Positions 1 through 64,000 of a stretch of 64,000 nt of DNA are shown here, one piece after another. This DNA comes from an uncultured Planctomycetales bacterium (GTDB taxonomy: Bacteria; Omnitrophota; Gorgyraeia; Zapsychrales; JANLHA01). A program made the position numbers and the translations under genes. Every line of letters begins with the position of its first letter. Positions within the stretch are counted from its first letter, which is position 1. Below the pieces are notes generated by a model. That model was not told the DNA's origin. It saw nothing but the letters and a program-made list of their open reading frames with translations, and ran no database searches. The DNA lies in NCBI GenBank assembly GCA_964450385.1, contig CAYVEC010000002.1:65262-129261 (forward strand), in the 5' to 3' direction.

Positions 1-1793
1 CCGGGGATTATTCTGTCGACGCGGTGACGCTTCAACATAAAAAAGGCCAGACCATCATTGACCTTGCCGTCCGCTCGCAAATGGTCGCTGCTAAACTTCC
101 CGACGGCATCACATTAAACGGCCCTGTCCAAACCTCAGGAAAACTCACGCTGACGCCAAAGGCGGACCCTGCCTATCAAGGATCGATCACGTTGACGAAT
201 GTGAGGCTCTCAGGGCTCAAGAAGATCCCTGACGTCGGGTCCATCTCCGGAATCCTCACGCTTGAGACCGACCGGGTCGTCACAAAAAAACCAATCACCC
301 TATCGCTCGGCGGCCAGCAGGTCCATCTGACGGCCATGGTCAAAAATTTTAATAACCCCTATTGCGAGGCCACGATCTCCGCGTCAGGTATCCGGCTTGA
401 AGACTACAGCGACTACGCGGGCGACTTCCTCACCCGTCATCGCCTTGCCGTTCGCGGAAGCGCCGACGTGGATCTCGAGGTCCAAGGTCCGCTCTCAGCC
501 ATTACAGCGGCCGACTATACGATCACTGCCCACGTCACAAACGCGGCCGTATCGCTCGGGGACCATGCTGATCTTTTTCAAGAAATCCGCGGAGAGGTGA
601 AATATAAAAAAGGCTTCGTCTCCTGGTCTGACCTGAAGTTCTCGTCGTTAGGAACCGCATATTCCTCAACCGGGACGCTCAAGAATTTCGATCGCCCCGT
701 GATTTCCTTCAAACTGAACAACCCGAAATTCCAGCTCTCCCTGTCCTCGCGGTCATCAGGCAACCAGCATGAGATCTCCCGGCTCGAGCTCAAAGGCGGC
801 AAGACCTCGCTCTCCGGCCAAGGCCGGATCAGCACCTCCACCAAAATACCCATGATTGAGCTCTCGCTCGAAGGACAGATCGACACCGCCACCGTCGGCG
901 ACATCGATCAACGGCTCGCCAAGCCGCTCCAGCCGTTTGCTCCTCAAGGGCTGCTCTCCATGTCTCTCGCGATCAACGGCCCGGCCCAATGGCCCCTGGA
1001 CCCAAAAACATCCGGATCGCTATTCGCCCAGAGCCGAGAACTCATCATCAATCAATATGCCCTCTCCTCGTTCCAACTCTCCGCCGGCCTCTCAGCCGGA
1101 CAACCCGCATCCCTCGACCTCTCCGCCCTCTTTTATGACGGACGGCTCGAGCTCAAAAGCCGGGTTCAACTGGACGACCCCCAACTCAATATGCAGACAC
1201 AGTTCCAGCTCGACGGATGCGACCTCGCGAAGCTGAAGAACGCATCCCCCCTCAAAGAAAAAAATCTCTCCGGGACCCTCTCGACGTCATTTTTTATGCA
1301 AGGCCCTCTTAAAGAGACCCGGTCGGTTATCGGTAACGGGACCATCACGGCGACTAACGGGCATCTCTATACAGCGATCCTCAAGGGGGCCTGGAAAGAC
1401 CTCCTGATCGATGAATTCCAAAATATCGTTTTTACGGATGGACGCGCAACCTTCAAGATCAAGAACAACCAGATCATGAGCAACGACCTCTACCTGAGGA
1501 GCCAACGCATCGATCTCGACGGTTCAGGATGGATCGGCCTCGACAAACGCATCAACATTACCTTTATCCCCACATTTAAAGAATCCGCCATCCTGCGAAC
1601 GGATTCAGAGGTCCTCAAAAAAGTCGTCACGACCGTCGTGACACAGACCCGGGGATATATCACGATCAAGCTCACCGGAACGTTGGACAAGCCCCAACAC
1701 GCGGTTGAAAAAGACCCCTCCAAGCTCATGCAAAAGGCGACCGAGAAACTCCTAGACGGCATGCACAATATCTTTGAGGGACTCACCGAATAA
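1..1793 (+). CDS. AsmA-family outer-membrane assembly protein, C-terminal part (5' end probably outside the window; frame is open back to position 1, listed start is GTG at 24)
   Basis: The C-terminal region (DGRATFKIKNN...ITIKLTGTLDKP) resembles the AsmA/TamB C-terminal domain. No in-frame stop lies upstream of 24. Confidence 0.4.
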   Translation, partial: GDYSVDAVTLQHKKGQTIIDLAVRSQMVAAKLPDGITLNGPVQTSGKLTLTPKADPAYQGSITLTNVRLSGLKKIPDVGSISGILTLETDRVVTKKPITLSLGGQQVHLTAMVKNFNNPYCEATISASGIRLEDYSDYAGDFLTRHRLAVRGSADVDLEVQGPLSAITAADYTITAHVTNAAVSLGDHADLFQEIRGEVKYKKGFVSWSDLKFSSLGTAYSSTGTLKNFDRPVISFKLNNPKFQLSLSSRSSGNQHEISRLELKGGKTSLSGQGRISTSTKIPMIELSLEGQIDTATVGDIDQRLAKPLQPFAPQGLLSMSLAINGPAQWPLDPKTSGSLFAQSRELIINQYALSSFQLSAGLSAGQPASLDLSALFYDGRLELKSRVQLDDPQLNMQTQFQLDGCDLAKLKNASPLKEKNLSGTLSTSFFMQGPLKETRSVIGNGTITATNGHLYTAILKGAWKDLLIDEFQNIVFTDGRATFKIKNNQIMSNDLYLRSQRIDLDGSGWIGLDKRINITFIPTFKESAILRTDSEVLKKVVTTVVTQTRGYITIKLTGTLDKPQHAVEKDPSKLMQKATEKLLDGMHNIFEGLTE

Positions 1794-1800
1794 GCTTTAA

Positions 1801-2403
1801 TTATCTTAGAATATCAAACCGAAGCACATCGTGGATTTTTCTGAGGGCCATGGCGCGATGGCTGATCGCGGCCTTCAGCGACGGATCCACCTGACCAAAC
1901 GTCTGCCGATACTGGGGAAGGAAAAAGAGCGGATCATACCCGAACCCATTCGACCCTCTGGGCTGATCAGCGATGGTGCCGCCACAAACCCCCGAGGCCA
2001 TGACGAGAATATGACCCGCCTCAGCCAATACCGCGACACAGCGGTATCGGGCCTGGCGCCGATCAAGCGGGACAGAGGCGAGCTCTTCAAGGAGGCGCTG
2101 ATTGTTCATCGCGTCGGTCGCACGAGCGCCCGCGTACCGCGCCGAATAAACGCCGGGGCGGCCGGACAGGGCGTCAACCTCAAGCCCTGAATCCTCGCCG
2201 AGAATCAGTCCCGGGACCCGACGTGAGACAACGACTGCTTTGATACGGGCATTCGCCGCGAATGTCTCGCCGTCCTCAATGATCTCCGGCAGGTCCGCAT
2301 AATCCGCGAGAGACCGAATAACGAGATCACAATCAGCGAGAAGGGCCCTAATCTCGTTCAGTTTTCCTTGATTCCGTGTCGCCACAACAAAAGATCGCGC
2401 CAT
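1801..2403 (-). CDS. rdgB: Non-canonical purine NTP pyrophosphatase (dITP/XTP pyrophosphatase, Ham1/RdgB family)
   Basis: MARSFVVATRNQGKLNEIRALL... matches the Ham1 N-terminal signature and the FGYDPLF motif. Length is 200 aa. Confidence 0.85.
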   Translation of the reverse strand: MARSFVVATRNQGKLNEIRALLADCDLVIRSLADYADLPEIIEDGETFAANARIKAVVVSRRVPGLILGEDSGLEVDALSGRPGVYSARYAGARATDAMNNQRLLEELASVPLDRRQARYRCVAVLAEAGHILVMASGVCGGTIADQPRGSNGFGYDPLFFLPQYRQTFGQVDPSLKAAISHRAMALRKIHDVLRFDILR

Positions 2404-3129
2404 CTAATCCTCCCCGATCCCGCAGCCTTTTAAAGCCGCCCGCTGGACCGCGACGATTGCACCGATCCCGTCGGCCGCAGCCGCATACATCTGATCAAAC
2501 TGCTTTTTGCTGAACGGCGCGCCCTCGGCGGTCCCCTGGATCTCAACGATCTTCCCGTGTCCAGTCATGACCACGTTCATATCAACGCCGGCCGTTGAAT
2601 CCTCGGCATAATTCAGATCAACCGCGACCTCACCGTCACAGACCCCAACACTCACCGCGGCGACAAGGTCCTTCACCGGAACGGACGGGATCAGGCCGTC
2701 GGTCTTCGCCTTTTTGAGCGCCAGGGCCAAGGCCACACACCCGCCGGTGACCGAGGCCGTACGCGTGCCTCCGTCAGCCTGAATGACATCACAATCGATC
2801 TTGACCGTCCTCTCGCCAAGCTCGGACATCTCGACGACCGACCGCAGGGAACGGCCGATGAGCCGCTGGATCTCCTGAATACGGCCCGCGGTCTGATTCC
2901 GCTTGACCCGCTGAGGGCACGAGCCCGGAAGCATGCCGTATTCCGCCGTCACCCACCCCTGCCCCGTGCCTTTTAGGAACGGCGGAACCCCATCCTCGAT
3001 CATGGCCGTGCAGACAACATGTGTATCACCAAAAGCAATGAGACATGAGCCGTGGGCATGCTTGATATAATTCTTTTTGATAACGACCTTCCGAATCTGC
3101 CGAGGCTCGCGGCCGTCACGTCGAGACAT
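2404..3129 (-). CDS. rph: Ribonuclease PH
   Basis: Full-length RNase PH-like protein of 241 aa (RDGREPRQIRKV..., GTGQGWVTAEYGMLP, RLIGRSLR). It directly abuts rdgB, the common rph-rdgB pairing. Confidence 0.85.
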   Translation of the reverse strand: MSRRDGREPRQIRKVVIKKNYIKHAHGSCLIAFGDTHVVCTAMIEDGVPPFLKGTGQGWVTAEYGMLPGSCPQRVKRNQTAGRIQEIQRLIGRSLRSVVEMSELGERTVKIDCDVIQADGGTRTASVTGGCVALALALKKAKTDGLIPSVPVKDLVAAVSVGVCDGEVAVDLNYAEDSTAGVDMNVVMTGHGKIVEIQGTAEGAPFSKKQFDQMYAAAADGIGAIVAVQRAALKGCGIGED

Positions 3130-3550
3130 CGCGCCCTCCCCTCTTCTGCCGGCGCCGGTAATCGGCCCGGACGTTTGTGGTGATGCCGCCCCGCGGATTC
3201 ATGACGATCTCGACCCTCATCCACCTCGGGTGACAGGCACCGACAAGATCATCCAGGATCCGATTCACCAGATGCTCGTGAAAGATCCCCACCGAACGGT
3301 ACGCGGTCAAATACATCTTGAACGACTTCAATTCAATACAATAATCCGCCGGGGCATAGACCACATCAATAACCGCGAAATCCGGCAAACCGGTCTTCGG
3401 GCAGATGCAGGTAAACTCAGGGATCTCCAAATGGACCTCATAGTCACGGTCCGCATACTGATTCGTCCAGACCTCGATCTCGGGCAGCGACAGCGCGCGG
3501 ACCGCCTGCTGAAGCCCTTCATACGACCCTGTTCTCACCTTTGCCATCAT
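3116..3550 (-). CDS. queF: NADPH-dependent 7-cyano-7-deazaguanine (preQ0) reductase, type I
   Basis: Carries the EFTCICPKTGLPDF catalytic-Cys motif and the QueF motif region. About 144 aa. Confidence 0.85.
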   Translation of the reverse strand: MMAKVRTGSYEGLQQAVRALSLPEIEVWTNQYADRDYEVHLEIPEFTCICPKTGLPDFAVIDVVYAPADYCIELKSFKMYLTAYRSVGIFHEHLVNRILDDLVGACHPRWMRVEIVMNPRGGITTNVRADYRRRQKRGGRDVST

Positions 3551-3564
3551 TCACCTCACTCACG

Positions 3565-4236
3565 TTACGGAATTTCGATTAATCGATGGACCTGCGGGAG
3601 GACCCTCACCCGACGGAGGCCTTCACGGGCCATGTCCATGCATTCAAGCGCCCGCCGCAAGGCCCCCTCTCGAAGCCGCCCGGTCTCGGGCTGAACGCAG
3701 AGCGGGATCTCCGGAGAGACGGAACGGATGATCTCGACCGCCCGGCGGAATTCATCAGCGTCTGTCTCGGGCGTCACGACGATCTTCACAAACACCTCGG
3801 TCCCGACCGCGGCCCTCAAAAACGCCTCATGCCGCTCCCACAAAGGCGGGACGCCTGCCGACGACGGGAGTTTGATATCCATGGCGACCGTCGTCACCCA
3901 AACGATCACCTTCCTCAAACCCTCCACAATGGTCCCGTTCGTCTCAAGATAGATCGGGATCCCGGCCCGAACCAGATGAGGAAAAACCTCCGCGAGGCCC
4001 TCGGCCTGTTCGAGCGGCTCACCTCCGGTAAAACTCACCGTGTCGCCCGACCGGTATCGCGCCTGAATCTCATCAACAAGATCGTGTGCCGTCATCACCC
4101 GTTGCAGCGGAGAGGCAGTGTCGCACCAACGGCAGCCGAGGTCACACCCCGCAAGCCGCACAAAAAGATGCGGTGCCCCAGCGTAGAACCCTTCACCCTG
4201 AAGCGATGAAAAAATCTCAGTCACCCGGATATCCAT
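3565..4236 (-). CDS. queE: 7-carboxy-7-deazaguanine synthase (radical SAM)
   Basis: N-terminal EIFSSLQGEG and a CDLGCRWCDT Cys cluster typical of QueE. Confidence 0.85.
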   Translation of the reverse strand: MDIRVTEIFSSLQGEGFYAGAPHLFVRLAGCDLGCRWCDTASPLQRVMTAHDLVDEIQARYRSGDTVSFTGGEPLEQAEGLAEVFPHLVRAGIPIYLETNGTIVEGLRKVIVWVTTVAMDIKLPSSAGVPPLWERHEAFLRAAVGTEVFVKIVVTPETDADEFRRAVEIIRSVSPEIPLCVQPETGRLREGALRRALECMDMAREGLRRVRVLPQVHRLIEIP

Positions 4237-4242
4237 ACGGCA

Positions 4243-4938
4243 CTACCCCTCAAGGGCCGGATCAACGACCCCTGCCTGCTGAAACCCCTTCGCTCGAAGA
4301 AGACAGCTATCACATCTCCCGCACGGCCGACGGCCGCCCGCATAGCACGACCACGTCAATTCATACGGCACGCCCAGACGCCGTCCGAGACGGATGATCT
4401 GGGCCTTGCTCTTATGGATCAAGGGAGTCTTCACCCTGAGCCGCCGACCCTCAACCCCTGCCTTCGTGCCCACGGCCAATACCCGCTGATAGGCCTTATA
4501 AAATTCCGGCCGGCAATCAGGGTATCCGGAATAATCAACGGCATTCGCGCCGATAAAAATAGCCTCCGCCCCGAGAGCCTCGGCATGCGCCGCCGCGATA
4601 CTCAAAAAAACGATATTCCTCGCCGGGACATAGGTGGACGGGATCTCCGACACAAAATCAACACGATCCTTGGGGACATTCAGGGACCGGTCCAAGAGGG
4701 CCGATCCGGTCTCGGGCATTGCAAGGCGAACAAGACGGTACCGGCACCCCGCCGCCTCTGCAACGGCGATCGCGCTCTTCACCTCACGGCGATGCCGCTG
4801 GCTGTAGTTAAAAATCAAGGCCTCGCAGGAATATCCCTCGGCCAGGGCATAATACAGGGTGGTGGCCGAATCCAGGCCCCCGGACAGAAGGACAAGGGCC
4901 GAACGCGTTCTTTTCTTATTAGGGGATGACATTCTCAT
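4243..4938 (-). CDS. queC: 7-cyano-7-deazaguanine synthase (PP-loop ATPase)
   Basis: LLSGGLDSAT PP-loop and a C-terminal CGRCDSCLLR zinc-binding motif. Confidence 0.9.
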   Translation of the reverse strand: MRMSSPNKKRTRSALVLLSGGLDSATTLYYALAEGYSCEALIFNYSQRHRREVKSAIAVAEAAGCRYRLVRLAMPETGSALLDRSLNVPKDRVDFVSEIPSTYVPARNIVFLSIAAAHAEALGAEAIFIGANAVDYSGYPDCRPEFYKAYQRVLAVGTKAGVEGRRLRVKTPLIHKSKAQIIRLGRRLGVPYELTWSCYAGGRRPCGRCDSCLLRAKGFQQAGVVDPALEG

Positions 4939-5297
4939 GGCCGGTAGATGACGCTCGCGGTGTCCGACTCCCAGACCCGCACATATGAAATGACAGCGCC
5001 CGGAAATTCCCGCGCCACGGCCTGATAAAGGACACGGGCCATATTCTCCGTCGAGGGATTCACGCCCTGAAATTCGTCAAGGTCATTGAGGCAGACATGG
5101 TCCCAGCGCTCCATGATGTGGCCGAGCCGCTTTTTGAGCTCTTTAAAATCAATGACCAGCCCGATCTGATTCAATTGGTCGGATTCCACGGCCACCTCGA
5201 CCTTCCAGGTGTGCCCGTGGAGATTCTCACATGCCCCCTGATACCCTCTTAAAAAATGGGCGGATGAAAAATGATCCGAAACCACGAGCTGATACAT
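4935..5297 (-). CDS. queD: 6-carboxy-5,6,7,8-tetrahydropterin synthase
   Basis: 120 aa with the SAHFL...CENLHGHTW signature of the QueD/PTPS family. Overlaps queC by 4 nt. Confidence 0.9.
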   Translation of the reverse strand: MYQLVVSDHFSSAHFLRGYQGACENLHGHTWKVEVAVESDQLNQIGLVIDFKELKKRLGHIMERWDHVCLNDLDEFQGVNPSTENMARVLYQAVAREFPGAVISYVRVWESDTASVIYRP

Positions 5298-5312
5298 CCT
5301 ATTCCCTCCTCC

Positions 5313-6119
5313 CTAAAACATCTTTTTCTTCAGCGCGATATCGCGGCCCAAGAATTTCTTGGCCAAGACACGAAAATGCTCCGGGGCATCGCTCACCAAA
5401 AATCGATGCGACGCCCGACGGGCTCGAAGGCGCAGAAGTCCCTCCCGCCGCAAACCCCCCTCAAGCTGACGAGCGACTTCAACCGCCGAATCAATCAGCG
5501 ACACGCCCTCTCCCATCACATCCGCGATCGTCGCCTTTAAGAGCGGATAATGGGTGCAGCCGAGAATGACCGTATCAACACGGGCCTTCTGCAGGGTCTT
5601 AAGATATTCGCGCGCGACCTGACGCGTCACGTCTCTCTCAAACCACCCCTCTTCGACGAGAGGGACAAAAAGAGGGCACGCCTGGGCCATCACACGACAG
5701 CCCGGCCGGGCCCGACATAATTGCCGCTGATACTCGCCGCTCGCCACCGTGGCCGGGGTCGCGACGATACCGATTCGTCCGGTTCGGCTCGTTGCCACGG
5801 CCTTTTTGACCCCGGGTTCAATGACCCCCAGCACTGGCACATCGAGCTCACGTTTCAGCAGACGCAGGGCATAACTCGCCGATGAATTACAGGCGATCAC
5901 GATCGCCTTCACCTTATATTCCAAGAGGACCTCGGCGTTCTGCCGAGAAAATCGGACAATCGACGCCGGGGACTTGGTCCCGTAGGGAAGCCGCGCTGTG
6001 TCACCAAAATAGACAATATCCTCATAAGGCAGGAGCTGCATCACGGCCTTCGCGACCGTGAGCCCCCCTAGTCCTGAATCAAAGATCCCGATCGGCGCGC
6101 GGGCCGTGTCCTGTTTCAT
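5313..6119 (-). CDS. murI: Glutamate racemase (start chosen at internal Met MKQDT; the ORF extends to 6185)
   Basis: IGIFDSGLGGLTV and ...VILGCTHYPLL motifs of MurI. Confidence 0.85.
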   Translation of the reverse strand: MKQDTARAPIGIFDSGLGGLTVAKAVMQLLPYEDIVYFGDTARLPYGTKSPASIVRFSRQNAEVLLEYKVKAIVIACNSSASYALRLLKRELDVPVLGVIEPGVKKAVATSRTGRIGIVATPATVASGEYQRQLCRARPGCRVMAQACPLFVPLVEEGWFERDVTRQVAREYLKTLQKARVDTVILGCTHYPLLKATIADVMGEGVSLIDSAVEVARQLEGGLRREGLLRLRARRASHRFLVSDAPEHFRVLAKKFLGRDIALKKKMF

Positions 6120-6220
6120 AAAACCACCTTTGGCTATCTTCTCATGTGCCGTCATTATAAACATTTCGTGGGAAAAATACAACACCGGCGCTCGCAGGCG
6201 GCGCCATGAGCCGCCGCCCC

Positions 6221-7255
6221 TTACCGCGAATTCACATAGCGGACGATGGCGCGGGCCAGGCTCTCGGCGATCCCCTGACGATAGTCCGGGGTTTTAAGAA
6301 GGCGCGCCTCACGCGGATTAGTCAAGAACCCGGTCTCGACCAAGACCGCCGGGGAAAGGGTGTTCTTCAGGACATGGAATCCCGAATCCTTAGCCCCGCG
6401 ATTCGCTACGCGGGTGTCCTGTGCCAAGACGCGGGACACCTGATTCGCAAGGGCCGCTGATTCATTGATCTTATAGCGGTACATCAGATCCTCAAGCACC
6501 CGCTCAACGTCGCGGTTCTGGGTATTGACCGCAACCTGTTTAAGAAAGATCTGCCTGTTTTTCAACCACTGAGCAGTCTCGCGTTCCCGGGAGGTGAGGG
6601 GCGTCGCGCTCCAGACCTCAACCCCCGAGGCCCGGACCGCCTCGCTCGCGTTGACATGAATACTCACAAAAAGATCCGCCCGCATGCGGCTCGCGAGCTC
6701 GCCCCGCTCTTCGAGGGAAAGGAAGGTGTCCGTTGAACGTGTCAGGGCTACCTGAAACCCTTCGCGCTCCAATTCGGTCTTGAGCCGTTTCACGATATCA
6801 AGGACGATCGTCTTCTCCTGACCGCCGTGGCCGTCCATGGCCCCGGGGTCCTTCCCGCCATGCCCAGGATCAAGAACAATCAAGAATTTCCCCGACCGGA
6901 AAAAGACAACCCCGCCGACAAGCCTCGCCAAAACCTTGTTGCGAACATCCTCGGGCGCGATCACCTGGCCCTCTCTGATCCATAACGGCCGGCTGATTTT
7001 GATCTTTTCCTCATTCAGCCAAATCTCATCGCTCCCGACAAAAGCGCTCACCCGATCCGCCCCCTTGTCAAGTTTGATCCGCTGAGTCACAGGATCATAA
7101 TCATAAAGGACCCCGCGCTGCTGGCACACCGATGCCAGAGAGAACCCATCTTCTGAATGTCTCTCCGGGACCGTCGCGCAACCGGCGATGAATACAGCGA
7201 GACAGAGACTGCACACACCCATCAACCCCATCTTAGAAACTGCCGTCTGATGCAT
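6221..7255 (-). CDS. N-acetylmuramoyl-L-alanine amidase (AmiC-like, lipoprotein signal, N-terminal AMIN-like domain)
   Basis: Lipobox ...FIAGC. The Amidase_3 core reads LIVLDPGHGGKDPGA ... VSIHVNAS ... NxGxK. Confidence 0.8.
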   Translation of the reverse strand: MHQTAVSKMGLMGVCSLCLAVFIAGCATVPERHSEDGFSLASVCQQRGVLYDYDPVTQRIKLDKGADRVSAFVGSDEIWLNEEKIKISRPLWIREGQVIAPEDVRNKVLARLVGGVVFFRSGKFLIVLDPGHGGKDPGAMDGHGGQEKTIVLDIVKRLKTELEREGFQVALTRSTDTFLSLEERGELASRMRADLFVSIHVNASEAVRASGVEVWSATPLTSRERETAQWLKNRQIFLKQVAVNTQNRDVERVLEDLMYRYKINESAALANQVSRVLAQDTRVANRGAKDSGFHVLKNTLSPAVLVETGFLTNPREARLLKTPDYRQGIAESLARAIVRYVNSR

Positions 7256-7271
7256 ATCCCTACCTATCCTC

Positions 7272-9281
7272 TTATTTTTTTGTGTCCTGAGCGGTACCGG
7301 TAATGATGCGGGGAGTCAGAAAGATCACGGTCTCCGTCTTCACCTTCTCATCATTCGTGTGGCGAAAGGCCGCGCCCACAAGCGGAATATCCCCCAAAAC
7401 AGGGACCTTTTTATGCGAATACCGTTTTTCATCTTTGATCAACCCGCCGATGACAATGGTGACCCCGTCATGGATACGCACGGTCGTCTCTGCCTCAGAT
7501 GTCTCGACGACAGGGATCTCATTGTTCTCGCTGGTCAACAGGGTATCGATCACAGAACTCACCTCAGGCTTGATCTTCATCGTGATAAAACCGTCTTTAT
7601 GAACAATCGGCGTCACATAAAGCTTCACGCCAACATCAATAAAATTCACGCTCTCCGCGGTCGTTGTCGGGCCGGTGCTCGGGGTCGTCGTCGTTGTGGT
7701 CACATAGGGCTGGGTCGAACCGACAAGGATGCGTGCCTCCTGATTATTCAGGACCGTGATGCTCGGGCTCGACAAGATATTCGTCTCCCCGATCTCCTCC
7801 AGGGCCTCGACCATCGCGGTATAACTGTTGTTCGTGATCGTGCCCACCCGGAGCGAGCCGCGCTGGGCGGCGGTGTTCTCAAGGACATTGAAATCCGATG
7901 TCAGAGTCAACTCATCCATCGCAGGAAAGATCGCCTGCCAATCAACGCCAAGATTATACTCGTTGCTAAGCTGGACCTGAACGATCTTTGCCTCGATCAA
8001 GACCTGCCGTTCCTGGACATCAAAAGCCGAGACCACTTCCGCGATCTCCTTCAACTTGGCCGGTTTATCAACGACGATCAGCTTATTTGAACGGGTGTCG
8101 AACTTGACCCGGCCGACGCTCCGGGACAGAATCGACTCAACCTTCGCCGCAAGATCCTCGGCCAGGGCATAATTCAGCTCGAAGACCTCTGTCCGGACAG
8201 GAAAATCGATCTCGTAGATCAGGTTCTCCATCTTCGTGAGATTCTCCGGCGTTTCCATGATGACCATGGCATTCGATTTCTCGTCCGTGATGATCTTCCC
8301 TCCGGATGACCGCATGTTCTCTAACAGATGCGCTACATTCAGAACCGGGGCGTACTTCAAGTGATAGACCTTGGTATCGAGCGCCCCGCCGAAAACCTGG
8401 CCATAGCGCTTCTCATATTCAGCCCCGGTCATCACGCGAATGATCCCATCCTCCTGGCGGTAGGCCATCCCGTTCGCGTCGAGGATGATCCTCAGCGCAT
8501 CGAGGATATGGACATTTTTTAAATACATGGAGACCCGGCCCTGAACACCCTTGCCCGCAATAATATTCGTCCCGGTCTTCTGGGCGATCAGGCTGAGAAC
8601 ATCCATGAGATCGATATCCTTTAATTCCAACGAGTCGACCATCCCCGAGTCCTTAAGCCCCTCGGCCAGTCCCGGAAGGGGCGCCTCTGCGGCCTCGGGA
8701 GCGTCGGGCATGGAAACATCGTTTTCAGAAAACAAAACCGGCGATGCGGCATCACCTAAAAAGCCCTCCGGCTCATGGGTCTGATCGTCACCGATCACCA
8801 CGGCCTTATAGATCTCTCCCCGCGCAGCGGGCTGGTACGGAGCCGCCGGAGCCACCACCCCTCGGACCCGACGGACCGCGTCCTCATCAAAGATCTCAAT
8901 ATTGCTGATCACATCAACGGTCTCGACCGGAGGATCAGACACTTCCGGCAGATCCGGCAGCTCTGGCAAGTCCGGAAGCGCCGCCTCTGCGAGCGCGGTC
9001 CCACCTCCCTCGGCCGCATCACCCTCAATCGCACCGGCATCCTCGGCAATCGGGAAAGCCACAGGTTCCTCAAGATTTCGATTGAATTTAGGGGCCTGAC
9101 TTTGCGCAATAAGGACCGTCGAGGCACGGTCCCCGGACCCCTGTTCAAGCGAGTCCAAGGCATAAGTGGCCGCATCCATCTGACTGTTCGCATGAGCAGA
9201 CGATGCCGTGAGCACGGTCACGACCACAAGCATCCATCCGATTCTAACACGCATCCCCATTCCTTTGACGCCTCTATTCAT
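7272..9281 (-). CDS. Secretin (PilQ/GspD family), second secretin of the cluster, with long acidic/Pro-rich N-terminal low-complexity region and Thr-rich linker
   Basis: Signal peptide. The C-terminal secretin domain reads IVIGGLIKDEKRYSHKKVPVLGDIPLVGAAFRHTNDEKVKTETVIFLTPRII. There is also a TTTTTPSTGPTTT linker. Confidence 0.8.
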   Translation of the reverse strand: MNRGVKGMGMRVRIGWMLVVVTVLTASSAHANSQMDAATYALDSLEQGSGDRASTVLIAQSQAPKFNRNLEEPVAFPIAEDAGAIEGDAAEGGGTALAEAALPDLPELPDLPEVSDPPVETVDVISNIEIFDEDAVRRVRGVVAPAAPYQPAARGEIYKAVVIGDDQTHEPEGFLGDAASPVLFSENDVSMPDAPEAAEAPLPGLAEGLKDSGMVDSLELKDIDLMDVLSLIAQKTGTNIIAGKGVQGRVSMYLKNVHILDALRIILDANGMAYRQEDGIIRVMTGAEYEKRYGQVFGGALDTKVYHLKYAPVLNVAHLLENMRSSGGKIITDEKSNAMVIMETPENLTKMENLIYEIDFPVRTEVFELNYALAEDLAAKVESILSRSVGRVKFDTRSNKLIVVDKPAKLKEIAEVVSAFDVQERQVLIEAKIVQVQLSNEYNLGVDWQAIFPAMDELTLTSDFNVLENTAAQRGSLRVGTITNNSYTAMVEALEEIGETNILSSPSITVLNNQEARILVGSTQPYVTTTTTTPSTGPTTTAESVNFIDVGVKLYVTPIVHKDGFITMKIKPEVSSVIDTLLTSENNEIPVVETSEAETTVRIHDGVTIVIGGLIKDEKRYSHKKVPVLGDIPLVGAAFRHTNDEKVKTETVIFLTPRIITGTAQDTKK

Positions 9282-9750
9282 CCCTCAATCGAATCACTGC
9301 CGACCCCGCCCCGGAGACGACCTCTACCTCGCCAGGACGAATGTCCACGATCCGCGTTGCCCCCAAAAGATCCCCGCTCCGTGTCACGACCACCGTATGA
9401 AGCTCCCGCTGTTCCCAGATCGCCTGACGCTCTCTCCCCACAATGATGCCAACTAACTGATATTCGTTTGCGATTTCGCCGCTCCCAGTTGTCTGAGGAG
9501 CATCTTCACCGGCGTTGTTATCCGACGGACGCCCATTCTCAACAAAGATATCCCTGAGGATGATCCGATCGATCGTCTCAGGTGACGGCTGCACGCGCCC
9601 GGGAACGACGGACGGATGGGCGAAACCATCCTCGGGCGCTGCGGATTGCAACGACCGATGCGGCAGAATATGCCACGCAGACCCGGCCGCGAAACACACC
9701 GCAAGAAACCAGAACAGCCCTGTGATCCAACGCATAAACATTATGAACAC
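9274..9750 (-). CDS. PilP/GspC-like periplasmic secretin-interacting protein
   Basis: About 158 aa with an N-terminal TM/signal. It sits directly upstream of a secretin. Function inferred from position and size. Confidence 0.4.
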   Translation of the reverse strand: MFIMFMRWITGLFWFLAVCFAAGSAWHILPHRSLQSAAPEDGFAHPSVVPGRVQPSPETIDRIILRDIFVENGRPSDNNAGEDAPQTTGSGEIANEYQLVGIIVGRERQAIWEQRELHTVVVTRSGDLLGATRIVDIRPGEVEVVSGAGSAVIRLRDE

Positions 9751-9834
9751 GTTCCGTATTTATTGTACTGATTTTTATAAAAGAATTTTATTAATTTTAC
9801 TCTTTTTTTATTGCGTCTAAACCCTTCCATCGCC

Positions 9835-10377
9835 TCACGCCTTCGGAACTATGAAATTCCGGCTGATCTTCAAAACACAACGCACCGTTCGGGAATGTCC
9901 CGGCCCGCGCTCCATGGATATCTCATCGATAAAAAACCCGTCCGGCCGTGATTCCAGGCCATAGACAAAACGCATCACCGAGAAAAAATCATGGCCGGCA
10001 ATAACATGAACGGAAAATTTTTCTGACACGGCGTCGCGCGAAACAGTTTGCGGCTTCACCTCAATGATCGTGACCCCGGACTCCGCGGCCGTTTTCTCAA
10101 TGACCGCGATCATCCCGGACATCTCCTGTTCCTCAGGCTCCCGTCGAGTCAGACGCTGTGCCTCCTCTTGAAAATCCTTTTCATATCCAGCATAATCACT
10201 CACCCGCGCCGCGATCCCCGCAGCCTGTTCTTCGAGCCGGGCCGCCTCGCGTGCCAAACGCTCCGCATAACCATTTAAAGGGGCATAGATCCATTGCCGT
10301 GCCACAAACACCCCGAGGGTCATAAGCCCGACGAGCAACAATGCCTGTTCCCGCTGATTCATCACCCGCCTTATCAT
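9835..10377 (-). CDS. GspM/PilO-like inner-membrane assembly protein
   Basis: Single N-terminal TM, coiled-coil, then a periplasmic domain. It follows the GspL-like gene. Confidence 0.5.
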   Translation of the reverse strand: MIRRVMNQREQALLLVGLMTLGVFVARQWIYAPLNGYAERLAREAARLEEQAAGIAARVSDYAGYEKDFQEEAQRLTRREPEEQEMSGMIAVIEKTAAESGVTIIEVKPQTVSRDAVSEKFSVHVIAGHDFFSVMRFVYGLESRPDGFFIDEISMERGPGHSRTVRCVLKISRNFIVPKA

Positions 10378-11780
10378 AGTCCCTCCCCATTCCGAACCGC
10401 TCGAAGGGTCATCCGGAATTCAGAGAGTTCCCGGTTGAGGCGTTTTCGGCGGTTCGCATACCGAAGCTGGACATCTCTGAACGCCGGGTGCCGAAGGAGC
10501 CCCTCCTGAAATCCGCGGACCTGATTCGGGACCGGCGTGTCGGCCTGAATGACCACCTCACGATCGGCGTTGATCCGAACAAGCTGACAGGTCACATCCG
10601 CTGGCGTCAAAGAGACCAATCCTGCTATGACCTCGCTGACCGAGGGTTTCAGATACTGCGACGCAAAAAAAGCCATCACCTGCTGGTCACGTTCCAGCGC
10701 CTTAACCCGCGGCGCCATCGCGCTCATCCGTCGCTCGGCATCTTCAATCCGGCGCTGATAAACCGCCACGCGGGCACTCAAAAAAACGATAAGCATCAGG
10801 ACCGCTCCTCCAGCGGCAATAAGCAGCCTTCGGAGATCCCGCTGAAACCCCACGTGCCGGTGTCCGGCGATCTCCGCCGCGGGCAGAAGATTCATCGTGT
10901 CGCCGGCCCGCAAACCGAGAGCCCCAACCAACGCGGCGACGGATGACGTCTGAGCCATCTTAATAAACTCTTCGCGGACCGCCTTGGGTCCAGGATGGAA
11001 CGCCCCCTCAACTTCCTCGCGCCGAATCGGCCCGTTGATCACCGATGACAACGCCGGCTCGACACGGCTGAAGGTCTCCGAGTCCGCGATGACCGAACAT
11101 TCCGACGGAATATACTCTTTATGGCCATGAAGGAACAGACGCAGGGTGCGGACCGCTTCCTCTGCCCATAACGACGCGTCCCCGTCACGGACCTGTTCAC
11201 GGCCGCCAATAAGATGTTTTGAAAAAAGAACCTGAACTCCCCGACAAAAACATATCTCACTATGGCGTCGATCAATGTTAACGATGATCCGAAAGACCTC
11301 AGGCGCCGCGGGAGGACAGGCGGCCACGGCACTGATCCCACTCACAAAGATCCCTGAAGGCACAAGAGCATGCCGCCGCAGGGCATCGAGATACTGCTCC
11401 ATGGCCTCCTCACCCGAAAGGGCCACGACAACATCGGCATTCCCCTCAGCGAACCTCTGACACGTCTGATAGCCAAACACGACCGAATCGGACCCGAAGA
11501 CATCGATGACCGGCGCCTGACACGCAACCATCCGACGGATCTCCGCCTCATCAATCGACGGCAAAAGAAGCCGTTTCAAGACCGTCTCGCGCCGCGAGAC
11601 GATCACCAGGACCTCACCGCCCTGGGCCACCCGTGCCAGTCCGAGCGACCCAACATCGACCGCAGTGTCGGCCGTCCGAGGCACCTCCCGTAGGAGAACG
11701 CACTCGCCCCTTCGGACAGCCAGGGCGCGAACCGCGTAGTCCGTAAATTCAATGACGATTTTTTTATCGTGGATGATCAC
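10374..11780 (-). CDS. GspL-like protein (PilM-like actin-fold cytoplasmic domain fused to TM plus PilN-like periplasmic domain)
   Basis: 468 aa. The N-terminal ~300 aa is PilM/GspL-cyto-like. An internal TM (LLIAAGGAVLMLIVFL) is followed by a coiled-coil and a PilN-like domain. Confidence 0.55.
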   Translation of the reverse strand: MIIHDKKIVIEFTDYAVRALAVRRGECVLLREVPRTADTAVDVGSLGLARVAQGGEVLVIVSRRETVLKRLLLPSIDEAEIRRMVACQAPVIDVFGSDSVVFGYQTCQRFAEGNADVVVALSGEEAMEQYLDALRRHALVPSGIFVSGISAVAACPPAAPEVFRIIVNIDRRHSEICFCRGVQVLFSKHLIGGREQVRDGDASLWAEEAVRTLRLFLHGHKEYIPSECSVIADSETFSRVEPALSSVINGPIRREEVEGAFHPGPKAVREEFIKMAQTSSVAALVGALGLRAGDTMNLLPAAEIAGHRHVGFQRDLRRLLIAAGGAVLMLIVFLSARVAVYQRRIEDAERRMSAMAPRVKALERDQQVMAFFASQYLKPSVSEVIAGLVSLTPADVTCQLVRINADREVVIQADTPVPNQVRGFQEGLLRHPAFRDVQLRYANRRKRLNRELSEFRMTLRAVRNGEGL

Positions 11781-12861
11781 CTGTCAACCGTCCCTGCACC
11801 CATGACACGACCTCCAATGACTCCCGATCGATCACGACCCTGACCTGGGTCGATACCTGGGCCGGATCCCCATAACCAACGATCTCTGCCCGGATAAACC
11901 GCGATACCGGAGTATGCACGGCAGATACCGCCGCGGCCAGGACCCGTTCCCTGGCATTCAGAATAAGCTCTTCCCATCGGATTTCCTGATCGTCCCCGGT
12001 TCCCTCCCGGCCATCCGGTCCCCGACGATATACGACGATCTTCTGGACCAACGAACGCGCATCCCCCTCGTCCGCGCGCGTCGCCCCGCCAGTAAACGTT
12101 CGGAACACCGCCCCGAGGACCTGTTCCGAGGCCGTATTAAAATTCAGCCGCAATCGGCCGGATCGCGGAAAAACCGTGACATACGGCCGGAGATCCACCA
12201 GCATCTCCGGGGAGACCCCCTTCACAAGCGACAGCTCAGCAAAACTTTCAAACGGCCCGTTCTTTGGTCCGTATGAACGATCACTATAGAAATCAGCCTC
12301 CTGCCCGGGCATCGCCTCAGCCCGGTCATGATCGCGATCCGTCCAATCCAGGATACTGGCCGCCGCGAGCCGCGCCTCTTCCAGAGTATATCCCAATCCC
12401 ATGATGAGCTCAATCAAAACCGAAATATTCTGGACCGTCACCGCGTTTAGATTGATCCGGCTTTCCTCGTCGGAAAAACCATACTGAGGCCCCTGCTCAG
12501 GCGCTCCCTCACCATCGCGAACGACATCAAAGCGCCCAAAGGGTAAGGCGACCTGACGAAAGGCCTGCTGTGGGCCCTCTCCGGGATGAAAAACCACCCC
12601 GAGCTGATACCGCGTGTCGATCCCCCGTCCCTCTTCCGAGACCGAGTCTTCATAGATCCGTCGGATCGCATAGGCAAGGGCCGAATAGCAGGCATGCCGC
12701 GAGCGCATCCGTCCCAGTTGATAACGGGCACCGGCGAGCTGAGCCCGTGTGCCCCGCGACATCCCAAGGCTCAGGACCGTTAGGATGACGAGCGCCCAGA
12801 CCGCAATAAATAATATGACCCCTGACCGATTCGTCAAGGCCATGACCCTGGACCTTCTCAT
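11764..12861 (-). CDS. gspK: Type II secretion minor pseudopilin GspK
   Basis: 365 aa with an N-terminal hydrophobic segment, a GspK-like size and a position after GspJ. Confidence 0.6.
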   Translation of the reverse strand: MRRSRVMALTNRSGVILFIAVWALVILTVLSLGMSRGTRAQLAGARYQLGRMRSRHACYSALAYAIRRIYEDSVSEEGRGIDTRYQLGVVFHPGEGPQQAFRQVALPFGRFDVVRDGEGAPEQGPQYGFSDEESRINLNAVTVQNISVLIELIMGLGYTLEEARLAAASILDWTDRDHDRAEAMPGQEADFYSDRSYGPKNGPFESFAELSLVKGVSPEMLVDLRPYVTVFPRSGRLRLNFNTASEQVLGAVFRTFTGGATRADEGDARSLVQKIVVYRRGPDGREGTGDDQEIRWEELILNARERVLAAAVSAVHTPVSRFIRAEIVGYGDPAQVSTQVRVVIDRESLEVVSWVQGRLTGDHPR

Positions 12862-13568
12862 GGAGAACCCTCATCTAGCACCGTCATGATCTGTCCCTGC
12901 GGGATCACCAGCCGCCGCGACAGTCCGCCTGAGGCGTCCTCTCCGGCGAGCCTGACATGGACCCGTATCTCTCGTGGCGGAACAGCGGCCTTCCACACCG
13001 AGAGCCAGACCGTTTCCTCTGTCCCCTCGGCGCCGCTCAAATATAAAAACTCGAACCGAACCCCCCCATCAGCCAATCCGATGGCCATGACCTGATCACG
13101 TCCCGACCGACCGGCTTCCCGGGCCGCCTCATCATGAGCAAACGACCGTTGCTGACGGACCACGACCCAGCCGGAACCGGCCGCCTCCTTCATGCCCCAT
13201 CCCTCCTTGATCCGGTCCGCCCAGAACACCATCCCGACGACCTCTCGCCACGGCCCCGCGTAATAACAGACGCGTTGGAGCCCGTCGGGGAGCCCCGTGA
13301 TAAAACACATCTCCCTATCCGTCGCCTCAAAGGCCGTGACACGCCCGCTCTCATCCGAATAAGGAACGGCATTCTCAACATCCTGGAGAAGGCGCTCAAC
13401 CATCTCATACCGCTGCCGATCCCCACGGCGAAAATCGCGGGCCCGGCGCGACACCATCAATGATGTCGCGATCGTCGCATACGCGCTCACGGCCAAAGCC
13501 CCGACGACCGCGCAGACGACCAAGAGTTCAACCAAGGAAAATCCGGAACGCGAGCGAAATCTATTCAT
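12858..13568 (-). CDS. gspJ: Type II secretion minor pseudopilin GspJ
   Basis: Prepilin signal SGFSLVELLVV (G-1, F+1, E+5). Confidence 0.65.
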   Translation of the reverse strand: MNRFRSRSGFSLVELLVVCAVVGALAVSAYATIATSLMVSRRARDFRRGDRQRYEMVERLLQDVENAVPYSDESGRVTAFEATDREMCFITGLPDGLQRVCYYAGPWREVVGMVFWADRIKEGWGMKEAAGSGWVVVRQQRSFAHDEAAREAGRSGRDQVMAIGLADGGVRFEFLYLSGAEGTEETVWLSVWKAAVPPREIRVHVRLAGEDASGGLSRRLVIPQGQIMTVLDEGSP

Positions 13569-13974
13569 CCGCCCCCTCCGCCTGGATTAACACCGCGATC
13601 GATGTCGCCAATTCTCTTGCCCCTTCGCCCTCACCCCACCGGACACGAAGAACGGCCTGGGACACGCCCTCGTGACGCGGCCCTTCGGTCCACTCGCCCG
13701 CGCCCTCGTCGATCGATGTCATAAGCCCTGTCCCCTCGTCGATAGCCTCCCCCCAGGGGACACGCTCGCGATACCGGGCACGAAGGACATCAGCAACGCG
13801 ATTATGAAGAGCGGTCATCGCGCTCAGATAGGCCTCAGCCCGCGACTGTGTCGAGGCGCTCTGCACGATCGCCTGTACCATGGTCACCAGCCCCACGGAC
13901 AGAATAACGATCGCGAGGACCACCTCGACTAAAAGCCATCCCTCTTTTTTAAGTCCCTTGCCTCGGCGTATCAT
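13561..13974 (-). CDS. gspI: Type II secretion minor pseudopilin GspI (start chosen at internal Met MIRRGKG)
   Basis: Prepilin-like KKEGWLLVEVVLAIVIL (G-1, E+5) and a small ~137 aa size. Confidence 0.55.
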   Translation of the reverse strand: MIRRGKGLKKEGWLLVEVVLAIVILSVGLVTMVQAIVQSASTQSRAEAYLSAMTALHNRVADVLRARYRERVPWGEAIDEGTGLMTSIDEGAGEWTEGPRHEGVSQAVLRVRWGEGEGARELATSIAVLIQAEGADE

Positions 13975-14510
13975 TCGGCACACCCTTCCAAAATCACAGC
14001 CCGCCCCCAGAGCGCCCGTGTCGTGACCTGAAGACACTCATCCCCCTCGCACAGGCACGCATCCCCGCCGCCCAATGTCCCGTCCCCGTCGATAAGCCAC
14101 CCCTGACCCAAAACACGGACCTCAATAGGGTCGGGAATGTCCAAAAAATCAGCTCGAGAGCGCGTGCGGTGACGCACGCTCTGGCCGGTCCCCTCTGCCG
14201 TGCCGTCATCTCCGCCGGCATCAATAATAAAGCGTCGGCTCGCGGCATCGAAGAGAACCTCCCTCGGGGCCCCGGCGACCGCGGCCTTCACATGGGCGAG
14301 GTCAAGCAGGGCAACGAGGTCTTCTGCCGTGCGTTCCCGCCGGGCCTTCTCAAACGAGCCTCGAAACGACGGAACGGCCAGAGCCGCAATCACCAGAAGA
14401 AGTGCAACGGCCATGACAAGCTCGACATATGTCATGGCCGATTGATGAACCCGGAACGATCCCTTACGAAGACCGCTCATCGACGGAAACCTACTCTTCA
14501 TGACCAGCAA
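13971..14510 (-). CDS. gspH: Type II secretion minor pseudopilin GspH-like
   Basis: Hydrophobic N-terminal helix with MTYVELVMAVALLL (E at +5). Position -1 is Ala rather than Gly. Confidence 0.5.
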   Translation of the reverse strand: MLVMKSRFPSMSGLRKGSFRVHQSAMTYVELVMAVALLLVIAALAVPSFRGSFEKARRERTAEDLVALLDLAHVKAAVAGAPREVLFDAASRRFIIDAGGDDGTAEGTGQSVRHRTRSRADFLDIPDPIEVRVLGQGWLIDGDGTLGGGDACLCEGDECLQVTTRALWGRAVILEGCAE

Positions 14511-14511
14511 G

Positions 14512-14943
14512 CTATTCCTCCTTGACCCAATTCGTCACATCATCATCACTCTCAATGCCGTCAGGACCTAATGAAAAAAGATCATACCCCTCTGCATTCT
14601 GGGTCCCCGGATACCGATACCCATAGGCATTCCCCCAGGGGTCGTGCGGGATGACCTTCTTTTTCAGATACGGTCCGCGCCAATTATTCACAAGCGGCGG
14701 GACCTCCGGGGCCCGGATCAGGGCCGCGAGCCCCTGCTCCGTCGTGGGATATCGCCCGTTATCCAGCTCATAAAGGTCCAGGGCGGCCATCAGGTTCGCC
14801 TCAATATCGACCCGCGCCGCGGAGTGCCTGGCCTGCTCCCCCCTCCCGGCAATGTTCGGGACCACCATGGCCGCGATAACCCCAATGATCATCACCACCA
14901 ATAATATCTCAACCAGCGTAAATCCCCGTCGTTCTGAACGCAT
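14512..14943 (-). CDS. gspG: Type II secretion major pseudopilin GspG
   Basis: RRGFTLVEILLVVMIIGVIAAMVVPN plus a C-terminal GspG body (DPWGNAY..., SLGPDG). Confidence 0.9.
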   Translation of the reverse strand: MRSERRGFTLVEILLVVMIIGVIAAMVVPNIAGRGEQARHSAARVDIEANLMAALDLYELDNGRYPTTEQGLAALIRAPEVPPLVNNWRGPYLKKKVIPHDPWGNAYGYRYPGTQNAEGYDLFSLGPDGIESDDDVTNWVKEE

Positions 14944-14960
14944 TCTCGCCTCCTACTCAA

Positions 14961-16175
14961 TTATTGGACCATCATGTTCATCCGAAAGACCGGCAAGACC
15001 AGGGCCAGGACAATGAATCCGACGGCGAGCCCCAACCCGAGGATCAAGGCCGGTTCGAGTAATGTGCTCACCAGACGGGTCACCGCATCGAGCTGCCGCT
15101 TATAAAAATCTGCGAGTTTTTCAAACCCCCTCGCCAATTCCCCTGACTCTTCCCCAAGTGTCACAAAATCAACCACAAGGTCAAAAAAGAACCGTCCTTT
15201 TTTCAGCGCCGCGCTCAACCGCTCTCCGTCTCGAACATCTTCGATCACCTGCTGCATATCGTCCTGGGCCGTCCGCCAGCCCGTCGATCCTGCGGTGGCC
15301 TGAAGGGCCGCGATCACATCAACCCCGCCTGACAACAGGGCCCCGAGCATCCGGCTCCAGCGCTCAAACACCGCGCTCTTCAACAGCCTGCCGATGACTG
15401 GCAAACCGAGGACCGCGCCCTCCCAATAGAGCCGATGACGGCCATGACGCCACACGGCGCGGCCATAAAAACCGGCCGCGATCACCAGAAGCGCCCCGAC
15501 CCACCACAACCGAGAACAGAGATCGCTCACTGACATCAAGATAACGGTCGGCCAGGGAAGCGATTGCCCGATATCATCGAAAAGACCAGCCATCCGAGGG
15601 ATCACCCAGACAAGAAGGACCGACATCGTCGCGATCCCGACAACGATGATAAAGGCCGGATACAACAGGCTCATCATCACCTGCTGCCGAAGCCGATGCC
15701 GCGCCTCGAGCACATCGGCGAGACGCGCCATCATAGCCCCAAGCTGACCGCTCATCTCACCGACCCGCGCCATCTGGACCATCTCTTCAGAAAAAACATC
15801 ACGGTGCTGTTCCATGGCGGCTGAGACCGACGCCCCATCACGAACAGCCGCGGCCATCTCGGTCAAAAGGGCCTCGACCCCAGGATGCCGCGTCTGGGTC
15901 TGAAGGGCGGCCAAGGCCGCAGCTACCGGAAGCCCATGGTCCAAAAGATCGCTCCAGTGACGGATCAACATGACGGTGTCCCCCTCTGAAACACGCGGAC
16001 CCCGCGCCCCACGACGCCTCTCCCTGCGCGCCGAAGGCTGAACGCCGACGACCTCTAAAGGGACCATCCCCTGACCGTTCAACTGCCGGATCGCGCCTGC
16101 GGCGCTCTCCGCACTGATCTCGCCTCGAACGATCTTGTGCGGCCCCTGTTTCGCTGTATAAGAAAAAGTAAGCAC
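14961..16175 (-). CDS. gspF: Type II secretion inner-membrane platform protein GspF
   Basis: 404 aa. The N-terminus is MLTFSYTAKQG... The protein has two repeated T2SSF domains with three TM segments. Confidence 0.85.
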   Translation of the reverse strand: MLTFSYTAKQGPHKIVRGEISAESAAGAIRQLNGQGMVPLEVVGVQPSARRERRRGARGPRVSEGDTVMLIRHWSDLLDHGLPVAAALAALQTQTRHPGVEALLTEMAAAVRDGASVSAAMEQHRDVFSEEMVQMARVGEMSGQLGAMMARLADVLEARHRLRQQVMMSLLYPAFIIVVGIATMSVLLVWVIPRMAGLFDDIGQSLPWPTVILMSVSDLCSRLWWVGALLVIAAGFYGRAVWRHGRHRLYWEGAVLGLPVIGRLLKSAVFERWSRMLGALLSGGVDVIAALQATAGSTGWRTAQDDMQQVIEDVRDGERLSAALKKGRFFFDLVVDFVTLGEESGELARGFEKLADFYKRQLDAVTRLVSTLLEPALILGLGLAVGFIVLALVLPVFRMNMMVQ

Positions 16176-16197
16176 CCCCCCTCCCGTCGATCACCGG

Positions 16198-17901
16198 CTA
16201 AGCCGTCTCCTCCCTCGTCACCCTCAGAACCTCATCGATCGTTGTGATGCCCCGCTGAACCTTGTCCCAGCCGTCCTCCGCCATCGTGGTCATCCCCTTA
16301 GCCGCGGCAAGGGAACGGATCTGCTCAACTGAGGCCTTCCGCACGATCATCTCCTTCATTTCCTCATTAAGGACAAGAAATTCATAGATCCCCTCCCGTC
16401 CATAAAACCCCGTCTCGCCACACGCGGCACAGCCCTGCCCCCGATACACGGTCACCGATCCCGGATCAATATCCAGACCCAACCCCGCGACAAGGGCCGG
16501 ATCAGCGGGGATCGCAGTCTTGCACCCGGGGCAGATCCGTCGGACAAGCCGCTGGGCGATAAAGCAGTGAACAGAGTTCGCGACCATATAGGGCTCCACC
16601 CCCATATCGATCAACCGGGCGATCCCGCTCACCGCGTCATTCGTATGCAGCGTCGAGAAGACCAGATGCCCGGTCATCGCGATCTGGATCGCGATCTCGG
16701 CGGTCTCATGGTCCCGGACCTCCCCGACCATCATCACATCGGGATCGTGGCGCAGCATGGACCTCAGCCCCGAGGCAAAGGTGAAATTCAAGATGGGATT
16801 GATCTGAAGCTGAACGACGCCGGGAAGCTGATATTCGATCGGGTCTTCGATGGTAATAATCTTGCGCTGGGCATGATTGATCCGGGCGAGGCATGAATAC
16901 AGCGTCGTGGTCTTGCCGCTCCCGGTCGGACCGGTCACAAAAATGATCCCGTAGGGACGACGGACAAGCCGATCGAGCACGGCGAGGTTCGTTGGAGAAA
17001 GCCCGAGCTCAGAAAAATCATAGAGTTTGTTCGAACTAAGGATGCGGATCACAACGCTCTCGCCATACGACGTCGGGAGAAACGAGACCCGAAGATCAAG
17101 ATCGACCTCACCGGCCTTGACCTGGAACCGGCCGTCCTGGGGCCGGCGCTTTTCAGCGATATTCAGATTGGACAGGATCTTGATGCGCGAATTGATCGCC
17201 TCGCGGAAGAACCAGATATTCGACGGCGTATGGACATCAACGAGAACTCCATCGATCCGGTAGCGGATCTTGAGCTGCTGCTCATAAGGTTCAATATGAA
17301 TATCGGTCGCGCGCTTCAGATGCGCCTCGCGCAAGAGCTGATTGATGAATTTGGCGATCGACGCCTCGGATTCGATCTCGGTCAAATTATCAACCTCGGG
17401 TCCAACGGCCGCCGGCTCGTCCCCGCGTTGCCCCATCATCGCATCGATCGTCTCAGCCCCAATCCCGTAATATTTTCCAATGGCCTTGGCCAAGTCCTTA
17501 GCCCCGGCGAGGACCATCTTGATGCGCCCGGGCCATGCCGTTTCAAGGACATCGATCATCTGAAGGTCGCCGGGATGATGGGCCGCAACCGTCAGGGTCT
17601 CGCCCTCGCAGGCAATAGGCAGAACATTCCATTGGGTTGCGTATTTCGCGGGGATCTTATTTAAGACTTCAGGATTCAGAACGAGGTCCGAGACATCAAC
17701 ATAATCATATCCGAGCTGACCGGCGAGGATAGGCAGAAAAAGCTGCTCCTCTTCAAGGAAGCCGAGCCGGAGTAAAACGACTCCGAGAAGTTCACCCGAG
17801 CGTTTCTGTTCATCAAGGGCTTGGACCAGCTGTTGTTCAGTAATCAGTCCATGATCGATCAACAGAGCGCCCAGAGGCATTGAATGTTCTAAATTCTCCA
17901 T
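16198..17901 (-). CDS. gspE: Type II secretion ATPase GspE
   Basis: Walker A GPTGSGKTT and a tetracysteine CPGC...CAAC zinc motif. The N1 domain reads LLIDHGLITEQQL. Confidence 0.9.
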   Translation of the reverse strand: MENLEHSMPLGALLIDHGLITEQQLVQALDEQKRSGELLGVVLLRLGFLEEEQLFLPILAGQLGYDYVDVSDLVLNPEVLNKIPAKYATQWNVLPIACEGETLTVAAHHPGDLQMIDVLETAWPGRIKMVLAGAKDLAKAIGKYYGIGAETIDAMMGQRGDEPAAVGPEVDNLTEIESEASIAKFINQLLREAHLKRATDIHIEPYEQQLKIRYRIDGVLVDVHTPSNIWFFREAINSRIKILSNLNIAEKRRPQDGRFQVKAGEVDLDLRVSFLPTSYGESVVIRILSSNKLYDFSELGLSPTNLAVLDRLVRRPYGIIFVTGPTGSGKTTTLYSCLARINHAQRKIITIEDPIEYQLPGVVQLQINPILNFTFASGLRSMLRHDPDVMMVGEVRDHETAEIAIQIAMTGHLVFSTLHTNDAVSGIARLIDMGVEPYMVANSVHCFIAQRLVRRICPGCKTAIPADPALVAGLGLDIDPGSVTVYRGQGCAACGETGFYGREGIYEFLVLNEEMKEMIVRKASVEQIRSLAAAKGMTTMAEDGWDKVQRGITTIDEVLRVTREETA

Positions 17902-17951
17902 GATCCATCATCCGCTCGGGCATCGACCGATGAAATCGCACCTGTCATGAA

Positions 17952-19466
17952 TTATGACGATGTGTCCAATTTCCAAAAAATCACATATTCCGTATTAACG
18001 ACCCGCAGCTTGTCCATGCGAAAGGCCCCGCCAAGGACCGGCAGGTCCCCCAGGACCGGCACCTTCAAGGTCCGGGCCACCGACTCGGTCTTTATGAGCC
18101 CGCCGAGGACCACATAGGATCCGGCCTCGAATTGGACCTGGAACTTCTTTCCAGGATCGATGATGCCGCCAAGGCCCTTATCCGATTCTCCCATCCAAAA
18201 AAGCCGTGGATACACCGCGAATTGGATCATCTCATCCGGTAAAAATGACGCAGCCATCTCCGCCTGTATTTTAAACCCATCGGGATCGAGCATGACATCC
18301 TTGTCTTTGACCAGAAGGGGCGAAAATGGGCTCGTCGTGTCAATCACCGCGACCCGCTGCTCTTCTGCGGTCAGCGGGATCGACCAGGTCGAGAGGTCCT
18401 CGACAAAGCCAACCGCGTCCAAGGCCTCAAGGAGTACCTTGAAGTCCTCTTCATTTAAGATCCCAATCTTGAAAATCAACCCCGGCGGTTCCGAAGCACA
18501 CTCGGCGCACTCGAACTGTTGATATTGACTGATGATCGCGGCCCAATCAACACCGTTCGCGTACTCTTCGTTAAGCCGGATCCGCACGACCCTCACCTTA
18601 ACGGTGAGCTCAACCTTACGATCAGCCTCACGGATCGCCGCAGCGATCTTTTCAAGGGCCGCGGCCGAGTCCGTGACCGAAATGGAATTCTTAGCTGAAT
18701 TGACCTCAAGACGACCGACATCCTTCGTCAAGAACTTAGCCGCCAGGGACTGGACCTTTTCCGCGCGGGCGAACTGAAGGACAAAATCCTGGGTCACAGC
18801 CTCAACATCGCGATCCGTGACCGCGCGCGCGATCGTTTCAACCGCCGCGGGGGTATCAACGATAATGACCTGCCGATTTTTATCATCCATAAAAATCAAG
18901 CCCCCCTCGTTCGACAACGGGCGGACCATCGGTTCGATCATCGACGGCGACTGGTATCGAAGGCTGATCACCCGGACGGCGCGCTCAGGCTTAAAGGCCT
19001 TGCCATAACGATCAGCATACGCCTGACGAGGCATAACAATCGCCATCCCGTCTTCGATTTCGTAGGCCAGATCATATCTGAGGGCCGCGATATCGAAAAG
19101 GTCTTCAACAGAGACGTCCTTTACGGCGAGGCCGATGGCCGGCTCAATCCGAGCCGTCTCAGCGACGATGATCGTCCATCCCGTCATCCGAGCCATCTCA
19201 TCAAACAGCCCGCCAACTGTTTTCGCCTGAAGATCAACCGCGGGGAAACGCTCGCCGAGTGCCCGAGGCTGAGCAACGGGGAAGGCCGCGGGCGCGTCAT
19301 TCGTTGAGACAGCGGGCCCGCCTTCATAGGCATTCAGCATCCGCTCGATATCAACGCGACGCTCATCCTGGGCCCGTGCCCCTGAAGCCGATAAAAACAC
19401 GGCCACAACCGTTGTCACAATATAAAAATGAATACGCAACCATGTTTCCTTTCGCTCATACATCAT
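17952..19466 (-). CDS. gspD: Type II secretion secretin GspD (start chosen at MMYERKET; the ORF extends to 19556)
   Basis: Signal peptide and a C-terminal secretin domain (VLGGLIKTESVARTLKVPVLGDLPVLGGAFR). Confidence 0.85.
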   Translation of the reverse strand: MMYERKETWLRIHFYIVTTVVAVFLSASGARAQDERRVDIERMLNAYEGGPAVSTNDAPAAFPVAQPRALGERFPAVDLQAKTVGGLFDEMARMTGWTIIVAETARIEPAIGLAVKDVSVEDLFDIAALRYDLAYEIEDGMAIVMPRQAYADRYGKAFKPERAVRVISLRYQSPSMIEPMVRPLSNEGGLIFMDDKNRQVIIVDTPAAVETIARAVTDRDVEAVTQDFVLQFARAEKVQSLAAKFLTKDVGRLEVNSAKNSISVTDSAAALEKIAAAIREADRKVELTVKVRVVRIRLNEEYANGVDWAAIISQYQQFECAECASEPPGLIFKIGILNEEDFKVLLEALDAVGFVEDLSTWSIPLTAEEQRVAVIDTTSPFSPLLVKDKDVMLDPDGFKIQAEMAASFLPDEMIQFAVYPRLFWMGESDKGLGGIIDPGKKFQVQFEAGSYVVLGGLIKTESVARTLKVPVLGDLPVLGGAFRMDKLRVVNTEYVIFWKLDTSS

Positions 19467-19519
19467 TATTGCTAATCTATTATAAACGAAATTTCTAATA
19501 GTTATAATACAAGTATTTT

Positions 19520-20857
19520 TTATTTTGGGAGACCTTCTGACTGCCCGTCCGCACAATCGCGCCCTGAATCAACGGGCACCTCTCTGCCCATGCTCTCGAA
19601 GATCGCATGCGCCTCAGCGATCCGCCCCAATCTCAACAAGGCCTCGGCCTGCGTCAAACGATACACCGACCGGCCAGGAACATAGACCAATGCCTGATTA
19701 ATCGCGTCAAGCCCCCGGTCAAAATCCCCCTCTTCGTCCATATAGTACCAGGCGAGTTCATAGAGCGCCTCGGGATTCTGCGGACGCTCTTCGAGGCTCT
19801 TCTCTAAAAGCCGCTTGGCCTCACAGGGGCCCAGGTCTTCCGCACGATAGAGATACTCCGCATACGAGGGATTAAACACCCCCAAGAGGATGACCGGGAC
19901 CACGACCATCGTGGCATTAAAAAAATAATGGGCGATCACGCTCGGCCATACCGATCCGCTCCAGGCGCGGAACAGCGTCAAGACCATCCCCAAGACCAGG
20001 ATGATAACGACGGCGAGCGGGTCTCCGGCATATTGATCAAGGTGCATCCCCGTAAAGATCAACGCGCTCATGAGCACCGCGATCCCCCGTCCCTTGATCT
20101 GATCAATCACGTAATAAAAATAGCCTCTAAAAAAGATCTCTTCCAAAAGCGGAGCGACTCCGACAGCAACAAATAAAAACATCATGGCCATGCCCGATGA
20201 GTCGGCCATGTCGAGGAACTCGCTGAATGGCGTCGCCGGCTGGACTTGACGAAAAAAGAGCAGTGTTGAAGCAACGAGGGCCAGTCCCGCGCCCGCGAAG
20301 GCAGCCGCAGACCACGTCATAAGGCGCTGATGCCGATGACACACGGTCAGCCCCAAGAGCTCTTTAAGGTCCAATCCTGGGAACCGGCGAGCGCCTATAA
20401 CGATGAGGCCCATCATCAACAGCCCGCCGAAAAACGAAAGGAGCAGGATCCAGAAGACCAGCGGCATCGCGTGCCCCCACCCGGACTTCGCGGCCCGAAG
20501 GATCACCGACACGGCAATCATACCTACAAACCACTGGAAAATAACACCGATAGCCTCAATCCCGAGGACAAAACGGTACGACGGGCTGGCCGGGGCATAA
20601 TGTCCCCGCTCCGCAAACACACACATCGCCTTCCTCCGACGGAGGACATGTGCGGCCGCGACCAGGGCGAGCGCCAGGACAGCCGCGCCGTCGAACCCGT
20701 CGATCTGGGCAGCAAGGACAACTGATATCACCGCGAGCGCCCCGGTCAAGAGAAAGTGGAATGAAAAGACCTCGCGAAAAACATCACGTCCGACCTTTTT
20801 GATCAACAAGAAATCACTAAACAAGAGAACGGGCAAGATAACAAATGCGGTATCCAT
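19520..20857 (-). CDS. CPBP-family intramembrane metalloprotease (CAAX protease/Abi) with C-terminal TPR-like region
   Basis: EEIFFRGY ... FTGMHL motifs of CPBP, in a multi-TM protein. Confidence 0.7.
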   Translation of the reverse strand: MDTAFVILPVLLFSDFLLIKKVGRDVFREVFSFHFLLTGALAVISVVLAAQIDGFDGAAVLALALVAAAHVLRRRKAMCVFAERGHYAPASPSYRFVLGIEAIGVIFQWFVGMIAVSVILRAAKSGWGHAMPLVFWILLLSFFGGLLMMGLIVIGARRFPGLDLKELLGLTVCHRHQRLMTWSAAAFAGAGLALVASTLLFFRQVQPATPFSEFLDMADSSGMAMMFLFVAVGVAPLLEEIFFRGYFYYVIDQIKGRGIAVLMSALIFTGMHLDQYAGDPLAVVIILVLGMVLTLFRAWSGSVWPSVIAHYFFNATMVVVPVILLGVFNPSYAEYLYRAEDLGPCEAKRLLEKSLEERPQNPEALYELAWYYMDEEGDFDRGLDAINQALVYVPGRSVYRLTQAEALLRLGRIAEAHAIFESMGREVPVDSGRDCADGQSEGLPK

Positions 20858-20882
20858 GCTGTTCGAATTCCCCCGACGCCTC

Positions 20883-21323
20883 CTACGGCACCAATGATTG
20901 GACCCACTGATTCCCCGAAGATCCCTTCGCCGAAACAGAGATCACCCGATGAAGAGACCCGTCTTGATTGTAGAGCCTCACCTCACCGCTCGCCTTGGTC
21001 CAAACGGCCTCAAGAGGCCCCTCACGATAATATTGACGCCTCACGATCATCTGGCCATCACGGAAGATCGCATCCCTGAACAACGGCCCATGACGATAAA
21101 AAACCTTCTTCCGCACAAGCGAACCCTCTTTATACCACCATATCCGCCGAACATGACCATTGCTGTAATATTCGCGCTGCGCCCCGTTCAGCGGCCGCTC
21201 CTTGGCCCATGACGGAAACGGCATCACGACAAGCCCCCACACAGAGACCACGGCCACCCACAGCACAAGACCTCGGATCCTCATCGGCTGTTCTCCTTTA
21301 ATCATCCATGCCACCTGTCCCAA
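20883..21323 (-). CDS. MORN-repeat exported protein (YwqK-like)
   Basis: N-terminal signal/TM. Repeated YYxNGxxxxxxxYKEG-like units. Confidence 0.45.
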   Translation of the reverse strand: MGQVAWMIKGEQPMRIRGLVLWVAVVSVWGLVVMPFPSWAKERPLNGAQREYYSNGHVRRIWWYKEGSLVRKKVFYRHGPLFRDAIFRDGQMIVRRQYYREGPLEAVWTKASGEVRLYNQDGSLHRVISVSAKGSSGNQWVQSLVP

Positions 21324-22038
21324 AAAGACGCTGGATTATTGTAACACCCTTTGCCTGATCCATAAAGAACGGACTTGTGGCAATCGTCACGAGTCTCGCC
21401 TCCTTGAGCAAATCCCGGATCACCCGCATCTTTTTCGCCTCATCGATATATTCCATCGGCAGCGAAAAGATGTCGAGATCGATATCCACGGCTGCGGCCG
21501 GAGCGACCGTCCGGTCAAAGGCCGATGAGGAATCAATAAAAACCACCTCGGAAAAGAGGCCGTTCTTAAGGGCCGGCGGGATAAAATTGCCGACGTTGAG
21601 TTCCTCATTCACATACCTAAAGACCTCGGCCCACGAAGCCCCCGGCCCCGCAAGATCGATCCCGCGCGCCGGGACCCTGGTATCTTTATGCTGATCCACA
21701 TGAATCAGGCGGCCTCCAGGCTCAATGACCCCGATCCTCACCCCCCAAAACCAGAACATAAAAGCATGCTGATGATTATCAAAAACAAAGACATGCTGGC
21801 CCTGCCGCTCCCAATAAACAAAACGGGCAAGACCCACACAGGGGCGCTCGGCCCCGTCATCAATGTCATCAAACACGATCTCATGTCCAACGGCCGTGTC
21901 CTTCCAGGTCCCTCTCACCAAAGGCGCCACATACAGCGACCGGTGCTGCCGCCGCTCATAGGAAAAGGCATTGTTGCCTTTCGGTTCTGTAATAAAAAAC
22001 CCCCGATAGAGGTCCTGCAGCGAGCAGATATCAGCCAT
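21298..22038 (-). CDS. UPF0489-family protein (start chosen at MADICS)
   Basis: VFDNHQHAFMFW and a C-terminal DIDLDIF, compared from memory with the UPF0489 (C5orf22-like) family. Confidence 0.4.
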   Translation of the reverse strand: MADICSLQDLYRGFFITEPKGNNAFSYERRQHRSLYVAPLVRGTWKDTAVGHEIVFDDIDDGAERPCVGLARFVYWERQGQHVFVFDNHQHAFMFWFWGVRIGVIEPGGRLIHVDQHKDTRVPARGIDLAGPGASWAEVFRYVNEELNVGNFIPPALKNGLFSEVVFIDSSSAFDRTVAPAAAVDIDLDIFSLPMEYIDEAKKMRVIRDLLKEARLVTIATSPFFMDQAKGVTIIQRLFGTGGMDD

Positions 22039-22582
22039 TGCCCGCCCCTCCGCCGAGGGATCGCAAAAAAAGGCCGCGCGCCTCATCGACAAGGCGCCGC
22101 GGTGACGTCCCCTGCGCAAAGACATGCACACTCTCAAGTGATGACACGACCGGCCCCTGACAGCGGTCATCGAGCACGAACATCGGGATGTGACGAGCGA
22201 TCGTGTCCTGCCGAAGCCGTTCGATAGCCATGAGGCTCCCTCCTTCGACCGATGACCAGTTCACAATGATGAGATCCGGGACTCGGCGTTCGACAATCGG
22301 AACGACATCCCTCCAACCATCAACGCCCACAGCCGCATACCCGGCAATAAAAAATTCATACAGCACCGCCTCGCGCTCCCTCCCCGACATGAGGACGAGC
22401 ACCGTCCTTTTCCTGAGCGTCTCGAGCCGGCGCTCCATCTCCTCAAGGAGATCGCTCGCGGTCTGGGGCGCGACCCCGAGATTCAAAAGTTTGTCAATGA
22501 TATCCGATTTAAACAACCCCGCGGTGACCTGTTCCGCGACAAAGGCATAGAGCTTGTTGATATCCTGATCCGAATTCTCCAC
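22031..22582 (-). CDS. CheY-like pseudo-receiver domain protein
   Basis: (beta/alpha)5 receiver-like pattern (TVLVLMSG...DLIIVNW...MFVLDD). The expected phospho-acceptor Asp appears to be replaced by Asn. Confidence 0.4.
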   Translation of the reverse strand: MENSDQDINKLYAFVAEQVTAGLFKSDIIDKLLNLGVAPQTASDLLEEMERRLETLRKRTVLVLMSGREREAVLYEFFIAGYAAVGVDGWRDVVPIVERRVPDLIIVNWSSVEGGSLMAIERLRQDTIARHIPMFVLDDRCQGPVVSSLESVHVFAQGTSPRRLVDEARGLFLRSLGGGAGNG

Positions 22583-22653
22583 CGCCTCACCCCGTTCTCA
22601 TGGCCAGCCGAAACGCCAAAAGAGGCCTTTTGTTTCTTCGATTTTCCGATATA

Positions 22654-23331
22654 ATGAAACAAACTGATAACATAATGCCCATGACGTCACGACCCATTCT
22701 TATCTTCGATTTCGATGGCACGATCGCCGACACACATCAATATATCGTGGACGTCAGCAACCGCCTGGCCCTCGAATTCAATTATAACCAGATCTCTGAC
22801 GAAGACTCTGTGCTCCTCAAGGATTTTTCAGTGCAAGAGGTCATCCGCCACCTCGAGGTTCCCCTGCTTAAGATCCCCGCCATCATCGCGCGGGCCAAAA
22901 AAGAATTCTATCAGGACATCCAGTCGATCCACCCGATCAAGGGCCTTCAAGAAGCCCTCGACGCCCTCAAGGCACGGGGAGTTGTGATCGGGATCCTTTC
23001 ATCAAACGCGGCCGAGAATATCCACGCCTTTCTCCAGCGCCACGGGATCGACCATTTTGATTTCATCCATTCCACATCAAAGATCTGGGGAAAAGACATC
23101 TCGATCAAAGGACTCATCGCCGAGCACCATCTCAACCGCGATGACGTCATTTATATCGGTGACGAGATCCGAGATATCGCGGCGGCCCGCAAGGCCGGCG
23201 TGCGCGTCGCCGCCGTGACCTGGGGCTACAACTCCGCCCAGGCCCTTCAAAAAGAAGGCCCCGATGCCCTGCTCCATTTCCCCCATGAGCTTGTCAGCTT
23301 CTGCCATTCTCTTCAAGCCCCGCTCCGTTAA
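22654..23331 (+). CDS. HAD-superfamily hydrolase (phosphoglycolate phosphatase-like, subfamily IA)
   Basis: Motif I LIFDFDGTIAD and motif IV GDEIRDIAAARKAG. Confidence 0.7.
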   Translation: MKQTDNIMPMTSRPILIFDFDGTIADTHQYIVDVSNRLALEFNYNQISDEDSVLLKDFSVQEVIRHLEVPLLKIPAIIARAKKEFYQDIQSIHPIKGLQEALDALKARGVVIGILSSNAAENIHAFLQRHGIDHFDFIHSTSKIWGKDISIKGLIAEHHLNRDDVIYIGDEIRDIAAARKAGVRVAAVTWGYNSAQALQKEGPDALLHFPHELVSFCHSLQAPLR

Positions 23332-23339
23332 GCGCCGGC

Positions 23340-24245
23340 CTACTCATCTTCAGACGCGATGCTGACCGACTTCGGAATAAGCCGCGATCGGAGAAGATCA
23401 TAATTTTTTTCGCTTGAAACGATATGATACGTTTTAAGCCGCCACGAACCCGGACGCTGCTCAAAGGCCTCGGCATCAAGCCGGTCCAGGACCCGGCCGG
23501 AGTCCATGTCCCTCATCGACAATCCCGCCTGATGAATGATCGGCCACCCCCCGCCGAAATCCCAGAGATTCGAGCGGTCCAGACAGCCGCAGGCGCGTCC
23601 CAGGGACGGCCAGGCAAGATTAATGACCGCACACGCGGTAACCAAAAACCGACAATCCTGATACCGCCAGTCATGGGTCCGAAAAAAATTATCAGACAAT
23701 AAGAACAACGACCGGCTCGAGATCTCCTGATCGACCGGGACGATCCGGTGTTCCCGGCAATTCGGGCCGAACGGGTCCTGGACATAGAAGGCACTCTCCC
23801 CATCGGCATATAGGAGCTCATTAAGGACCGGAAAAAAGATCATCCCAAGCCATGGCCTGCGGTCCTTTAAAAGTCCCACGGAAATCCCATAAAGCGGGAT
23901 ACGATTAGCATACAAACGGGTCCCATCGACAGGGTCAACGGTCCAGAGATACGGAGCATGGGCCCATTCGGTCTGACGATCATGGACCCCCTTCGTGATC
24001 GCCTCCTCATCGACGAGAAGATGCCGACGGGTATCGAGCAGCGCGGCGAGCCTTTCATGAGCGATCTTGGAGATCGCGTAGTCCGCGCGGGTAACGACTG
24101 AGTCATCGGGCTTGAGCCCGGGCTGAGCGTCCCCGATCATCTGACAGGAGACCACCCCAGCCTCCCTGACGAGATCCCACATAACGTCTAAAAAATCACA
24201 TGCCCTGTCATTCATCGCCTTCTCCTTAACGTTCAAGCCATTCAT
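23340..24245 (-). CDS. Inositol monophosphatase / CysQ-family phosphatase
   Basis: WTVDPVDGT motif and an upstream metal-binding DEEA/E motif. Confidence 0.6.
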   Translation of the reverse strand: MNGLNVKEKAMNDRACDFLDVMWDLVREAGVVSCQMIGDAQPGLKPDDSVVTRADYAISKIAHERLAALLDTRRHLLVDEEAITKGVHDRQTEWAHAPYLWTVDPVDGTRLYANRIPLYGISVGLLKDRRPWLGMIFFPVLNELLYADGESAFYVQDPFGPNCREHRIVPVDQEISSRSLFLLSDNFFRTHDWRYQDCRFLVTACAVINLAWPSLGRACGCLDRSNLWDFGGGWPIIHQAGLSMRDMDSGRVLDRLDAEAFEQRPGSWRLKTYHIVSSEKNYDLLRSRLIPKSVSIASEDE

Positions 24246-25249
24246 CGGCTCAATGTCATGACCTCCCGCTCGGTGAGCGTCCTCGCCGCCGAGGCCTCGG
24301 CCTCTTTAAAAGGCCACCGCCGAACAACGATCTCCTGCGCAACAAGCGCCCGGGCCTTTGAAAAATATTGGGCGAGCCCTCCAGCGGTCGCGATCTCATC
24401 GGCCCCGACGCTCGGTCCGCGGGCCAAGACCATCGGCCCATTGACCCCGACCAACTCAACGAGATAATCCCCTTCCCGCGCGTGCGCGACCAAGGCCTTG
24501 TTATCCATCTGATCACGGCCGGCAACCGCGATACAGCCCTCGCTCACGCGAAAATACCGGCCGCAATTTAAGATATCCATGTCCCGGGCCTCGCGGTACG
24601 GAAAGGCCAAAAAGTCCCTGACCCGCGGCGCGAAATTCACCTGTGTCAAGACGCACCCGCCCGCCGGCGCTTCATAACCCTCGATCCCCCACTCCTCGGC
24701 AAGGGCCATCTGAATTTTTCGTGACCGACCCGCGACGCGCAACAGCCGTGTCCGATCGACAAGCCCCTCCTTTTCAGGAATCGTCACGGGCAAGAAAAGG
24801 GCCGAGAGCGGCCGGACCACACGCCCCTCAAAGGCCATTCCCTCTTCCATAAGACGAAAGCTCTCTTTGCGCTGAGAGAACGGGCGCTGGCCCAGAACGT
24901 CCCCTGTAACGATAAAATCAGCCCCGATCCGCTGGCGGCGCGCCTCAGCCGTCATCAGCATGAACCGATGACAGTCCATACACGGATTAATCGCCCGGCC
25001 ATAACCATACTGCGGATGCCGGACGACCTCAAGATAATCATCACCGAGCCTCTCGACGACCATTGGGATCCCGATCGTCTTCGCAAGACGCTCACACCGT
25101 TTAAGATTCCCGTCGCCCCAGGGCATTGCGCAATAAAGCCCATGGACCTCGATCCCTTGGTCACGCATCAGCCGGATCGCAATGGCACTGTCAAGCCCTC
25201 CGCTAAAGAGCGCGACGGCCTTCGTTGTTTTTTTTTCCTCAACCATCAT
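24242..25249 (-). CDS. PP-loop ATP pyrophosphatase, ThiI/tRNA sulfurtransferase-like (start chosen at MMVEEKK)
   Basis: SGGLDS PP-loop and a ThiI-like TGDVLGQ motif. Confidence 0.45.
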   Translation of the reverse strand: MMVEEKKTTKAVALFSGGLDSAIAIRLMRDQGIEVHGLYCAMPWGDGNLKRCERLAKTIGIPMVVERLGDDYLEVVRHPQYGYGRAINPCMDCHRFMLMTAEARRQRIGADFIVTGDVLGQRPFSQRKESFRLMEEGMAFEGRVVRPLSALFLPVTIPEKEGLVDRTRLLRVAGRSRKIQMALAEEWGIEGYEAPAGGCVLTQVNFAPRVRDFLAFPYREARDMDILNCGRYFRVSEGCIAVAGRDQMDNKALVAHAREGDYLVELVGVNGPMVLARGPSVGADEIATAGGLAQYFSKARALVAQEIVVRRWPFKEAEASAARTLTEREVMTLSR

Positions 25250-26192
25250 CAACCATCCTGCGAAATCGTGCGATAAAGAATCCGTCAAAAAGCCCGCTCG
25301 GCAAAATCCGCGAACACTCCTCGACCCTCGGATCAAATCCCCGGCCCCGCCATTCAAAGACCGCCGGATATCGCGGGACATCGTCCGACCACGGAATCAC
25401 CTCAAGCTGAAACGCGCCACCGGTCTTCCGCAAAAACCAGTCGATCACCCCTTCATTCTCCTCCGGGGCAAAGGTGCACGTCGAATACACCAGCACCCCA
25501 CCCGGCCGGACCGCGCGACCGGCCGTCAACAACAACCCCCGTTGTTTCACGACCATCTCCGCGATCTTTCGTTCACTCCAATATTGAAGACTCTTTTTAT
25601 CTGCTGTTCGAAACCGGCCCTCAGAACTGCACGGGGCATCAACCAAGACTCGGTCATAGGGTTCCGCTGGCCGGAAACGGCGCCCGTCCGAACAGATCGG
25701 AACAACATTCTCCGCGCCCAATAGATCGATGACATATTTTAATTTATAAAATCTCGAACGCACCGTCTCGACCGCCGTCAGGTGTCCGCGATGATCCATC
25801 CGTGCGGCAATATAGGTCGTCTTGCTCCCAGGCGCAGCGCACACGTCAAGGACCCGTTCTCCCGGCGCCGGCTCAAGCGCAAGCACCGCAAGCATGCTCG
25901 AAACCGACTGCCGATACAGACATCCGGTGTTGAGAAGGTCCTGAACCAATGGTACTGCCTCATCGCCCTCAAAAAGGACCACAGCCTCACGAACCGCCGA
26001 GACAGGCTCGCCGACGACGCCCGCATCCTTAAGCCGCGCCCGCGCCTCTTCAAGACCAATCCTCAAGGTGTTAATCCGATAAACCCTCGGCGCCGGGGCA
26101 TCAAAACGCGCGGCGACCCCAGGATATAAAACCGCCGGCACGATCTGTTCAAGCCGTTCTAAAAACCGGGCCGGCAAGGGATTTATGTTCAT
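25239..26192 (-). CDS. RsmB/NOL1/NOP2/Sun-family RNA cytosine-C5 methyltransferase
   Basis: VLDVCAAPGSKT (SAM motif I) ... DRVLVDAPCSSEG (catalytic Cys motif). Confidence 0.85.
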   Translation of the reverse strand: MNINPLPARFLERLEQIVPAVLYPGVAARFDAPAPRVYRINTLRIGLEEARARLKDAGVVGEPVSAVREAVVLFEGDEAVPLVQDLLNTGCLYRQSVSSMLAVLALEPAPGERVLDVCAAPGSKTTYIAARMDHRGHLTAVETVRSRFYKLKYVIDLLGAENVVPICSDGRRFRPAEPYDRVLVDAPCSSEGRFRTADKKSLQYWSERKIAEMVVKQRGLLLTAGRAVRPGGVLVYSTCTFAPEENEGVIDWFLRKTGGAFQLEVIPWSDDVPRYPAVFEWRGRGFDPRVEECSRILPSGLFDGFFIARFRRMVDDG

Positions 26193-26213
26193 GAATGATA
26201 CTTCCAGATACGA

Positions 26214-26414
26214 TCACTTATTTCGAACCGCCTGCTGAACGGCACGCTTCAACTGCAGAATAAAGGCCTCTTTCCGATCCTTCTGTCCCTCTGCCCCTGG
26301 AGACGCAAGCGGGCTTTCAGGCGGGACCGAGTGGCCCGCAGGCTTAAGGACCCCAGCAGAAAGAAATTTTCGCTGCTTCTTGTGCCAGACGACCTCATGA
26401 CGTTTCTTATTCAT
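26214..26414 (-). CDS. Small basic hypothetical protein
   Basis: ORF only. 66 aa and K/R-rich. Confidence 0.2.
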   Translation of the reverse strand: MNKKRHEVVWHKKQRKFLSAGVLKPAGHSVPPESPLASPGAEGQKDRKEAFILQLKRAVQQAVRNK

Positions 26415-26624
26415 CTATTTCTTTGCCGTCTTACGCTGCGTTCGCGCAATCGCTTTGGTCATTCGATCAAACGCCTGGTCAGGCGTGGCGCCTTCGGTCA
26501 AATGATCCGCGCAGACCGCCGCATACCCCTGACGGTTTTTGATCTTAAACATCGTGACGGGCAAACGACCGATCTTGCGTTCCTGTGCCATGGAAGCCCC
26601 CTTTGATTGGCCGGATCCCCCCAC
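26415..26624 (-). CDS. Small hypothetical protein
   Basis: ORF only. 69 aa. Confidence 0.2.
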   Translation of the reverse strand: MGGSGQSKGASMAQERKIGRLPVTMFKIKNRQGYAAVCADHLTEGATPDQAFDRMTKAIARTQRKTAKK

Positions 26625-26849
26625 GGTGATCAGGCGTTGTTATCATAGCAATCCCGCCGGTCTCTGTCCACGATTTACCCATAAAAGTGGCCAGAGCTGG
26701 GCAGCTCTGGCCTGAGTGATGAGTACAACTGGTTGTGTGTGATGCGTATGAACTTGGGTTTCCAGGAAGGAAAAGGTGGGCTCATACGATCACCCCTAAT
26801 ATACATCGGGCGTCAAAAAATGGCAAGTTTTTTTGTCCGCCGCCCTCCC

Positions 26850-28157
26850 CTAATCCGTGATCGAGACGACCGTCTGCCAAAGATTCCCTTCAAGATCGAT
26901 CTTTTTACGCCGGCCGACCGCGACCTGAAGCGGAACATGGGTGAAATGATGGTTCCAGTGCCCGATAAAAAGATCGGTCTTCCCTGCCATGGCCGCGTGA
27001 ACCGCCCGCTGACCGAAAAAGATACAAAAAATCGAATCCGCGGCATTAGCGGGGCAGCTCCGAATCATATAACTCGGATCGATGTATTTAATCGTGACCG
27101 GAATCCGGCGGCTGGCAAAATGGGTTCGGATCCTGTCCTTAAGAAAAATCCCGATATCCGGGAACACGACATTCCCCGAGGCGTCGCGTCCAGGCTGTGT
27201 CCCCGCCATCATGTTGGCGCTGACGCCTTCGGCGACCACGATTACCGCATGGCGTTTCCGCTCAAGCCGGCGCTCGAGCCGCGCCAAAAGCCCGCCCTCG
27301 CCATCAATCGCGACCGGGGCCTCAGGGATGAGACAAAAATTCACATCGCTGTTCGCGAGCGTCGCTCCCACCGCGATAAAACCCGAATCCCGTCCCATGA
27401 GTTTAACAAGGCCGATCCCATTCCATGCGGCCCGCGCCTCTTCATGGGCGGTCTGAACAGACCGGCGCGCCTCCTCAACAGCCGTCATATATCCAAAGGT
27501 GTTCTCCGAACAGACAATATCATTATCAATCGTCTTCGGGACTCCGACGACCGCGATCTTAAGCCCGCGTTCGCGAAGGCGCTCGGACAGTTGATGAGCG
27601 CCGGCAAAGGTCCCATCCCCGCCGATCACAAAAAGCATGTTCACATGAAAATGCGTCAGGGTATCGATCATGTCATCGATATCCTGCGGGCCCCGGCTTG
27701 TCCCTAAGATCGAACCTCCCTCGTGCTGGATATCTTCGACGATCTCAGGCGTCATCCGCATCGGTTCTTCCCGGCGGCGGGATGACATCCCTTCATACCC
27801 GAAACGGAACCCCAGGATTTCCCGGACCTGATATTCAAAATGGAGGGTCAGGGTGATCGTCCGGATCACATCATTGAGGCCCGGGCAAAGCCCTCCGCAG
27901 GTCACGATCCCCGCAACGACCTTGTGAGGATCAAAAAAGATCCGCCGACGGGGACCTGCCTCTTCAAAGGCCGGCAGCGCCGCAGGCTCATTCCCGCACG
28001 CGCACATATCTGCGGAATTCGCATAGACATAGACACGATTCGTGTCTTCAATAAAGGTACGTGGGCGCTGAGACAACGGCGAATCGTGCTCGCACGGCCC
28101 CAATGTCGAGATCGTGAGGTCCCGAACCTCTTCCTGCGAGGGTCGTTTTCCTTGCAT
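26850..28157 (-). CDS. pfk: 6-phosphofructokinase (PFK-A family, PPi-dependent-like long form)
   Basis: GIVTCGGLCPGLNDVIR ... IGGDGT ... MGR motifs. Confidence 0.85.
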   Translation of the reverse strand: MQGKRPSQEEVRDLTISTLGPCEHDSPLSQRPRTFIEDTNRVYVYANSADMCACGNEPAALPAFEEAGPRRRIFFDPHKVVAGIVTCGGLCPGLNDVIRTITLTLHFEYQVREILGFRFGYEGMSSRRREEPMRMTPEIVEDIQHEGGSILGTSRGPQDIDDMIDTLTHFHVNMLFVIGGDGTFAGAHQLSERLRERGLKIAVVGVPKTIDNDIVCSENTFGYMTAVEEARRSVQTAHEEARAAWNGIGLVKLMGRDSGFIAVGATLANSDVNFCLIPEAPVAIDGEGGLLARLERRLERKRHAVIVVAEGVSANMMAGTQPGRDASGNVVFPDIGIFLKDRIRTHFASRRIPVTIKYIDPSYMIRSCPANAADSIFCIFFGQRAVHAAMAGKTDLFIGHWNHHFTHVPLQVAVGRRKKIDLEGNLWQTVVSITD

Positions 28158-28186
28158 AGGACTCCCTTCGATTGAACCGCCCTGGG

Positions 28187-29152
28187 TCAGCCGACGAGCA
28201 GGGGCTGTAATATGTTCAACAGATAGCCCATTAAAATAATATAGAGTGTCACCAGCCCGAAAAAGATCCCGATCAACTTCAGCCTCATGGCCCGGCGTAA
28301 TAAAATCGCCTCAGGCAGACTGAGCGCCGACGTCGCCATCATAAAGGCCATCGCCGTCCCGAGAGGCACCCCTTTTTGGAAGAGGACCATGGCGACCGGG
28401 ACAATCGAGGCGCAGCCTCCGTACATCGGGACCCCGATGAGGACCGACAACGGCACGGCAAAAAATCCCGTGGACTCCACAATGGACTGAATCGTCTCCC
28501 GGGGAACATAATTATGAATAACGGCTCCAATGCCAACCCCGACCAGGACCCACTTCCAGATCTTGTGAAGAATAGCAAGCGACTCGCTCACCCCAAAACG
28601 CACCCGGTCAATAAACGAACGGAATTGCGGTCCGTCGTCGGCCGCGCCCGAGGCCACCATGTCCTCTTCGAGCATAGCCTCAAGCCTCATCTTTCCGATA
28701 AGATGTCCAACCACGGCGCCGACCAAAACACCAAAGACGACATAGACGATCGTAATCTTCCAGCCAAAGTACATCAGCATGAGCACGACCAAGTACTCAT
28801 TGATAATAGGCGATGTGGCCAAAAAGGAAAAGGTGACCCCAAGGGGAACCCCTCCTTTAATAAACCCCAAAAAGATCGGGATCGAGGAACACGAACAAAA
28901 CGGCGTCACCGCGCCAAACACGGCTGCTGCGAGATTGCCAACAAAGCCCCGGCCCGCAAGCCACTTTTTCACGGTCTCCTGAGGCAGAAACGACCGGATG
29001 AACCCGATGAAGGAGATCATCACAAAAAGCAGGATAACAATCTTCGCGGAATCATAAACGAAAAAATGCGCCATCCCCGACACATGGGTATCGTGGGGAA
29101 GACGCAAAACATCATAGATGATCCAATCGGCGATCTTTAACAGCATCCGCAA
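28187..29152 (-). CDS. ArsP/DUF318-family permease (COG0701)
   Basis: Signature TPFCSCSSIPIF and a second repeat half with a ~8-10 TM topology. Confidence 0.75.
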   Translation of the reverse strand: MRMLLKIADWIIYDVLRLPHDTHVSGMAHFFVYDSAKIVILLFVMISFIGFIRSFLPQETVKKWLAGRGFVGNLAAAVFGAVTPFCSCSSIPIFLGFIKGGVPLGVTFSFLATSPIINEYLVVLMLMYFGWKITIVYVVFGVLVGAVVGHLIGKMRLEAMLEEDMVASGAADDGPQFRSFIDRVRFGVSESLAILHKIWKWVLVGVGIGAVIHNYVPRETIQSIVESTGFFAVPLSVLIGVPMYGGCASIVPVAMVLFQKGVPLGTAMAFMMATSALSLPEAILLRRAMRLKLIGIFFGLVTLYIILMGYLLNILQPLLVG

Positions 29153-29307
29153 TCCCTCTCATCAGATTGTTTTTTCTGCGGTTCTTGTTTTGGCCCGCAG
29201 CAGCAGGACGACTCATCGGCCTGTTGTTTCATTTTTTTATCCAACTTCTCCATGAAGTTTCCCCAAAAACCTTTTTTTGAACCGCCTCCGCAACATTGGT
29301 CTCCCAT
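29137..29307 (-). CDS. Unannotated 56-aa cysteine-rich mini-protein (MGDQCCGGGSKKGFWGNFMEKLDKKMKQQADESSCCCGPKQEPQKKQSDERDCGCC), translationally coupled to the permease
   Basis: Translated by hand from the minus strand. SD-like GGAGAGG lies ~6 nt before the ATG. The stop overlaps the permease start by ~16 nt. The peptide has 9 Cys in 56 aa. It is below the 60-aa cutoff of the ORF track. Confidence 0.5.
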   Translation of the reverse strand: MGDQCCGGGSKKGFWGNFMEKLDKKMKQQADESSCCCGPKQEPQKKQSDERDCGCC

Positions 29308-29390
29308 AACCCTCTCCTTTTAATCTTTAATGATCCATGAATGAATGCTCATCCATTAGTCTGACGAAGACCCAAAACCTTTCATCGTCG

Positions 29391-30410
29391 TTACGGCCGA
29401 ATCCGCATCGACCGTTCGGTAAACTCGATGATCCGACGCATCATCCGGACGGCCTCGACCGGAAAGGCCCCGACCGCGGTCTCACCCGAGAGCATGACCC
29501 CCTGGGCCCCGTCGAAAATGGCGTTAGCCACATCGCTGACCTCGGCGCGGGTCGGCCGCGGATGCTGGGTCATGGACTCAAGCATCTGGGTCGCAACAAT
29601 ATCAAAACGGCTCGCCCGCCGTGTCTTTTCAAGGATCCGTTTCTGAAGCACCGGCACCTCATAGATCGGGACCGAGACCCCTAGGTCCCCTCGGGCCACA
29701 ATAATCCCGTCGCAGGCATGAATGATCTCATCAATATTCCTCAGGGCGTCCTGATTCTCGATCTTGGCAATCACCCGGCAGGGTGCCCCGTGGCGGGCCA
29801 CGAGGTCCGTCACAAAATCGACATCCTTCCGAGAACGGACAAAAGACTGGGCCACATAATCAACCCTGTGGTCGAGACCAAAGGTGAGGTCTCGCCGATC
29901 CTTTTCGGTAAAGATCGTATCCCGCACCTTCAGTTCAGGAATGTTCACGTTCTTCTTCGACGAGACCGTGCCGCCCTGTTCAACGCGAACCTTGATTCGC
30001 CCGCGCGCCCGTTCCACGACCTTGAGATCGATCACGCCGTCCGCGATATAAATATGCATCCCGACACGAAAGGCGCTCTCGTCAAGCCCGCAGTCCAAGG
30101 GCAAGACGTCGCGCCCGTTCGCCGGAGGGATCGCCATCGACAGGATCTCCCCGGCCTGAAGCTCACGCGGGGCGGGCAGTTCACCGAGCCGAATCCGATA
30201 CCCTTCGAGGTCCTGCATGATCTTGATCTTCCGCTTCGCCCGTCGATTTACCTGACGAATGGCCTCAATGCTTTGAAGATGGGTCTCGTGGGTCCCGTGG
30301 GAAAAATTGAGACGCACGATATCCATCCCCTCCTCAGCCAAGGCCCGCAGCATCGCCGGCGAACTCGTGGCCGGACCAATCGTACAAATGATCTTTGTTT
30401 GTCGAGACAT
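29391..30410 (-). CDS. pyk: Pyruvate kinase (short form, no C-terminal regulatory domain)
   Basis: TKIICTIGPAT ... RLNFSHG ... MVARGDLG motifs. Confidence 0.85.
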   Translation of the reverse strand: MSRQTKIICTIGPATSSPAMLRALAEEGMDIVRLNFSHGTHETHLQSIEAIRQVNRRAKRKIKIMQDLEGYRIRLGELPAPRELQAGEILSMAIPPANGRDVLPLDCGLDESAFRVGMHIYIADGVIDLKVVERARGRIKVRVEQGGTVSSKKNVNIPELKVRDTIFTEKDRRDLTFGLDHRVDYVAQSFVRSRKDVDFVTDLVARHGAPCRVIAKIENQDALRNIDEIIHACDGIIVARGDLGVSVPIYEVPVLQKRILEKTRRASRFDIVATQMLESMTQHPRPTRAEVSDVANAIFDGAQGVMLSGETAVGAFPVEAVRMMRRIIEFTERSMRIRP

Positions 30411-30464
30411 GCCCTCTCCTTCAGCTATCCACAGCCCTCTCAACAACCGGAAACGCTCACGCGA

Positions 30465-31274
30465 TCACTTCTCTTGATACAGATGCACGTCGCGCTGCGG
30501 AAAAGGAATCGTGATCCCAGCCTTTTCCAGCGCCAGCTTCCCCTGTTCAATGATGTCGAAACGCACATCCCAATAATGTTCCGGCTTGCACCAGGGGCGG
30601 CAGACAAGGTTCACACCGCTCTCCGCCAGCTCATTCACGGCCACGACCGGCGCCGGGTCTTTCAAGACCTTCGGATGCGCGGCGAGCAGGTCCGACAGAA
30701 CCTGTTTCGCCACCCGCATATCATCCGTATATGAAATCCCAAACACCATATCAACCCGGCGGTGAGGAACCGCGCTCAGATTAATAATATTGCTATTGGT
30801 GATACTAGCGTTCGGCACAATAATGCGACGGTTATCCGGGGCCATAAGAATGACATTAAAAATCTTGATCTCTTCAACCCGCCCAAGGACCGCGGCGATC
30901 TCGACAACATCACCCACACGAAAAGGCTTTAAGATCACGAGGATCACCCCGGCGGCAAAATTCGACAACGAGCCCTGGAGGGCCAAGCCGACGGCAAGAC
31001 CGGCGGCACCGACGATCGCGACAATCGACGTCGTTTCAACCCCAAGTTTGTTAACCGCCGCAATAATGACAAAAACAAGAATGCCGAAATACACCAGGTC
31101 CTTCAAGAACGTCGAGAGTGTGTGGTCAAAATGCGAACGTTTAAAGACCTGTTCCATCAGGCCTGCGACGATCTTTGCCACCCACCGGCCGACGACAAAA
31201 ATCACGATCGCGGCCAGGATGTTCAGCCCATACGTTAAAATATACTCGCCGATTTTTTGGATGATCCCTTCCAT
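30465..31274 (-). CDS. Small-conductance mechanosensitive channel (MscS family)
   Basis: Three TM segments plus the conserved GxxxxGxxAGxxLVILKPFRVGD region. Confidence 0.8.
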   Translation of the reverse strand: MEGIIQKIGEYILTYGLNILAAIVIFVVGRWVAKIVAGLMEQVFKRSHFDHTLSTFLKDLVYFGILVFVIIAAVNKLGVETTSIVAIVGAAGLAVGLALQGSLSNFAAGVILVILKPFRVGDVVEIAAVLGRVEEIKIFNVILMAPDNRRIIVPNASITNSNIINLSAVPHRRVDMVFGISYTDDMRVAKQVLSDLLAAHPKVLKDPAPVVAVNELAESGVNLVCRPWCKPEHYWDVRFDIIEQGKLALEKAGITIPFPQRDVHLYQEK

Positions 31275-31377
31275 AACCCCTCCCCCATGATCAGAACAAA
31301 CATTAAAGGGGCGGTGAGGTCTGACCAGACCTGGCCGCCCCGTCTCCCTCATTCACTCGATCCTGACACGATCCTGT

Positions 31378-31734
31378 TTATTTACCTAACCCGCCGAGCG
31401 CATTCTTTACCCCGGCCGTGGCCGCATCGATCTTCTGAGCGGCCAATTTCTTGATCTCCTCCTCAGCCTTCGTCAGAACACCCTTGGCCTCAGCAGAATT
31501 GCTGTCAAGCTTTCCCAAAACGTATTTCGCCGTCGAGACCGCCTGATCATAATTCTTACTGCTTAAAAAGGCGTTCGCCTCTTTCACGAGATAAGCGACC
31601 TTGGCCTGGACATCCGCGAGCTGATCCGCGTATTTGATAGCCTCATCGGCATTGGCCGACTGGGGTTTTTGAGCGCACCCAACAACGCCAACGGCTAGGA
31701 CAGCCGCCATCACACCCAAAACGATCTTGTTCAT
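31378..31734 (-). CDS. Hypothetical lipoprotein, helical/Ala-Lys rich
   Basis: Lipobox VVGC. Confidence 0.4.
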   Translation of the reverse strand: MNKIVLGVMAAVLAVGVVGCAQKPQSANADEAIKYADQLADVQAKVAYLVKEANAFLSSKNYDQAVSTAKYVLGKLDSNSAEAKGVLTKAEEEIKKLAAQKIDAATAGVKNALGGLGK

Positions 31735-31837
31735 GTCCCCCTCCTCTGTAATAAGTACATTAGAAAAAAGTGAATTATTATGTCACAGGAACTCTAAAAA
31801 ATAAACACCAAAATACCAACCGCCCCAATAGCGTCTC

Positions 31838-32734
31838 TTATCCACCGAGTTGCGTTTTTAACCGAAGCACGGCGATCTCCTTGGCCTTGGCCTCAACCTC
31901 AATCGTGAATGACCGGCCGCGCCAAGAGACCGGAAAGTCCGCAAGATCGATATAATCATGATGAGGCCGCGGATCCGGCCCTGACCACCCATATTTGGGG
32001 CTCGAGAGATGCATAAGAGGTTCGCGGTTCCAGGTCGCCACGGCCTCGTCGGTTGCCTCCTCGACCGTCAACCCATCGGGAAGACAGCGATGATGATGCA
32101 CATCATAGGTCAAGGGCACGCCGGTGGCCCGTGCCACAGGCAGGAGGTCCGACGGAGTGAAACTCCGGTCATCATTCTCGATCGTTAATAATCGGCGGAT
32201 CCGTTCCGGCATACGCCGGATGGTTTTGACTAGCCGGGCCAGGGCCGCGAGTTTATCCCCGTAGACCCCGCCGGCATGAATATTAATACAGTCAGCCCCG
32301 ACCCATTCAGCGACCTGCGCGTGATAAGCCAGGTCCGCCAGGGACCGGGCAACCACACCCGGGTCTGGAGAATTCAGGACCACGAACTGATCCGGATGGA
32401 ACGTGAGGCGGACATCAAGACTTTGGGCAAGGGTCGAGCACCGGACAAAAAGACCGCGGATATCCTTATACCCAGGCAACTCTGTGACGGCATACCCCGC
32501 GTCCGGATGCGTCTTCACCGGCAGGATCTGGCTGTTGATGCGAAAACACCCAATTCCATGCCTCCCGCAGAAGGTGATCGCCGCCTGTAACGCTATGGCA
32601 TTCTCACGGCAGATGTCAGAAACCTTGCGCAGGACCGCGTCGCGCGGCATCCGGAGGAGCGCCGTCGCTGTTGTGGTCCGAAAACGGATCGGCTCATTAA
32701 CAAACAGGCAACACAGGCCAAGACGCAGTGCCAC
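31838..32734 (-). CDS. uvsE: UV-damage endonuclease (UvdE/Uve1 family)
   Basis: LRLGLCCLF N-terminus. TIM-barrel endonuclease motifs IHAGG and IENDD. Confidence 0.7.
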   Translation of the reverse strand: MALRLGLCCLFVNEPIRFRTTTATALLRMPRDAVLRKVSDICRENAIALQAAITFCGRHGIGCFRINSQILPVKTHPDAGYAVTELPGYKDIRGLFVRCSTLAQSLDVRLTFHPDQFVVLNSPDPGVVARSLADLAYHAQVAEWVGADCINIHAGGVYGDKLAALARLVKTIRRMPERIRRLLTIENDDRSFTPSDLLPVARATGVPLTYDVHHHRCLPDGLTVEEATDEAVATWNREPLMHLSSPKYGWSGPDPRPHHDYIDLADFPVSWRGRSFTIEVEAKAKEIAVLRLKTQLGG

Positions 32735-32750
32735 AAAACCTCTTTCAATT

Positions 32751-33347
32751 TTATTTAGCAGAAAAAAGTTTTTTTACCAATGCCGCGACCGCATCAAGCT
32801 CACGCCCGAGATCCTCGCGAGAACGGCCAACTACGCCATACAGATATTGATGCAGCACGACCTTCATTCCGCAAAAGGCGAAGATCCCTTCATCAACGGT
32901 CTTCGTCAAGACCGCGCGCATGCCGCCCTGTTCATAATGGACCTCCGGGCCTCCTGTTGTATTGATGAGCACCGCCTTTTTATCCTTAAGCAAGCCCACG
33001 ATCTGTTTGGTCGTCGGATCCGCTGCATAGGCAAAGCCATAACTTAAGACCCGATCAACATATCCCTTTAGCACGGCCGGCAGATTAAACCACCAGATCG
33101 GAAAGACAAACACCACGAGGTCCGCGGCGCGGATCGCGGCCTGTTCCTGTGCGACGTCGGCGCGGGCCTTGCCCTGCCTCATCTGCTGAAAATCCTCAGC
33201 CGCAAGAACAGGATCAAACCCTTCCTTATAAAGATCCCGAACGCTGACCTCATGCCCGCCAGCGCGAAGAGTCTCAACAACCCGGTCCTTGATGGCAGCG
33301 TTCAGACTTGCCGGGTTCGGATGCCCATAGATCACCAATGCCTTCAT
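32751..33347 (-). CDS. NAD(P)H dehydrogenase (quinone), flavodoxin-like (NQO1/KefF-like)
   Basis: MKALVIYGHPNP...SLN ... FPIWWFN motifs. Confidence 0.75.
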   Translation of the reverse strand: MKALVIYGHPNPASLNAAIKDRVVETLRAGGHEVSVRDLYKEGFDPVLAAEDFQQMRQGKARADVAQEQAAIRAADLVVFVFPIWWFNLPAVLKGYVDRVLSYGFAYAADPTTKQIVGLLKDKKAVLINTTGGPEVHYEQGGMRAVLTKTVDEGIFAFCGMKVVLHQYLYGVVGRSREDLGRELDAVAALVKKLFSAK

Positions 33348-33488
33348 TGTTTTCCCCCTTGGTTATCACGTTGGTCTCGGCCATGGATACTGGCGATGAT
33401 TATTGTACCAGAGAACAGGTATTTCGCTTGATAAAATCAGCGACCCGAGCGTGCGTCATTAATAAGGACTGATTTGAAACCAGAAGCG

Positions 33489-34484
33489 CTATTCCGGAAT
33501 AACCGGATCCAGCGGATAGAATTCCATCACTTTATAATCATGGTAGGACGGGCCGAGAAGCGGATGCTGATTCTGGACCCGCAGAGGAAGAGATTCGTCA
33601 TGCGAATATAAATAGTGATACGCGAGATCGCTCATAAAACCCTGCTGCCAGGCGATCGTAATATGGCTGTCCGCGATACGGACGATGCGGGACAAAAAGC
33701 TGATGAGCTGATCATCCCCACCCTCTTTTTTAAGCCGTTCCAAGGTCAGGTGAAGCATGCTCACAGGGTCCCTAAGCGCAACTGTCTCAACGACCTCGTC
33801 ATCCGCCACCCGTTCATAAAAAACCGTGCCTGTGTCGCCCCGCTCAACCACAACCCGATCCCTGATAAAAACACTCTTGACCCCGTTCACCATTCTTTCT
33901 TCCTTGTCCTCATAGATCGACACGCTGCGATTCTGATCCTTGAGAAAGACCGAACGGAAAAGATTTCCAAGCCCCCAGGGGTTCGAGGCCCTCAGGCGCT
34001 CAAAATAACGCCAATAATTCGCAAAAGGCCGATCGCCTTTTCGAGGCGCCGAGAGGTCTGGAAGATCGGCGAACAACTCTTCGGTCAGCGGCGTCAATAA
34101 CGGCACCAACTCCTCGCAGGACGGACAGGTCTGAAGCCGCGCTTCCCACTTCCGCCGAAAGGCCTCCATGGGCTCAAAGGAAAATGATCCCCATTCATCC
34201 TGAGCGATCATCTCCTGAACCCCGACCATATCCGTCAAAAATTCCGGGAGCATCTGGCGCATGTCATCCGCCCAGCGAGCGATCTCCTCCTTGCCCTGAG
34301 CCGTCTCCACGCGCCGAACCGCCTCAGCGAGAACAAGCGGAACCGCCTCGTCATACCTTGTAGAGATATCGAACGACCTGTCGCGGAGAGCCGCCTCCTG
34401 ATGCGCCACAAAACGGTCCATGCCGATGGCGCCGATCAGGGCGGCTGTGAGGCTAACAAGAAGAATATTACGAAGAATGTCCAT
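33489..34484 (-). CDS. Hypothetical exported/membrane-anchored protein
   Basis: N-terminal hydrophobic segment. No recognisable motifs. Confidence 0.3.
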   Translation of the reverse strand: MDILRNILLVSLTAALIGAIGMDRFVAHQEAALRDRSFDISTRYDEAVPLVLAEAVRRVETAQGKEEIARWADDMRQMLPEFLTDMVGVQEMIAQDEWGSFSFEPMEAFRRKWEARLQTCPSCEELVPLLTPLTEELFADLPDLSAPRKGDRPFANYWRYFERLRASNPWGLGNLFRSVFLKDQNRSVSIYEDKEERMVNGVKSVFIRDRVVVERGDTGTVFYERVADDEVVETVALRDPVSMLHLTLERLKKEGGDDQLISFLSRIVRIADSHITIAWQQGFMSDLAYHYLYSHDESLPLRVQNQHPLLGPSYHDYKVMEFYPLDPVIPE

Positions 34485-34629
34485 GAATGATTGGTCAGAA
34501 TCCGGATCACATCAATCTAGAGTCTAAATGATATACAAAATATACACTATTTCTATTAAAATAACAAACTCGGAAGGTCTTTATTCTCAACGGCTTATAT
34601 ACATTGTAAAAAAATCAAATTTTTGCCAC

Positions 34630-35214
34630 TTACCTGGCACCCTGGACCGTCTTCTTTAATAACCACGCCATATTGCGTCCCAAGACCTGCATCGTCTCCC
34701 TGCCCTCGTCATCGTTCTCAACCTCGCCCTCACCCCGGCCCATGCCCAGATTCCAATAACTCGACCCCGGAACGATCATCTGTTCAATAAAGAAAAACAG
34801 ATTCATCGAATTAAACACATGGACCGCGCCGGCGCGCCGGACCGCGACCACCGAGGCCCCGACCTTACGTCGTAAAAGATATCCGTTCGCACGCGCCACC
34901 ATCCCGGCCCGGTCGATCAAGGCCTTGATCTCAGGGGTCATGTTGCTAAAATACGTCGGCGAGGCCAGAATGATGCCGTCCGCCGCGAACATCTTTTCAA
35001 GATACTCGTTGAGCGGGTCATCGTTCAAGACACACCGGCGATCCTGCCGATCCTTGCAAGTAAAACACGCACAGCACCCCCTCAGCCGACAGCCCGACAT
35101 CTCAACGAGCTCTGTCGCGATCCCCTCGGCCTCAAGCTCACGAAAGACCATCCCGATGAGCCGCGATGTGTTCCCGCCCGCGCGAGGGCTTCCATTAAAG
35201 GCAACGACCTTCAT
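34630..35214 (-). CDS. Iron-sulfur flavoprotein / NADPH-dependent FMN reductase-like (Isf family)
   Basis: MKVVAFNGSPR... flavodoxin-like N-terminus and a Cys cluster CRLRGCCACFTC. Confidence 0.65.
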   Translation of the reverse strand: MKVVAFNGSPRAGGNTSRLIGMVFRELEAEGIATELVEMSGCRLRGCCACFTCKDRQDRRCVLNDDPLNEYLEKMFAADGIILASPTYFSNMTPEIKALIDRAGMVARANGYLLRRKVGASVVAVRRAGAVHVFNSMNLFFFIEQMIVPGSSYWNLGMGRGEGEVENDDEGRETMQVLGRNMAWLLKKTVQGAR

Positions 35215-35349
35215 ATCCCCTCCTTATCACCTCTTCCGGTCCGAAGTTCCTTCCGGTCATTGTGACATCATATCACTTTTTTGGGAATAAAAAAGCACGG
35301 GGATCAGCCCCCTGATCCCCGTGCCACCGCGGATTTAGGACAAAACCGT

Positions 35350-35835
35350 CTATTCGCGGGATTTCAGCTCCCGGTCGAGCATGAGCAATCCCATCGAGTT
35401 ATTCCCGATCAAATCCAGTTTGGTCAAAATATCCGTCGCGTTCTTCTCCTCCTCCACCTGCTCGTCCACAAACCACTGGAGAAAGCCCACAGCCGCATAA
35501 TCATGAAGCGACGTCGCGACCGAATAAAGGTTGTGGATACTCGCCGTGACCTTCTTTTCATGGCCGAGGGCCTCTTCAAAAACAGCACGCACGGACGCGA
35601 AGTCGGATTTCGGCTTCTCAAAAGCCCCGAGGACAACCGGGCATCCGCGGTCATTGAGATATTCAAAGATCTTCATGCCGTGCTCGACTTCCTCCTGGGC
35701 CTGTTTTTTCATCCAATGAGCCATCCCGGAAAAACCCTGGGCCTCAAAATACCCGGCCATGGACAGATACAGATAGGCTGAAAAAAGTTCCTTCGTAATC
35801 TGTTCGTTCATCACCTCATAAAGTTTTTTGTCCAC
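35350..35835 (-). CDS. ftn: Ferritin (non-haem, Ftn-like); the true start may be the internal MNEQ
   Basis: Ferroxidase-centre pattern E...YLS...EExEHG ... QW..EQ.EE. Confidence 0.75.
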   Translation of the reverse strand: MDKKLYEVMNEQITKELFSAYLYLSMAGYFEAQGFSGMAHWMKKQAQEEVEHGMKIFEYLNDRGCPVVLGAFEKPKSDFASVRAVFEEALGHEKKVTASIHNLYSVATSLHDYAAVGFLQWFVDEQVEEEKNATDILTKLDLIGNNSMGLLMLDRELKSRE

Positions 35836-35949
35836 GTTTAACCCCTTTCTAATTTTAAATATCTGTAGACTAATATAATGTTGTCGGAACGATCATAGAA
35901 AACTTACAGAAAATCTAGCACCTCCTAAAAATCCTGATACAATACGACC

Positions 35950-36750
35950 ATGCTTGAACAATTATGCCTAGGGATGGTCCAAGGAATAGCCGAATGGCTT
36001 CCGATCAGCTCGGAAGGCATGATCGTTTTTGTCCAAAGGATCTTTTTCGGCCATACGGACTTTAAAACGACGATTCAGGGGGCGCTGTTCCTCCATCTCG
36101 GGTCGGCCTTGGCAGCAATGATTTATTTTAAAAACGACATCATCTCCCTCGTGCGAGCACTCTGTGCGCCCAAACGGGCATCGGCCGCCGAACAGACCCT
36201 CCTCTCCTTTCTTGTGGTCACGACCATCGTGAGCGGGCTCCTCGGCCTAGCCCTCATCACGACCATCGGCCGGTTCCTTGACACCTGCCCGTACGCCACC
36301 CCGATATCCCTCTGGCTCCTCGCGGCCGGATTGGCCTTGACCGCGCTCTTCCAATATTATGCCAAAAATCAGGGGCACCGGAACGCCGGAGACCTAAAAA
36401 TGCCCGATACCCTGATTTTAAGCGCTGCTCAGGGTCTGGCAAGCCTGCCCGGCATCTCACGCTCCGGAATCACGATCTCGTGCCTCTTATTCCGCAACCT
36501 GAGCACTGATGAAAGCCTCCGGATCAGTTTTTTAATGAGCGTCCCGATCGTTTTGATCGGAAATGTTGCGATCGGCCTCTTTGGCTTCTCTTATGATGCC
36601 GTCCACCTCATCGGCCTTGCGGCCTCGTTCGTGACCAGTCTCGTGACCATCCACCTCCTCATGGCGGTTGCCCGAAAGGTGAATTTTGCCCCCTTTGTCG
36701 GCTTCATGGCCCTTCTGGTCGCCCTTTCTGCGGTTTTCCACGCCTACTGA
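35950..36750 (+). CDS. uppP: Undecaprenyl-diphosphatase
   Basis: GIAEWLPISSEGM and 8-TM BacA pattern. Confidence 0.85.
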   Translation: MLEQLCLGMVQGIAEWLPISSEGMIVFVQRIFFGHTDFKTTIQGALFLHLGSALAAMIYFKNDIISLVRALCAPKRASAAEQTLLSFLVVTTIVSGLLGLALITTIGRFLDTCPYATPISLWLLAAGLALTALFQYYAKNQGHRNAGDLKMPDTLILSAAQGLASLPGISRSGITISCLLFRNLSTDESLRISFLMSVPIVLIGNVAIGLFGFSYDAVHLIGLAASFVTSLVTIHLLMAVARKVNFAPFVGFMALLVALSAVFHAY

Positions 36751-36868
36751 TACGCCGCTGTGATGAGCGGCTTAACCGCCTGACGCCACAAGGGATATCG
36801 ACCGAGTCTCTCCGAGACCTCCGACGGGGCCAAACGCCAAAATCTCAAAAAATTTTTTATATAAAAAC

Positions 36869-36896
36869 TTGACATCGGAAATATTTATAGTAAATT
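36869..36896 (+). promoter_or_regulatory. Sigma70-like promoter (TTGACA-16nt-TAAATT) in a low-GC 390-nt intergenic region, ~245 nt upstream of the speH-like/SET operon
   Basis: A perfect -35 hexamer and a partial -10. The long AT-rich leader follows. Confidence 0.3.
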
Positions 36897-37143
36897 TAAG
36901 GTGCAACAAAAAGGAGCATGCAATTCCTCAAAAAGTCCCCTAATAAATGGGGCAAGGCCAGGTAAACCGGGTTTGCCTGTCCGACACGGAAGGAAAGATT
37001 TCCTAACAACGCACTCTGATTTTTAAGTATTCTCGTGCCTACTTAAAAATTCGTTTGCGTTTTTTATTTTTTATAAACCGACTACAAAGGAGGATGACCT
37101 TAGCGGCCTGCTTTTGTAGAATCACACGGGAGAAGCGAACAGA

Positions 37144-37533
37144 ATGAACACAAAACCACGAGAATACCGACGGATCAACGAGAACGGAACGATTTATTAT
37201 GGAAAGCATCTCATTGTCACCGCGCGCGGATGCAATGAGAGCCTCTTAGACAAGGCTGCGATCGCCAAGTTCATGACCACCCTCGTCAAACGGATCGACA
37301 TGGTCGCCTTTGGCGATCCGATCGTCGAGCGTTTCGGCGGCGGCGTGGAAGTCGGTATCTCGGCCGTCCAATTAATCGAAACCAGCGCCATCGTCATCCA
37401 TACCAACGACCAGGCACGCGACATGTACCTCGATGTCTTCAGCTGCAAAACCTTCTCGGAGGACGCGGCTATCGAGTTCGTGAAAGAAAACTTCAGTCCA
37501 ACCTCCATCAACCACCAGGTGCTCATGAGATGA
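37144..37533 (+). CDS. S-adenosylmethionine decarboxylase proenzyme-like (SpeH/AdoMetDC small form)
   Basis: VQLIETSAIVIHTNDQ...DVFSCKTF matches the AdoMetDC (L)IAESHISIHTWPE...DVFTCG core, including the processing-Ser context ETS. Confidence 0.6.
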   Translation: MNTKPREYRRINENGTIYYGKHLIVTARGCNESLLDKAAIAKFMTTLVKRIDMVAFGDPIVERFGGGVEVGISAVQLIETSAIVIHTNDQARDMYLDVFSCKTFSEDAAIEFVKENFSPTSINHQVLMR

Positions 37534-37994
37534 ACAGATTCTATCCCAAATTCGTTCCAGAATTTCCGTACGAGCCGTCTCCGGAAAAATTCAAGATCGG
37601 CAGGATCAGTAAAGCCGTCGGTTCCGGCGTCATTTCAAAGGCAGCGTTCAAAAAGGGTGAGATCGTTTTCGGTTTTACAGGTTTCACGATCGACTTCATC
37701 ACCCAGTTCTCATTGCAGTACGGCAAGAACATGAACATCCATGATCCGTTCTTCATGGGCAAGGTCCTCCATTCATGCGACCCGAACACATCGTGTGATA
37801 TGCAGCGCCGGATCTTCATTGCCCGGCGGGATATCCATCCCGGAGAGCTCGTCACCATGGACTATGAACAGACCGAGGACGTGCTCTTTAAGCCCTTCCT
37901 CTGCCAGTGCGGAGCGGGCAACTGCCGAAAGATCATCCAGGGCAAGGCGATGGTCGCCGATGCCATGCGTAAATCTATGCGTAAGGTCGCCTGA
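37530..37994 (+). CDS. SET-domain protein lysine methyltransferase (small bacterial/viral-type SET)
   Basis: LHSCDPN (NHSCxPN), ELVTMDYE (catalytic Tyr) and post-SET CQCGAGNCR. The ATGA start overlaps the upstream gene. Confidence 0.75.
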   Translation: MNRFYPKFVPEFPYEPSPEKFKIGRISKAVGSGVISKAAFKKGEIVFGFTGFTIDFITQFSLQYGKNMNIHDPFFMGKVLHSCDPNTSCDMQRRIFIARRDIHPGELVTMDYEQTEDVLFKPFLCQCGAGNCRKIIQGKAMVADAMRKSMRKVA

Positions 37995-38051
37995 TCAGGC
38001 GTGATAACAAGAATGATTGACGGGGGCTGCAGCTAATGCAGCCTCCCTTTT

Positions 38052-39389
38052 TTATGCGATACCAAGACGCCGAAAAAAACGCCGGCGACGCGACCGGGAT
38101 GGATTAAAATACCCGCACAGGGTCGCTGGAAACTCGCGGTGAACCATCCGAATGTGCTCGGCCAGTCCCAAAGGCAGCCTCCGGCCGGATTCAAAGCCGA
38201 TAGCCCGGAGATAGCCGAGGGGATCAAAATTCATGTTGCGCCATTGAATCATGTCAACAGATCCTGTCCGAAGCAGCCGGCGAAGGGCGCGGGTCTCACC
38301 AGCGGAATCCGTGACCCCCGGGGCCACAAGATAATTGATCGAGACAAATCCCCTGCAGCGCTTGGCTATCCGAATCGAGGCCATCACATCCGCAAAAGAA
38401 TATCCTTTCGGACGGTAATAGCGCTCATAATACTCTGGCTGAAGACTATTGAGACTCACCCGCACACTGTCCAACCCGGCCTCAAAGAGTGCGCGGATCG
38501 CCTCGGGCCGGCTCGCGTTCGTATTGAGATTGATCACCCCGCGCCGGGTCGCCCGGCGGATCAGCCGAACAGACTCGATCAGAATATCAGCGACGTTCAA
38601 GGGTTCGCCCTCACACCCCTGACCAAAACTTACTACCGGATCCCGGGTAGCCCGGATATGCGTAAGCGCGGTCTCGGCCACCTCTTCGGGTGTCGGTACA
38701 AAGGCGATCCGAGGCTGAGTCACCGGGCACTCTCCATCGGGTTGATACGAAATGCAGCCGACGCAGCGGGCATTACACGTCGGCGATGTCGGGAGCGGGG
38801 CCTCGTATCTTTTTAGAAAAAAATTCCTGGCCGCCGGGCAGCCGTTGACACAGGCGCAGGTCTCAAGATGGCGCATGAGACGATTTTCGGGAAATCGTTT
38901 CTGGTACTCGCGGATGGTTTGTTTCATGAGATCGAGGTCCATCAGCCGGGGATCCTGCCTGAGCTCCCGGTCCACCCGGATCGCGGCAGCATAAAATTCA
39001 CCGCGGAAAAACGCCACGGCCCCATAGGCAAACATCGGCAGCAGGCGGGCGCTCGGACGCTCCTCAAACGCGGCATGATAGCTGGCAGTATACCCCGGGG
39101 CCAAAAAAGCAGCAACCGGATAGACCGGGCCGCTGATCCCCTCCAGGGGGCTCGTGTCGATCCGGCACAACCGCCGGTTCTCCAAATCACAGGCGATCGC
39201 TAACCGGTCCGGGAGCATATAGAGCGCACTGCACGCCGGAAGCCTGACGCAGTCCTCTCGCGTCAAGGGGACATACTGACCCCCGGCCATCCCCACGGCC
39301 TGTAAAAAAGGCACATTAACGATCCGGCCCTGGCCGTCGCTCACAACGAGTTGTGGATATTGTTCTGCCATCAGGTCCCCTAAAGACAA
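38052..39389 (-). CDS. Radical SAM enzyme with ~200-aa N-terminal extension of unknown function
   Basis: CNARCVGC (CxxxCxxC). No C-terminal SPASM cysteine cluster was seen. Confidence 0.7.
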   Translation of the reverse strand: MSLGDLMAEQYPQLVVSDGQGRIVNVPFLQAVGMAGGQYVPLTREDCVRLPACSALYMLPDRLAIACDLENRRLCRIDTSPLEGISGPVYPVAAFLAPGYTASYHAAFEERPSARLLPMFAYGAVAFFRGEFYAAAIRVDRELRQDPRLMDLDLMKQTIREYQKRFPENRLMRHLETCACVNGCPAARNFFLKRYEAPLPTSPTCNARCVGCISYQPDGECPVTQPRIAFVPTPEEVAETALTHIRATRDPVVSFGQGCEGEPLNVADILIESVRLIRRATRRGVINLNTNASRPEAIRALFEAGLDSVRVSLNSLQPEYYERYYRPKGYSFADVMASIRIAKRCRGFVSINYLVAPGVTDSAGETRALRRLLRTGSVDMIQWRNMNFDPLGYLRAIGFESGRRLPLGLAEHIRMVHREFPATLCGYFNPSRSRRRRFFRRLGIA

Positions 39390-39438
39390 CGGCAGCTGCG
39401 CTAGGCGCAGCTGCCGCGACTGACCCCATAAATCCCGA

Positions 39439-39522
39439 CTACTTCTTCTTGCTTCCGCAGCAGCAGCAACTCGTTTTTGCTGCCTTCTTCACCGGCTTCT
39501 TCGCCGCTTTTTTTGTAACCAT
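39439..39522 (-). CDS. Unannotated 27-aa Lys-rich peptide ending in four consecutive Cys (MVTKKAAKKPVKKAAKTSCCCCGSKKK), 49 nt upstream of the radical SAM gene
   Basis: Hand translation of the minus strand. SD-like AAGGGGG lies ~5 nt before the ATG. Co-oriented with the radical SAM gene and directly upstream of it. Confidence 0.35.
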   Translation of the reverse strand: MVTKKAAKKPVKKAAKTSCCCCGSKKK

Positions 39523-39614
39523 CCCCGCCCCCTTTGTTCACCGCCGTTAATCCGACCGGTCACGATGACCGGTCTTCATCAGATATCCTCCGCGTCGCAT
39601 TCAACGAACAACGC

Positions 39615-40046
39615 CTACTTCGCTTTAATGATCTTGATCCTCGTATACCCTCGTTCGGCGAGCAGCGCCGATGTTGTTTTCAAAGAGGCATTCATCATCC
39701 ACGGCTTGACCTCCATCAGTTTGACAAGGGTCTTTCGCCCATGCTCATCAAAAAAAGAAATATACGTCCCCGAGACCGGACGATCACTGAAGGCCCCCTG
39801 ATACAACGCGTCATTTTTCGGTCCCCAGGCGCAATCATCATGCGCGAAACGCCATTCCTCCGTCAGATTCTTCTTTCTTCCGTCGAGGAGCGCCTCACAG
39901 GCATCTCGATCATGGGTCAGTGTGATCATCACCAAAAAATTCTTCCTGGGAGATTTATAGATCGTCGTGGCATACCAGTTCGCGGCCAACGCGGCGTCAC
40001 ACAACCCAAGAAGCCCAACACACACGAGACAAAAAATTCGGCGCAT
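39615..40046 (-). CDS. Hypothetical secreted protein (signal peptide; two Cys pairs)
   Basis: N-terminal LLGLCDAALA signal. No known motif. Confidence 0.4.
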   Translation of the reverse strand: MRRIFCLVCVGLLGLCDAALAANWYATTIYKSPRKNFLVMITLTHDRDACEALLDGRKKNLTEEWRFAHDDCAWGPKNDALYQGAFSDRPVSGTYISFFDEHGRKTLVKLMEVKPWMMNASLKTTSALLAERGYTRIKIIKAK

Positions 40047-40128
40047 CGTTTTCCCCTATCGAAATTTCATTTCATCAACGCGCGCTATTATAACAAAAAC
40101 AAAATAAAAATACTTAAAAAATACCGGG

Positions 40129-43100
40129 TCATTTCGTCTTCCCCTCGGCCAGGACGCCCCCGAACCCGTCAAAGGGAACGACCCTGATGATCACGGGGGC
40201 CAGCCCGGTCAGCGGGCGCGACAACGAGTCCTTCCAATTCATAAGATCGATCGCCTGCCCTTCCGTTTCGTCGATAGCGACATCGGTCATGTCAAAGTCA
40301 ATCCCGCCGACGTCTCGTGCCTGAGACGCGTCGGCTCGGGCCGATCGGTCAACCGGGGCCGGATCACCAAAAAAATATCTCTGAACGTCTTCATAGAGCA
40401 TTGTCTTAAGAACTATCTCATCAAAGGCACGCCAGACTTGGCGGGTATCCGTGCCCGTATGATTCTGTGACAACCACAATGAAACGTCTTTGAGCCAACG
40501 TTGATACTGAACAGGCCTTGCGACAAGATGAAAGGCATTCAACAGGCCAAGCACCTGATCCATGTCTCCCACCTCAAGATTGCTCGATGCATCAGCAGGG
40601 TTTTTCTTGCTCACAAGATCCTGTGAATCAATGGTGCGTATCTCTCCTCGGGCGGTTATGATAAGATTCGACAGCCGCAGATTTTGATGGGCAAACCCGT
40701 AGCGCCCCTCAGCATAGCGCAGGCGTTTAATAAATTCTCCCAACGCCATGACAGCCCCTGGCTCACCCAAACCGGCCACATCACCAAGCCCCCTGATTCC
40801 CTTCTCCCGATCGACAAGAAAATGGGGACTCAGCCGATAATCCGCTCCAAGGGATTCACGGTTTTTCAGCTGCGAAAAAAGACTCATCACCAGAGGGTCA
40901 TCCGAGATGTCGTTAAAAAATTCATCCAGTCGGTCCCCAGGCCGACCCTCTGCGCTCGATAGACCGTGTCCCATGACCACAAAGACGCGCTCAGGCTCGC
41001 GATCCTGGCCATCAAAAAATAATACAGCCGTAAAAATAGAGTCAAATAAGTTCTCTACTCTTCCGGTAACAAAAAGTCTTCGGCCGTCCGGATACTCCAA
41101 GACCGGGGTCTCGCCATTCATCAGGCCGCGACGCAGGGCCTCCTCTATATCCCCACCGGTCCACTCATATCTCATCGGATTTCTCGGCACACCGTCAGAC
41201 GAAAAAAACTCGCCCTCTTCCCGGGCCTCAATCTCGATCAACGACGGCGTCGCCCCCGCCATCATCTGATCAAGAAGGCTGTCCCCCTTGCGCCGCTGCC
41301 ATCGCACGCCCGTCCCGAACTGCGGATCCCATTCAAACCCTGAGCCCGTCACGCCAAACGTCCGACTATCAATGCCCGCGCGACGAAAGATCTGGTGAAT
41401 CTGGCCCTGAGGCCACGCGGCCGACTGAAAATAATCGGTCGTCCCTATATAAAAACCGGCCTCATCATCGATCATATCAAGGACATCGCGCACATCCATC
41501 AGCGCCTCAGGTAAACGGGTCGAATCAAACACGACATTGTCAAAACGATGCGAGATCCCCAGGTGACTAAAGGCCAGATCGGCCTTGTCCGTTCCCATCT
41601 CACGTAAAACCGCCTTAAGATTCACGACAAAGGACTCCTTGTCGTCCCAAATAAAAAACACATTCGATTCAGTCGTCCGAATCCATTCCGGGAAGAAATC
41701 CCTGCTATATCCCACAAAAAACAGATTCCTCACCCCCTGCCGCCGATAATGTTCTCCGAGCTCCTTCAGCCCTATCCCGGCCCCGCACCCCAAATCAACA
41801 ATGACAATCGGGTCCGCCTCGTCAACCCTCTTTTGAATCCGCTCATCGATCAACGCCCGAACAGGAATAATACGCTCAATGTCCTCAAGCCGCGTATGCG
41901 TTTCCTGCCATTCCGTCGTATCCTCATGCCTAAAAACGACACCCCCCGTATGATCCCGCTCAATGGTCATAACCCCGTCCGGACGGAGATCCTCTCCGGT
42001 GATCGGTACGGTTGTAAACAGCTTACTTCCGTTGACCTCTATTCGTTGAGGCTCAGTGAGCATCGCCTGATCTGCCACCGTTAAATTGAGCCGATATTCA
42101 TTCGCGAGATATCCGTCCAGAACAACCTCCTCAAAAGCATCCCAGTAGTCCGCAAGGGTCCCGGTCCTCCCCTGACGCGCGACCCACTCGCGCATCTCAT
42201 CCTTCCAGGACTCCGGGACCGGATCAGTCAGCATCTCCTGATCGCCGAGAATGTCGATGAGCGATCCAAAATCGCTCATCATGTCATCGGGGTCCCAATA
42301 CTCAAAGGCATGAGATGTGACGCGGCTTCCCTGCATGAGCGCGATCTCATTCCAGTCAATAAGACGCAGTCCTCGGCGGGGATCAACCATAATATTGCGA
42401 GGAAGCAGGTCCCCATGGATAAACCCGAACCGGCGCTGGGCATCACGAAGACGGTGAATAAATTCAATTACCTGCGTTCGCATCGCACGAGATGACCCCC
42501 TCCGCTCAAGCGATTCACCAGAGGCCTGGTCGAGGATAAAATGCCGCGCCAGACGATAGTCCTCCTCGATTGTCTGAAGATTAGCCGGCGCAGCGAAAAA
42601 ATCCCGAGTCGCCGGATCGGCCTGGACGGCTTGGAAGAATTCTTTTAACCGCCTCAGGCGCGCGCCCATCCGCTGAGACGGCGCCTCCATCGCTGCAACG
42701 ATGAACTTCACCACAACGTCCTTCGGCGCCGCAGGATGTCGAGGATCCGTCAGCCGCCCCCGGAAAACTTCCGCGGCCCAAGAATTCGTGATGCCCTCAA
42801 TGATCTCGAGACGCCTGCCGTCTGGATACTTGAGCACCGGACGACGACCATTTTTTAACCCGTCCCGAAGCTGATCGCACAAAGAAACGGCATTGTGATC
42901 CCATGCCACCGGCATCGTCGGCTTAACAGTGAGCCGAACGCTGCTCAGCCCCCCTTCTAATTGTTTGAACAAAAGCGGGTCCTTGGTCACCCGAACCATC
43001 GTCACCGTCATCCCTTCCGCCTCGAACAATCGAGGGTCGACATTGTTTTGTTCGAGATGCGATAAGGGAAACAGCCATAATCCCGCGCCGTCATCAAACA

Positions 43101-44832
43101 CGTCTAAGATGTCATGCCGTATATACCCAATGACATCCTGTTGACCAGACGCCTTCCCGCGACTGCTAAAAAGATGGGTGATGCCCAAGTGGCTAAATCC
43201 CAAGCTGACCTTTTCTGCCCCGATCACGTCAAGAATCCGACGGAGTAAAATATTGAAATGCTCCTTCTGATCCCAGATCAAAAAGACATTCGGCCGCGTC
43301 CCCTCACCCCACTGCCGCGGCATGTCCGCCCCATAACCAATAAAAAAAAGATTCTTCCGATCCTCATATCGCGCGGCGAGCTCCTTCAGGGTCCGGCCGC
43401 TGCCGCATCCCCAGTCAAGAATCACGATCGGCTTTTCAGGTTCAGAAGAGGCCTCACGATCAGCGATGAGGGCGTCAATCTTACGCGTAATATCCAAATG
43501 ACCATCAACCGCCGCGAGTGACGAATTCATGACCGGCCATGGAGACTCCTCGCTAGTCTCCAAGTACGGCTCGGAACCAACGCCGTCCCGCAGACTGACA
43601 AACCCGTGATTGCGCCACAATGCCGCCAAGAACTGATCGCTCAGTTCCGTTCGGGTCGTATAGATCGTCTGCCCCTGAAAATCGACGTTTCTGACCTCAA
43701 CACCAGCAGCCATCCGTGTATGGGCTACTGTGCCCGAACCCTGCCCCATGGGCCGGACCATCGTATCGATCTTTACCCACCTGGCATCTGGACCGACGGC
43801 AGACCGCAGGTCGTTTTGCGTTCCATCCTCGGTGAGCATCGCCATGTCCATCGCGACCCCGCCGGAAAAATATTTGCGGGGCACCACCTCCCCGCGTTCG
43901 GCGTCATACTCCTCACGAATAAGACTGTAGACCCCCTCGCGCAACGCCTCAAGATATCCCTCATAGATCTTTGTCGTATCCTCATCATCCGTGAACTGAA
44001 CACCCGCCACCAATCCCTGATCAACATACCGCGCCCCGAGGATCCCCTGACGGAGATGCCGTTTATACCAGGCCGCCAGAATCAAGGCGTGATAGATCTG
44101 TCTCAGTCGGCGAAAACGCGGGCCCTCATTCACCTCGTGCTCAAGCGCCGGGACAAGGACGTCGCGCAAGACCGTCCCTCTCCCTGAGTGATCCGCAGAC
44201 ACGCCTTCTGATCCCGGCTTCGTCTTCCCACGATACTCTCCATCCATCATGACGCGGAGCCGGGCCCGGGTCACAAAGACCCGCGGCCCGTCGACATAGA
44301 CCTGCGCCTCGGCGGGAACGATCCAGACCTTGGGGGTCACTTGATCGGCGCCCTGTTCTGCTGCGAGCCCAGCCTGCCCGAGCGCCGTCCAAAAACGGCG
44401 GCCGGTCTCCTCCTCCGGGTGAAGCAGGGAGGCGCTCACGTGTTTGAGCACATAATCCTCCGCGAGCATGTCCCGCCCCATCTCTGTATCGCCAAAGGCG
44501 TCCGCGATGATCCGGTCCGGCTCATCCGGAGAGAGATTGACCCACATGTCTTTTTCCGGAATGGTTAACGCGGCTAGAAAATATTTAATCAACCGCGCAG
44601 AGTCATCCGTGACCTGGGCCTCATCACCTGTGGCCTCTCCGGGATCGAGAATAAATTGAAAATGAAGGGGATTGTCCGCATCGAGTTCGATGCCGCGCAG
44701 CATCATCGGCTGAGACGCCACAGGAGATCCCGGCGCCCAAAGAGGGGCCTCAGCCCATCCGACCGAAGCGAGGACCAAGGCAAAACAAACAAAAAAAGGC
44801 AAATAAAAACGAATTTTTGTGATTTTCATCAT
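40129..44832 (-). CDS. Giant (1567 aa) signal-peptide-bearing protein with two tandem modules, each a class-I SAM-methyltransferase-like domain followed by an APH/choline-kinase-like phosphotransferase fold; the second kinase-like domain is degenerate
   Basis: Signal peptide ...SVGWAEA. MTase motif I appears twice (IVILDWGCGSGRTL at ~aa 480; IVIVDLGCGAGIGL at ~aa 1010). APH-like catalytic region IHGDLLPRNIMV...LIDWNE is present in module 1. Module 2 reads FAHQNLRLSNLII...TIDSQD. Internal repeat PVLKYPDGRRL / PVLEYPDGRRL. Confidence 0.6.
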   Translation of the reverse strand: MMKITKIRFYLPFFVCFALVLASVGWAEAPLWAPGSPVASQPMMLRGIELDADNPLHFQFILDPGEATGDEAQVTDDSARLIKYFLAALTIPEKDMWVNLSPDEPDRIIADAFGDTEMGRDMLAEDYVLKHVSASLLHPEEETGRRFWTALGQAGLAAEQGADQVTPKVWIVPAEAQVYVDGPRVFVTRARLRVMMDGEYRGKTKPGSEGVSADHSGRGTVLRDVLVPALEHEVNEGPRFRRLRQIYHALILAAWYKRHLRQGILGARYVDQGLVAGVQFTDDEDTTKIYEGYLEALREGVYSLIREEYDAERGEVVPRKYFSGGVAMDMAMLTEDGTQNDLRSAVGPDARWVKIDTMVRPMGQGSGTVAHTRMAAGVEVRNVDFQGQTIYTTRTELSDQFLAALWRNHGFVSLRDGVGSEPYLETSEESPWPVMNSSLAAVDGHLDITRKIDALIADREASSEPEKPIVILDWGCGSGRTLKELAARYEDRKNLFFIGYGADMPRQWGEGTRPNVFLIWDQKEHFNILLRRILDVIGAEKVSLGFSHLGITHLFSSRGKASGQQDVIGYIRHDILDVFDDGAGLWLFPLSHLEQNNVDPRLFEAEGMTVTMVRVTKDPLLFKQLEGGLSSVRLTVKPTMPVAWDHNAVSLCDQLRDGLKNGRRPVLKYPDGRRLEIIEGITNSWAAEVFRGRLTDPRHPAAPKDVVVKFIVAAMEAPSQRMGARLRRLKEFFQAVQADPATRDFFAAPANLQTIEEDYRLARHFILDQASGESLERRGSSRAMRTQVIEFIHRLRDAQRRFGFIHGDLLPRNIMVDPRRGLRLIDWNEIALMQGSRVTSHAFEYWDPDDMMSDFGSLIDILGDQEMLTDPVPESWKDEMREWVARQGRTGTLADYWDAFEEVVLDGYLANEYRLNLTVADQAMLTEPQRIEVNGSKLFTTVPITGEDLRPDGVMTIERDHTGGVVFRHEDTTEWQETHTRLEDIERIIPVRALIDERIQKRVDEADPIVIVDLGCGAGIGLKELGEHYRRQGVRNLFFVGYSRDFFPEWIRTTESNVFFIWDDKESFVVNLKAVLREMGTDKADLAFSHLGISHRFDNVVFDSTRLPEALMDVRDVLDMIDDEAGFYIGTTDYFQSAAWPQGQIHQIFRRAGIDSRTFGVTGSGFEWDPQFGTGVRWQRRKGDSLLDQMMAGATPSLIEIEAREEGEFFSSDGVPRNPMRYEWTGGDIEEALRRGLMNGETPVLEYPDGRRLFVTGRVENLFDSIFTAVLFFDGQDREPERVFVVMGHGLSSAEGRPGDRLDEFFNDISDDPLVMSLFSQLKNRESLGADYRLSPHFLVDREKGIRGLGDVAGLGEPGAVMALGEFIKRLRYAEGRYGFAHQNLRLSNLIITARGEIRTIDSQDLVSKKNPADASSNLEVGDMDQVLGLLNAFHLVARPVQYQRWLKDVSLWLSQNHTGTDTRQVWRAFDEIVLKTMLYEDVQRYFFGDPAPVDRSARADASQARDVGGIDFDMTDVAIDETEGQAIDLMNWKDSLSRPLTGLAPVIIRVVPFDGFGGVLAEGKTK

Positions 44833-44907
44833 AATTCTTTCAATATTTATATAAGTATTAAGGATAATAATTGAAAAAACAAGGTCCTGTCATACTTTTT
44901 TAAAAAG

Positions 44908-44944
44908 AAAACGCCTTTTTCTAAAAATCAGAAAAAGGCGTTTC
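44908..44944 (-). terminator. Rho-independent terminator, perfect 11-bp stem (AACGCCTTTTT / AAAAAGGCGTT) with flanking A/T runs, between the dodecin gene and the giant gene
   Basis: Inverted repeat read directly in the sequence, followed by A/T tracts on both strands. Confidence 0.6.
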
Positions 44945-44978
44945 ATGAACTGGAAACCGACCTGGCTACCCTAAAGAA

Positions 44979-45170
44979 TCACATCTCAACCGCGACCTTC
45001 AGCTTCACCTGAAATTCCTTAACAAGCCCCTCCCTCACCGCGCCGCGCTGCTCGACCACCTCAAAAAAATGCACCCGCCGGCCATCTGCCACGAGTTTCT
45101 CGATCGCGGACTGGACCGCCTTTGAAAACCCCACAGATGAGATCCCCACAACCTCAAGCATCTGCAACAT
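44979..45170 (-). CDS. Dodecin-family flavin-binding protein
   Basis: 63 aa. VVGISSVGFSKAVQSAIEK...HFFEVVEQRGAV...FQVKLKVAV matches the dodecin beta-alpha-beta-beta pattern. Confidence 0.65.
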   Translation of the reverse strand: MLQMLEVVGISSVGFSKAVQSAIEKLVADGRRVHFFEVVEQRGAVREGLVKEFQVKLKVAVEM

Positions 45171-46656
45171 CCCCTAGCTCCTTTCTCTCCTGTCCTTGCC
45201 CGGCCATCCCTGACCGAAGATATTTCAAAAATTCATCAACAACGCGGGGATGAAACTGCTGCCCCCGATTCCGCCGGATCTCCTCGATCGCAGTCTCCCG
45301 CGACAGGGCCGCCCGATACGCCCGATCAGTCGTCATCGCGTCATACGCATCGGCCACGGCCAGGATCTGGGCGTACAGATTGATCCCCTCTCCGGCGAGC
45401 TGATCCGGGTATCCCGTGCCATCATAATGTTCATGGTGCCCTCGGACAATCGCAAGGAGCTCTTTGTCGAAGACCGCGGATCGAAGAATGTCCTCACCGA
45501 TGGCCGGATGCTGATGAATGAGGTCCCACTCCTCAGGGGTCAGCGTCTCTTTTTTATTCAAGACCGAATCCTGAATCGCGAGTTTCCCGATATCATGGAG
45601 CTGAGCCGCTTCCCAGATAAGTTCCACCGCGTGTTCGTCAAGCCCCATTGTCTTTGCGATCCCGGCGGCATACCCCGCGACCCGGTCCGAATGCCCACGT
45701 GTATAAATATCCTTGGCCTCTAGGATCCGGATCATGGACTGCATCGCGCGGTAAAAATAATGATGGGTCTTTTTCCGTGAGAGCCACAAGGCCCGCGCCA
45801 TCCGGTTAAAATCGCTGGCAAGGCCAGCAACCTCGTCATGCCCGGAATCGTCAACGCGGAACGTGAACTCGCCCTTACTGATCCGCCGCGTCCCCTCGGC
45901 AAGATCCTCGATCCTTCGGGTGATCCACCCCGAAAGGGCGATCCCAAGGCCAACAGCGATCGCAATCCCCGCGCCCAGGACGGCAATCCCGCGCCGATGG
46001 ACAAGGCGTCTCACCGCGTAGACATCATCCGCAGTCACATCAACTCCAAGGACCGCCACCGGTTCCCCGTGTTGATTTCGAATCGGGGCATACCCTGAAA
46101 GAAGGCTCCCCCACTCATCTGAGCCGAGACGGGTATCCGCAGTCGGACCATCAAAGGCCTTCATCATCTCAGGGAACCGCGAGGCATCATACCGGGCCCC
46201 GGGATAACATTCCTGACCCCGACGAACGTCCTGCCCGCCGCCCTCCGCGTCAGGGTCAACTACGAACTGCCAGATCCCCTGTTCCTCGGTCCGGGTCATG
46301 ATATACACAAACCGCACCGGCGGATTGGCGTCGAGGATCCGCTTGAGCTTCTGTAAGGTCGCCTGATAGGCCGGAGACTCAACCCCCTCCCGCGTCAACG
46401 GGATTTCCTCAAGCCGATCCCCATCAATGAATAAGGCCGCGGTCTGGGCGACGACCTTCAATTTATCGCGGAGCTGGTCAAACTGGGCATCAAGGGCATA
46501 AGAATAAATAAAGGCATTACTCAAGGCCACGACCGTGACCGTACTCGCGATCAAGGCCGCCGTGACCTTCCAACGGAAACTTCCGCGGGCGAGGATCCGT
46601 GCCCCAGGTCCCACCTGCCGTCGACGTCTCACGCCCTTGCTTCCCGTACCGATCAT
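45154..46656 (-). CDS. HD-GYP domain c-di-GMP phosphodiesterase with periplasmic sensor domain and HAMP
   Basis: HDIGK...HHEHYDGTGYP. Two TM segments flank a ~200-aa periplasmic domain, with HAMP before HD-GYP. Confidence 0.8.
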   Translation of the reverse strand: MIGTGSKGVRRRRQVGPGARILARGSFRWKVTAALIASTVTVVALSNAFIYSYALDAQFDQLRDKLKVVAQTAALFIDGDRLEEIPLTREGVESPAYQATLQKLKRILDANPPVRFVYIMTRTEEQGIWQFVVDPDAEGGGQDVRRGQECYPGARYDASRFPEMMKAFDGPTADTRLGSDEWGSLLSGYAPIRNQHGEPVAVLGVDVTADDVYAVRRLVHRRGIAVLGAGIAIAVGLGIALSGWITRRIEDLAEGTRRISKGEFTFRVDDSGHDEVAGLASDFNRMARALWLSRKKTHHYFYRAMQSMIRILEAKDIYTRGHSDRVAGYAAGIAKTMGLDEHAVELIWEAAQLHDIGKLAIQDSVLNKKETLTPEEWDLIHQHPAIGEDILRSAVFDKELLAIVRGHHEHYDGTGYPDQLAGEGINLYAQILAVADAYDAMTTDRAYRAALSRETAIEEIRRNRGQQFHPRVVDEFLKYLRSGMAGQGQERKELGDVADA

Positions 46657-46684
46657 CTAGCCGCCCCCGATTCTCTCCGATGAG

Positions 46685-47602
46685 CTACCGTCCCCAGAGT
46701 CCGCCGTCTTTTTTGATCAATCTCAACAAAAATTGAACAACTGTCTCATCAAACTGCGTCCCAGCCCCGCGGGTCAACTCATCCAGGATCGTCTCCTTGG
46801 AAAGGGCCGCCCGATAAAATGTGGTCGTATTCATCTCGTCAAAGGCCTCGCAGACCGCGATGATCCGTGACTCAAGCGGGATGTCCGCCCCACGCTTCCC
46901 ATCGGGATATCCTGTCCCGTCCCAACGCTCATGATGGTGGCGGATCGCCGCGCGCTCAAGATGAAGAAATTTTAACGGCCGGAGGATCTCGTCACCGAGG
47001 ATCGTATGCCGATTGATCTTCTCACGCTCCTCCGGAGAGAGGGCCCCGGACTTTTTAAGGATCTCATCATCGATAACGAGTTTCCCAAGATCGTGCAACA
47101 GGGCGGCCCGACGGATCGATTCAACAGTGTCCGCCGAGAGCCCCATCTCGTTTCCAATCAAAACAGCGAGGCGCGCGACCCGGGCCGAGTGCCCGTGAAG
47201 ATACAGCGCGCGGCGTTCAACAAGATTAATTAACGAAGCAATCGTTTCCACCTCGGCATTCTCAAGCCGCACATAGGCGCTCAATAACTCATCATTCATG
47301 GCCTGAACGCGTTCGCGCTCGCCGACCTCGCGCATCCAGAGATGGCCAATGAGGGCCAAGACGATCATCAGGATAATCTTCTCCGAGATCTCGCTCATCT
47401 CGGGCGCGGTGAAGACGATCGCGAGCTGAACGCAAACGAGAAAAAAAATTCCGCCCATCAACCACATCTTGAGGCGATTATTATATGAGACCGCTGCCTC
47501 AAGCAGTCGGCTGTGCTGATACACCCCAGGTTCCTGATCAACGTTCATGTTCTGCCCCCTCACGCAGGATGAATGAGCTTCTTCAAAAACTGTACCGCGC
47601 AC
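46685..47602 (-). CDS. HD-GYP domain protein (membrane-anchored)
   Basis: HDLGKL...HHERWDGTGYP and two N-terminal TM helices. Confidence 0.8.
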   Translation of the reverse strand: MRGTVFEEAHSSCVRGQNMNVDQEPGVYQHSRLLEAAVSYNNRLKMWLMGGIFFLVCVQLAIVFTAPEMSEISEKIILMIVLALIGHLWMREVGERERVQAMNDELLSAYVRLENAEVETIASLINLVERRALYLHGHSARVARLAVLIGNEMGLSADTVESIRRAALLHDLGKLVIDDEILKKSGALSPEEREKINRHTILGDEILRPLKFLHLERAAIRHHHERWDGTGYPDGKRGADIPLESRIIAVCEAFDEMNTTTFYRAALSKETILDELTRGAGTQFDETVVQFLLRLIKKDGGLWGR

Positions 47603-48878
47603 GAAGATAAATGTTTTTGTTTTTTTTCATTTGGGCGAACTCGGTTGTCTGCCCTTCTCCCCAGGGGACGTTCGCGCCCAGCGTCACCTTCCACCGGTCC
47701 GTCACATCATACTGAATGCTCGGCCGAAGGTATCCATCCTCATCCGACGGCGAATAAAAATGAAACACCGAGACCGCTACGGTCTGATTCTTATAAAGCT
47801 TCGTGACCCGCTGTGTCAAGAGATGCCGGCCCTGGTCATATCTGAGGTCCGAGGAAAGAAGATTGTCTTCATAGGCCCCGTAATCAAGCCGATGTTCATA
47901 AAGATACTGAACCCCCACGCGCCAATCTCCCCCGAGGTCTCGTTCATAACCAGCGAGGGTCTTCACCATGGAATTTTCGATGAGCCGGTTGTCGCCGGCA
48001 TCATCCTCGCGTGAGTTATAATAGCCCGCCTCGAGATTCCCGATCCCCCCGAAGGCCGGTCCTCTGAGGCTCCCACCATAGACATCCAACCGACGGTAAA
48101 AAAGCTCGTGCGCTGCCTCATCCTTAATGCTCGACGCGTTCTTATCAAATCCCCGAAAGGCATAGAGCGCGGCCTCATGGCTGCCGACCCCTCGATAGAG
48201 CCGAAGGGCATACTCGGCATTCGATAACTGACGGGCTGGTTCCACAAGCCGCCGGTCCGAAGCGCAGCCGGCGATCTCACCTTCAAAAAGGTCGTAAAAG
48301 GAGAGCCGGTCCCCGTCGGGCTGAAGATTCGGTTGAAAAGCGGCCGCCACGATATCCAGATTCGCGGCCTCATGAAAGAGGGAGACGCGGACCGCGTCCG
48401 ACGGCCGTTTCAGATACTCATCATCGCGCCCTGAAAAGAACGAGATATAATCCTTCGGAAAAAGGTCATTCACAAAAAGATAATCACCCGTCCCCCAAGT
48501 CAGGACCTGACGGCCCGCCCGGACATCCATCCGTTCAAGCGGGCTGAACGACAGATTGGCCTCGCGAACCTCGACGGCGGTCTTCGCGCCAAAATATCCA
48601 TCAACCGTCCCGTCCGCCTTAAGATTCACGACCGCATTCTTTTCAGCCAGAAAATTCTCACCCTCCCAAAAATACTGGGTTTTGAACTGCAGACGCTGCT
48701 CGAGAAAATGATAATCACTGTGTTTGGTATCGATCGAGTCGTCGGTTCGGACCCCGGCCGCCGTCTCGGCAAAGCCGTGAACTCCGGTCCACGCAGCGTC
48801 CGCCGGACCCGCGGCCCCGACCGCACACCCGGCAGCAAGACACAGCGAAATAACGATTTCTCTCATCATCGGATCCAT
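47583..48878 (-). CDS. Outer-membrane beta-barrel protein (DUF1302-like partner of RND exporter)
   Basis: Signal peptide. Alternating beta-strand pattern. C-terminal ...RARYSF with terminal Phe. Confidence 0.5.
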   Translation of the reverse strand: MDPMMREIVISLCLAAGCAVGAAGPADAAWTGVHGFAETAAGVRTDDSIDTKHSDYHFLEQRLQFKTQYFWEGENFLAEKNAVVNLKADGTVDGYFGAKTAVEVREANLSFSPLERMDVRAGRQVLTWGTGDYLFVNDLFPKDYISFFSGRDDEYLKRPSDAVRVSLFHEAANLDIVAAAFQPNLQPDGDRLSFYDLFEGEIAGCASDRRLVEPARQLSNAEYALRLYRGVGSHEAALYAFRGFDKNASSIKDEAAHELFYRRLDVYGGSLRGPAFGGIGNLEAGYYNSREDDAGDNRLIENSMVKTLAGYERDLGGDWRVGVQYLYEHRLDYGAYEDNLLSSDLRYDQGRHLLTQRVTKLYKNQTVAVSVFHFYSPSDEDGYLRPSIQYDVTDRWKVTLGANVPWGEGQTTEFAQMKKNKNIYLRARYSF

Positions 48879-49672
48879 TGCGCCGGCGGCGTCCTTAAAA
48901 ACCGTTCCGTAAAGATATCATCGGTCAGACCCACGTCATAGCGGATGTTGGAAAAATCCATCAGCGTATTCCCGCCGCGGACGAGGTCCGTGGCCCGCGA
49001 TTGGACGACCGTCCAGTGGCCGTCGATCTCCTGGACATCAAGGGCCTCGATCCGGCGGATCACCGCACCTTTCGCGTCATAATATTCCGCCTTAGACGGC
49101 ATGAACGTCGCCTTGTCGATCCAAACAGAATAAGAACTGAACTCCGCCTCGCGTCCGGGCTTCGGCGTATTCTTGACAACATAATGGGTCTCGGTCTCGT
49201 CAACGAGCTCATGGACATCGGCCTCAAGGCTCCGGCCCGAGACATCCTCATAGACAAAATGAGAGCCAACGAAACTCGATCGCTTATCACTCGCGGCCAC
49301 GCGTCGGACAAGATCCAGGGCCGGGAGGAACAGCCAGCGGTCATCATCGCTCGCCCCGGTCTTTTTCCAGACCATATAGACCATCCGAGCCACATCAGCC
49401 GGCTTGCGGAAATACACATAAAATTTCTGTTCCCCACCATCGGTGACATTCTTCCTCAGGATACGGAACTCACGCACGCGGCTCCGTCCCTGGCTGTCCA
49501 CGATCGTCATCGTGACGTCCGTGCTCCCGTCATTCCCCGCGTAATGCGCGACGCGGTTCGCCCGCGCCACGATCTCCTCAACCTCGAGACACCATCCCTG
49601 CCCCGCCCACCAAACCACGATCATCCCGGCGGCAGCAAGGAGCGCTCCCCAGCGACCTGTCCGTTTATCCAT
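48866..49672 (-). CDS. LolA-like outer-membrane lipoprotein-sorting-family protein (DUF1329-like)
   Basis: Signal peptide, ~268 aa, positioned between the RND exporter and the OMP. Confidence 0.45.
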   Translation of the reverse strand: MDKRTGRWGALLAAAGMIVVWWAGQGWCLEVEEIVARANRVAHYAGNDGSTDVTMTIVDSQGRSRVREFRILRKNVTDGGEQKFYVYFRKPADVARMVYMVWKKTGASDDDRWLFLPALDLVRRVAASDKRSSFVGSHFVYEDVSGRSLEADVHELVDETETHYVVKNTPKPGREAEFSSYSVWIDKATFMPSKAEYYDAKGAVIRRIEALDVQEIDGHWTVVQSRATDLVRGGNTLMDFSNIRYDVGLTDDIFTERFLRTPPAQWIR

Positions 49673-52259
49673 TCATTCCCTCCTCCGTTTTGCACCGCGT
49701 TCTCCCTGACAGCCTCCGGCATATTCCAGCAGCCGCAGCAATGATCCCGATCTCTACAAAGACAGTCGGCCGCCATCCAAGCGGCGAATATCCGATCAGG
49801 ACATACGCAACCGCGGCCGCAACAAACCCGGCCGACAGCACGCACGCCCCGCAATGGCATCCCGTGCCGCCGCGGGGGTCTTCAAAAAAGGCCTTCGGCA
49901 CAAGGGTCGCAAGGGCCGGCAGAAGAAACAGCGTCGAGAGACTCGAGACCGCCATGATCATGAACATAAAGAATCCCACCGTCTTATATGGAACGAGCGG
50001 CGCGGCCAGGAGTGGAAGGAATCCGATCGCCACGACCAGGGCATTCCGGATGATCGCGCGGCCCGGGCCCTGAAACATCTCATCCGCTGTTTTTTCCCAA
50101 CTGCCGGTCTCACGATACAGCTCAAGGGCCCGCTGAATAAAATGAATCGCAAAATCAACCGACAACCCAAGCGTCAGCGCCGAGAGCACCGCGACAGGCA
50201 TATCATAGTCTTTTCCGAAAAATCCGAGCAGGCTATAGATAAAGAGGATCGTAACCGTAAGCGGGATCATCGACAGCAAGGCCTTGAGCGGCGAACGGAA
50301 GAGATAAAGCATCATGAACAGGACAATAATGTAGGACCCGATAAAATTATTCAGCATCCCCTTCACCATATTATCCTGCCAGATCACATTAATATACGTC
50401 GAGCCCGCCCACTTATACGTGACCTGATAGGGCGGAGGATTATTGGCGATATAGTCATCAACAAACGCGAGCACCCGGACCATGTCTTTATTGTCCCCGC
50501 TCTTCAGCTGGAACCAGATGTTGGTCTTGCTGTAATCCGGGGTCGTCATGTGCCAAACATCGTCGGGCCGGTGGGAATTTTCGAATGAAATAAGGCACTG
50601 GGCCACGGCCGCCTTTGAATCAGGGATCCGCTCATCACGTGGATTCCCTCCAAGCAGCTCATAATAGACCTTCTTCACCACATCCCCCAGTGAGGTTGTC
50701 TTCCCAACGAGCCCGGTCCCGGCCAAGGCCTGCTGAAACCGTTCCAGGTATCTCAGCATCGCCGGCTCAATAAAAAGTTCTTCCTCAGAATCGCGCGACT
50801 CAAAAACCAGATACGACTCATATGTTCCGGCAAAATGACGGTTCAAGACCCGGTCCGCGACCCGGAGCGGGTGCGCGGTGTTAAACCACCGGACCGGATT
50901 GTCATTCACCTGAACGCGGCTGATCCCATAAAGCGACACCGCGACGACCATCACCGAAACGATAAGGACCGCCTTGGCCCGCCGAAGACAGACCCTCTTC
51001 ATCCAGCCGAGAATGCGATCGATCAGATGTCCGCCCGACTCTTCCGGATGCCCGAAATCCACAAAACGCCGTTCTGGGATGAGCATAATATAGGCCGGAA
51101 TAAACACCATGGTCAGGATCCAGGCGATCGCAATCCCGATCGCGACAAAAACACCAAAGACCTGGACCGGCGGGATATCAGAGAATGACAAGGAGACAAA
51201 CCCCGCGATCGAGGTCAGCGATGTATAGAGCATCGGGGTGAACAGCTCCTCAAAAACGACCCGGATCGTTTTCGGCCGGTCATTAAAGGTCCTGTATTTA
51301 TCAAAAAATTCACTCAAGATATGGACCGAATCAAGGACCGCGATCGGCATGAGGAAAATCGGGATCATCGAGCTCATGATGTGCACAGGATACCCAAAGG
51401 CCATGAGCAACCCCATGGATATCACGACCGTGACCAGGGCCACGAGCATCGGGCCAATGATCAAAACCGCAGATTTAAAAAAGATCCACATGAGCACAAA
51501 GATGACAAGACCGGCCAGAGGGGCCGAGATCGCCATCTGTTTAAACATCTCCACCCCGAACTGATCCTCGGCCACCGGGAGACCTGTGACATAATAGCGC
51601 TCCGCACCCTGTTCTCCGGCGACGATCTTTCGGATCGCCTGAGCCACGGCATAACTGAGGGTCTTTTTCTCGATCGGGACATAAACCGCGACCGCCTGGC
51701 CGTCGCTCGAGACAATGCTGTCGCGGAACATCGGGTGCGCCTCAGCCCGTTCACGCGTCTGCCGGGCCTCCTCGCGCGACTTCGGAGGCGCCGACATCAG
51801 CCATTGGAATTCCACAGTTCCGAGATCCGCCTGACGGACATCATCGCGTGTCGAAAGGGTGATGATCTCCGGGACAATAACGCCCGGGATCTTTTTGATC
51901 TCTTCGGTAATCCGATAGAGCTTCTCTAAAGTCTGGGGATTAAAGACACCGTCCGGGTCCGCGTCATTGACTACACCGAGCACGACAAAATCGTACAGAG
52001 CGAATTCGGCCCGAACCTGCCGATGCGTCACCTTCACGGGTGCCTGGTCAGAAAGCATGTTCTGAGGGTCCGTATCCACCCTGATCCGGGGGAACTGGGC
52101 GATCGAGACCACGACCGCGAACACGGCGAGGGCCATGATGTGCTTCGGATAGCGCATCGCAACATTTAGAACCTTTGTCAACATACCCTTCCTCCCCTTC
52201 GTCTCTTTATGCGAACGGCTTCCGACTCTAGCAGATAAAAGCCGTGTGTATTTTAACAA
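49665..52259 (-). CDS. RND-superfamily exporter (COG1033/MMPL/HpnN-like, 12 TM with two large periplasmic loops); the true start is probably the internal MLTKV at ~52184
   Basis: Two repeated 6-TM halves with SSD-like TM bundles, ~840 aa. Confidence 0.7.
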   Translation of the reverse strand: MLKYTRLLSARVGSRSHKETKGRKGMLTKVLNVAMRYPKHIMALAVFAVVVSIAQFPRIRVDTDPQNMLSDQAPVKVTHRQVRAEFALYDFVVLGVVNDADPDGVFNPQTLEKLYRITEEIKKIPGVIVPEIITLSTRDDVRQADLGTVEFQWLMSAPPKSREEARQTRERAEAHPMFRDSIVSSDGQAVAVYVPIEKKTLSYAVAQAIRKIVAGEQGAERYYVTGLPVAEDQFGVEMFKQMAISAPLAGLVIFVLMWIFFKSAVLIIGPMLVALVTVVISMGLLMAFGYPVHIMSSMIPIFLMPIAVLDSVHILSEFFDKYRTFNDRPKTIRVVFEELFTPMLYTSLTSIAGFVSLSFSDIPPVQVFGVFVAIGIAIAWILTMVFIPAYIMLIPERRFVDFGHPEESGGHLIDRILGWMKRVCLRRAKAVLIVSVMVVAVSLYGISRVQVNDNPVRWFNTAHPLRVADRVLNRHFAGTYESYLVFESRDSEEELFIEPAMLRYLERFQQALAGTGLVGKTTSLGDVVKKVYYELLGGNPRDERIPDSKAAVAQCLISFENSHRPDDVWHMTTPDYSKTNIWFQLKSGDNKDMVRVLAFVDDYIANNPPPYQVTYKWAGSTYINVIWQDNMVKGMLNNFIGSYIIVLFMMLYLFRSPLKALLSMIPLTVTILFIYSLLGFFGKDYDMPVAVLSALTLGLSVDFAIHFIQRALELYRETGSWEKTADEMFQGPGRAIIRNALVVAIGFLPLLAAPLVPYKTVGFFMFMIMAVSSLSTLFLLPALATLVPKAFFEDPRGGTGCHCGACVLSAGFVAAAVAYVLIGYSPLGWRPTVFVEIGIIAAAAGICRRLSGRTRCKTEEGMNG

Positions 52260-52303
52260 ATCCTATAGAGTTGTCGAAGGATAATTTCTCCCTCTCTTGG
52301 AAT

Positions 52304-52334
52304 AAAAATAAAAAAGGCGGCCGGATATCCAGCC
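52304..52334 (-). terminator. Rho-independent terminator (AAGGCGGC-loop-GCCGCCTT followed by T-run on minus strand) downstream of PEP-CTERM gene
   Basis: Inverted repeat plus TTTTTTATTTTTATT read on the minus strand. Confidence 0.55.
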
Positions 52335-52363
52335 GCCTTGAACAAACATGATTTTTTTACCTC

Positions 52364-53209
52364 TTACAAACTCCGTCTCCGCCGAGCGAACGCGCCAAGC
52401 GCCCCAGCCCCAAGGAGCACGAGGCTCATGGGTTCCGGCACTGCCTGCGGGGCCTCGGGATTCTCATCGCGGTCGATAAACCCGCCGCCGACATCCCAGC
52501 GGGCAAGCCACCCGCCAAAGGCCTCACCGTCAGGAACACTCGCGATAACCGCATCAAAACTCACCGTCCCGTCCTCCCGGATCTCGCCTTCACCGTTCAA
52601 GGTGTATTGAAGCATCTTTTCCCTGCATCCCGGATCAACGCAATAATCCGAATATACCGTATAATACCGGGTATTTAAGATACCGGTGGTCGGATTCTCA
52701 TAAAAAGTGTAATACTTTAATTCAAACTGAAGGACAAACTGCAGATGATCATTTGCGGAATCCGTTGTCCCTGCGAAATCATAATCATATGAAAAAGCGG
52801 GAAAGATCATACTGCTCGGAAAATTAAAGAACTGGGCCCGGCCATAAAAATCCACATTACCAAGAGCAGAGGTTGTAGCCCCGTCCGGCGTCTGATAAAC
52901 CGCCTCAAAGGCCGATCCGCCATTACTCAACGCCGTCCCAGTCAGCGAACTATACCCATCCGTCCTGGGCAAGGCATTATTCAGATAGACCGTGCCCTGC
53001 GGCGCCCAAGGGAACGACTCACTATGAGTACTATAATTATAGTAAGAAAGATAGCCAAACCGCCCATCCGTGTACGTCGACTGGCTGGTGCCCGGGGTTA
53101 CGCCCCATGAAAAATTAACAACACCATTCCCCGTCACCATGGCATGCGCGGGCTGAATACCGAGGACTAAAGAAACAATTAAGAAGAGAACCGCTCGTTT
53201 ATTCATCAT
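52364..53209 (-). CDS. PEP-CTERM-anchored secreted protein (exosortase substrate); start chosen at MMNKRAV
   Basis: Signal peptide. C-terminal VPEPMSLVLLGAGALGAFARRRRSL is the PEP motif plus TM plus Arg-rich tail. Confidence 0.8.
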   Translation of the reverse strand: MMNKRAVLFLIVSLVLGIQPAHAMVTGNGVVNFSWGVTPGTSQSTYTDGRFGYLSYYNYSTHSESFPWAPQGTVYLNNALPRTDGYSSLTGTALSNGGSAFEAVYQTPDGATTSALGNVDFYGRAQFFNFPSSMIFPAFSYDYDFAGTTDSANDHLQFVLQFELKYYTFYENPTTGILNTRYYTVYSDYCVDPGCREKMLQYTLNGEGEIREDGTVSFDAVIASVPDGEAFGGWLARWDVGGGFIDRDENPEAPQAVPEPMSLVLLGAGALGAFARRRRSL

Positions 53210-53263
53210 GAAGCCCTCAAGAGCATTTTTGATTTTTATATATAATATATACTTGAGGGCTAA

Positions 53264-53323
53264 AATATAGCATATGGCAGGAACGAATGTCAATGGGACA
53301 ACCCCTCCCCAACCCAGACAGAA
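53264..53323 (-). promoter_or_regulatory. Sigma70-like promoter (TTGACA-18-TATATT on minus strand) overlapped by a conserved 36-nt dyad motif shared with the other PEP-CTERM gene
   Basis: Motif tgtcaatgggacaacccctccccaacccagacagaa (plus strand 53288..53323). It is 30/36 identical to 62065..62100. Confidence 0.45.
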
Positions 53324-53407
53324 GAAAGATGCATAACTAATGATTTTTGAAGCGATTTTAAACGAATATGAATGATAGTCCGGTCAACAAACCGTTACAG
53401 GGGGGGC

Positions 53408-54751
53408 CTAGGCAGCCCGGCTTAAAGGGTCCGGGCCGCTTTCCCCTAATATGGCAGAACCAGGAATGCCCTTAATGAACTCCTGCCTCAGGCTATAGGT
53501 GTAGGCGCCCTGGACCGGGACAAGGAGAATGTCTCCTTCCCGGATGCCTGTACCAAAATAGGAATATCCCCAAAGGTCATGAGGCGTACAGAGCGACCCA
53601 AAGACCGTGCATTCCCGCTCATCAAGCCCGGGCTGGCTCAGATTGATCACAGGAAAATAATCCGCCTCATAGCGTTCCCAGCCGACCATATTGATCCCGC
53701 CGTCCACGATCACGACATCATCCGCTTTTTTATCCATGACCTTGAGCAGAATATGCATGGCCTCATGGCTGATCCAGCGGCCCGGTTCGAGATGGACCGC
53801 GCAGTCGACATAGGGAAAAACATATCGGCGAAGCGCCGTGTCCAACTCCTTCACAAAATCCGTGATCGGCGCTGCGCGATGCCATCGATGATCCAGGCCT
53901 TCCGTAAGCCGCGGGTCCGCGATCTTTTTCACCTGCCCCTCGGGCGTGGCCGAGGGCTGGATCCACTCGCCATCCGGAGGCCAATAGCCGCCGCCGATAT
54001 CCAAGAACGTGATCCTCGATCGCAGGGGCGCAGCGAGGTCCGCCAGAAGCCCGCCGAGGCGTTCCAAAAAGGCCGTCTGTTTCCTTGCGTCGAGATTCCA
54101 GCTCGCGTGGAATTGAAACCCGCAGAGATCCAATGCATCACACGCTGCGGCCGCTTCAACAAATCGCGGCACCTCGCGTAACGGAATCCCAAATTTGCGC
54201 CAGAGACCCTCTTCTTCGATCATCAGACGGACCCCGGCACGGATCCTTCGCCCCTTCGACCCGCCGAAGACCTGCGGCGCGACGCGCTCGAGCCGCGCGA
54301 GCTCACCAAAACTATCAAGCAACAGGATCACGCGATCGGCATGACGGCAGGCAAGGAGGAGTTCCTCATCGGTCTTGCCCGGCCCGCTAAAAATGATCTC
54401 CCGCGCCTCAGATCCGAGGGCCAGACCAAGCTCACGGCCGCTCGACACATCAAGGCCATACCCCTGACGGACCACGCTCGTAATCACCGCCGGGTGATCA
54501 TTACTTTTCATCGCATAAAAACAGGTCACCTGCGGCAGGACGGCCAAAAAGGCATCGCGGAATTCAATCGCCCTCCGCGTCAGCGCCGGCACATCAACCA
54601 GATAGACCGGGGTGCAGTCAGCGGCCTCGATATAGCGTTCCTTCGCTTCAATAAAACGCCGCACAAAGGCCCGCAAGACCGCCTCGTCCAGAAGCGGGGT
54701 CTCGGCACGTAAGATCCCCTCGATATTATTGAAGTAATTTTGCGGGTTCAT
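53408..54751 (-). CDS. PLP-dependent decarboxylase, Orn/DAP/Arg decarboxylase family 2 (exosortase-system-associated type); start chosen at MNPQNY
   Basis: FYAMKSN (PLP-Lys) ... barrel and C-terminal beta domain motifs. Sits in a PEP-CTERM locus. Confidence 0.7.
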   Translation of the reverse strand: MNPQNYFNNIEGILRAETPLLDEAVLRAFVRRFIEAKERYIEAADCTPVYLVDVPALTRRAIEFRDAFLAVLPQVTCFYAMKSNDHPAVITSVVRQGYGLDVSSGRELGLALGSEAREIIFSGPGKTDEELLLACRHADRVILLLDSFGELARLERVAPQVFGGSKGRRIRAGVRLMIEEEGLWRKFGIPLREVPRFVEAAAACDALDLCGFQFHASWNLDARKQTAFLERLGGLLADLAAPLRSRITFLDIGGGYWPPDGEWIQPSATPEGQVKKIADPRLTEGLDHRWHRAAPITDFVKELDTALRRYVFPYVDCAVHLEPGRWISHEAMHILLKVMDKKADDVVIVDGGINMVGWERYEADYFPVINLSQPGLDERECTVFGSLCTPHDLWGYSYFGTGIREGDILLVPVQGAYTYSLRQEFIKGIPGSAILGESGPDPLSRAA

Positions 54752-56039
54752 TCTTGAACTCAATGGCCACCTGCACCTTCTGCATGATCTCACAACACTG
54801 GCCTTCAAGGACCCGATCGGACAATGGAGAAAAGATGACATACCCCAAGACGCGCGAATCATAATCCTTAGGCGGCAGCTGGATTCTCTCACCCGGCAGG
54901 CGGTACGGCTGCCACGATCGAACCCGGTCATCGGCCAAGGCCTCGGACGCATCGATCGACCTTAAGATCCCCTCCTGCTGGGCAAAGATCCGCATGCCGA
55001 CAAGCCGCTGCCACCGCCGAGGATCGACGGGGACAACCGTCCGGCCTTCCGCGAAGTCAAAGCTCGCGGCAAAGACATCAAACCCGGAACTGGCTTGAAT
55101 CAACGGAGGCAGGCAATCGCCTCCAAGGCGGGGCGTCATCTCAAAAAATACGATTCCTTCTCCGACAAACTTAAAATCCGCCATCATGATGCACCGGGTC
55201 AATCCAAGGCTGAGCGCCGCCTGACAGACATGACCTTCAATCCGCTCCAGAGTCCACCCCTCGGGCAGGACCGCCGGTACCTCATACGCCATGATCGTAC
55301 CAAAGACCTCGCCGCGCTTCGCGATCTTTTTCGATACCCTGAGCGCCCGGACCCGTCCGCCCTCAAGCATAAAATCACCGCTGTACTCATCGCCCACGAT
55401 ATATTCCTCAAGGACCACGGCCTGACGGGGATCCTCATCATCAGCCATATCGATCCCGCCGTACATCCTCTCGTTGGGGTGCGCGGCGAGGGTCTTGCGG
55501 ATGAGCTGGAACGAGCGCCGGCAGTCATCGGCGCTCGCGCACAAAAAGACAAGTTCTCCGCCGCTGCCGCTTAGCGGCTTCATCACGGCGAGCCCGCCCG
55601 CAAGGTCCTCAAAAAAACCCACCGCCTCAGCCTCGGTCGCGGCAAGAGCCGCCCGAGGGCACCCGACACCGGCAGCCATCCAGACTCGTTTTGAAAGATG
55701 TTTCGACCGGCAGCGGACCACGGCCTCGTGTGATGAAAAATCCAGACCAAAGGCCTCGGCCACGGCCGCGCCGAGCCAGAGGGATTCGCAGTCATAACAG
55801 ACAACGCCCGACAGGGTCCATCCGTAACGGCCGAGATGCGCCCGAACGGCCTCGACGACCGGCCCCGCCTCAAGCAGGCCCACGAGCACCTCAGCGTCCG
55901 GCGGCGGCACGAGCTGCGGCCAACGGCCGCGTTCTCCGGGATCCGTCACAAAAAGGGCGCGGCCAGGGAACCGCCGCGCCAGCATGTCGATGTAGTCCGC
56001 CGTTGTCCCAACCACCAGAACTCGCGCATTGGCAGTCAT
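54726..56039 (-). CDS. ATP-grasp domain enzyme (carboxylate-amine ligase-like)
   Basis: ATP-grasp fold pattern (VMKPLSGSGG..., ...EEYIVGDEYS..). Confidence 0.55.
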   Translation of the reverse strand: MTANARVLVVGTTADYIDMLARRFPGRALFVTDPGERGRWPQLVPPPDAEVLVGLLEAGPVVEAVRAHLGRYGWTLSGVVCYDCESLWLGAAVAEAFGLDFSSHEAVVRCRSKHLSKRVWMAAGVGCPRAALAATEAEAVGFFEDLAGGLAVMKPLSGSGGELVFLCASADDCRRSFQLIRKTLAAHPNERMYGGIDMADDEDPRQAVVLEEYIVGDEYSGDFMLEGGRVRALRVSKKIAKRGEVFGTIMAYEVPAVLPEGWTLERIEGHVCQAALSLGLTRCIMMADFKFVGEGIVFFEMTPRLGGDCLPPLIQASSGFDVFAASFDFAEGRTVVPVDPRRWQRLVGMRIFAQQEGILRSIDASEALADDRVRSWQPYRLPGERIQLPPKDYDSRVLGYVIFSPLSDRVLEGQCCEIMQKVQVAIEFKNEPAKLLQ

Positions 56040-56046
56040 GGGAGCC

Positions 56047-56967
56047 TCAACTGATATTGCTTAACAGGTCCAGGGGACGAGGAGAGAGATGGAAGATCTT
56101 TTTCCAGGAAAAATCCCCGCTCAAGAAGTCTGCCTCTTTGTATTTCTCTTCGCAGGCCTTCTTGATATGATGCAGATTGATCACCTTGGCCACGCCAGGA
56201 TAATTCGCGTCGGTCCCGCCGGCCAACAGGGTATAGACGCCTTTATAAAGACAGCCGACATCCACGGCCGCAGGCTTTCCATCAATAATGACGGTCGTGA
56301 TCCTCAGCCACCGTTTCTTCCGAAGGAACTCGGCAAGCTGGCGGAAACTGGCGCTGAACCGTTCATCCTTAAAATACGAATCCTCCCCAAAACGCTCGAT
56401 GCTCATGCGCACCATGACATCAAAGTCTGAGAACTCGTCAAGACGAATCGTAAGATCGCGCAGATAATACTTATCGACCTCGCGGCTGATCGCCTTGCGG
56501 GACTTCCGGGAAAAAAGGGCATAATAATTATCGATATTATAGCTCATCAGTTCCGAATAAAAGATATACCCGATCTCATCGGTCGTCGAGAGCTTCGCCG
56601 GAAGGTGCGAATTCGGAAGGAGATACCGCAGATGAAATGGGATTTTTTTGCGCTTCAACCAGTTGAGCATCTGATTAAAGACCGCCTGGTCGCGGGCCAC
56701 GACCCGGTTCTGCTCCAGCCAGGTCTTCCCCTGCCAGACTTCGCCGGGAAAATATCCGTAACAGTTACTCTCAGGGATCCAGCTGAGCGGAATCAGGCCG
56801 AGCGGCTGACCATCCTCCTGGGCAAAGATAAACAGCGGGGTGCGTTGAAAATGATCATGAAAACATTCGCGGACTTCCCAGAGATCCATGAGACGATCCT
56901 CGGGGATCATCCGCTTCCACAATTGTCGACAGGTGTCAAGGTCAGAAGTGCTGTAAACTTTTATCAT
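56047..56967 (-). CDS. FemAB-like/GNAT-fold acyltransferase (PEP-CTERM-system-associated FemAB-related family)
   Basis: ~300 aa BioF2/FemAB-like acetyltransferase pattern. Neighbours are PEP-CTERM genes. Confidence 0.5.
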   Translation of the reverse strand: MIKVYSTSDLDTCRQLWKRMIPEDRLMDLWEVRECFHDHFQRTPLFIFAQEDGQPLGLIPLSWIPESNCYGYFPGEVWQGKTWLEQNRVVARDQAVFNQMLNWLKRKKIPFHLRYLLPNSHLPAKLSTTDEIGYIFYSELMSYNIDNYYALFSRKSRKAISREVDKYYLRDLTIRLDEFSDFDVMVRMSIERFGEDSYFKDERFSASFRQLAEFLRKKRWLRITTVIIDGKPAAVDVGCLYKGVYTLLAGGTDANYPGVAKVINLHHIKKACEEKYKEADFLSGDFSWKKIFHLSPRPLDLLSNIS

Positions 56968-57187
56968 AGTGATACTGATCTTCTCCGCACATCCCTGATG
57001 CGCGCCTCCCCTAACAAGGTTAACTGTGCCAACCCATTCTTGTCTTAATCATATAATCTTTAAAATAAAAAAACATATTTTTTTGGTTTTTTTTACCCGG
57101 GAGGTGCGCTGTGAAAATTGCTCTTTTAGAGCCCATTTTAGCGACGGGAGCATGCTATTTATCGACGAGGCATGCGGTCAAAAAAGA

Positions 57188-57220
57188 GGGGCCAGGCAGA
57201 ACGGCCTCTGCCTGGCCCAT
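57188..57220 (-). terminator. Rho-independent terminator (perfect 12-bp stem GGGCCAGGCAGA/TCTGCCTGGCCC, T-run on minus strand) after the YqaE-like gene
   Basis: Inverted repeat followed by CTCTTTTTT on the minus strand. Confidence 0.55.
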
Positions 57221-57258
57221 AACATAACAACACAATCCAACGATTTTTCCCGTCGACA

Positions 57259-57426
57259 CTATGCCTTTTTGTCCGTCAGGACCAGCCATAGCGCATGGAT
57301 AACACCCGGGATACCGCCTAAAATGGTTAAAACAATATTGATCCACAAATGATTTGTCACGCCAACCTGAAGATACGCGGCAACTGGTGGAAGAAAAATC
57401 GATAAAATGATTTTCACAATTTTCAT
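57259..57426 (-). CDS. YqaE/Pmp3-family proteolipid (UPF0057)
   Basis: MKIVKIILSIFLPPVAAYLQVG....ILTILGGIPGVIHALWLV is the two-TM Pmp3 signature. Confidence 0.7.
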   Translation of the reverse strand: MKIVKIILSIFLPPVAAYLQVGVTNHLWINIVLTILGGIPGVIHALWLVLTDKKA

Positions 57427-57599
57427 ATGCTCTCCCTTAATACACATATTGTTTTCCCCCTCAATACTGCTGTTGAATAGTCCTACTTCTTTTCCTTTTT
57501 CGGCTTCTTCTTTTCCTTCTTTCGCGGACTCTTGTCTCCCATCTTCCTCCACCCTCCTTTCCCTAAGGTTTTCTTCCCGTGCTTCTTAAAAACATCCGC

Positions 57600-58034
57600 C
57601 TATTCATCCCAGGCAATGGATTCCGGCGCGATCTCAAGCGGGGCTCCGGTATCAGCCGACCCGGCATTGCCGGCGCTGCCGGCGCCCGGCGCTCCGCCCT
57701 CAGGGCCAGCGCCCTTACGCGCCAAAAAATGGACATTATTTGCCGAGATCCGCACCCGGCTCTGGGTCTTGCCGTCCTTTTCCCAGCGGTCCTGACGGAG
57801 CCGGCCCTCAACAATGATCCCACTCCCCTTCGTCAGATATTTCGCGCAATTCTCCCCAACCACGCCCCAGACCTCGACATCAAAATACGAGACCTCGGTC
57901 GCCTTTTCACCGTTTTTCGAAAACACACGATTGTTCGCGATCGACAGATTGCAGACCGCCTTACCCGACGTTGTGTACCGCATCTCCGGGTCCCGCGTCA
58001 GGTTCCCCATGATGTTCACCGAATTGAGACTCAT
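57600..58034 (-). CDS. ssb: Single-stranded DNA-binding protein (OB-fold) with Gly/Ala-rich linker and a non-canonical acidic tail (...ESIAWDE)
   Basis: MSLNSVNIMGNLTRDPEMRYTTSGKAVCNLSIANN ... W..VV.W matches the SSB OB-fold. Confidence 0.75.
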   Translation of the reverse strand: MSLNSVNIMGNLTRDPEMRYTTSGKAVCNLSIANNRVFSKNGEKATEVSYFDVEVWGVVGENCAKYLTKGSGIIVEGRLRQDRWEKDGKTQSRVRISANNVHFLARKGAGPEGGAPGAGSAGNAGSADTGAPLEIAPESIAWDE

Positions 58035-58208
58035 TCCCCTGCCCTCTCTTTCCTCATCCATTGATCTATCAGCCGTTTCTCCGCGCCTCGGCCGCTCGTG
58101 GCGATTGCTATTTTACGCCTCCGGCCCACCCGCGACAAGAAGATTTTTGAATAGAAAAACCCAAAGCCTTCTGCTGAGCCTTCCCGCGCGTCACGGCAAG
58201 GCAGAACA

Positions 58209-58604
58209 TCATGCCCGCGTGATCAATGCGTTGATGCGCTTCAACAGTTCGCTGAACATCTCATCCCCGCATCGGACCGTCACCTCGCGCCGATCATTCG
58301 TGGCCAAAACCTCATCGAGTTCGCGAATGATCCGTTCATAGGGGCCCAGGATCTTGTTGGTGAGATAAAAGGCGTACAGGCAGGAAATAACGATCGCAAG
58401 CGCGGTAACCGGCAAGGCGATGAGGATGGCCGACTTGATCGTCACAGAGGGGATTGTGTAAAAGAGGCTGTTCTGATCCGCGTACAGATAAGCAAGGAAA
58501 AGGACCATCATCCCGAGAGCGCACACTCCAAGAGCAAGGATATAAAAAAGAACCCGGGCCTGAAATTTGTTAACATGCCGAAAGATATTGCGTTTGAACG
58601 CCAT
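58209..58604 (-). CDS. Hypothetical membrane protein (2 TM plus cytoplasmic helical domain)
   Basis: Hydrophobic segments only. Confidence 0.3.
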   Translation of the reverse strand: MAFKRNIFRHVNKFQARVLFYILALGVCALGMMVLFLAYLYADQNSLFYTIPSVTIKSAILIALPVTALAIVISCLYAFYLTNKILGPYERIIRELDEVLATNDRREVTVRCGDEMFSELLKRINALITRA

Positions 58605-58752
58605 AGTCGAAAAATCCTTCAGCGCCCTATCACATGATCCCCTTTTACTTTATCACCCGAACCAATTTTTTCTATCAAAAAATCGTAAATAAATAGAACG
58701 AGGAGGACCTCCCGCAGGCCCTCCTCTTGATCATCCGTTCGATTTACGAACG

Positions 58753-60882
58753 CTATTTCTTGATATTGACATTAACGATGTTCGTGTAGGTCGACCTCAT
58801 GCCGGTTTCTATATTAAAGGCCTGGACTCGATACGCATAGGTCCCAGTCGTTAAGATCGTTTCCTGGAACCGTGTCACATCGGCCCCTGTCTCGGCGACC
58901 CGTTGGAACTTAATCACCCCACGGGTCTTGACGCCTCGTTCGATATAAAAACCGCTCTCATTCGTCGAACCATCAAGCCACGTAAGCGTCACCGTCCGGC
59001 CTGAAAGCGCGGCCTTCAAGCCCGACGGCGGCAATAAGACCTCGGGGTTCTGAGCCACGGTGATCGTGACCCCAGCCGACGCGGAGCCGCCGACATCATC
59101 GGTCACCGAGAGACGCGCCGTATATGTGCCCGGATTGACATAAGTGTGCCTCACAGACACCCCTTGAGCGGTCACCCCGTCCCCAAAGTCCCAGCCATAG
59201 GACACGAGACTGCCATCAAGGTCATATGAATTTGCCCCGTCAAACGCGACATCCAACGGCGCATATCCAGAAACGGGCAGGGCTGAGATCACCGCGACCG
59301 GCGCCGCGTTCCCCGTATCAAGATCGTACGAAACAGAGGCATAAACCTGTGCCGCATCAGCGCTTGTTGAGGCATTCGATGAATACGCCTCGGTGCCGCC
59401 GTTCGCCACATTCACGAGTTTAAAACTTTTTAAAAACGCCGGATCCCCCGATGTCGAATCCTGCATCCCAAGATAAAAATGATACGTGCCGCTGTTCGCC
59501 GGAACGATGTCCGTGAAATCAAACACAAAGGTCCCGTCAACAGCCGTCGTGGTCCCATTAAAGGCGTACGGGCCGCCCGCGTACGACAGGGCATACGACG
59601 GATACCATACCGTGGTCGGCGCAGTACGGGTGGCGTCGGATACGCCTAACGTCACGCGCAACTGATTGCGTTTTAAATGATTGAGGGTGAAATACCCCAC
59701 GAGTTTGGGGCTATACTCTGCCCGTGCCAGGACCCAATGGGCGCTCGCCGGCGACCACCCCAGAACGCGCCCGGTGCTCGGCCCGCCCTCAACCGCTGAC
59801 GGATTTTTTAACGCATCATAGGCCATCCACATAAAGCCCGCCTCGCCCCAGCCGGTTCCCCAAGAATTCGCGATGCGAAAGGCGCCTTTTTCACCCGGAT
59901 CAACTGTTCCATTAGCGTTAATATCAACCCAAATGTGGTCATTGTACCCCACGACCGTCATGGCATGATAGCCTTCGGAGCCGTTAACCCAATAGCAGAT
60001 CGGTTTCCCTACAAAGGGATCATCCTCGATCACCGCCGGATCATTTCCGATCGTTTTTGTCTGCCATGAATAAATATAGGTCGGGAAATTCAAAATATAC
60101 CCGTTGACGAGCATCTCCTTCACTAAATTAATGCCCTCATCGGTATTGGTGTTCGCCACATATCCATACCGGTCGAACCGCCGTTCGATCGAGGCGCGCC
60201 AGACATCAGGATTGAGCGACCAGGCGCGGTAATCCGAATCATACGGGAACTCGGCCCAGGTGGCATTGCCGTGTTTGACCCCGATACTATAGGCCCAATA
60301 ATACCAGCTCCCGCTGTCAGAGCCGCCGTTCACCATATTGTAGGCCCATTTGGGACTGAGCCGCATCGCGTCCCCGCCGTTCTTGGCATCAAGGTCACGC
60401 GCCTTCGCCAACATATAGGTCATCGTATAATAAACACCTGAGAACGACCCGCACGACCCCAGGCTCCCCTGACTCCGGATCGGAGGAAAATATTTTAACG
60501 CACTGTTATCAACCGAATCAGGAAGAACGGCAAAAGCAGAATTGGGGGCCTCGGATTCCACACTCACCGTGCCGCCAACCGCCTCAACCGCAGTGACGAG
60601 GTCCTCGCCATCGGCTACCACAGCCTCAGGCGAGAGCAGCGGCTTATTCTTTTTTTGACGGGCCTGGTTCACCCGCTCGAGACCCCGGGCATTAATCTTC
60701 ACCCTTTTAACCTTAGGGTGCGTGGTCTCAATGATTCTCAGTTCTTCAGACGAGAGCTCCGGCAACCCGGTCTTATGCGGATCATTGCCCGCCGCACTCT
60801 GGCCCCAGGCACTCACCGGTCCGATGAGCGAGCCCGAGATAAAAAGGACAATGATCGTTTTTAAAAAATATTGACGCTTCAT
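58753..60882 (-). CDS. Secreted papain-like (C1) cysteine peptidase with C-terminal PKD domain and FN3-like domain
   Basis: Signal peptide. RSQGSLGSCGSFSGVYY resembles the C1 active-site QGxCGSCW. PKD motif WDFGDG...Y.Y..PGTYT..L.V.D. C-terminal FN3-like beta-rich region. Confidence 0.6.
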   Translation of the reverse strand: MKRQYFLKTIIVLFISGSLIGPVSAWGQSAAGNDPHKTGLPELSSEELRIIETTHPKVKRVKINARGLERVNQARQKKNKPLLSPEAVVADGEDLVTAVEAVGGTVSVESEAPNSAFAVLPDSVDNSALKYFPPIRSQGSLGSCGSFSGVYYTMTYMLAKARDLDAKNGGDAMRLSPKWAYNMVNGGSDSGSWYYWAYSIGVKHGNATWAEFPYDSDYRAWSLNPDVWRASIERRFDRYGYVANTNTDEGINLVKEMLVNGYILNFPTYIYSWQTKTIGNDPAVIEDDPFVGKPICYWVNGSEGYHAMTVVGYNDHIWVDINANGTVDPGEKGAFRIANSWGTGWGEAGFMWMAYDALKNPSAVEGGPSTGRVLGWSPASAHWVLARAEYSPKLVGYFTLNHLKRNQLRVTLGVSDATRTAPTTVWYPSYALSYAGGPYAFNGTTTAVDGTFVFDFTDIVPANSGTYHFYLGMQDSTSGDPAFLKSFKLVNVANGGTEAYSSNASTSADAAQVYASVSYDLDTGNAAPVAVISALPVSGYAPLDVAFDGANSYDLDGSLVSYGWDFGDGVTAQGVSVRHTYVNPGTYTARLSVTDDVGGSASAGVTITVAQNPEVLLPPSGLKAALSGRTVTLTWLDGSTNESGFYIERGVKTRGVIKFQRVAETGADVTRFQETILTTGTYAYRVQAFNIETGMRSTYTNIVNVNIKK

Positions 60883-61091
60883 GGTCTCTTCTCCTTATAG
60901 TAAGACATCCCTCGTAAAACCCCTACTTTAAGTATACCCCGGTTTTCAAGGGTTTCTGGAGAATCCGCGCAAACGCTTCCCTGAATATCAAAACTACTGC
61001 TTCTTTTAAAAAAAATAGGGGCAAATCACGTTCTTTTTAAGAAATAATCCAAAAAAGAACACGATCTGCCCCTAAAAAAATCTCAAAACTT

Positions 61092-61934
61092 TTAACCCCG
61101 GCGTCTACGCCAGATCAGGCTGCCCGCCATGCTCGTTCCTAAAAGGACCATCGTAGCCGGTTCCGGTACTGGATTGGCCCCAGGCACGTCATCTATTTTC
61201 CCATCAATCCAGATATAATCGGAAATACACTCATATTTCGCCAAGAATAACCGCATCGAATCCCCTTCATTAAGATCCCCGAAATACCACCGTGGGATCC
61301 GGCTCTCTAAAACATACGTCCGGCCGGTCCAACCCCAGCTATTACCAGAATCACGCGGCTCTCGCCCGATTCCAGTCCAGGGTTCGACGCTCCCGAGAGA
61401 GCGATTAAAGATCTCATAATCGCCAATATCCGTTCCCTGAAGAATTTGATACGGAGCCCCGCTTGACGTCCGCCACCGGGTCACCTGATAAATATCTTGC
61501 TGGATCGCTGCCCCGTCATCCGTTCGTGCGCCAAGGAGCCCAATCTTGAGACCAAGCTCATAAATGCCGTCACCATCGGCATCAATCGCCATATCCTCAG
61601 GGTACGGGCTTGTTCGCGAGTAGGCCGGATCAAAGGGGATCGAACTCACGACCGCCCAATAAAGATAGTCCGCGTCATTGTCAAAATAAATCGCCTCAAG
61701 ATCGCGCGATTCTGCAAATATTGAGGTGCGGATCCCTAACCCTTCATTGGTCGAATATTTATTCACATCATCCGCCTCACGCCATTCAACACGGGCGCTA
61801 TCCGGCTGCCAATCCGTAAATGCCGTCACCCCCCAGTCGTCCAGGCGTCCATCGATCACATAACCGAAGGCGGCCGGGACAAGAGTCACGCAACAGACCG
61901 CGACGCCCAGAATAGATAAAATTTGTTTTTTCAT
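61092..61934 (-). CDS. PEP-CTERM-anchored secreted protein (exosortase substrate)
   Basis: Signal peptide. C-terminal VPEPATMVLLGTSMAGSLIWRRRRG. Confidence 0.8.
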   Translation of the reverse strand: MKKQILSILGVAVCCVTLVPAAFGYVIDGRLDDWGVTAFTDWQPDSARVEWREADDVNKYSTNEGLGIRTSIFAESRDLEAIYFDNDADYLYWAVVSSIPFDPAYSRTSPYPEDMAIDADGDGIYELGLKIGLLGARTDDGAAIQQDIYQVTRWRTSSGAPYQILQGTDIGDYEIFNRSLGSVEPWTGIGREPRDSGNSWGWTGRTYVLESRIPRWYFGDLNEGDSMRLFLAKYECISDYIWIDGKIDDVPGANPVPEPATMVLLGTSMAGSLIWRRRRG

Positions 61935-62041
61935 TATGCGCTCCTCATCATGTTAATAAAAATAAATCTCCCCCTACTGAGGGTTGGAAAGCATTTGTGT
62001 TTAAATATAGTTAATAACATTAATAATCGGAATCGTAAATA

Positions 62042-62100
62042 AAGATACATGAAGAGTCGGGTTCTGTCAACGGGACACTCCCCCCCAAACCCGGACAGAA
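62042..62100 (-). promoter_or_regulatory. Sigma70-like promoter (TTGACA-17-TATCTT on minus strand) overlapped by the conserved 36-nt dyad motif shared with 53288..53323
   Basis: tgtcaacgggacactcccccccaaacccggacagaa (plus strand 62065..62100). Confidence 0.45.
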
Positions 62101-62232
62101 CCAAAAGCCCTCCCAGAACCAAAAATACACCGATACCATGGATCACGAGACCCGAGGCGCCACGCCAAGCCTAACCTGTTGGGAATCAACGTGTTGAAAT
62201 CCTAGGCCGTCCGATCTGATCAGCCCCCGACT

Positions 62233-64000
62233 CTATGCCGCGCGGCGCACGAGCCGGCCCAAAAAATTCTTCACCCGATGGACATACCAAAAGGTGAGCG
62301 GTGTAAAGACAAAACTAAAGACAATCGAGGCCAGCATGCCGCCGATCATGACCGCACCCATCGCGGATTTGACCGGCATGACAGACCACAGCTGCGGAAG
62401 AACGCCGAGCACGATCGCCAAAGACGTCATAATGATCGCGCGGAATTTTTCCGAGGCGCCAAGCCAGAGGGCCTCGATGACCGGGACCCCCTCGTTCATT
62501 TTAAGAAGGGCGTAATCCAGCAGGAGGATCGAGTTGTTCACCACCATCCCCACGAGCATGATCATCCCGAGCATCGAGGCGATATTGATCGACTGCCCGA
62601 GGAAAAACAGGGCATAGAACACCCCGATGAACGACGTCGCCACCGACCACAGAATCGGCAGGGGATAAAAGAACGAGTTCATGAGCGCGCACAAGAGCAT
62701 CAGGGTCAGGATGACCGCGAGCAAAAAGGCCTTCCCCGTCTCCCGGCTCGATTCGTCCTGGTGTTCGGAAGCCCCCGAATAAACGTATCGATACCCCTCG
62801 TCAAACGATACCGCCTTAAAAGCCTCGTCCAAGACCGTTTTCACATATCCGGCGTTGGATTTCGCAAGATATCCGTCAAGCGTAATGATCCGTTCTTTGT
62901 CCCGATGACGGATCGTCGGGATCGCCTTGTCCTCCTTGATCGATCCAAAGGCATTGACCGGGTTCAGGCCCTTGCGCGAGATCACGCTGATCTGACTGAT
63001 GTCGTCGAAATCCTCGGTGTATTTTTCATCGAGTTGGACATTAATATCATATTCCTCGCCGGCCTCTTTATAGACATTCGTGTCATCCCCATAAACAGAG
63101 GTCCGAACGATCGTGCCAACCTCGACGTCAGTAACCCCGGCCCCTACCATCCGTTCTTGATCAGGAACAAACACGACCTCTTTTTTGGGGATCTTATATG
63201 ACGATTTCACCGACCGGAAATAGCCGCTGTCCTCCATGATCCGTTTCATCTCGCGCGAGATGGCGATCATCTTGTTGTAATCCAGGCCATAGAGATCGAT
63301 CGTGATATCGCCCTCAACGCCGCCGCGGGCCTCCCCGCGTTCAATGTTGATCTCGGCGTCCGGGATCTGGGCCATGAAGGGAATAAGCTCATGAATAATA
63401 TCCACATCACTCCGCCGGCGTTCAGCCAAAGGAACGAGATTCACCACCACCGCGGCATTCTCCACCCCATCGGTTCCGATAGACGTCAGGAGGGTCTCGA
63501 CCTCACGGATCTGCTCCAGCCGTTTTTCGATGAGCCCGGCGACCTCGGAAGTCCGCTCGATCGTGGACCCCTGCGGCATCTCGACCTTCACCGTGATCAT
63601 ATTCTCATCCGAATCCGGAAAAAAGTCGCTGCCGATATACGGCATGATCCACCGGAGGGAAAAGAAGCATAACAGCATCACGAGAACCGTGGTCTTTGGA
63701 AAACGAAAGGTGAGATTAAAAATCCGCTGGTACTCCCTGAGGAGCGCAGCCATGACCCGCTCGGTCACCGCAACGATCCACAGGAAAGGATTCAAGGCCC
63801 AATGCCGTTTCTTCCCGCCGTCTTTTTTCTTTTTTAAAATCAGACCGCAGAGCATCGGGGTCAGGGTAAAAGAGGCCAGGAGCGAAAAGACCGTGGCATA
63901 AATGACCGTAAGCCCGAACGAGCGCATAAACTGGCCGATGATCCCCCCCATCGACGAGATCGGCATAAAGACAACGAGATTCGTTCCGGTCGAGGCAAAG
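62233..64000 (-). CDS. RND multidrug efflux permease (AcrB/HAE1 family), C-terminal portion; the gene continues beyond the window end
   Basis: C-terminal TM bundle and periplasmic porter-domain pattern of AcrB. The ORF is open to the window edge. Confidence 0.7.
   Translation of the reverse strand, partial: FASTGTNLVVFMPISSMGGIIGQFMRSFGLTVIYATVFSLLASFTLTPMLCGLILKKKKDGGKKRHWALNPFLWIVAVTERVMAALLREYQRIFNLTFRFPKTTVLVMLLCFFSLRWIMPYIGSDFFPDSDENMITVKVEMPQGSTIERTSEVAGLIEKRLEQIREVETLLTSIGTDGVENAAVVVNLVPLAERRRSDVDIIHELIPFMAQIPDAEINIERGEARGGVEGDITIDLYGLDYNKMIAISREMKRIMEDSGYFRSVKSSYKIPKKEVVFVPDQERMVGAGVTDVEVGTIVRTSVYGDDTNVYKEAGEEYDINVQLDEKYTEDFDDISQISVISRKGLNPVNAFGSIKEDKAIPTIRHRDKERIITLDGYLAKSNAGYVKTVLDEAFKAVSFDEGYRYVYSGASEHQDESSRETGKAFLLAVILTLMLLCALMNSFFYPLPILWSVATSFIGVFYALFFLGQSINIASMLGMIMLVGMVVNNSILLLDYALLKMNEGVPVIEALWLGASEKFRAIIMTSLAIVLGVLPQLWSVMPVKSAMGAVMIGGMLASIVFSFVFTPLTFWYVHRVKNFLGRLVRRAA

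Follow-up and report, generated by a model that had tools for sequence, protein, structure and literature searches.

A conserved gene pair joining an AdoMetDC-fold protein to a BurB-like SET-domain methyltransferase is a candidate two-enzyme route to sulfonium compounds

A conserved pair of small, translationally coupled genes, the first encoding a protein of the AdoMetDC fold (A) and the second a SET-domain methyltransferase related to BurB (B), is reasonably likely, on the activities that we infer for both proteins, to form a self-contained two-enzyme module in which B would convert L-methionine to S-methylmethionine (SMM) and A would convert SMM to DMSP-amine. In the ‘methylation’ route to DMSP, DMSP-amine (3-dimethylsulfoniopropylamine) is the committed intermediate, and the conserved pair may represent an overlooked bacterial route toward DMSP. 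The decarboxylase, here paired with a BurB-like SET protein, is of a type not yet linked to SMM decarboxylation; a full-text literature search returned no AdoMetDC homolog or pyruvoyl enzyme tied to SMM or DMSP-amine, and no description of a SET-AdoMetDC pairing.

Gene A (37144..37533, + strand), encoding a 129-aa class-1b AdoMetDC-fold pyruvoyl proenzyme of the HTND clade and candidate S-methylmethionine decarboxylase, and gene B (37530..37994, + strand), encoding a 154-aa BurB-like SET-domain methyltransferase and candidate L-methionine S-methyltransferase, lie in a window of 64 kb, the whole stretch of DNA that was analysed. The stop codon of A (TGA, 37531-37533) overlaps the start codon of B (ATG, 37530-37532) as ATGA. 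The original prediction had described a 129-aa AdoMetDC-like and a 154-aa SET reading frame coupled through this overlap (37530-37533); both frames are real, all of the motifs that it quoted are present and the coupling was confirmed. A promoter-like site upstream (TTGACA, 16-nt spacer, TAAATT; 36869..36896, + strand) scored 10/12 in a consensus scan, as a pattern match only, and two such sites were found near A compared to 1.1 ± 1.1 expected in shuffles. If this promoter is used, A would be preceded by an AT-rich leader or 5′ UTR (36897..37143, + strand; GC 43%), within which a ribosome-binding site (GGGAG, + strand) is located ~11 nt before the ATG. The second, weaker promoter-like site is within the leader (37094-37122, + strand) and would shorten it to ~20 nt, such that, of the strong -35 element and ~245-nt leader described originally, the TTGACA at 36869-36896 stands and the leader length hinges on the promoter. 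Right after B, an intrinsic-terminator-like hairpin (38022..38056, + strand; stem 38022-38046, 10 bp with 7 G-C, then CTTTTTTATG) and its T-run close the two-gene unit. The low-GC island in which the operon had been placed is absent, as the GC content of A (53.1%) and B (52.0%; whole window, 55.7%) and their GC3 (0.70–0.72; neighbouring genes, 0.61–0.72) match those of the neighbours and the AT-rich part is solely the 393-nt intergenic leader (43.3% GC). On the same figures a horizontally acquired island was rejected.

Scans of the same region for regulatory signals were negative. Rfam matches on 36500-38300 at E ≤ 10 were at chance level, with no riboswitch in the leader, and scans at the gathering threshold of the whole window and 16 related loci found none upstream of any pair; no regulatory connection, whether to SAM, to Met or of another kind, emerged. 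Twenty leaders, 19 of them from other loci, had no common motif by k-mer and folding analysis beyond AT-rich promoter-like runs. A CRISPR-DR29 match inside B (37802-37839; single copy, 20.2 bits compared to a threshold of 39) was rejected as a chance match, and a search for an anti-phage defence role gave no match of A or B to PADLOC models.

The AdoMetDC fold ascribed to A was borne out by both profile and structure. A matched Pfam AdoMet_dc (PF02675, E = 2.3e-18, 66.9 bits, profile positions 1-106 of 107) and phrog_3125 (E = 1.2e-20) and contains the motifs ETS, IHT and DVFSCKTF; the best match to its AF2 model (pLDDT 95) was T. maritima AdoMetDC (TM 0.77–0.84, rmsd 1.8 Å), with TM values of 0.72–0.84 against 1vr7, 1tlu and 2iii. 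Self-processing is predicted at Thr80|Ser81 (37381..37386, + strand), where Ser81 would become the pyruvoyl group. Both S63 of T. maritima and S229 in the SpeDC domain of D. phosphitoxidans align with this residue; S229 likewise lies within QLIETS, and ODC activity is undetectable in the S229A mutant (PMC10407285 Table 4, Fig. S5). The catalytic His and the clade-defining TND follow as His86-Thr87-Asn88-Asp89 (37399..37410, + strand; H86 corresponds to T. maritima H68), and Cys101 of the FSCK motif (37444..37446, + strand), aligned with T. maritima C83, is the predicted catalytic proton donor. None of 140 clade members deviates at T80 or S81, and the A clade is invariant at Ser81, His86 and Cys101, leaving the catalytic set intact.

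By these residues A is catalytically intact, but by its alignments it is neither an AdoMetDC nor a typical SpeDC, and its place is in a separate HTND clade next to the pyruvoyl ornithine decarboxylases (SpeDC). The motif after the catalytic His is HTND in the A clade, HTWPE in true AdoMetDC and HF(V/A/C)(E/D) in the SpeDC ornithine decarboxylases, with Thr at position 87 in 99% of the A clade compared to Phe in 100% of 151 SpeDC-type sequences. A itself reads H86-T-N-D-Q, the Pro of HT(W/Y)PE is absent from all 140 clade members, and the score against the NCBIfam equivalog TIGR03330 (46.8 bits) is below the cutoff of 75.65. Because the invariant Pro is missing and the score falls under the equivalog cutoff, A is predicted not to be a true SAM decarboxylase, although homologs are annotated as ‘S-adenosylmethionine decarboxylase’ in the source records. 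On the same two grounds, a role for A in supplying or removing the methyl donor, as had been suggested, is improbable. The suggestion that it may act on a non-SAM substrate, like the archaeal AdoMetDC-like arginine decarboxylases, gains support. SpeE, the spermidine synthase, is the obligatory partner of bona fide SpeD/SpeH and is often adjacent; no speE was found among the larger ORFs scanned in the window, and none was conserved in 11 loci. Identity is higher to proven SpeDC domains (34–36%, E = 1e-14 to 1e-17) than to true SpeD (about 22–27%). Of the SpeDC diagnostic residues Gln, Thr, Phe and Tyr (JBC 2023 Fig. 8; positions taken from the Fig. S5 sequences and not the logo), A has Gln76, Thr80 and likely Tyr95, with Thr87 in place of Phe. 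The residues specific to its clade are Y19, R63, T87, N88 and D89, and the HTND representatives form one clade of 16 among 149 tips in a rough neighbour-joining tree without support values.

For B, SET identity was upheld by Pfam (PF00856, E = 1.4e-7, 32.3 bits, above the 22.4 cutoff), by the motifs LHSCDPN, ELVTMDY and CQCGAGNC (post-SET CxCx4C), and by a model (pLDDT 93) with the SET fold, matched by >300 PDB SET structures at E ≤ 1e-3. The PDB sequence search placed BurB (9l4t) at the top, at 40% identity and without gaps over residues 16–140 (125 residues; E = 2.8e-23), compared to only ~1e-5 for histone lysine methyltransferases (KMTs), and Foldseek likewise ranked BurB-SMM-SAM and BurB-Met best (E = 1e-14, TM 0.83) over KMTs (E ~1e-7, TM ~0.6). 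BurB is a specific Met S-methyltransferase by both biochemistry and structure (PMC12542666, PMC7496086), and its Streptomyces mobaraensis counterpart has the same function at only 35% identity (PMC7496086). By homology, B is probably a BurB-like S-methyltransferase of free L-methionine and not a protein-lysine methyltransferase; the role in protein or histone lysine methylation given in the original prediction is probably wrong, as may be the annotation ‘SET domain-containing protein-lysine N-methyltransferase’ that B homologs carry in the source records.

Alignments to BurB located the SET cofactor-binding motif LHSCDPN at residues 80–86 (37767..37787, + strand), where His81 is the counterpart of BurB His93, a contact of the SAM adenine (PMC12542666), and where H81, C83, P85 and N86 do not vary within the family. 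Tyr112 and the stretch Thr115-Glu-Asp-Val-Leu119 (37863..37886, + strand) correspond to BurB Tyr124 and the Met-binding loop; all family members, including BurB, have Y112, T115, E116 and L119, the backbone of the BurB loop (Val130, Met132) binds methionine, and BurB Y124A is nearly inactive (PMC12542666). The post-SET Cys cluster, C125-x-C127-x4-C132 (37902..37925, + strand), is invariant at all three Cys. BurB contacts its ligands through R42, A44, H72, H93, R133 and H138 for SAM and through the backbone of R70, T73, V130 and M132 for Met (PMC12542666). The contacts kept in B are H93 (H81), Y124 (Y112), V130 (V118) and the TEDVL loop, while R42 is V, A44 is S, H72 is F and H138 is Q, with a conservative change of R133 to K121. 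Because Met is bound via backbone atoms, the contact side chains say little about the Met site. Adjacent to the pocket, ‘SGL’ or ‘TGY’ of the BurB clade is replaced by ‘MGK’ in the A-coupled SETs, and the BurB His72 position is usually Phe in the A-coupled SETs, with Gln at the His138 position in B; these differences imply that the substrate of B could differ. The BurB family members form a continuum of up to 58% identity to BurB.

The pairing of A with a SET gene proved not to be unique to this genome, the neighbourhood survey finding A followed by B in 22 of 22 other A-type loci long enough to be judged, from at least six phyla. All nine genome loci with A have a SET gene next door (Planctomycetales, Sedimenticolaceae, Omnitrophota, Myxococcota, Permianibacter, and other Gammaproteobacteria or Pseudomonadota), the 4-nt stop/start overlap occurs in 14 of the 22 pairs, and A precedes B in every unfused locus. 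In a metagenome sample of 80 loci, with other-type genes counted only where ≥450 nt were available downstream, a SET gene was downstream of 8/9 HTND-type genes compared to 0/61 other (SpeDC-type) genes (Fisher p ~1e-9); the single HTND-type gene without a SET neighbour is on a short, phage-like contig (L029). Three protein clusters are natural SET-AdoMet_dc fusions with the domain order SET then A (P0241, P0244 and P0268). The P0241 cluster comprises three member sequences on 8 contigs, and in a rough neighbour-joining tree without support values the SET domain of P0244 falls closest to the BurB clade. All-against-all ORF clustering of 11 loci found A and B alone in common, with no further conserved neighbours, no aminotransferase, amine oxidase or aldehyde dehydrogenase conserved beside the pair, and likewise no polyamine gene (speD/speE, hss, CASDH/CASDC). 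Individual loci have the pair beside MetH, MsrA and MsrB (L019) or between MscS/MscK-like channels (L018), both anecdotal. Stand-alone BurB-like SET genes were also seen on viral contigs. Many hosts of the pair are from non-marine anaerobic habitats, in which DMSP has no obvious role.

Across the BurB family, the type of decarboxylase partner changes with distance from BurB. SETs 50–58% identical to BurB (P0201, P0202) are directly upstream of a PLP-dependent Orn/DAP/Arg-family decarboxylase as bare two-gene pairs, and SETs 40–49% identical (P0191, P0196, P0199 and B) are directly downstream of an A-type gene. A decarboxylase gene always adjoins the A-coupled SET, but one of a different, pyruvoyl family. 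The known SMM decarboxylases BurI and SMMDC are related to DAP decarboxylase, and that of Spartina derives from an ornithine decarboxylase homolog (PMC11464771). Only burB and burI are essential in Burkholderia, with burD and burE dispensable (PMC7496086), and the pairs of a BurB-clade SET and a PLP decarboxylase (L016, L101) also lack aminotransferase and aldehyde dehydrogenase genes.

In the proposed module, B would methylate the sulfur of free L-methionine with SAM to give SMM and SAH, as expected from its homology to BurB. A would cleave itself between Thr80 and Ser81 to produce an N-terminal pyruvoyl group, which would form a Schiff base with the α-amine of SMM; CO2 would then be removed, with His86 and Cys101 as the catalytic residues, and DMSP-amine released. 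The proposed action of A on SMM draws on the coupling and fusion of the two genes, on non-orthologous displacement and on the chemistry of the family. A would accordingly be a new pyruvoyl-dependent SMM decarboxylase that evolved within or beside the SpeDC lineage and replaced the PLP-dependent BurI/SMMDC-type decarboxylase that partners the BurB-clade SETs. The overlapping codons and the natural SET-A fusions suggest that the two enzymes are made in a fixed ratio, and they may hand SMM on directly. More speculatively, an unlinked general aminotransferase or oxidase and an aldehyde dehydrogenase could complete the path to DMSP, similar to the housekeeping enzymes proposed for the late steps in Burkholderia burD and burE mutants (PMC7496086). 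DMSP as the final product is unsupported because no aminotransferase, oxidase or dehydrogenase gene is conserved nearby, and DMSP-amine could itself be the end product, in which case it might function as a sulfonium diamine analogue or osmolyte. Against the assignment of SMM as substrate, the closest proven relatives of A act on ornithine and not a sulfonium, and the sequence of A holds no proof of a switch to SMM.

In a competing explanation, which is rather unlikely, A would be an ordinary SpeDC/SpeDA ornithine or arginine decarboxylase, forming putrescine or agmatine, and the target of B would be a protein, a nitrogen of a polyamine or some other metabolite. A and the proven SpeDC domains have the QLIETS...YLDVFSCK core in common at 34–36% identity, the acidic residue at position 89 is kept as in SpeDC, and primary amines are the classical substrates of SET enzymes, but the diagnostic Phe of the SpeDC-type sequences is nearly always Thr in the A clade and SET adjacency follows this Thr signature almost perfectly. 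Further, SpeDC-type genes occur in polyamine or phage contexts, such as a CASDC-like decarboxylase beside a protein of the saccharopine-dehydrogenase family, the family of CASDH (L047), whereas the pair has no conserved polyamine gene next to it, and the closest relatives of B are Met S-methyltransferases. Greater difficulties attend the reading in which A is a genuine SpeH tuning SAM supply and B a lysine methyltransferase of nucleoid proteins or host chromatin. The Pfam names AdoMet_dc and SET and the source annotations of the homologs agree with it, yet it is very unlikely given that A is without the Pro found in every bona fide AdoMetDC, scores 46.8 bits against the 75.65-bit equivalog cutoff and has 23–27% identity to true SpeD, that speE was not found nearby, and that no KMT comes near BurB in similarity to B; the pair also occurs in free-living environmental bacteria of many phyla, with no secretion signal or effector context noted.

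Two further alternatives retain the link between methylation and decarboxylation. A reversed order, in which A would decarboxylate L-methionine to 3-methylthiopropylamine and B would S-methylate the product to DMSP-amine, would fit the order A then B in every unfused locus and the ‘decarboxylation’ route proposed for a dinoflagellate, without known enzymes (PMC12542666). It is unlikely, however, as BurB binds the α-amino and α-carboxylate groups of Met with loops that are kept in B, the fusions run SET then A, and Met lacks the cationic distal group of the substrates of A relatives (SAM, Arg, Orn); a Lys (K78) gained near the pocket of the A-coupled SETs would also suit a carboxylate substrate over a diamine-like cation. 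Alternatively, the same logic could apply to another amino acid, such as 2,4-diaminobutyrate, ornithine or lysine, which would be N-methylated and then decarboxylated to a methylated diamine. The grip of BurB on its substrate, mainly via the backbone, could allow side-chain specificity to drift, the A-coupled SETs differ from the BurB clade next to the pocket, and A comes from a lineage that binds amine side chains. Against this, the gap-free BurB alignment implies the same distance from the α-carbon site to the methyl donor, the A-coupled SETs are up to 49% identical to BurB with one fusion SET grouping with the BurB clade, and both characterised family members use Met, which renders a different amino acid improbable.

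A broader interpretation, for and against which we judge the case to be evenly balanced, is that A founds a fourth functional class of the AdoMetDC fold, a pyruvoyl SMM decarboxylase, and with its SET partner would provide a compact, horizontally mobile route to sulfonium compounds of two genes and sometimes one. Its hosts would be uncultivated, largely anaerobic Omnitrophota, Planctomycetota, Spirochaetota, Chloroflexota, Myxococcota and sediment Gammaproteobacteria, none of which are among the DMSP producers named in the cited literature. DMSP and its breakdown gas DMS are major components of the sulfur cycle and of relevance to climate, and dsyB, mmtN, burB and dsyGD/DSYE, the known bacterial DMSP synthesis genes, serve as markers in surveys of producers. 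If the pair makes DMSP-amine, it would supply a new marker set, extend sulfonium producers to at least six more phyla, mostly uncultivated, and add a third, non-homologous type of SMM decarboxylase; the series of AdoMetDC neofunctionalisations (SAM, arginine, ornithine) would gain a fourth substrate, itself a shortened form of the ancestral substrate. Annotations of small bacterial proteins as ‘SET domain protein-lysine methyltransferase’ can conceal small-molecule S-methyltransferases, and, given the natural fusions and the clean HF to HTND signature change, two small proteins suffice for a direct test of the hypothesis.

Compared to known systems, B most resembles BurB/MSMT of the Burkholderia thailandensis bur cluster and S. 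mobaraensis (PDB 9L4T, 9L4V), with a like size (154 vs 172 aa), the same SET and post-SET architecture, 40% identity with no gaps in the catalytic core, the adenine-binding His, active-site Tyr and TEDVL loop all kept, the top match by both sequence and fold, and a gene that adjoins a decarboxylase gene. It differs in that its partner has the pyruvoyl/AdoMetDC fold and is not PLP-dependent, B is the second, translationally coupled gene, and the pair has no aminotransferase, aldehyde dehydrogenase or NRPS-PKS genes nearby; BurB His72, Arg133 and His138 are Phe, Lys and Gln in B, and the A-coupled SETs have ‘MGK’. The bacterial DMSP methylation pathway likewise has dedicated genes for a DMSP-amine aminotransferase and a DMSP-aldehyde dehydrogenase that are not conserved beside the pair. 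With SpeDC, the AdoMetDC-derived pyruvoyl-dependent L-ornithine decarboxylases (Li, Liang, Phillips & Michael, JBC 2023), A shares the class-1b fold, QLIETS with Thr before the pyruvoyl Ser, YLDVFSCK and the loss of the AdoMetDC-specific Pro, but the Phe after the catalytic His is Thr, Y19 (Trp in SpeDC), R63 and N88 are clade-invariant, the partner is SET and not speE, hss or CASDH/CASDC, and the fusions are to SET instead of SpeD. Class 1b AdoMetDC (SpeD/SpeH; T. maritima TM0655, B. subtilis SpeD) has the fold, self-processing Ser, catalytic His and Cys of A and acts on SAM, a methionine sulfonium of which SMM is a truncated analogue, but identity is ~22–27%, A has HTND in place of HTWPE and is below the TIGR03330 cutoff, and no spermidine synthase partner was found among the larger ORFs of the window or conserved in the 11 loci. 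The reaction proposed for A (SMM to DMSP-amine and CO2) is that of bacterial BurI/SMMDC and Spartina SDC, whose origin from the ornithine/DAP-decarboxylase lineage parallels that of A, and BurI/SMMDC also adjoins a BurB-type SET gene. These enzymes use PLP on an alanine-racemase-type barrel, compared to the protein-derived pyruvoyl group and ~14-kDa AdoMetDC fold of A, such that A, if active on SMM, would be a non-homologous isofunctional enzyme to BurI/SMMDC.

Genes A (AdoMetDC fold; 37144–37533, plus strand, 129 aa) and B (SET domain; 37530–37994, plus strand, 154 aa) were recovered as originally predicted, joined by an ATGA at 37530–37533 in which the TGA stop of A overlaps the ATG of B. 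A promoter-like site found by pattern match (TTGACA, 16 nt, TAAATT; 36869–36896) agrees with the promoter proposed for the pair, and a pattern scan returned a terminator-like hairpin with a T-run (38022–38046, plus strand), such that, judged from these sequence patterns, A and B appear to form a bicistronic unit of their own. The proposed low-GC island was not recovered: A (53% GC) and B (52% GC), both with GC3 in the range 0.70–0.72, resemble their neighbors, and AT richness is confined to the intergenic leader (43% GC). Convergent with the pair is a 445-aa radical SAM protein (38052–39389, minus strand), with two minus-strand terminator-like hairpins (38079–38097) inside the predicted 3′ end of the ORF, so that a check of its annotated start or stop codon may be warranted.

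In homolog searches, many A-type and B-type proteins fell on common contigs, and neighborhood look-ups in Spirochaetes contigs and a MAG of Omnitrophota placed AdoMet_dc before SET amid flanking genes that were unrelated. When genomes were scanned, one for each species, homologs of A appeared at nine loci (52–77% identity), all with a homolog of B (44–68% identity) directly downstream, in Planctomycetales, Sedimenticolaceae (n = 2), Omnitrophota (n = 2), Myxococcota, a Pseudomonadota MAG, Permianibacter, and a Gammaproteobacterium; the synteny on which the original prediction had staked the pairing was thus found in several phyla. Source names of other matches extend the range to Chloroflexota (Anaerolineae), Acidobacteriota, and Spirochaetota. 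When all ORFs from 11 loci were clustered, A and B were the only common genes, and 14 of the 22 pairs had the 4-nt stop/start overlap. Among 1.84 billion representative proteins, searched exhaustively, were three SET–AdoMet_dc fusion representatives (P0241, with three member sequences on 8 contigs, P0244, and P0268), in which the domain order (SET then A) is opposite to the gene order, so the fusions are not read-through artefacts. One HTND-type pair with the ATGA overlap (L103, Logan SRR27217540, 79-kb contig; 4630–5456) lies among small same-strand ORFs, two ParB_N proteins, SWIM, an Asn_synthase/QueC-like protein, and methyltransferases, a phage- or plasmid-like context suggesting that the module may be mobile. 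In one Omnitrophota MAG (L009), a c-di-GMP-I riboswitch (13067–13152, 78 bits) follows the pair at a distance of approximately 2.2 kb and is probably unrelated.

The SET assignment of B was upheld by a Pfam match above the gathering score (E = 1.4e-7), and its AlphaFold model had a pLDDT of 93. The decisive result on its identity, at the level of sequence, is the PDB search, where the best match was BurB (9L4T, 9L4V; E = 2.8e-23, no gaps over residues 16–140), followed by histone lysine methyltransferases (KMTs; ~1e-5). A fold search with the model gave the same order (BurB, E = 1e-14, TM 0.83; KMTs, ~1e-7, TM ~0.6). BurB, the SET-domain enzyme of the Burkholderia bur cluster, S-methylates free L-methionine to S-methylmethionine (SMM) and does not accept MTHB or MMPA (PMC12542666; PMC7496086), and a Streptomyces counterpart performs the same reaction at only 35% identity to BurB (PMC7496086). 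B is 40% identical to BurB and other A-coupled SET proteins are up to 49% identical. Kept and invariant in the family are His93, which binds adenine, Tyr124 of the active site, and the TEDVL loop that holds methionine through its backbone, but some SAM-contacting side chains are changed in B (H72 to Phe, H138 to Gln, R133 to Lys) and A-coupled SET proteins carry MGK in place of the SGL or TGY of the BurB clade, making a specificity identical to that of BurB likely rather than proven. BurB-like SET genes with no adjoining decarboxylase were also found on two IMG/VR viral contigs (L106, 5959–6423; L107, 5950–6429; 38–44% identity to B, 37–38% to BurB), one near an RNA ligase and ribonucleotide reductase and the other near sugar-nucleotide enzymes, and might be SAM- or methionine-diverting phage genes. 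Several SET proteins of ~160 aa (including P0156, P0171, and P0181) are named ‘tyrocidine synthetase III’ by JGI, evidently a misannotation.

The AdoMetDC fold of A was borne out by a nearly full-profile Pfam AdoMet_dc match (E = 2.3e-18) and by superposition of its AlphaFold model (pLDDT 95) on the Thermotoga maritima and Aquifex aeolicus enzymes (TM 0.72–0.84), and the alignment retains the predicted self-processing S81, catalytic H86, and C101. A genuine SpeH/SAM decarboxylase is not what the sequence describes, as HTNDQ replaces HTWPE, in which the proline after the catalytic histidine is completely conserved in true AdoMetDCs (Michael laboratory, PMC10407285), and the score of 46.8 bits falls below the NCBIfam equivalog cutoff of 75.65 bits. 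Identity is 34–36% to the proven domains of SpeDC, the AdoMetDC-derived pyruvoyl L-ornithine decarboxylase, compared to only 23–27% for true SpeD. The two biochemically proven SpeDC domains read ‘...VQLIETSLxSGHFAN...YxDxFSC’ (PMC10407285 supplement) and A reads ‘...VQLIETSAIVIHTND...YLDVFSC’; ornithine decarboxylase (ODC) activity was undetectable in an S229A mutant of a SpeDC domain with the same cleavage context (PMC10407285), so the Thr|Ser cleavage context is validated in the sister group. A is also not a typical SpeDC, with diagnostic residues differing between 140 A-type and 151 SpeDC-type sequences: Thr (99%) versus Phe (100%) at position 87, after the catalytic histidine, invariant Asn versus variable at position 88, Tyr versus Trp at position 19, and invariant Arg versus variable at position 63. 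In a rough neighbor-joining tree without support values, the twelve H(T/S)ND representatives, among them the SET fusions (n = 3), all lie within a single clade (16 of 149 tips). Of four other fusions in the SpeDC-like radiation (P0250, P0263, P0264, P0265), one links AdoMet_dc with a CxxCxxCC domain, one an inorganic pyrophosphatase (InPase) domain with AdoMet_dc, and two are double AdoMet_dc proteins that resemble published SpeD–SpeDC fusions.

The HTND signature (His86–Asp89 in A) goes together with the SET partner. Among the best 80 loci from metagenome contigs scanned with a mixed alignment, nine carried HTND, eight of them with a SET gene directly downstream; the 71 loci of other signatures had no SET gene, and in 61 of these the sequence extended 450 nt or more downstream (8/9 versus 0/61, Fisher p about 1e-9). 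The only HTND-type homolog without a SET neighbor (L029, 521–925) is on a short AT-rich 1.3-kb contig between glutaredoxin/NrdH-like and PAAR-like ORFs, a setting whose gene content suggests phage derivation. At the loci inspected, SpeDC-type genes occurred in polyamine or phage contexts, such as a CASDC-like decarboxylase adjoining a saccharopine-dehydrogenase-family protein, the family of CASDH (L047), or a nearby phage primase-helicase (L074). Directly after two SpeDC-type (HF) genes is a 284-aa protein with weak DDAH/amidinotransferase-fold similarity (L034, 6371–7225; L050, 6354–7208; E about 1e-7), possibly a partner with an arginine- or agmatine-related role.

The SET proteins nearest to BurB, P0202 (58% identity) and P0201 (50%), are encoded directly upstream of a PLP-dependent decarboxylase of the Orn/DAP/Arg family in bare two-gene pairs, and for the slightly more distant P0191 and P0196 (49%) and P0199 (40%) the gene directly upstream is of the A type. 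The proven SMM decarboxylases, BurI and SMMDC of Streptomyces, are relatives of DAP decarboxylase (PMC11464771; PMC12542666) and thus belong to this PLP family. In a similarly rough SET tree without support values, the BurB sequences form a compact clade, to which the SET domain of P0244 (46% identical to BurB), joined to an A-type domain, is the nearest neighbor. Two unrelated decarboxylases beside like SET genes give the classical picture of non-orthologous displacement, with the first enzyme constant and the second slot swapped. Only burB and burI are essential in Burkholderia, the aminotransferase and dehydrogenase being dispensable with housekeeping substitutes suggested (PMC7496086), so a two-gene module is sufficient.

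In the pathway we propose, B, by homology to BurB, would convert methionine and SAM to SMM and SAH, and A would self-cleave at Thr80|Ser81, form a pyruvoyl Schiff base with SMM, and decarboxylate it, with Cys101 protonating the product to yield 3-dimethylsulfoniopropylamine (DMSP-amine) and CO2. SMM is SAM minus adenosine, so the AdoMetDC fold would be returning to a methionine-sulfonium substrate, via an ornithine-type intermediate. ORF clustering of the 11 loci linked no downstream-pathway genes to the pair, so that DMSP is only a possible later product of DMSP-amine. Single cases of neighbors fit methionine or osmolyte biology anecdotally: B12-dependent methionine synthase MetH, MsrA, and MsrB (L019, 8754–14644); two large MscS/MscK-like mechanosensitive channels (L018, 182–3673 and 9168–12617), with two glutathione-synthetase/RimK-like ATP-grasp genes and CorA; and an MscS gene 6 kb upstream of the pair in the window.

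Based on context and family chemistry, we consider it somewhat probable that A is an SMM decarboxylase, with four alternatives sharing the smaller remainder. Proven relatives of A act on ornithine, a point against SMM that would suit A as a plain ornithine or arginine decarboxylase and B as an unrelated methyltransferase; the SET gene nonetheless tracks the HTND signature. Some pocket-adjacent positions of B differ from BurB, as might be expected for an amino-acid substrate other than methionine; against this, the alignment with BurB has no gaps. A reversed reaction order, A before B, would employ the same gene pair; against it, B keeps the loop with which BurB holds methionine. The originally predicted AdoMetDC with a protein KMT has both folds in its favor, and against it the missing proline and the ranking of BurB ahead of KMTs. 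Also weighing against SMM decarboxylation are the lack of any SAM or methionine riboswitch or other regulatory link in Rfam scans of the window and related loci and in a leader comparison, the unpaired viral SET genes and HTND gene, and the rough neighbor-joining method of both trees, which carry no support values.

Elsewhere in the window (53408–56967 and 61092–61934, minus strand), the host encodes a 514-aa PLP decarboxylase of the Orn/DAP/Arg family, unlinked to the SET gene and adjoined by ATP-grasp and Acetyltransf_6 (FemAB-like) genes, with a PEP-CTERM protein close by, a group that we take to resemble exosortase-associated exopolysaccharide loci. A 1567-aa ORF (40129–44832, minus strand) has an N-terminal signal-like segment and apparently two tandem modules, each a methyltransferase-like DWGCGSG/DLGCGAG motif and a kinase-like region, with a single weak Pfam match (APH phosphotransferase, E = 1.2e-7). 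A type II secretion or type IV pilus-like cluster (7272–19556, minus strand) includes two secretins, a GspE/MshE-type ATPase, GspF, and GspK. No tRNA or other Rfam family reached the gathering score across the 64-kb window.

In the full-text literature, a coverage with subscription journals mostly outside it, we found neither a description of a SET–AdoMetDC gene pair nor a link between a pyruvoyl/AdoMetDC-fold enzyme and SMM. The pair is compact, occurs widely among poorly known phyla, and lends itself to clean tests. Already known are SET-type methionine S-methyltransferases, the methylation pathway to DMSP, and the neofunctionalization of AdoMetDC to arginine and ornithine decarboxylases. 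The Spartina SMM decarboxylase derives from an ornithine decarboxylase homolog that lost its ornithine activity (PMC11464771), such that a switch from ornithine to SMM has precedent, in another fold.

Follow-up and report, generated by a model that had tools for sequence, protein, structure and literature searches.

A 27-codon open reading frame (ORF) that precedes a radical SAM gene is very unlikely to be noise. Most likely, it encodes either a lineage-specific micro-protein or a regulatory leader. Our tentative preference, held with some doubt, is that it produces a stand-alone, abundant, polycationic and thiol/metal-binding micropeptide that is specific to its lineage and is not a substrate of the radical SAM enzyme.

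The original prediction had placed an unannotated Lys-rich peptide at 39439–39522 of the window (the whole 64-kb stretch of DNA that was analysed), and reading the minus strand from 39522 to 39439 indeed yields MVTKKAAKKPVKKAAKTSCCCCGSKKK (Table 1). The codons run ATG GTT ACA AAA AAA GCG GCG AAG AAG CCG GTG AAG AAG GCA GCA AAA ACG AGT TGC TGC TGC TGC GGA AGC AAG AAG AAG TAG. Lysine makes up 10 of the 27 residues, which corrects the Lys content given earlier, and the peptide has a net charge of about +10 and four adjacent thiols. Upstream extension of the frame is blocked by an in-frame TGA, five codons ahead of the ATG. The AAGGGGG element was likewise found where it had been claimed, separated from the ATG by a 5-nt spacer. 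Its predicted anti-Shine–Dalgarno (SD) duplex, −9.1 kcal/mol, is equalled by only 3% of the window's 372 small ATG ORFs; the duplex of the radical SAM gene is weaker, at −6.1 kcal/mol. The small ORF occupies an otherwise empty 243-nt gap between same-strand genes. The Cys run had been called very non-random; we counted a single TGYTGYTGYTGY in the whole 64 kb, where 0.05 would be expected, and 5 of 100 shuffles contained one or more. This is the sole run of four TGY codons in the 64 kb, and it falls in the Cys frame of the small ORF. The peptide is unannotated, since an exact look-up in a collection of 15 billion proteins returned no entry.

Table 1 Coordinates of the small ORF and surrounding features in the window
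Feature	Position	Strand	Basis or remark
27-codon small ORF MVTKKAAKKPVKKAAKTSCCCCGSKKK, ATG to TAG	39439..39522	−	Read from sequence
Shine–Dalgarno-like AAGGGGG	39528..39534	−	5 nt before small-ORF ATG
(TGC)4, four consecutive Cys codons (codons 19–22 of 27)	39457..39468	−	Once in window, 0.05 expected
KKAA-KKPV-KKAA-K periodic polycationic segment, codons 4–16	39475..39513	−	Sequence
Terminator-like element: 13-bp stem GCGGCAGCTGCGC / GCGCAGCTGCCGT, 3-nt loop, TGTCTTT tail	39381..39417	−	Fold and terminator scan
9-bp hairpin, GACCGGTC palindrome, no T-run, between 143-aa gene and small ORF	39553..39575	−	Sequence, fold
143-aa ORF, signal-peptide-like N-terminus, no family match	39615..40046	−	NCBIfam/Pfam searches
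Radical SAM gene, 439 aa	38052..39371	−	Profile matches, homologue alignment, structure model
Second unannotated Cys-rich ORF, 56 aa, MGDQCCGGGSKKGFWGNFMEKLDKKMKQQADESSCCCGPKQEPQKKQSDERDCGCC (MGDQCCGGGSKKG...SSCCCGPK...DCGCC)	29307..29137		SD AAAAGGAGAGGG, strong

Homology searches with the peptide returned nothing. It matched no NCBIfam or Pfam model at E ≤ 0.1, precursor models included; a tandem-duplicated query found nothing among proteins at E ≤ 10, and tblastn against plasmids gave no match. Searching 39200–39800 against Rfam (E ≤ 10) recovered nothing meaningful, that is, no known riboswitch or leader. Since no homologue of the peptide was found, every statement on its function is inferred.

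Unmentioned in the original prediction is a perfect, GC-rich 13-bp hairpin that starts 21 nt past the small-ORF stop. Of all terminator-like sites in the 20 kb scanned it ranked first, and with a folding energy of −26.7 kcal/mol it formed under every ribosome-occupancy constraint tried. Its U-tract is weaker than those of the window's other terminators; genuine terminators in this genome resemble it. The hairpin ends where the SD of the radical SAM gene, AGGGGA (39381..39376), starts. Other bona fide terminators in the window stand 65–80 nt from the next gene, one of them with a promoter-like site. We sought sigma-70-like promoters between the genes around the small ORF and found none. No promoter would fit between the hairpin and the radical SAM gene, so that this gene must be expressed either by read-through of the hairpin or from a promoter upstream of it. 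On the other side of the small ORF, the 9-bp hairpin is probably not a terminator, and the small ORF is therefore likely to be co-transcribed with the upstream genes. The 143-aa ORF is probably the preceding cistron of this transcript, and a 1567-aa ORF also lies upstream.

The radical SAM gene was first thought to start 49 nt downstream of the small ORF, a distance counted to a TTG at 39389 that sits inside a hairpin arm. Alignment of 22 homologues, in which Pro6 is nearly invariant and Asp12 invariant, places the start at the ATG at 39371 and makes the real gap 67 nt. In Pfam, the protein matches the PF04055 core alone (residues 194–357, E = 1.8e-18), and its NCBIfam matches (MoaA, TIGR04100, NrdG and PflA) fall far under their cut-offs. 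A SPASM/twitch domain is absent, with NCBIfam SPASM families scoring 12–18 bits against cut-offs of 395–525. We found no PqqD/RRE domain in the protein at E ≤ 0.1 and no candidate gene for one among the neighbours. The AlphaFold model (pLDDT 91.8) shows a high-confidence all-beta N-terminal domain (residues 7–132), followed by a helical linker with conserved Cys172 and Cys178 and then the barrel, with the core CNARCVGC; there is no additional C-terminal domain in this AF2 model. Sequence and structure searches of the PDB returned generic radical SAM folds only (NifB, lipoyl synthase, HydE, PflA and MoaA).

Database relatives of the enzyme number 6575, and most of those named are Candidatus Omnitrophota; the best non-self relative is 59% identical, with none closer in the collections searched. 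A genome scan gave 595 confirmed stretches, from which we kept 80 loci at 43–56% identity in Omnitrophota, Desulfobacterota, Nitrospirota, Bacteroidota-labelled MAGs and others. The family is thus broadly distributed, at 43–59% identity across phyla, and is a conserved, housekeeping-like enzyme family; the gene is not recognisable as one of cysteine or lysine metabolism. No conserved partner gene accompanies it in the 80 loci, the best being a PrmA-like gene in 18. Neither does a CCCCGSKK-type ORF stand beside a homologous radical SAM gene in any of the 80, the closest relative being 59% identical, and frames with at least three consecutive Cys upstream of the homologues number zero. Within 450 nt upstream, no Lys-rich small ORF was found in the 38 loci inspected, which included all those from Omnitrophota. 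Clustering of 20–95-aa ORFs that flank the enzyme in the 80 loci produced only shadow frames within genes, and a comparably strong hairpin abuts the radical SAM start in 0 of 40 homologous loci. Because homologous loci carry neither element, the small ORF and its hairpin appear to be a lineage-specific insertion before a conserved enzyme, as judged against a closest relative that is only 59% identical.

The peptide itself carries a periodic signal. Codons 4–15 consist of three 12-nt units, AAAAAAGCGGCG, AAGAAGCCGGTG and AAGAAGGCAGCA, which code for KKAA, KKPV and KKAA. The first and third differ at four sites, all synonymous and all in third codon positions; four changes within 12 nt can be confined to third positions in 1 of 495 ways. 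Selection on the peptide in the small-ORF frame would be expected to leave synonymous-only differences, and these suggest such selection on a post hoc, small-sample basis. The segment has a helical hydrophobic moment of 0.53, which 1.4% of shuffles exceed (p about 0.014). Arguments for a functional peptide from its repeat and motif are all post hoc and draw on very few positions.

In our preferred reading, transcription would reach the small ORF last, as a small cistron behind the 1567-aa and 143-aa genes. Most transcripts would end at the hairpin, so that the peptide would be made in excess, and read-through would give a low level of radical SAM mRNA, since that gene has no space for a promoter of its own. 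Residues 3–17 (KKAA/KKPV/KKAA/K) would form a cationic amphipathic or disordered segment and bind a polyanion, for instance an acidic membrane or nucleic acid. At the C-terminus, S-CCCC-G-S-KKK would offer four adjacent thiolates. Because four adjacent Cys wrap a single ion poorly, we propose that these, probably in oligomers, coordinate soft metals or metalloids (Cu(I), Zn, Ni, Cd or As(III)) or else link one peptide to another by metal or disulfide bridges. A metal-binding tail, a secondary idea of the original prediction, stays a viable candidate within this reading. Cys-rich metal-binding tails are known, including the CCGG-containing C-terminal tail of E. coli SlyD and the vicinal Cys pairs of ArsD. 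As in these proteins and in mini-metallothioneins, clustered or vicinal Cys are flanked by Gly, Ser and Lys, and a similar CCGGGSKK/DCGCC ORF in the window is coupled to a metal-efflux-type permease. The peptide differs from them in that it shares no sequence homology, is only 27 aa long, has four strictly contiguous Cys and contains no His. Against a micropeptide, no homologue of the peptide was found, and no similar ORF stands by relatives of the radical SAM gene in the 80 loci. In addition, (TGC)4 is a pure trinucleotide repeat, which could have an RNA-level or slippage origin.

We then considered other micro-ORFs. Scanning the window for SD-led Lys- or Cys-rich micro-ORFs gave few clean intergenic cases. 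The last codons of the 56-aa ORF (Table 1) overlap the ATG of a PF03773 permease related to SaoE and the SO_0444 Cu/Zn efflux transporters. CCxxGSKK and S-CCC-G-x-K are common to this ORF and the 27-aa peptide; since their codons differ (TCA versus AGC, AAA versus AAG), the resemblance is at the protein level, which suggests a thiol motif with a metal context. Homology searches with the 56-aa ORF found no homologues. A 19-aa ORF, MGDKSPRKKEKKKPKKEKK, has a very strong SD and lies just downstream of an ssb-like gene.

Outside the window, a metagenome scan with CCCCG[WSN]KK, a pattern that itself imposes CCCCG.KK, gave at least 120 matches, and those listed were mostly noise. Seemingly conserved MYCCCCGCKK matches (L131, L133, L145 and L187) were rejected as out-of-frame hisF. 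Also among the matches listed were four SD-led tiny ORFs: MCCCCGCKKKKKKKK and MSCCCCGTKKKPAKKKKKR, which lie on low-GC contigs and are syntenic near a form-III-like RuBisCO (L176 and L195), together with MGCCCCGTKKKAKKKAKK and MGGGCCCCGSKKTTEKKKK. Their Cys codons vary between TGC and TGT, synonymously in L176 and L195. Among the matches listed, CCCCG[STC]KK is paired with Lys/Ala/Pro-rich tails on unrelated contigs, and no PF03773 permease homologue is near the CCCCG-motif ORFs. The Cys run is N-terminal in these micro-ORFs, whereas it is C-terminal in the 27-aa peptide. In a viral scan, 15 of 23 matches were a conserved 12–14-aa micro-ORF, M[KS][ND]C4-7GCKK (MSDCCCCCGCKK), on marine phage contigs, where it is translationally coupled between small membrane-protein genes; one such contig (L084) had no near match among deposited phage genomes. 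Poly-Cys/poly-Lys micro-ORFs therefore exist as a real phenomenon in unrelated genomes and marine phages. Because the search pattern imposes the motif, these matches do not prove kinship with the small ORF. We consider it improbable that the peptide belongs to an unrecognised polyphyletic class of polycysteine–polylysine micropeptides, protamine-like polyanion binders that could be cross-linked through thiols or metals; its other instances would be, with as little likelihood, the 56-aa CCGGGSKK ORF, the 15–19-aa MxCCCCG[STC]KK-polyK metagenome ORFs of low-GC contigs and the 12–14-aa phage MSDCCCCCGCKK ORFs.

Within this improbable reading, the peptide could be a miniature H1/protamine-type nucleoid peptide in this Omnitrophota-like genome, possibly Lys-methylated by a nearby SET-domain protein. 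The window's best relatives are Omnitrophota, in the PVC group, and a SET-domain gene (identified with Pfam) lies 1.4 kb from the small ORF, on the opposite strand and in a separate unit. The composition and periodicity of KKAAKKPVKKAAK are like those of Cys-containing protamines. They also recall the histone H1-like, Lys/Ala/Pro-rich DNA-binding proteins Hc1 and Hc2 of chlamydiae, and a chlamydial SET protein methylates Hc1 (PMC3980110). The 27-aa peptide is much shorter than Hc1 and Hc2; neither Pfam nor NCBIfam gave it a match at E ≤ 0.1, linker-histone models included, and the resemblance is one of composition only. DNA binding and methylation of the peptide are pure conjecture.

Three other accounts of the small ORF compete with a stand-alone micropeptide. 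The original prediction offered the peptide as a candidate substrate of the adjacent enzyme, which our results did not support. As a ribosomal precursor, it would be modified by thioether or other Cys cross-links, and the hairpin would set a high precursor:enzyme ratio. The small ORF does adjoin the radical SAM gene on the same strand, and a small gene, a leaky terminator and an enzyme in succession form a frequent RiPP operon layout, as in nisin- and subtilosin-type operons. Radical SAM substrates also include Cys-rich precursors such as SCIFF/ranthipeptides (PMC10114670), and in the SCIFF/ranthipeptide and sactipeptide systems with radical SAM–SPASM maturases (PMC10114670, PMC8326336), a small Cys-containing peptide gene likewise lies by a radical SAM gene. 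However, peptide-modifying radical SAM enzymes typically carry domains that are lacking in this one (PMC10114670), which has an all-beta N-domain in the model and neither SPASM/twitch nor a PqqD-type recognition domain. The family is widespread and housekeeping-like, and across the 80 loci it has neither a conserved partner gene nor an accompanying small ORF. The Cys of the peptide are contiguous rather than spaced as in those systems; it shows no leader/core organisation, lacks the acceptor residues typical of sacti- or ranthipeptides, and matches no NCBIfam or Pfam precursor model. We regard modification by the adjacent enzyme as very unlikely. A regulatory role is better placed, and we think it possible without being probable. 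The small ORF would be a leader and the hairpin an attenuator of the radical SAM gene, with ribosome progress over the Cys run or the preceding Lys codons deciding between the terminator and exposure of the radical SAM ribosome-binding site, and the peptide itself would be functionless. Classical leader-peptide transcription attenuators are the trp, his and thr leaders of enterobacteria. The layout here is the textbook one: a short SD-led ORF, in which four identical rare-amino-acid codons stand close to the 3′ end, and then a strong intrinsic terminator just before the structural gene, whose SD abuts the hairpin and leaves no promoter space. The alternative pairings of a four-strand RNA scheme can also be drawn, with GGCAGCAA–Cys tract as 1:2, Cys tract–5′ arm as 2:3 and 5′ arm–3′ arm as 3:4. 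GGCAGCAA (39485..39478) pairs with the Cys tract, local pairing that also appears in the MFE structure. The Cys tract plus GG (39468..39455) can form 15 bp with the 5′ arm of the terminator, worth about −22 kcal/mol in cis, as long as the 3′ arm has yet to be transcribed. The hairpin base also allows the stop-codon region of the small ORF to pair with the region around the radical SAM AUG.

Yet this attenuator model, a serious rival, fails the specific tests that we ran. The −26.7 kcal/mol terminator formed in all simulations, including those with a ribosome on the Cys codons or at the stop. In contrast to the trp, his and thr leaders, the Cys codons lie in strand 2, the would-be antiterminator, rather than strand 1; a stall there would therefore favour termination, no read-through is expected on Cys starvation, and the classical geometry fits only a stall at Lys12–Lys16. 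Complementarity between the Cys tract and the terminator 5′ arm appeared striking (0 of 300 mononucleotide shuffles), but we dropped it as not compelling because the same arm pairs equally well or better with 2.3% of the genome's 34-mers, making the antiterminator statistically unremarkable. The downstream gene is not recognisable as one of amino-acid biosynthesis or of cysteine or lysine metabolism. Accessibility of its start site is low-ish without being an outlier (3 of 32 genes are as low), the 40 homologous loci lack a comparable hairpin, and a pure leader role leaves the synonymous-only differences between the KKAA repeats unexplained. The closest precedent comes from mycobacteria, in which polycysteine short ORFs are cysteine-responsive attenuators: the Cys tract pairs with the downstream SD region and stalled ribosomes lift the block (bioRxiv 10.1101/834739). 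These ORFs, of the Ms5788A/Rv0815A type, are leaderless, and the genes under their control serve cysteine or sulfur metabolism (Canestrari et al., bioRxiv 10.1101/834739). Like them, the small ORF is short and unannotated, has consecutive Cys codons near its 3′ end (four TGC codons, against a mycobacterial criterion of at least two) and is separated from the next same-strand gene by highly structured RNA. Unlike them, it has a strong SD 5 nt upstream in place of a leaderless architecture, 10 of its 27 codons are Lys, the intervening structure is a terminator-type hairpin, and the gene downstream is an uncharacterised radical SAM gene. Nor is the Cys tract complementary to the downstream SD: against the radical SAM initiation region it scores −14.4 kcal/mol, with a shuffle mean of −14.9, which is unlike the mycobacterial mechanism. 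Lastly, the small ORF may be a chance frame in intergenic simple repeats, (TGC)4 plus AAR runs, with only RNA or DNA elements functional, namely the terminator of the upstream operon and the radical SAM ribosome-binding site. We consider this unlikely. Conservation of the peptide was found nowhere (radical SAM loci, protein collection, duplicated query or plasmids), and out-of-frame chance matches can mimic conservation, as the hisF cases illustrate. ORFs this short are abundant, with 194 of at least 20 aa in 13 kb, and an equally good SD precedes about 11 (3%) of the window's 372 small ATG ORFs; from this SD comparison, we estimate that an intergenic ATG ORF with an equal SD would arise by chance in roughly 5% of gaps this size. 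Weighing against chance is the coincidence of unlikely features: an ATG served by a strong, ideally spaced SD, a position between genes on the coding strand, the sole four-codon TGY run in 64 kb, a KKxx repeat with third-position-only differences and a terminator straight after the stop. The window also holds two more SD-led, compositionally similar micro-ORFs, one of them translationally coupled to the permease.

The small ORF resembles Cys-rich micro-proteins or polycysteine leaders that are already known, and its novelty is modest. A Cys-rich small ORF adjoining a radical SAM gene is insufficient to call a RiPP cluster. If the small ORF encodes a leader peptide, amino-acid-sensing attenuation by polycysteine (or lysine) codons would be known from outside Actinobacteria too, in an uncultured lineage of the PVC group and at a radical SAM gene. 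If it is translated, it would add another example, with an extreme chemistry, to a gene class invisible to annotation pipelines, since it is under the 90-nt calling limit. The recurrence of poly-Cys/poly-Lys micro-ORFs makes such a class testable with synthetic peptides.

Homologues of the radical SAM protein formed a large family of ~435-aa proteins that spans Omnitrophota, Desulfobacterota, Nitrospirota and other groups. Family traits include a predicted all-beta N-domain and the motif VSFGQGCEGEPL, and the linker is conserved as E-x-C-x5-C-P-A-A-x-N. Across the 80 kept genome loci carrying family members, we found no conserved gene partner beside the radical SAM gene. In the window, the transcript that carries the 27-codon Lys-rich small ORF is probably headed by a 1567-aa ORF. 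The latter includes an internally tandem-duplicated module that joins a methyltransferase-like GxGxG segment to an APH/kinase-like segment; in Pfam, the APH match was above the cut-off and the methyltransferase matches were below it. On the other side, the radical SAM gene converges with an AdoMet-decarboxylase-like gene and a SET-domain gene, which overlap each other by ATGA, and both transcription units share a bidirectional terminator. We also observed that this bacterial SET-domain lysine methyltransferase gene lies 1.4 kb from the small ORF and its H1-like Lys-rich peptide. The small ORF itself contains a heptanucleotide that fits the X XXY YYZ pattern of slippery sites, and its -1 frame is open into the hairpin that precedes the radical SAM gene. 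This -1 frame has no Shine-Dalgarno (SD) element of its own.

Coordinates of features in the window and in two metagenome contigs
Feature	Position	Strand	Remark
Permease gene (PF03773/ArsP_1)	28187-29146	-	kin to SaoE and SO_0444 Cu/Zn efflux transporters
56-aa Cys-rich ORF MGDQCCGGGSKKGFWGNFMEKLDKKMKQQADESSCCCGPKQEPQKKQSDERDCGCC	29137-29307	-	unannotated; strong SD
AdoMet-decarboxylase-like gene (PF02675) and 154-aa SET-domain gene (PF00856, E 1.4e-7)	37144-37994	+	
Bidirectional terminator	38022-38046		
Radical SAM gene	38052-39371	-	homologous loci L001-L080
-1 frame of small ORF	39401-39541	-	open 46 codons, GTG 39541 to TAG 39401
Heptanucleotide A AAA AAA	39508-39514	-	within codons 3-5 of small ORF
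1567-aa ORF	40129-44832	-	signal-peptide-like N-terminus
19-aa ORF MGDKSPRKKEKKKPKKEKK	57483-57542	-	very strong SD (GGAGGGTGGAGG, -10.7 kcal/mol)
Tiny ORFs MCCCCGCKKKKKKKK and MSCCCCGTKKKPAKKKKKR	L176:1462-1509 and L195:~529-588 (reverse-complement orientation)		SD-led; among the matches listed

Scanning viral and metagenome contigs revealed that micro-ORFs of 12-14 aa, with the pattern M[KS][ND]0-2 C4-7 G C K K stop, form a conserved family in marine phage contigs of low GC content (31-38%). Members occur in viral contigs L201, L204, L206-L210, L212, L214, L216-L219, L221 and L223 and, among the matches listed from the metagenome motif scan, in L084, L102, L117, L123, L125, L150, L155, L166 and L190. 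Both the length of the Cys run and its mix of TGC and TGT codons differ between members. These micro-ORFs have ATGA overlaps with the preceding gene and with a following gene for a small membrane or coiled-coil protein, an arrangement that couples them translationally to both neighbours. Genes for an M15-type peptidase and for tail-fibre-like proteins are found close by. Comparison of contig L084 with deposited phage genomes returned no near match.

Two further metagenome contigs of low GC content (28-33%), L176 and L195, contain tiny ORFs that appear syntenic, since in both a form-III-like RuBisCO gene lies a few hundred nucleotides downstream and the adjoining small membrane-protein genes resemble each other by eye. 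A comparable tiny ORF adjoins an Mre11-like phosphoesterase gene in L193; another, in L191, sits between a rubrerythrin-like gene and one of the inositol-monophosphatase family, ~1.2 kb from a Cys-tRNA synthetase gene. Separately, the seemingly conserved 'MYCCCCGCKKSKGK' ORFs of metagenome contigs L131, L133, L145 and L187 were rejected, as they proved to be hisF read in the +1 frame over a conserved segment (FGSQCIVVAVDAKK). The hisF case demonstrates that out-of-frame matches within conserved genes can mimic conserved micro-ORFs.

Elsewhere in the window, the 19-aa ORF has an SSB-like gene on one side and a small membrane-protein ORF on the other; it adds a third polycationic micro-ORF to those of the window and shares an MGD start with the 56-aa Cys-rich ORF. 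A search for homologues of the 56-aa ORF found none. Its final codons and the start of the permease gene overlap (ATGCTGTTAA), and we consider its product a candidate metal-binding partner of this PF03773/ArsP_1 permease.

Follow-up and report, generated by a model that had tools for sequence, protein, structure and literature searches.

The 1567-aa protein encoded on the minus strand at positions 40129..44832 of the window (the whole 64,000-nucleotide stretch of DNA analysed here) is probably a member of a very large and uncharacterised Omnitrophota protein family in which conserved ends enclose interchangeable modules. The open reading frame fills exactly this interval (1567 aa plus a stop codon), its product is identical to a 1567-aa protein (P0001) in the NCBI-derived protein collection, and we consider the anatomy, family membership and fold classes of this protein to be established by the comparisons given below. 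A first-pass annotation had placed the same protein at the same position, its strand unstated, and its interpretation as a whole is partly supported. Omnitrophota are ultra-small and uncultured and are thought to be predators or parasites, and they are best known for the oddity of very long proteins that combine many enzymes and whose location is unclear. The family described here consists of proteins of more ordinary size (0.8–5 kaa) built to one strict plan: the N- and C-terminal caps are shared, a short motif marks the junctions, and the interior can hold nearly any domain.

Conserved ends, junction motif and variable interiors

The ~450-aa N-terminal region, which the first-pass annotation had described as lacking motifs, in fact holds the most conserved, family-defining domain of the protein, aa ~35–327 (the N-domain; 43852..44730, minus strand; last residues RKYFSGG). 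It is 40–48% identical to at least 2112 proteins, a count taken at E ≤ 1e-3 from 8000 examined candidates, and to sequences at no fewer than 593 genomic loci in species-representative genomes. The best 119 protein matches, which are 860–2600 aa long, cover only aa ~1–335 of the query, and its N-domain is homologous to those of P0002–P0120, which end in ...PRKYFSGG. In an alignment of 204 sequences, 65 positions are conserved to at least 93%, and the query retains 63 of these. About 20 polar residues are near-invariant, including S101, E104, D126, K130, E233, N235 and R244, and the N-domain may have an enzymatic role instead of one in targeting; it has no match in Pfam, NCBIfam or the PDB.

Every family match that carries an organism name is from Omnitrophota; the best 80 of the at least 593 loci are mostly titled Omnitrophota/Omnitrophica or with a Candidatus genus, 14 are titled “uncultured Planctomycetales” and one just “bacterium”. 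The named matches of the GspE protein encoded in the window are likewise all from Omnitrophota (56–65% identity), and the GC content of the gene under study matches that of its neighbours. A viral origin was considered and rejected: a scan of 2.9 million viral contigs gave only five matches, and all are close to a contig end (four at no more than ~2.2 kb from it, one at no more than 110 bp), positions that are consistent with host flanks of prophages. Family genes are present in several copies per genome, with tandem copies at 13 of the 80 loci, and the largest member seen is at least 5272 aa long (P0121).

In the relatives, the variable modules are always placed after the N-domain and before a conserved C-terminal tail, and they include B12-binding plus radical SAM plus cytidylate kinase, SNF2, glutamate dehydrogenase, LysM, GH26 plus HTH, and UDPGP plus NDK; receiver and fn3/VWA modules also occur among family members. 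The family tail is ~60 aa long and follows the pattern GGIDLNP...GFxPVIINIxP. In the query it spans aa ~1500–1567 (40132..40335, minus strand) and reads GGIDF...(32 aa)...PVIIRVVPFDGFGGVL, with GGIDF at aa 1509 and PVIIRVVP at aa 1546, and phmmer matched it to the tails of 23 homologues. A GGI[DN][LFMI] motif is found within the last 160 aa of 51 of the 54 complete family ORFs at the fetched loci, and 111 of 128 occurrences of the tail motif are in C-terminal tails. We rejected the idea that the end of the N-domain (YFSGG) and the tail (GGIDL) share a GG-type cleavage motif, because just 6 of 128 GGI[DNE]x motifs are located at the N-domain end.

A second short element, D.AM[LIVMT], marks junctions between the parts. 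It occurs 138 times in the family where shuffling predicts 6.3, a ~22-fold enrichment, and never inside the N-domain; 19% of the occurrences lie no more than 40 aa after the N-domain (3.7% expected) and 14% no more than 40 aa before GGIDL (3.7% expected). The query has two such motifs, each at a domain junction: DMAML at aa 329–333 (43834..43848, minus strand), immediately after the N-domain, and DQAML at aa 921–925 (42058..42072, minus strand), at the boundary between module 1 and module 2. The strict form of the motif is missing from many family members. A literature search covering mainly openly available papers returned no description of the N-domain, the C-terminal tail or the DxAM motif.

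The duplicated methyltransferase–kinase unit

Between its caps the query carries a region of unique sequence followed by two copies of a methyltransferase–kinase module, as follows (all on the minus strand): a linker, aa 334–430 (43543..43833), that has no homologues and is modelled with low confidence; a class I SAM-methyltransferase-like domain 1, aa ~431–640 (42913..43542), with motif I ILDWGCGSG at aa 471–479; a protein-kinase-like (APH-type) domain 1, aa ~641–915 (42088..42912), with VVVKF, HGDLLPRN (aa 806–813) and IDWNE (aa 825–829); a class I SAM-methyltransferase-like domain 2, aa ~974–1190 (41263..41913), with motif I IVDLGCGAG at aa 1011–1019; and a degenerate kinase-like domain 2, aa ~1191–1482 (40387..41262), with RVFVV, HQNLRLSN (aa 1382–1389) and IDSQD (aa 1401–1405). 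A segment shared by the two copies reads PVLKYPDGRRL at aa 665–675 and PVLEYPDGRRL at aa 1243–1253. The motifs quoted in the first-pass annotation are thus all found in the translation, and its proposal of an internal duplication is borne out by pairwise BLASTP, which aligns aa 431–905 with aa 974–1475 at 30% identity (E = 3e-57), a similarity far beyond chance.

The description of these modules as tandem methyltransferase-like and APH/choline-kinase-like units also held up in profile searches, which placed both halves of each unit in the class I SAM methyltransferase and protein-kinase-like/APH folds and not in unrelated ones. A methyltransferase profile built from 20 sequences matches solved class I methyltransferases over profile positions 35–165 (E = 6e-7), the best matches being phosphoethanolamine N-methyltransferases (E = 6e-7 to 6e-4). 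Foldseek with an AF2 model returned only class I methyltransferases among its top matches (probability 1.0), led by BCDIN3D, an RNA 5′-phosphate O-methyltransferase; the AF2 models are mediocre, with a mean pLDDT of 61–62. The query methyltransferase alone scores below the Pfam cut-offs (~22 versus 27 bits), and its stand-alone relatives pass those of Methyltransf_11/25. Motif I (GxGxG) is present in both copies, and the end of strand beta2 has the form G-[FY]-[SG], with a D/E that in the alignment falls 1–2 residues later than the canonical acidic position for the SAM ribose.

Kinase 1 exceeds the curated cut-off of Pfam APH (PF01636; 32.2 versus 23.2 bits), and a kinase profile of six sequences matches CK2alpha (E = 2e-8) over the N-lobe, catalytic loop and DFG equivalent. 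It keeps the beta3 lysine (VVVKF), the HGDLLPRN catalytic loop and IDWN, and with all of its catalytic residues in place it is predicted to be active. In kinase 2 the beta3 lysine is replaced by arginine, HGD by HQN and IDW by IDS, so that the catalytic aspartate is lost, and this homologue of kinase 1 is predicted to be an inactive pseudokinase; these changes agree with the earlier description of a canonical first and a degenerate second kinase. One candidate identification, a class III/IV lanthionine synthetase (LanKC/LanL), was rejected, its score being 27.3 bits against an NCBIfam cut-off of 650 and its alignment extending over the kinase segment only.

Other family members also contain tandem methyltransferases of this type, and kinases of this type are found in P0002, P0011 and P0015. 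The complete methyltransferase–kinase unit has almost no detectable relatives: an exhaustive HMMER search of 1.84 billion representatives gave 30 matches, every one of them partial. Its substrate is therefore unconstrained. The arrangement methyltransferase–kinase–methyltransferase–pseudokinase is a rare fusion with one characterised analogue, WbdD of E. coli O9a (PDB 4azs, 4azw, 4uw0), the bifunctional enzyme by which O-antigen chains are terminated and whose kinase and methyltransferase activities act sequentially on one substrate. The first-pass annotation knew of no characterised family with such a fusion; WbdD is one, although only its kinase core matches, and it is the closest analogue of the query rather than a demonstrated relative. 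In both proteins a single chain carries a class I methyltransferase N-terminal to a kinase of eukaryotic-like type. The kinase-core match is weak (E = 0.13 over ~47 residues in a single-sequence PDB search, with 4azs, 4azw and 4uw0 among the best), and WbdD is absent from the methyltransferase-profile matches and from the top 50 Foldseek matches, the latter a weak structural test with a model of pTM 0.41. Unlike WbdD, the query is not surrounded by O-antigen ABC-transporter genes and lacks a coiled-coil ruler, its C-terminus being the family tail; its unit is duplicated, with one kinase predicted to be dead, and is set between family caps after a predicted signal peptide.

N-terminal signal and neighbouring genes

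The N-terminus of the protein, MMKITKIRFYLPFFVCFALVLASVGWAEAPLW, has an n-region with K3, K6 and R8 followed by a 19-residue uncharged stretch, and aa 1–27 (44752..44832, minus strand) form a predicted Sec signal peptide, a heuristic assignment based on the sequence and on comparison with the family. A strongly hydrophobic window is present in 95% of homologue N-termini and a net-positive n-region in 89%. The first-pass annotation had proposed a clean signal peptide ending in AEA. A Sec-type signal is indeed plausible and recurs in 95% of the homologues examined, but the AEA↓P site would put proline at +1, which is disfavoured by signal peptidase I. At the predicted cut sites of homologues [YFWH]-A followed by Q predominates, and cleavage of the query at G-W-A↓E, after residue 27, would be consistent with the resulting family pattern x-[YFW]-A↓Q.

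Genes for an HD-GYP protein, a dodecin, a small secreted protein and a radical SAM protein are found around the gene. The upstream dodecin gene ends in an intrinsic-terminator-like hairpin (17-bp stem plus T run; 44908..44944, minus strand), and a promoter-like site, ATGACA-18-TATTAT (44864..44893, minus strand; 10 of 12 positions, a consensus match only), lies ~30 bp upstream of the ATG. Downstream, an AT-rich promoter-like region (TTGTTATAAT) precedes the next gene, which encodes a 143-aa protein. With these elements on both sides, the gene is not evidently the head of the co-oriented string that the first-pass annotation had described. The Cys-rich peptide and radical SAM genes noted downstream are both real (the peptide has 27 aa and contains CCCC) and are on the same strand. 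No conserved neighbourhood was seen: the only genes that recur beside the family genes at 80 homologous loci are other family genes, and no partner machinery was identified among the neighbours.

Possible routes and destinations

The LysM and GH26 modules of relatives argue for an extracytoplasmic destination, and the many modules of typically cytoplasmic kind (radical SAM, SNF2, HTH, receiver, NDK and enzymes that, like the query, depend on ATP or SAM) do not sit easily with Sec export. The first-pass annotation had found the need for ATP and SAM outside the cytoplasm puzzling; this puzzle is not peculiar to this protein, since radical SAM, NDK, SNF2 and HTH modules make it family-wide. We tentatively suggest that signal peptide, N-domain, DxAM motif and tail could together be an unrecognised phylum-wide sorting, secretion or delivery route, possibly with proteolysis at the junctions, that takes modules of any kind, enzymes dependent on ATP, SAM, Fe-S or DNA among them, out of the producing cell and plausibly delivers them to the surface or interior of a host or prey cell; the query would be one such effector, with its pseudokinase as regulator or substrate binder. 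In our preferred working model, the polypeptide would be exported through Sec, the N-domain and C-terminal tail would be handling modules common to all paralogues (for targeting, anchoring or further transport), and the DxAM junctions would be hinges or processing sites. The active methyltransferase–kinase unit might then phosphorylate its substrate first and methylate the phosphate or a neighbouring group afterwards, at a site where ATP and SAM are present, most plausibly in or on the host or prey cell.

The location puzzle would disappear if the N-terminal segment were an uncleaved anchor or non-functional and the proteins were membrane-tethered multi-enzyme proteins of the cytoplasm, with the N-domain as a membrane-proximal scaffold or oligomerisation module. 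The radical SAM/B12, SNF2, HTH, NDK, glutamate dehydrogenase, kinase and methyltransferase modules all need cytoplasmic cofactors or DNA; a membrane-anchored, cytoplasm-facing reading has been discussed in a 2026 preprint for a TM-only class of Omnitrophota proteins of at least 10 kaa with similar Pfam content (10.64898/2026.06.07.730766), and possible errors in the prediction of glycolytic domains as extracellular are noted in the giant-gene preprint (10.1101/2023.11.21.568195). We nonetheless think this explanation unlikely: a net-positive n-region, seen in 89% of homologues, predicts that the N-terminus stays in the cytoplasm and the remainder lies beyond the membrane, in every homologue the hydrophobic core is followed by a small-x-small site (x-Y-A↓Q in many), each protein has a single hydrophobic segment, and some members contain LysM, GH26 or fn3/VWA modules that are typically extracytoplasmic. 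Release of the modules after export by self-processing, with the N-domain as an enzyme such as a Ser/Lys-type peptidase (S101, K130) that cuts D-x-A↓M, would fit its near-invariant polar residues, the position of DxAM at domain junctions and its enrichment beside the N-domain and tail; D-x-A also resembles, by our reasoning, a −3/−1 peptidase site. Such a polyprotein is nevertheless improbable, as the N-domain has no peptidase match by sequence or fold, many family members lack a strict DxAM, and the alpha/beta fold predicted for the domain differs from those of LexA and signal peptidase.

The remaining alternatives concern the query itself rather than its caps. It is quite unlikely, in our estimation, that it acts like WbdD, with the kinase phosphorylating a terminal glycan sugar and the methyltransferase methylating that phosphate to cap or terminate a surface polysaccharide, or that a choline-kinase-like kinase and a phosphoethanolamine-N-methyltransferase-like enzyme together make phosphocholine. 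The methyltransferase-then-kinase order, the presence of WbdD chains among the best kinase-core PDB matches and the phosphoethanolamine N-methyltransferases and BCDIN3D at the head of the methyltransferase matches favour such activities; against them are the weakness of the WbdD match and its absence from the methyltransferase searches noted above, the generic Methyltransf_11/25 type of all the methyltransferase matches, the lack of wzm/wzt/wbdA-type glycan genes beside the gene, and the cytoplasmic location and coiled-coil ruler of WbdD where the query has a predicted signal peptide and no detected coiled-coil domain. We also think it highly unlikely that the query is a giant exoprotein without counterparts that leaves the cell through the nearby T2SS and acts with the downstream 143-aa protein, Cys-rich peptide and radical SAM enzyme. 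A T2SS cluster with GspD, GspE, GspF and GspK is present at 7.2–19.6 kb of the window, which confirms a T2SS ~20 kb away as given in the first-pass annotation, and the downstream genes are real and co-oriented; but many unrelated genes lie between, the gene is preceded by a terminator and a promoter-like site and the 143-aa gene by an AT-rich promoter-like region, only other family genes recur beside the 80 homologues, and the protein is not unique but one of thousands. We found nothing that ties the T2SS, or the radical SAM and Cys-peptide genes, to its function.

The common plan makes the conflict between cytoplasmic-type enzymes and signal peptides testable, through binding by the caps, cutting at the junctions and the destination of the modules. 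If the caps are a delivery system, as we tentatively propose, the family is a catalogue of the phylum's effectors, and the caps could be used as a transferable tag for export; should the proteins instead remain intracellular, predictions for Omnitrophota that are based on signal peptides are systematically wrong. The composite AF2 model of N-domain, module 1 and C-terminal tail (896 aa) has a pTM of 0.41, too low for contacts between the caps or the domain arrangement to be read from it.

Long and giant Omnitrophota proteins have predicted N-terminal signal peptides and string together cytoplasmic-type domains (methyltransferase, GNAT, kinases, NUDIX, PGM, radical SAM, receiver); internal domain repeats are the rule in the giants, and nucleotide-dependent enzymes are predicted to be extracellular (West-Roberts et al. 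2023, 10.1101/2023.11.21.568195; 10.64898/2026.06.07.730766). The query shares with them the phylum, the multi-enzyme chain, the internal repeats and the puzzle of ATP and SAM. The giants of those studies are at least 10,000 aa long and have many transmembrane helices, SecA-like or C39 domains, or dockerins, whereas the query, at 1567 aa, has just one hydrophobic segment and belongs to a family set by N-domain, C-terminal tail and DxAM, of which we found no description in either study (10.1101/2023.11.21.568195; 10.64898/2026.06.07.730766).

Conserved terminal regions, interchangeable enzyme modules and short, possibly processed junctions are also features of MARTX toxins and of two-partner-secretion/CdiA exoproteins, and the TPS domain, like the N-domain, directly follows the signal peptide. 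However, searches by sequence and fold found no similarity to these systems, and neither a cysteine protease domain nor glycine-rich repeats nor a beta-helix was detected; the N-domain model is mixed alpha/beta without a PDB match, no TpsB-type transporter or immunity gene was found next to the genes at the 80 loci, and the family modules include housekeeping-type metabolic enzymes that are not obvious toxins. The tail resembles PEP-CTERM/exosortase, LPXTG/sortase and T9SS C-terminal-domain signals in being a short conserved C-terminal element on otherwise unrelated proteins of one lineage. It differs from them in having no transmembrane helix or basic cluster and in being always paired with a 290-aa N-domain, and a PEP-CTERM/sortase-type signal was rejected on finding no match to a Pfam or NCBIfam sorting domain and no hydrophobic helix in the tail sequence. 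A separate, true PEP-CTERM protein is encoded elsewhere in the window, at 52364–53293.

Domain content of the target protein

The target gene is a single long frame on the minus strand (40129–44832) that starts with ATG and encodes 1567 aa; an identical protein (P0001) is already on record from an NCBI contig, and the gene's GC content (52–56%) matches that of its surroundings (51–58%). All of the motifs quoted in the first-pass annotation are present in the translation, at the following computed positions: ILDWGCGSG (aa 471–479), PVLKYPDGRRL (aa 665–675), HGDLLPRN (aa 806–813), IDWNE (aa 825–829), IVDLGCGAG (aa 1011–1019), PVLEYPDGRRL (aa 1243–1253), HQNLRLSN (aa 1382–1389) and IDSQD (aa 1401–1405). 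Pairwise BLASTP of aa 431–960 against aa 961–1567 aligned aa 431–905 with aa 974–1475 at 30% identity (E = 3e-57), and the internal duplication claimed in that annotation is therefore real.

The kinase-like domain of module 1 (aa ~431–915) passes the Pfam APH model (PF01636; aa 760–829, 32.2 bits against a curated threshold of 23.2). A kinase profile (alignment A2) built from both target copies and the homologous regions of family homologues P0002, P0011, P0014 and P0015 matches casein kinase 2 alpha (E = 2e-8) over a span comprising the N-lobe, the catalytic loop and the DFG-equivalent, and APH is matched individually by five of its six members. In this alignment module 1 and the homologues keep the beta3 lysine (VVVKF or AIKFF), H-G-D-L-x-x-x-N and I-D-W-[DN]; module 2 (aa ~974–1482) has Arg at the beta3 Lys position, HQN for HGD, and IDSQ. 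These residues bear out the earlier view of the second kinase, which as judged from the alignment is a homologous yet catalytically degenerate copy. The comparison shows that the unit of methyltransferase and protein-kinase-like domain is duplicated, and that by these residues one kinase is intact and the other degenerate.

The target's methyltransferase-like part by itself falls under the Pfam cut-offs, and its stand-alone relatives of ~200 aa pass Methyltransf_11/25. A 20-sequence profile (A3) matches solved class I methyltransferases, including phosphoethanolamine N-methyltransferases (6e-7) and BamL (8e-6), and Foldseek with the composite AF2 model gave exclusively class I methyltransferases as top matches, BCDIN3D first; this model (pTM 0.41) is uninformative on domain packing and, like the second AF2 model, of modest confidence. 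Profile searches agree with the methyltransferase and kinase folds initially proposed, and Foldseek with the methyltransferase fold.

The combined unit is rare: HMMER, run exhaustively against 1.84 billion representatives, gave 30 matches at E ≤ 1e-3, and all except the target were partial, covering either the first ~130–190 residues of the methyltransferase or the ~50-residue kinase core. The target's methyltransferase type recurs, often in tandem, in family members P0009, P0013, P0121 and P0122, and its kinase type in P0002, P0011 and P0015; P0002, the best match of the target, has the same architecture with a single unit. WbdD, which carries out a phosphorylation and then methylates that phosphate, is the best analogue of the chemistry this unit might perform, as an analogy and not a demonstrated membership. 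An alternative lead, likewise analogy rather than demonstrated membership, is that a ChoK-like kinase and a phosphoethanolamine-methyltransferase-like enzyme might together yield phosphocholine, since the methyltransferase profile matches phosphoethanolamine N-methyltransferases.

A large family with conserved termini

A search with the whole target found at least 2112 proteins at E ≤ 1e-3 among 8000 candidates scored. The best 119 of these cover just ~20% of the target, and the part covered is always aa ~1–335, which BLASTP aligns with the N-termini of 860–2600-aa proteins at 40–48% identity. The N-terminal region, previously taken to be free of motifs, instead contains the domain common to these proteins (N-domain, aa ~35–327, ending RKYFSGG). 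Among 204 aligned N-domains ~65 positions are ≥93% conserved, of which the target keeps all but two and ~20 are polar (N99, S101, E104, R107, T116, R120, D121, D126, K130, Q131, S135, K168, D199, E233, N235, R244, Q245, K257, E307 and D310). No Pfam or NCBIfam model matches the N-domain, and a 30-sequence profile of it matched no PDB sequence at a cut-off as loose as E ≤ 10.

The C-termini are conserved as well. Nearly all homologues end in GGIDLNP, ~35 residues and G[FL]xPVIINIxPVxNLPLLLG; the target's tail (aa ~1500–1567) reads DVGGIDFD...GLAPVIIRVVPFDGFGGVL and was linked by phmmer to 23 homologue tails. Of the family ORFs that are complete in the retrieved loci, 51 of 54 carry GGI[DN][LFMI] in the last 160 residues, and 111 of 128 occurrences of the GGI-type motif lie in C-tails (6.3 occurrences expected from shuffling). 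A third shared element is the junction motif D-x-A-M-[LIVMT] (DxAM), found 138 times in 120 proteins versus 6.3 times in shuffled sequences. None of the 138 lies within an N-domain, 19% lie at most 40 residues after it and 14% at most 40 residues before GGIDL (3.7% expected in each case). In the target, DMAML stands four residues past RKYFSGG and DQAML exactly between modules 1 and 2. The C-tail and the DxAM motif, like the N-domain, are covered by neither a Pfam nor an NCBIfam model.

Between N-domain and tail, a Pfam scan of six relatives found very different domains: B12-binding, radical SAM and cytidylate kinase; SNF2 helicase; Glu/Leu dehydrogenase; LysM; UDP-glucose pyrophosphorylase and NDK; and, in P0062 (1340 aa), a GH26 glycoside hydrolase (aa 576–680) and HTH_31/HTH_3 (aa 1151–1203). 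Precomputed Pfam accessions of relatives add what we take to be GNAT, NUDIX, PRTase, PGK, PGM, FBPase, receiver, MutS, HEAT, VWA, fn3 and peptidase domains, and family members reach 5272 aa. Sequence comparison thus shows the target to belong to a large family in which both termini are conserved, a junction motif recurs and the internal modules are interchangeable. P0062 is an odd pairing, with an extracellular-type GH26 and a cytoplasmic-type DNA-binding HTH in one polypeptide.

With one exception, which bears no more than the label "uncultured bacterium", the organism-named matches are all Candidatus Omnitrophota/Omnitrophica. When one genome per species was scanned, at least 593 family loci emerged; the best 80 are nearly all from Omnitrophota MAGs (14 are TPA bins labelled "uncultured Planctomycetales"), some of their genomes carry several copies, and 13 of the 80 loci have two or three tandem same-strand copies. 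The family's named members are thus all from Omnitrophota, a restriction judged from the named matches and from the 80 best loci out of at least 593. The window itself is of Omnitrophota origin, as all named top matches of its GspE are Omnitrophota (56–65% identity). Five N-domain homologues (L081–L085) are on viral-classed IMG/VR contigs; four lie no more than ~2.2 kb from a contig end and the fifth no more than 110 bp from one, and two of the five are much more divergent (27–30% identity). The five most likely represent host flanks, perhaps of Omnitrophota prophages; alternatively they may be distant family branches.

Probable export and possible site of action

The homologues' N-termini have a K/R-rich n-region, a hydrophobic core and then a small-x-small site, very often x-Y-A followed by Q. 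Among 105 scorable homologues, a 12-residue window of strong hydrophobicity occurs in 95%, the n-region is net positive in 89%, and a candidate −3/−1 cleavage site is present in all; no residue follows [YFWH]-A nearly as often as Q. Cleavage of the target had been placed at AEA|P, but Pro at +1 is disfavoured by signal peptidase I, and the predicted site equivalent to that of the family is G-W-A|E, after residue 27. We infer that the family's proteins are exported through Sec because their n-regions are positive, they have sites of peptidase type, and some members contain LysM, GH26 or fn3 modules.

The need of an exported enzyme for ATP and SAM, raised earlier as a puzzle, holds for the target but is not peculiar to it: the whole family is affected, and the puzzle is even sharper for radical SAM, SNF2 and HTH modules. 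Of two explanations we moderately favour the one in which the modules act in the cytoplasm of another cell; in the other, the predicted topology would be mistaken and the proteins would be anchored facing the producer's cytoplasm. Action in other cells fits the predatory or parasitic lifestyle proposed for Omnitrophota (PMC10066038; 10.1101/2023.11.21.568195). Because nothing but the N-domain and C-tail ("caps") is constant, the caps would most likely have some role that all paralogues share, be it targeting, anchoring, onward transport or processing, and the DxAM junctions may be hinges or cleavage sites.

Two preprints (10.1101/2023.11.21.568195; 10.64898/2026.06.07.730766) deal with multi-enzyme Omnitrophota proteins, at least 10 kaa long, that bear signal peptides or TM segments and whose domain content and localisation puzzle resemble those of the capped family. 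In the N-terminal passages of either preprint there is no mention of the shared N-terminal domain, C-tail or DxAM motif; given this and the lack of Pfam or NCBIfam models, we class the target with the known exported-looking multi-enzyme proteins of Omnitrophota and regard the caps and junction motif, relative to those passages, as newly noticed. With a probability below even but far from negligible, the caps may constitute a new handling system.

Genomic neighbourhood

Directly upstream of the target is a 63-aa dodecin gene (~44980–45169, minus strand; PF07311, E = 3e-14) ended by a strong terminator-like hairpin (44908–44944, minus; 17-bp stem and T run), and a promoter-like site with 10/12 matches (44864–44893, minus) lies between this hairpin and the target. 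Downstream, an 82-bp AT-rich spacer with TTGTTATAAT precedes the gene of a 143-aa protein (39615–40046, minus) with a signal-peptide-like N-terminus, MRRIFCLVCVGLLGLCDAALAANW; this protein has no Pfam or NCBIfam match and is a singleton in a 15-billion-protein collection. Beyond it are a 27-aa Lys-rich peptide with four consecutive Cys (39438–39521, minus; MVTKKAAKKPVKKAAKTSCCCCGSKKK), a hairpin with a 13-bp stem (39389–39417) and a 445-aa radical SAM protein (38052–39389, minus) with weak MoaA/rSAM_pair_X similarity; peptide and radical SAM protein look like a precursor and its maturase.

When flanking ORFs of 80 homologous loci were clustered, the sole recurrent family was the capped family itself (119 genes), and every other cluster occurred in at most four loci and comprised housekeeping genes; the family genes in these loci thus have neither a conserved partner nor an immunity gene or dedicated transporter beside them. 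The association of the target with the radical SAM/Cys-peptide pair is most simply coincidental. The T2SS noted nearby is real (7.2–19.6 kb), and no evidence of a link to the target gene was obtained; this T2SS-type cluster (7272–20857, minus) has GspE, GspF, a GspK-like protein and two secretins (7272–9281 and 17952–19556, both minus), and a CAAX-protease/TPR fusion adjoins it.

Other genes in the window include an AdoMetDC-like gene (129 aa) with a 4-bp overlap with a SET-domain protein (154 aa) at 37144–37994 (plus); a JBC paper that mentions Omnitrophica (PMC10407285) reports AdoMetDC homologues neofunctionalised to Orn/Arg decarboxylases. A same-strand run at 45154–53293 (minus) encodes HAMP-HD-GYP and HD-GYP proteins, a 431-aa protein without family, a LolA-like protein, an HAE3/MMPL-type RND transporter and a PEP-CTERM protein. 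Consecutive genes at 53408–56967 (minus) for an Orn/DAP/Arg-decarboxylase-like protein, an ATP-grasp ligase and a FemAB-type GNAT (Acetyltransf_6) could form an amino-acid or polyamine ligation cassette, and a 709-aa papain-family (C1) peptidase with a PKD domain is encoded at 58753–60882 (minus).
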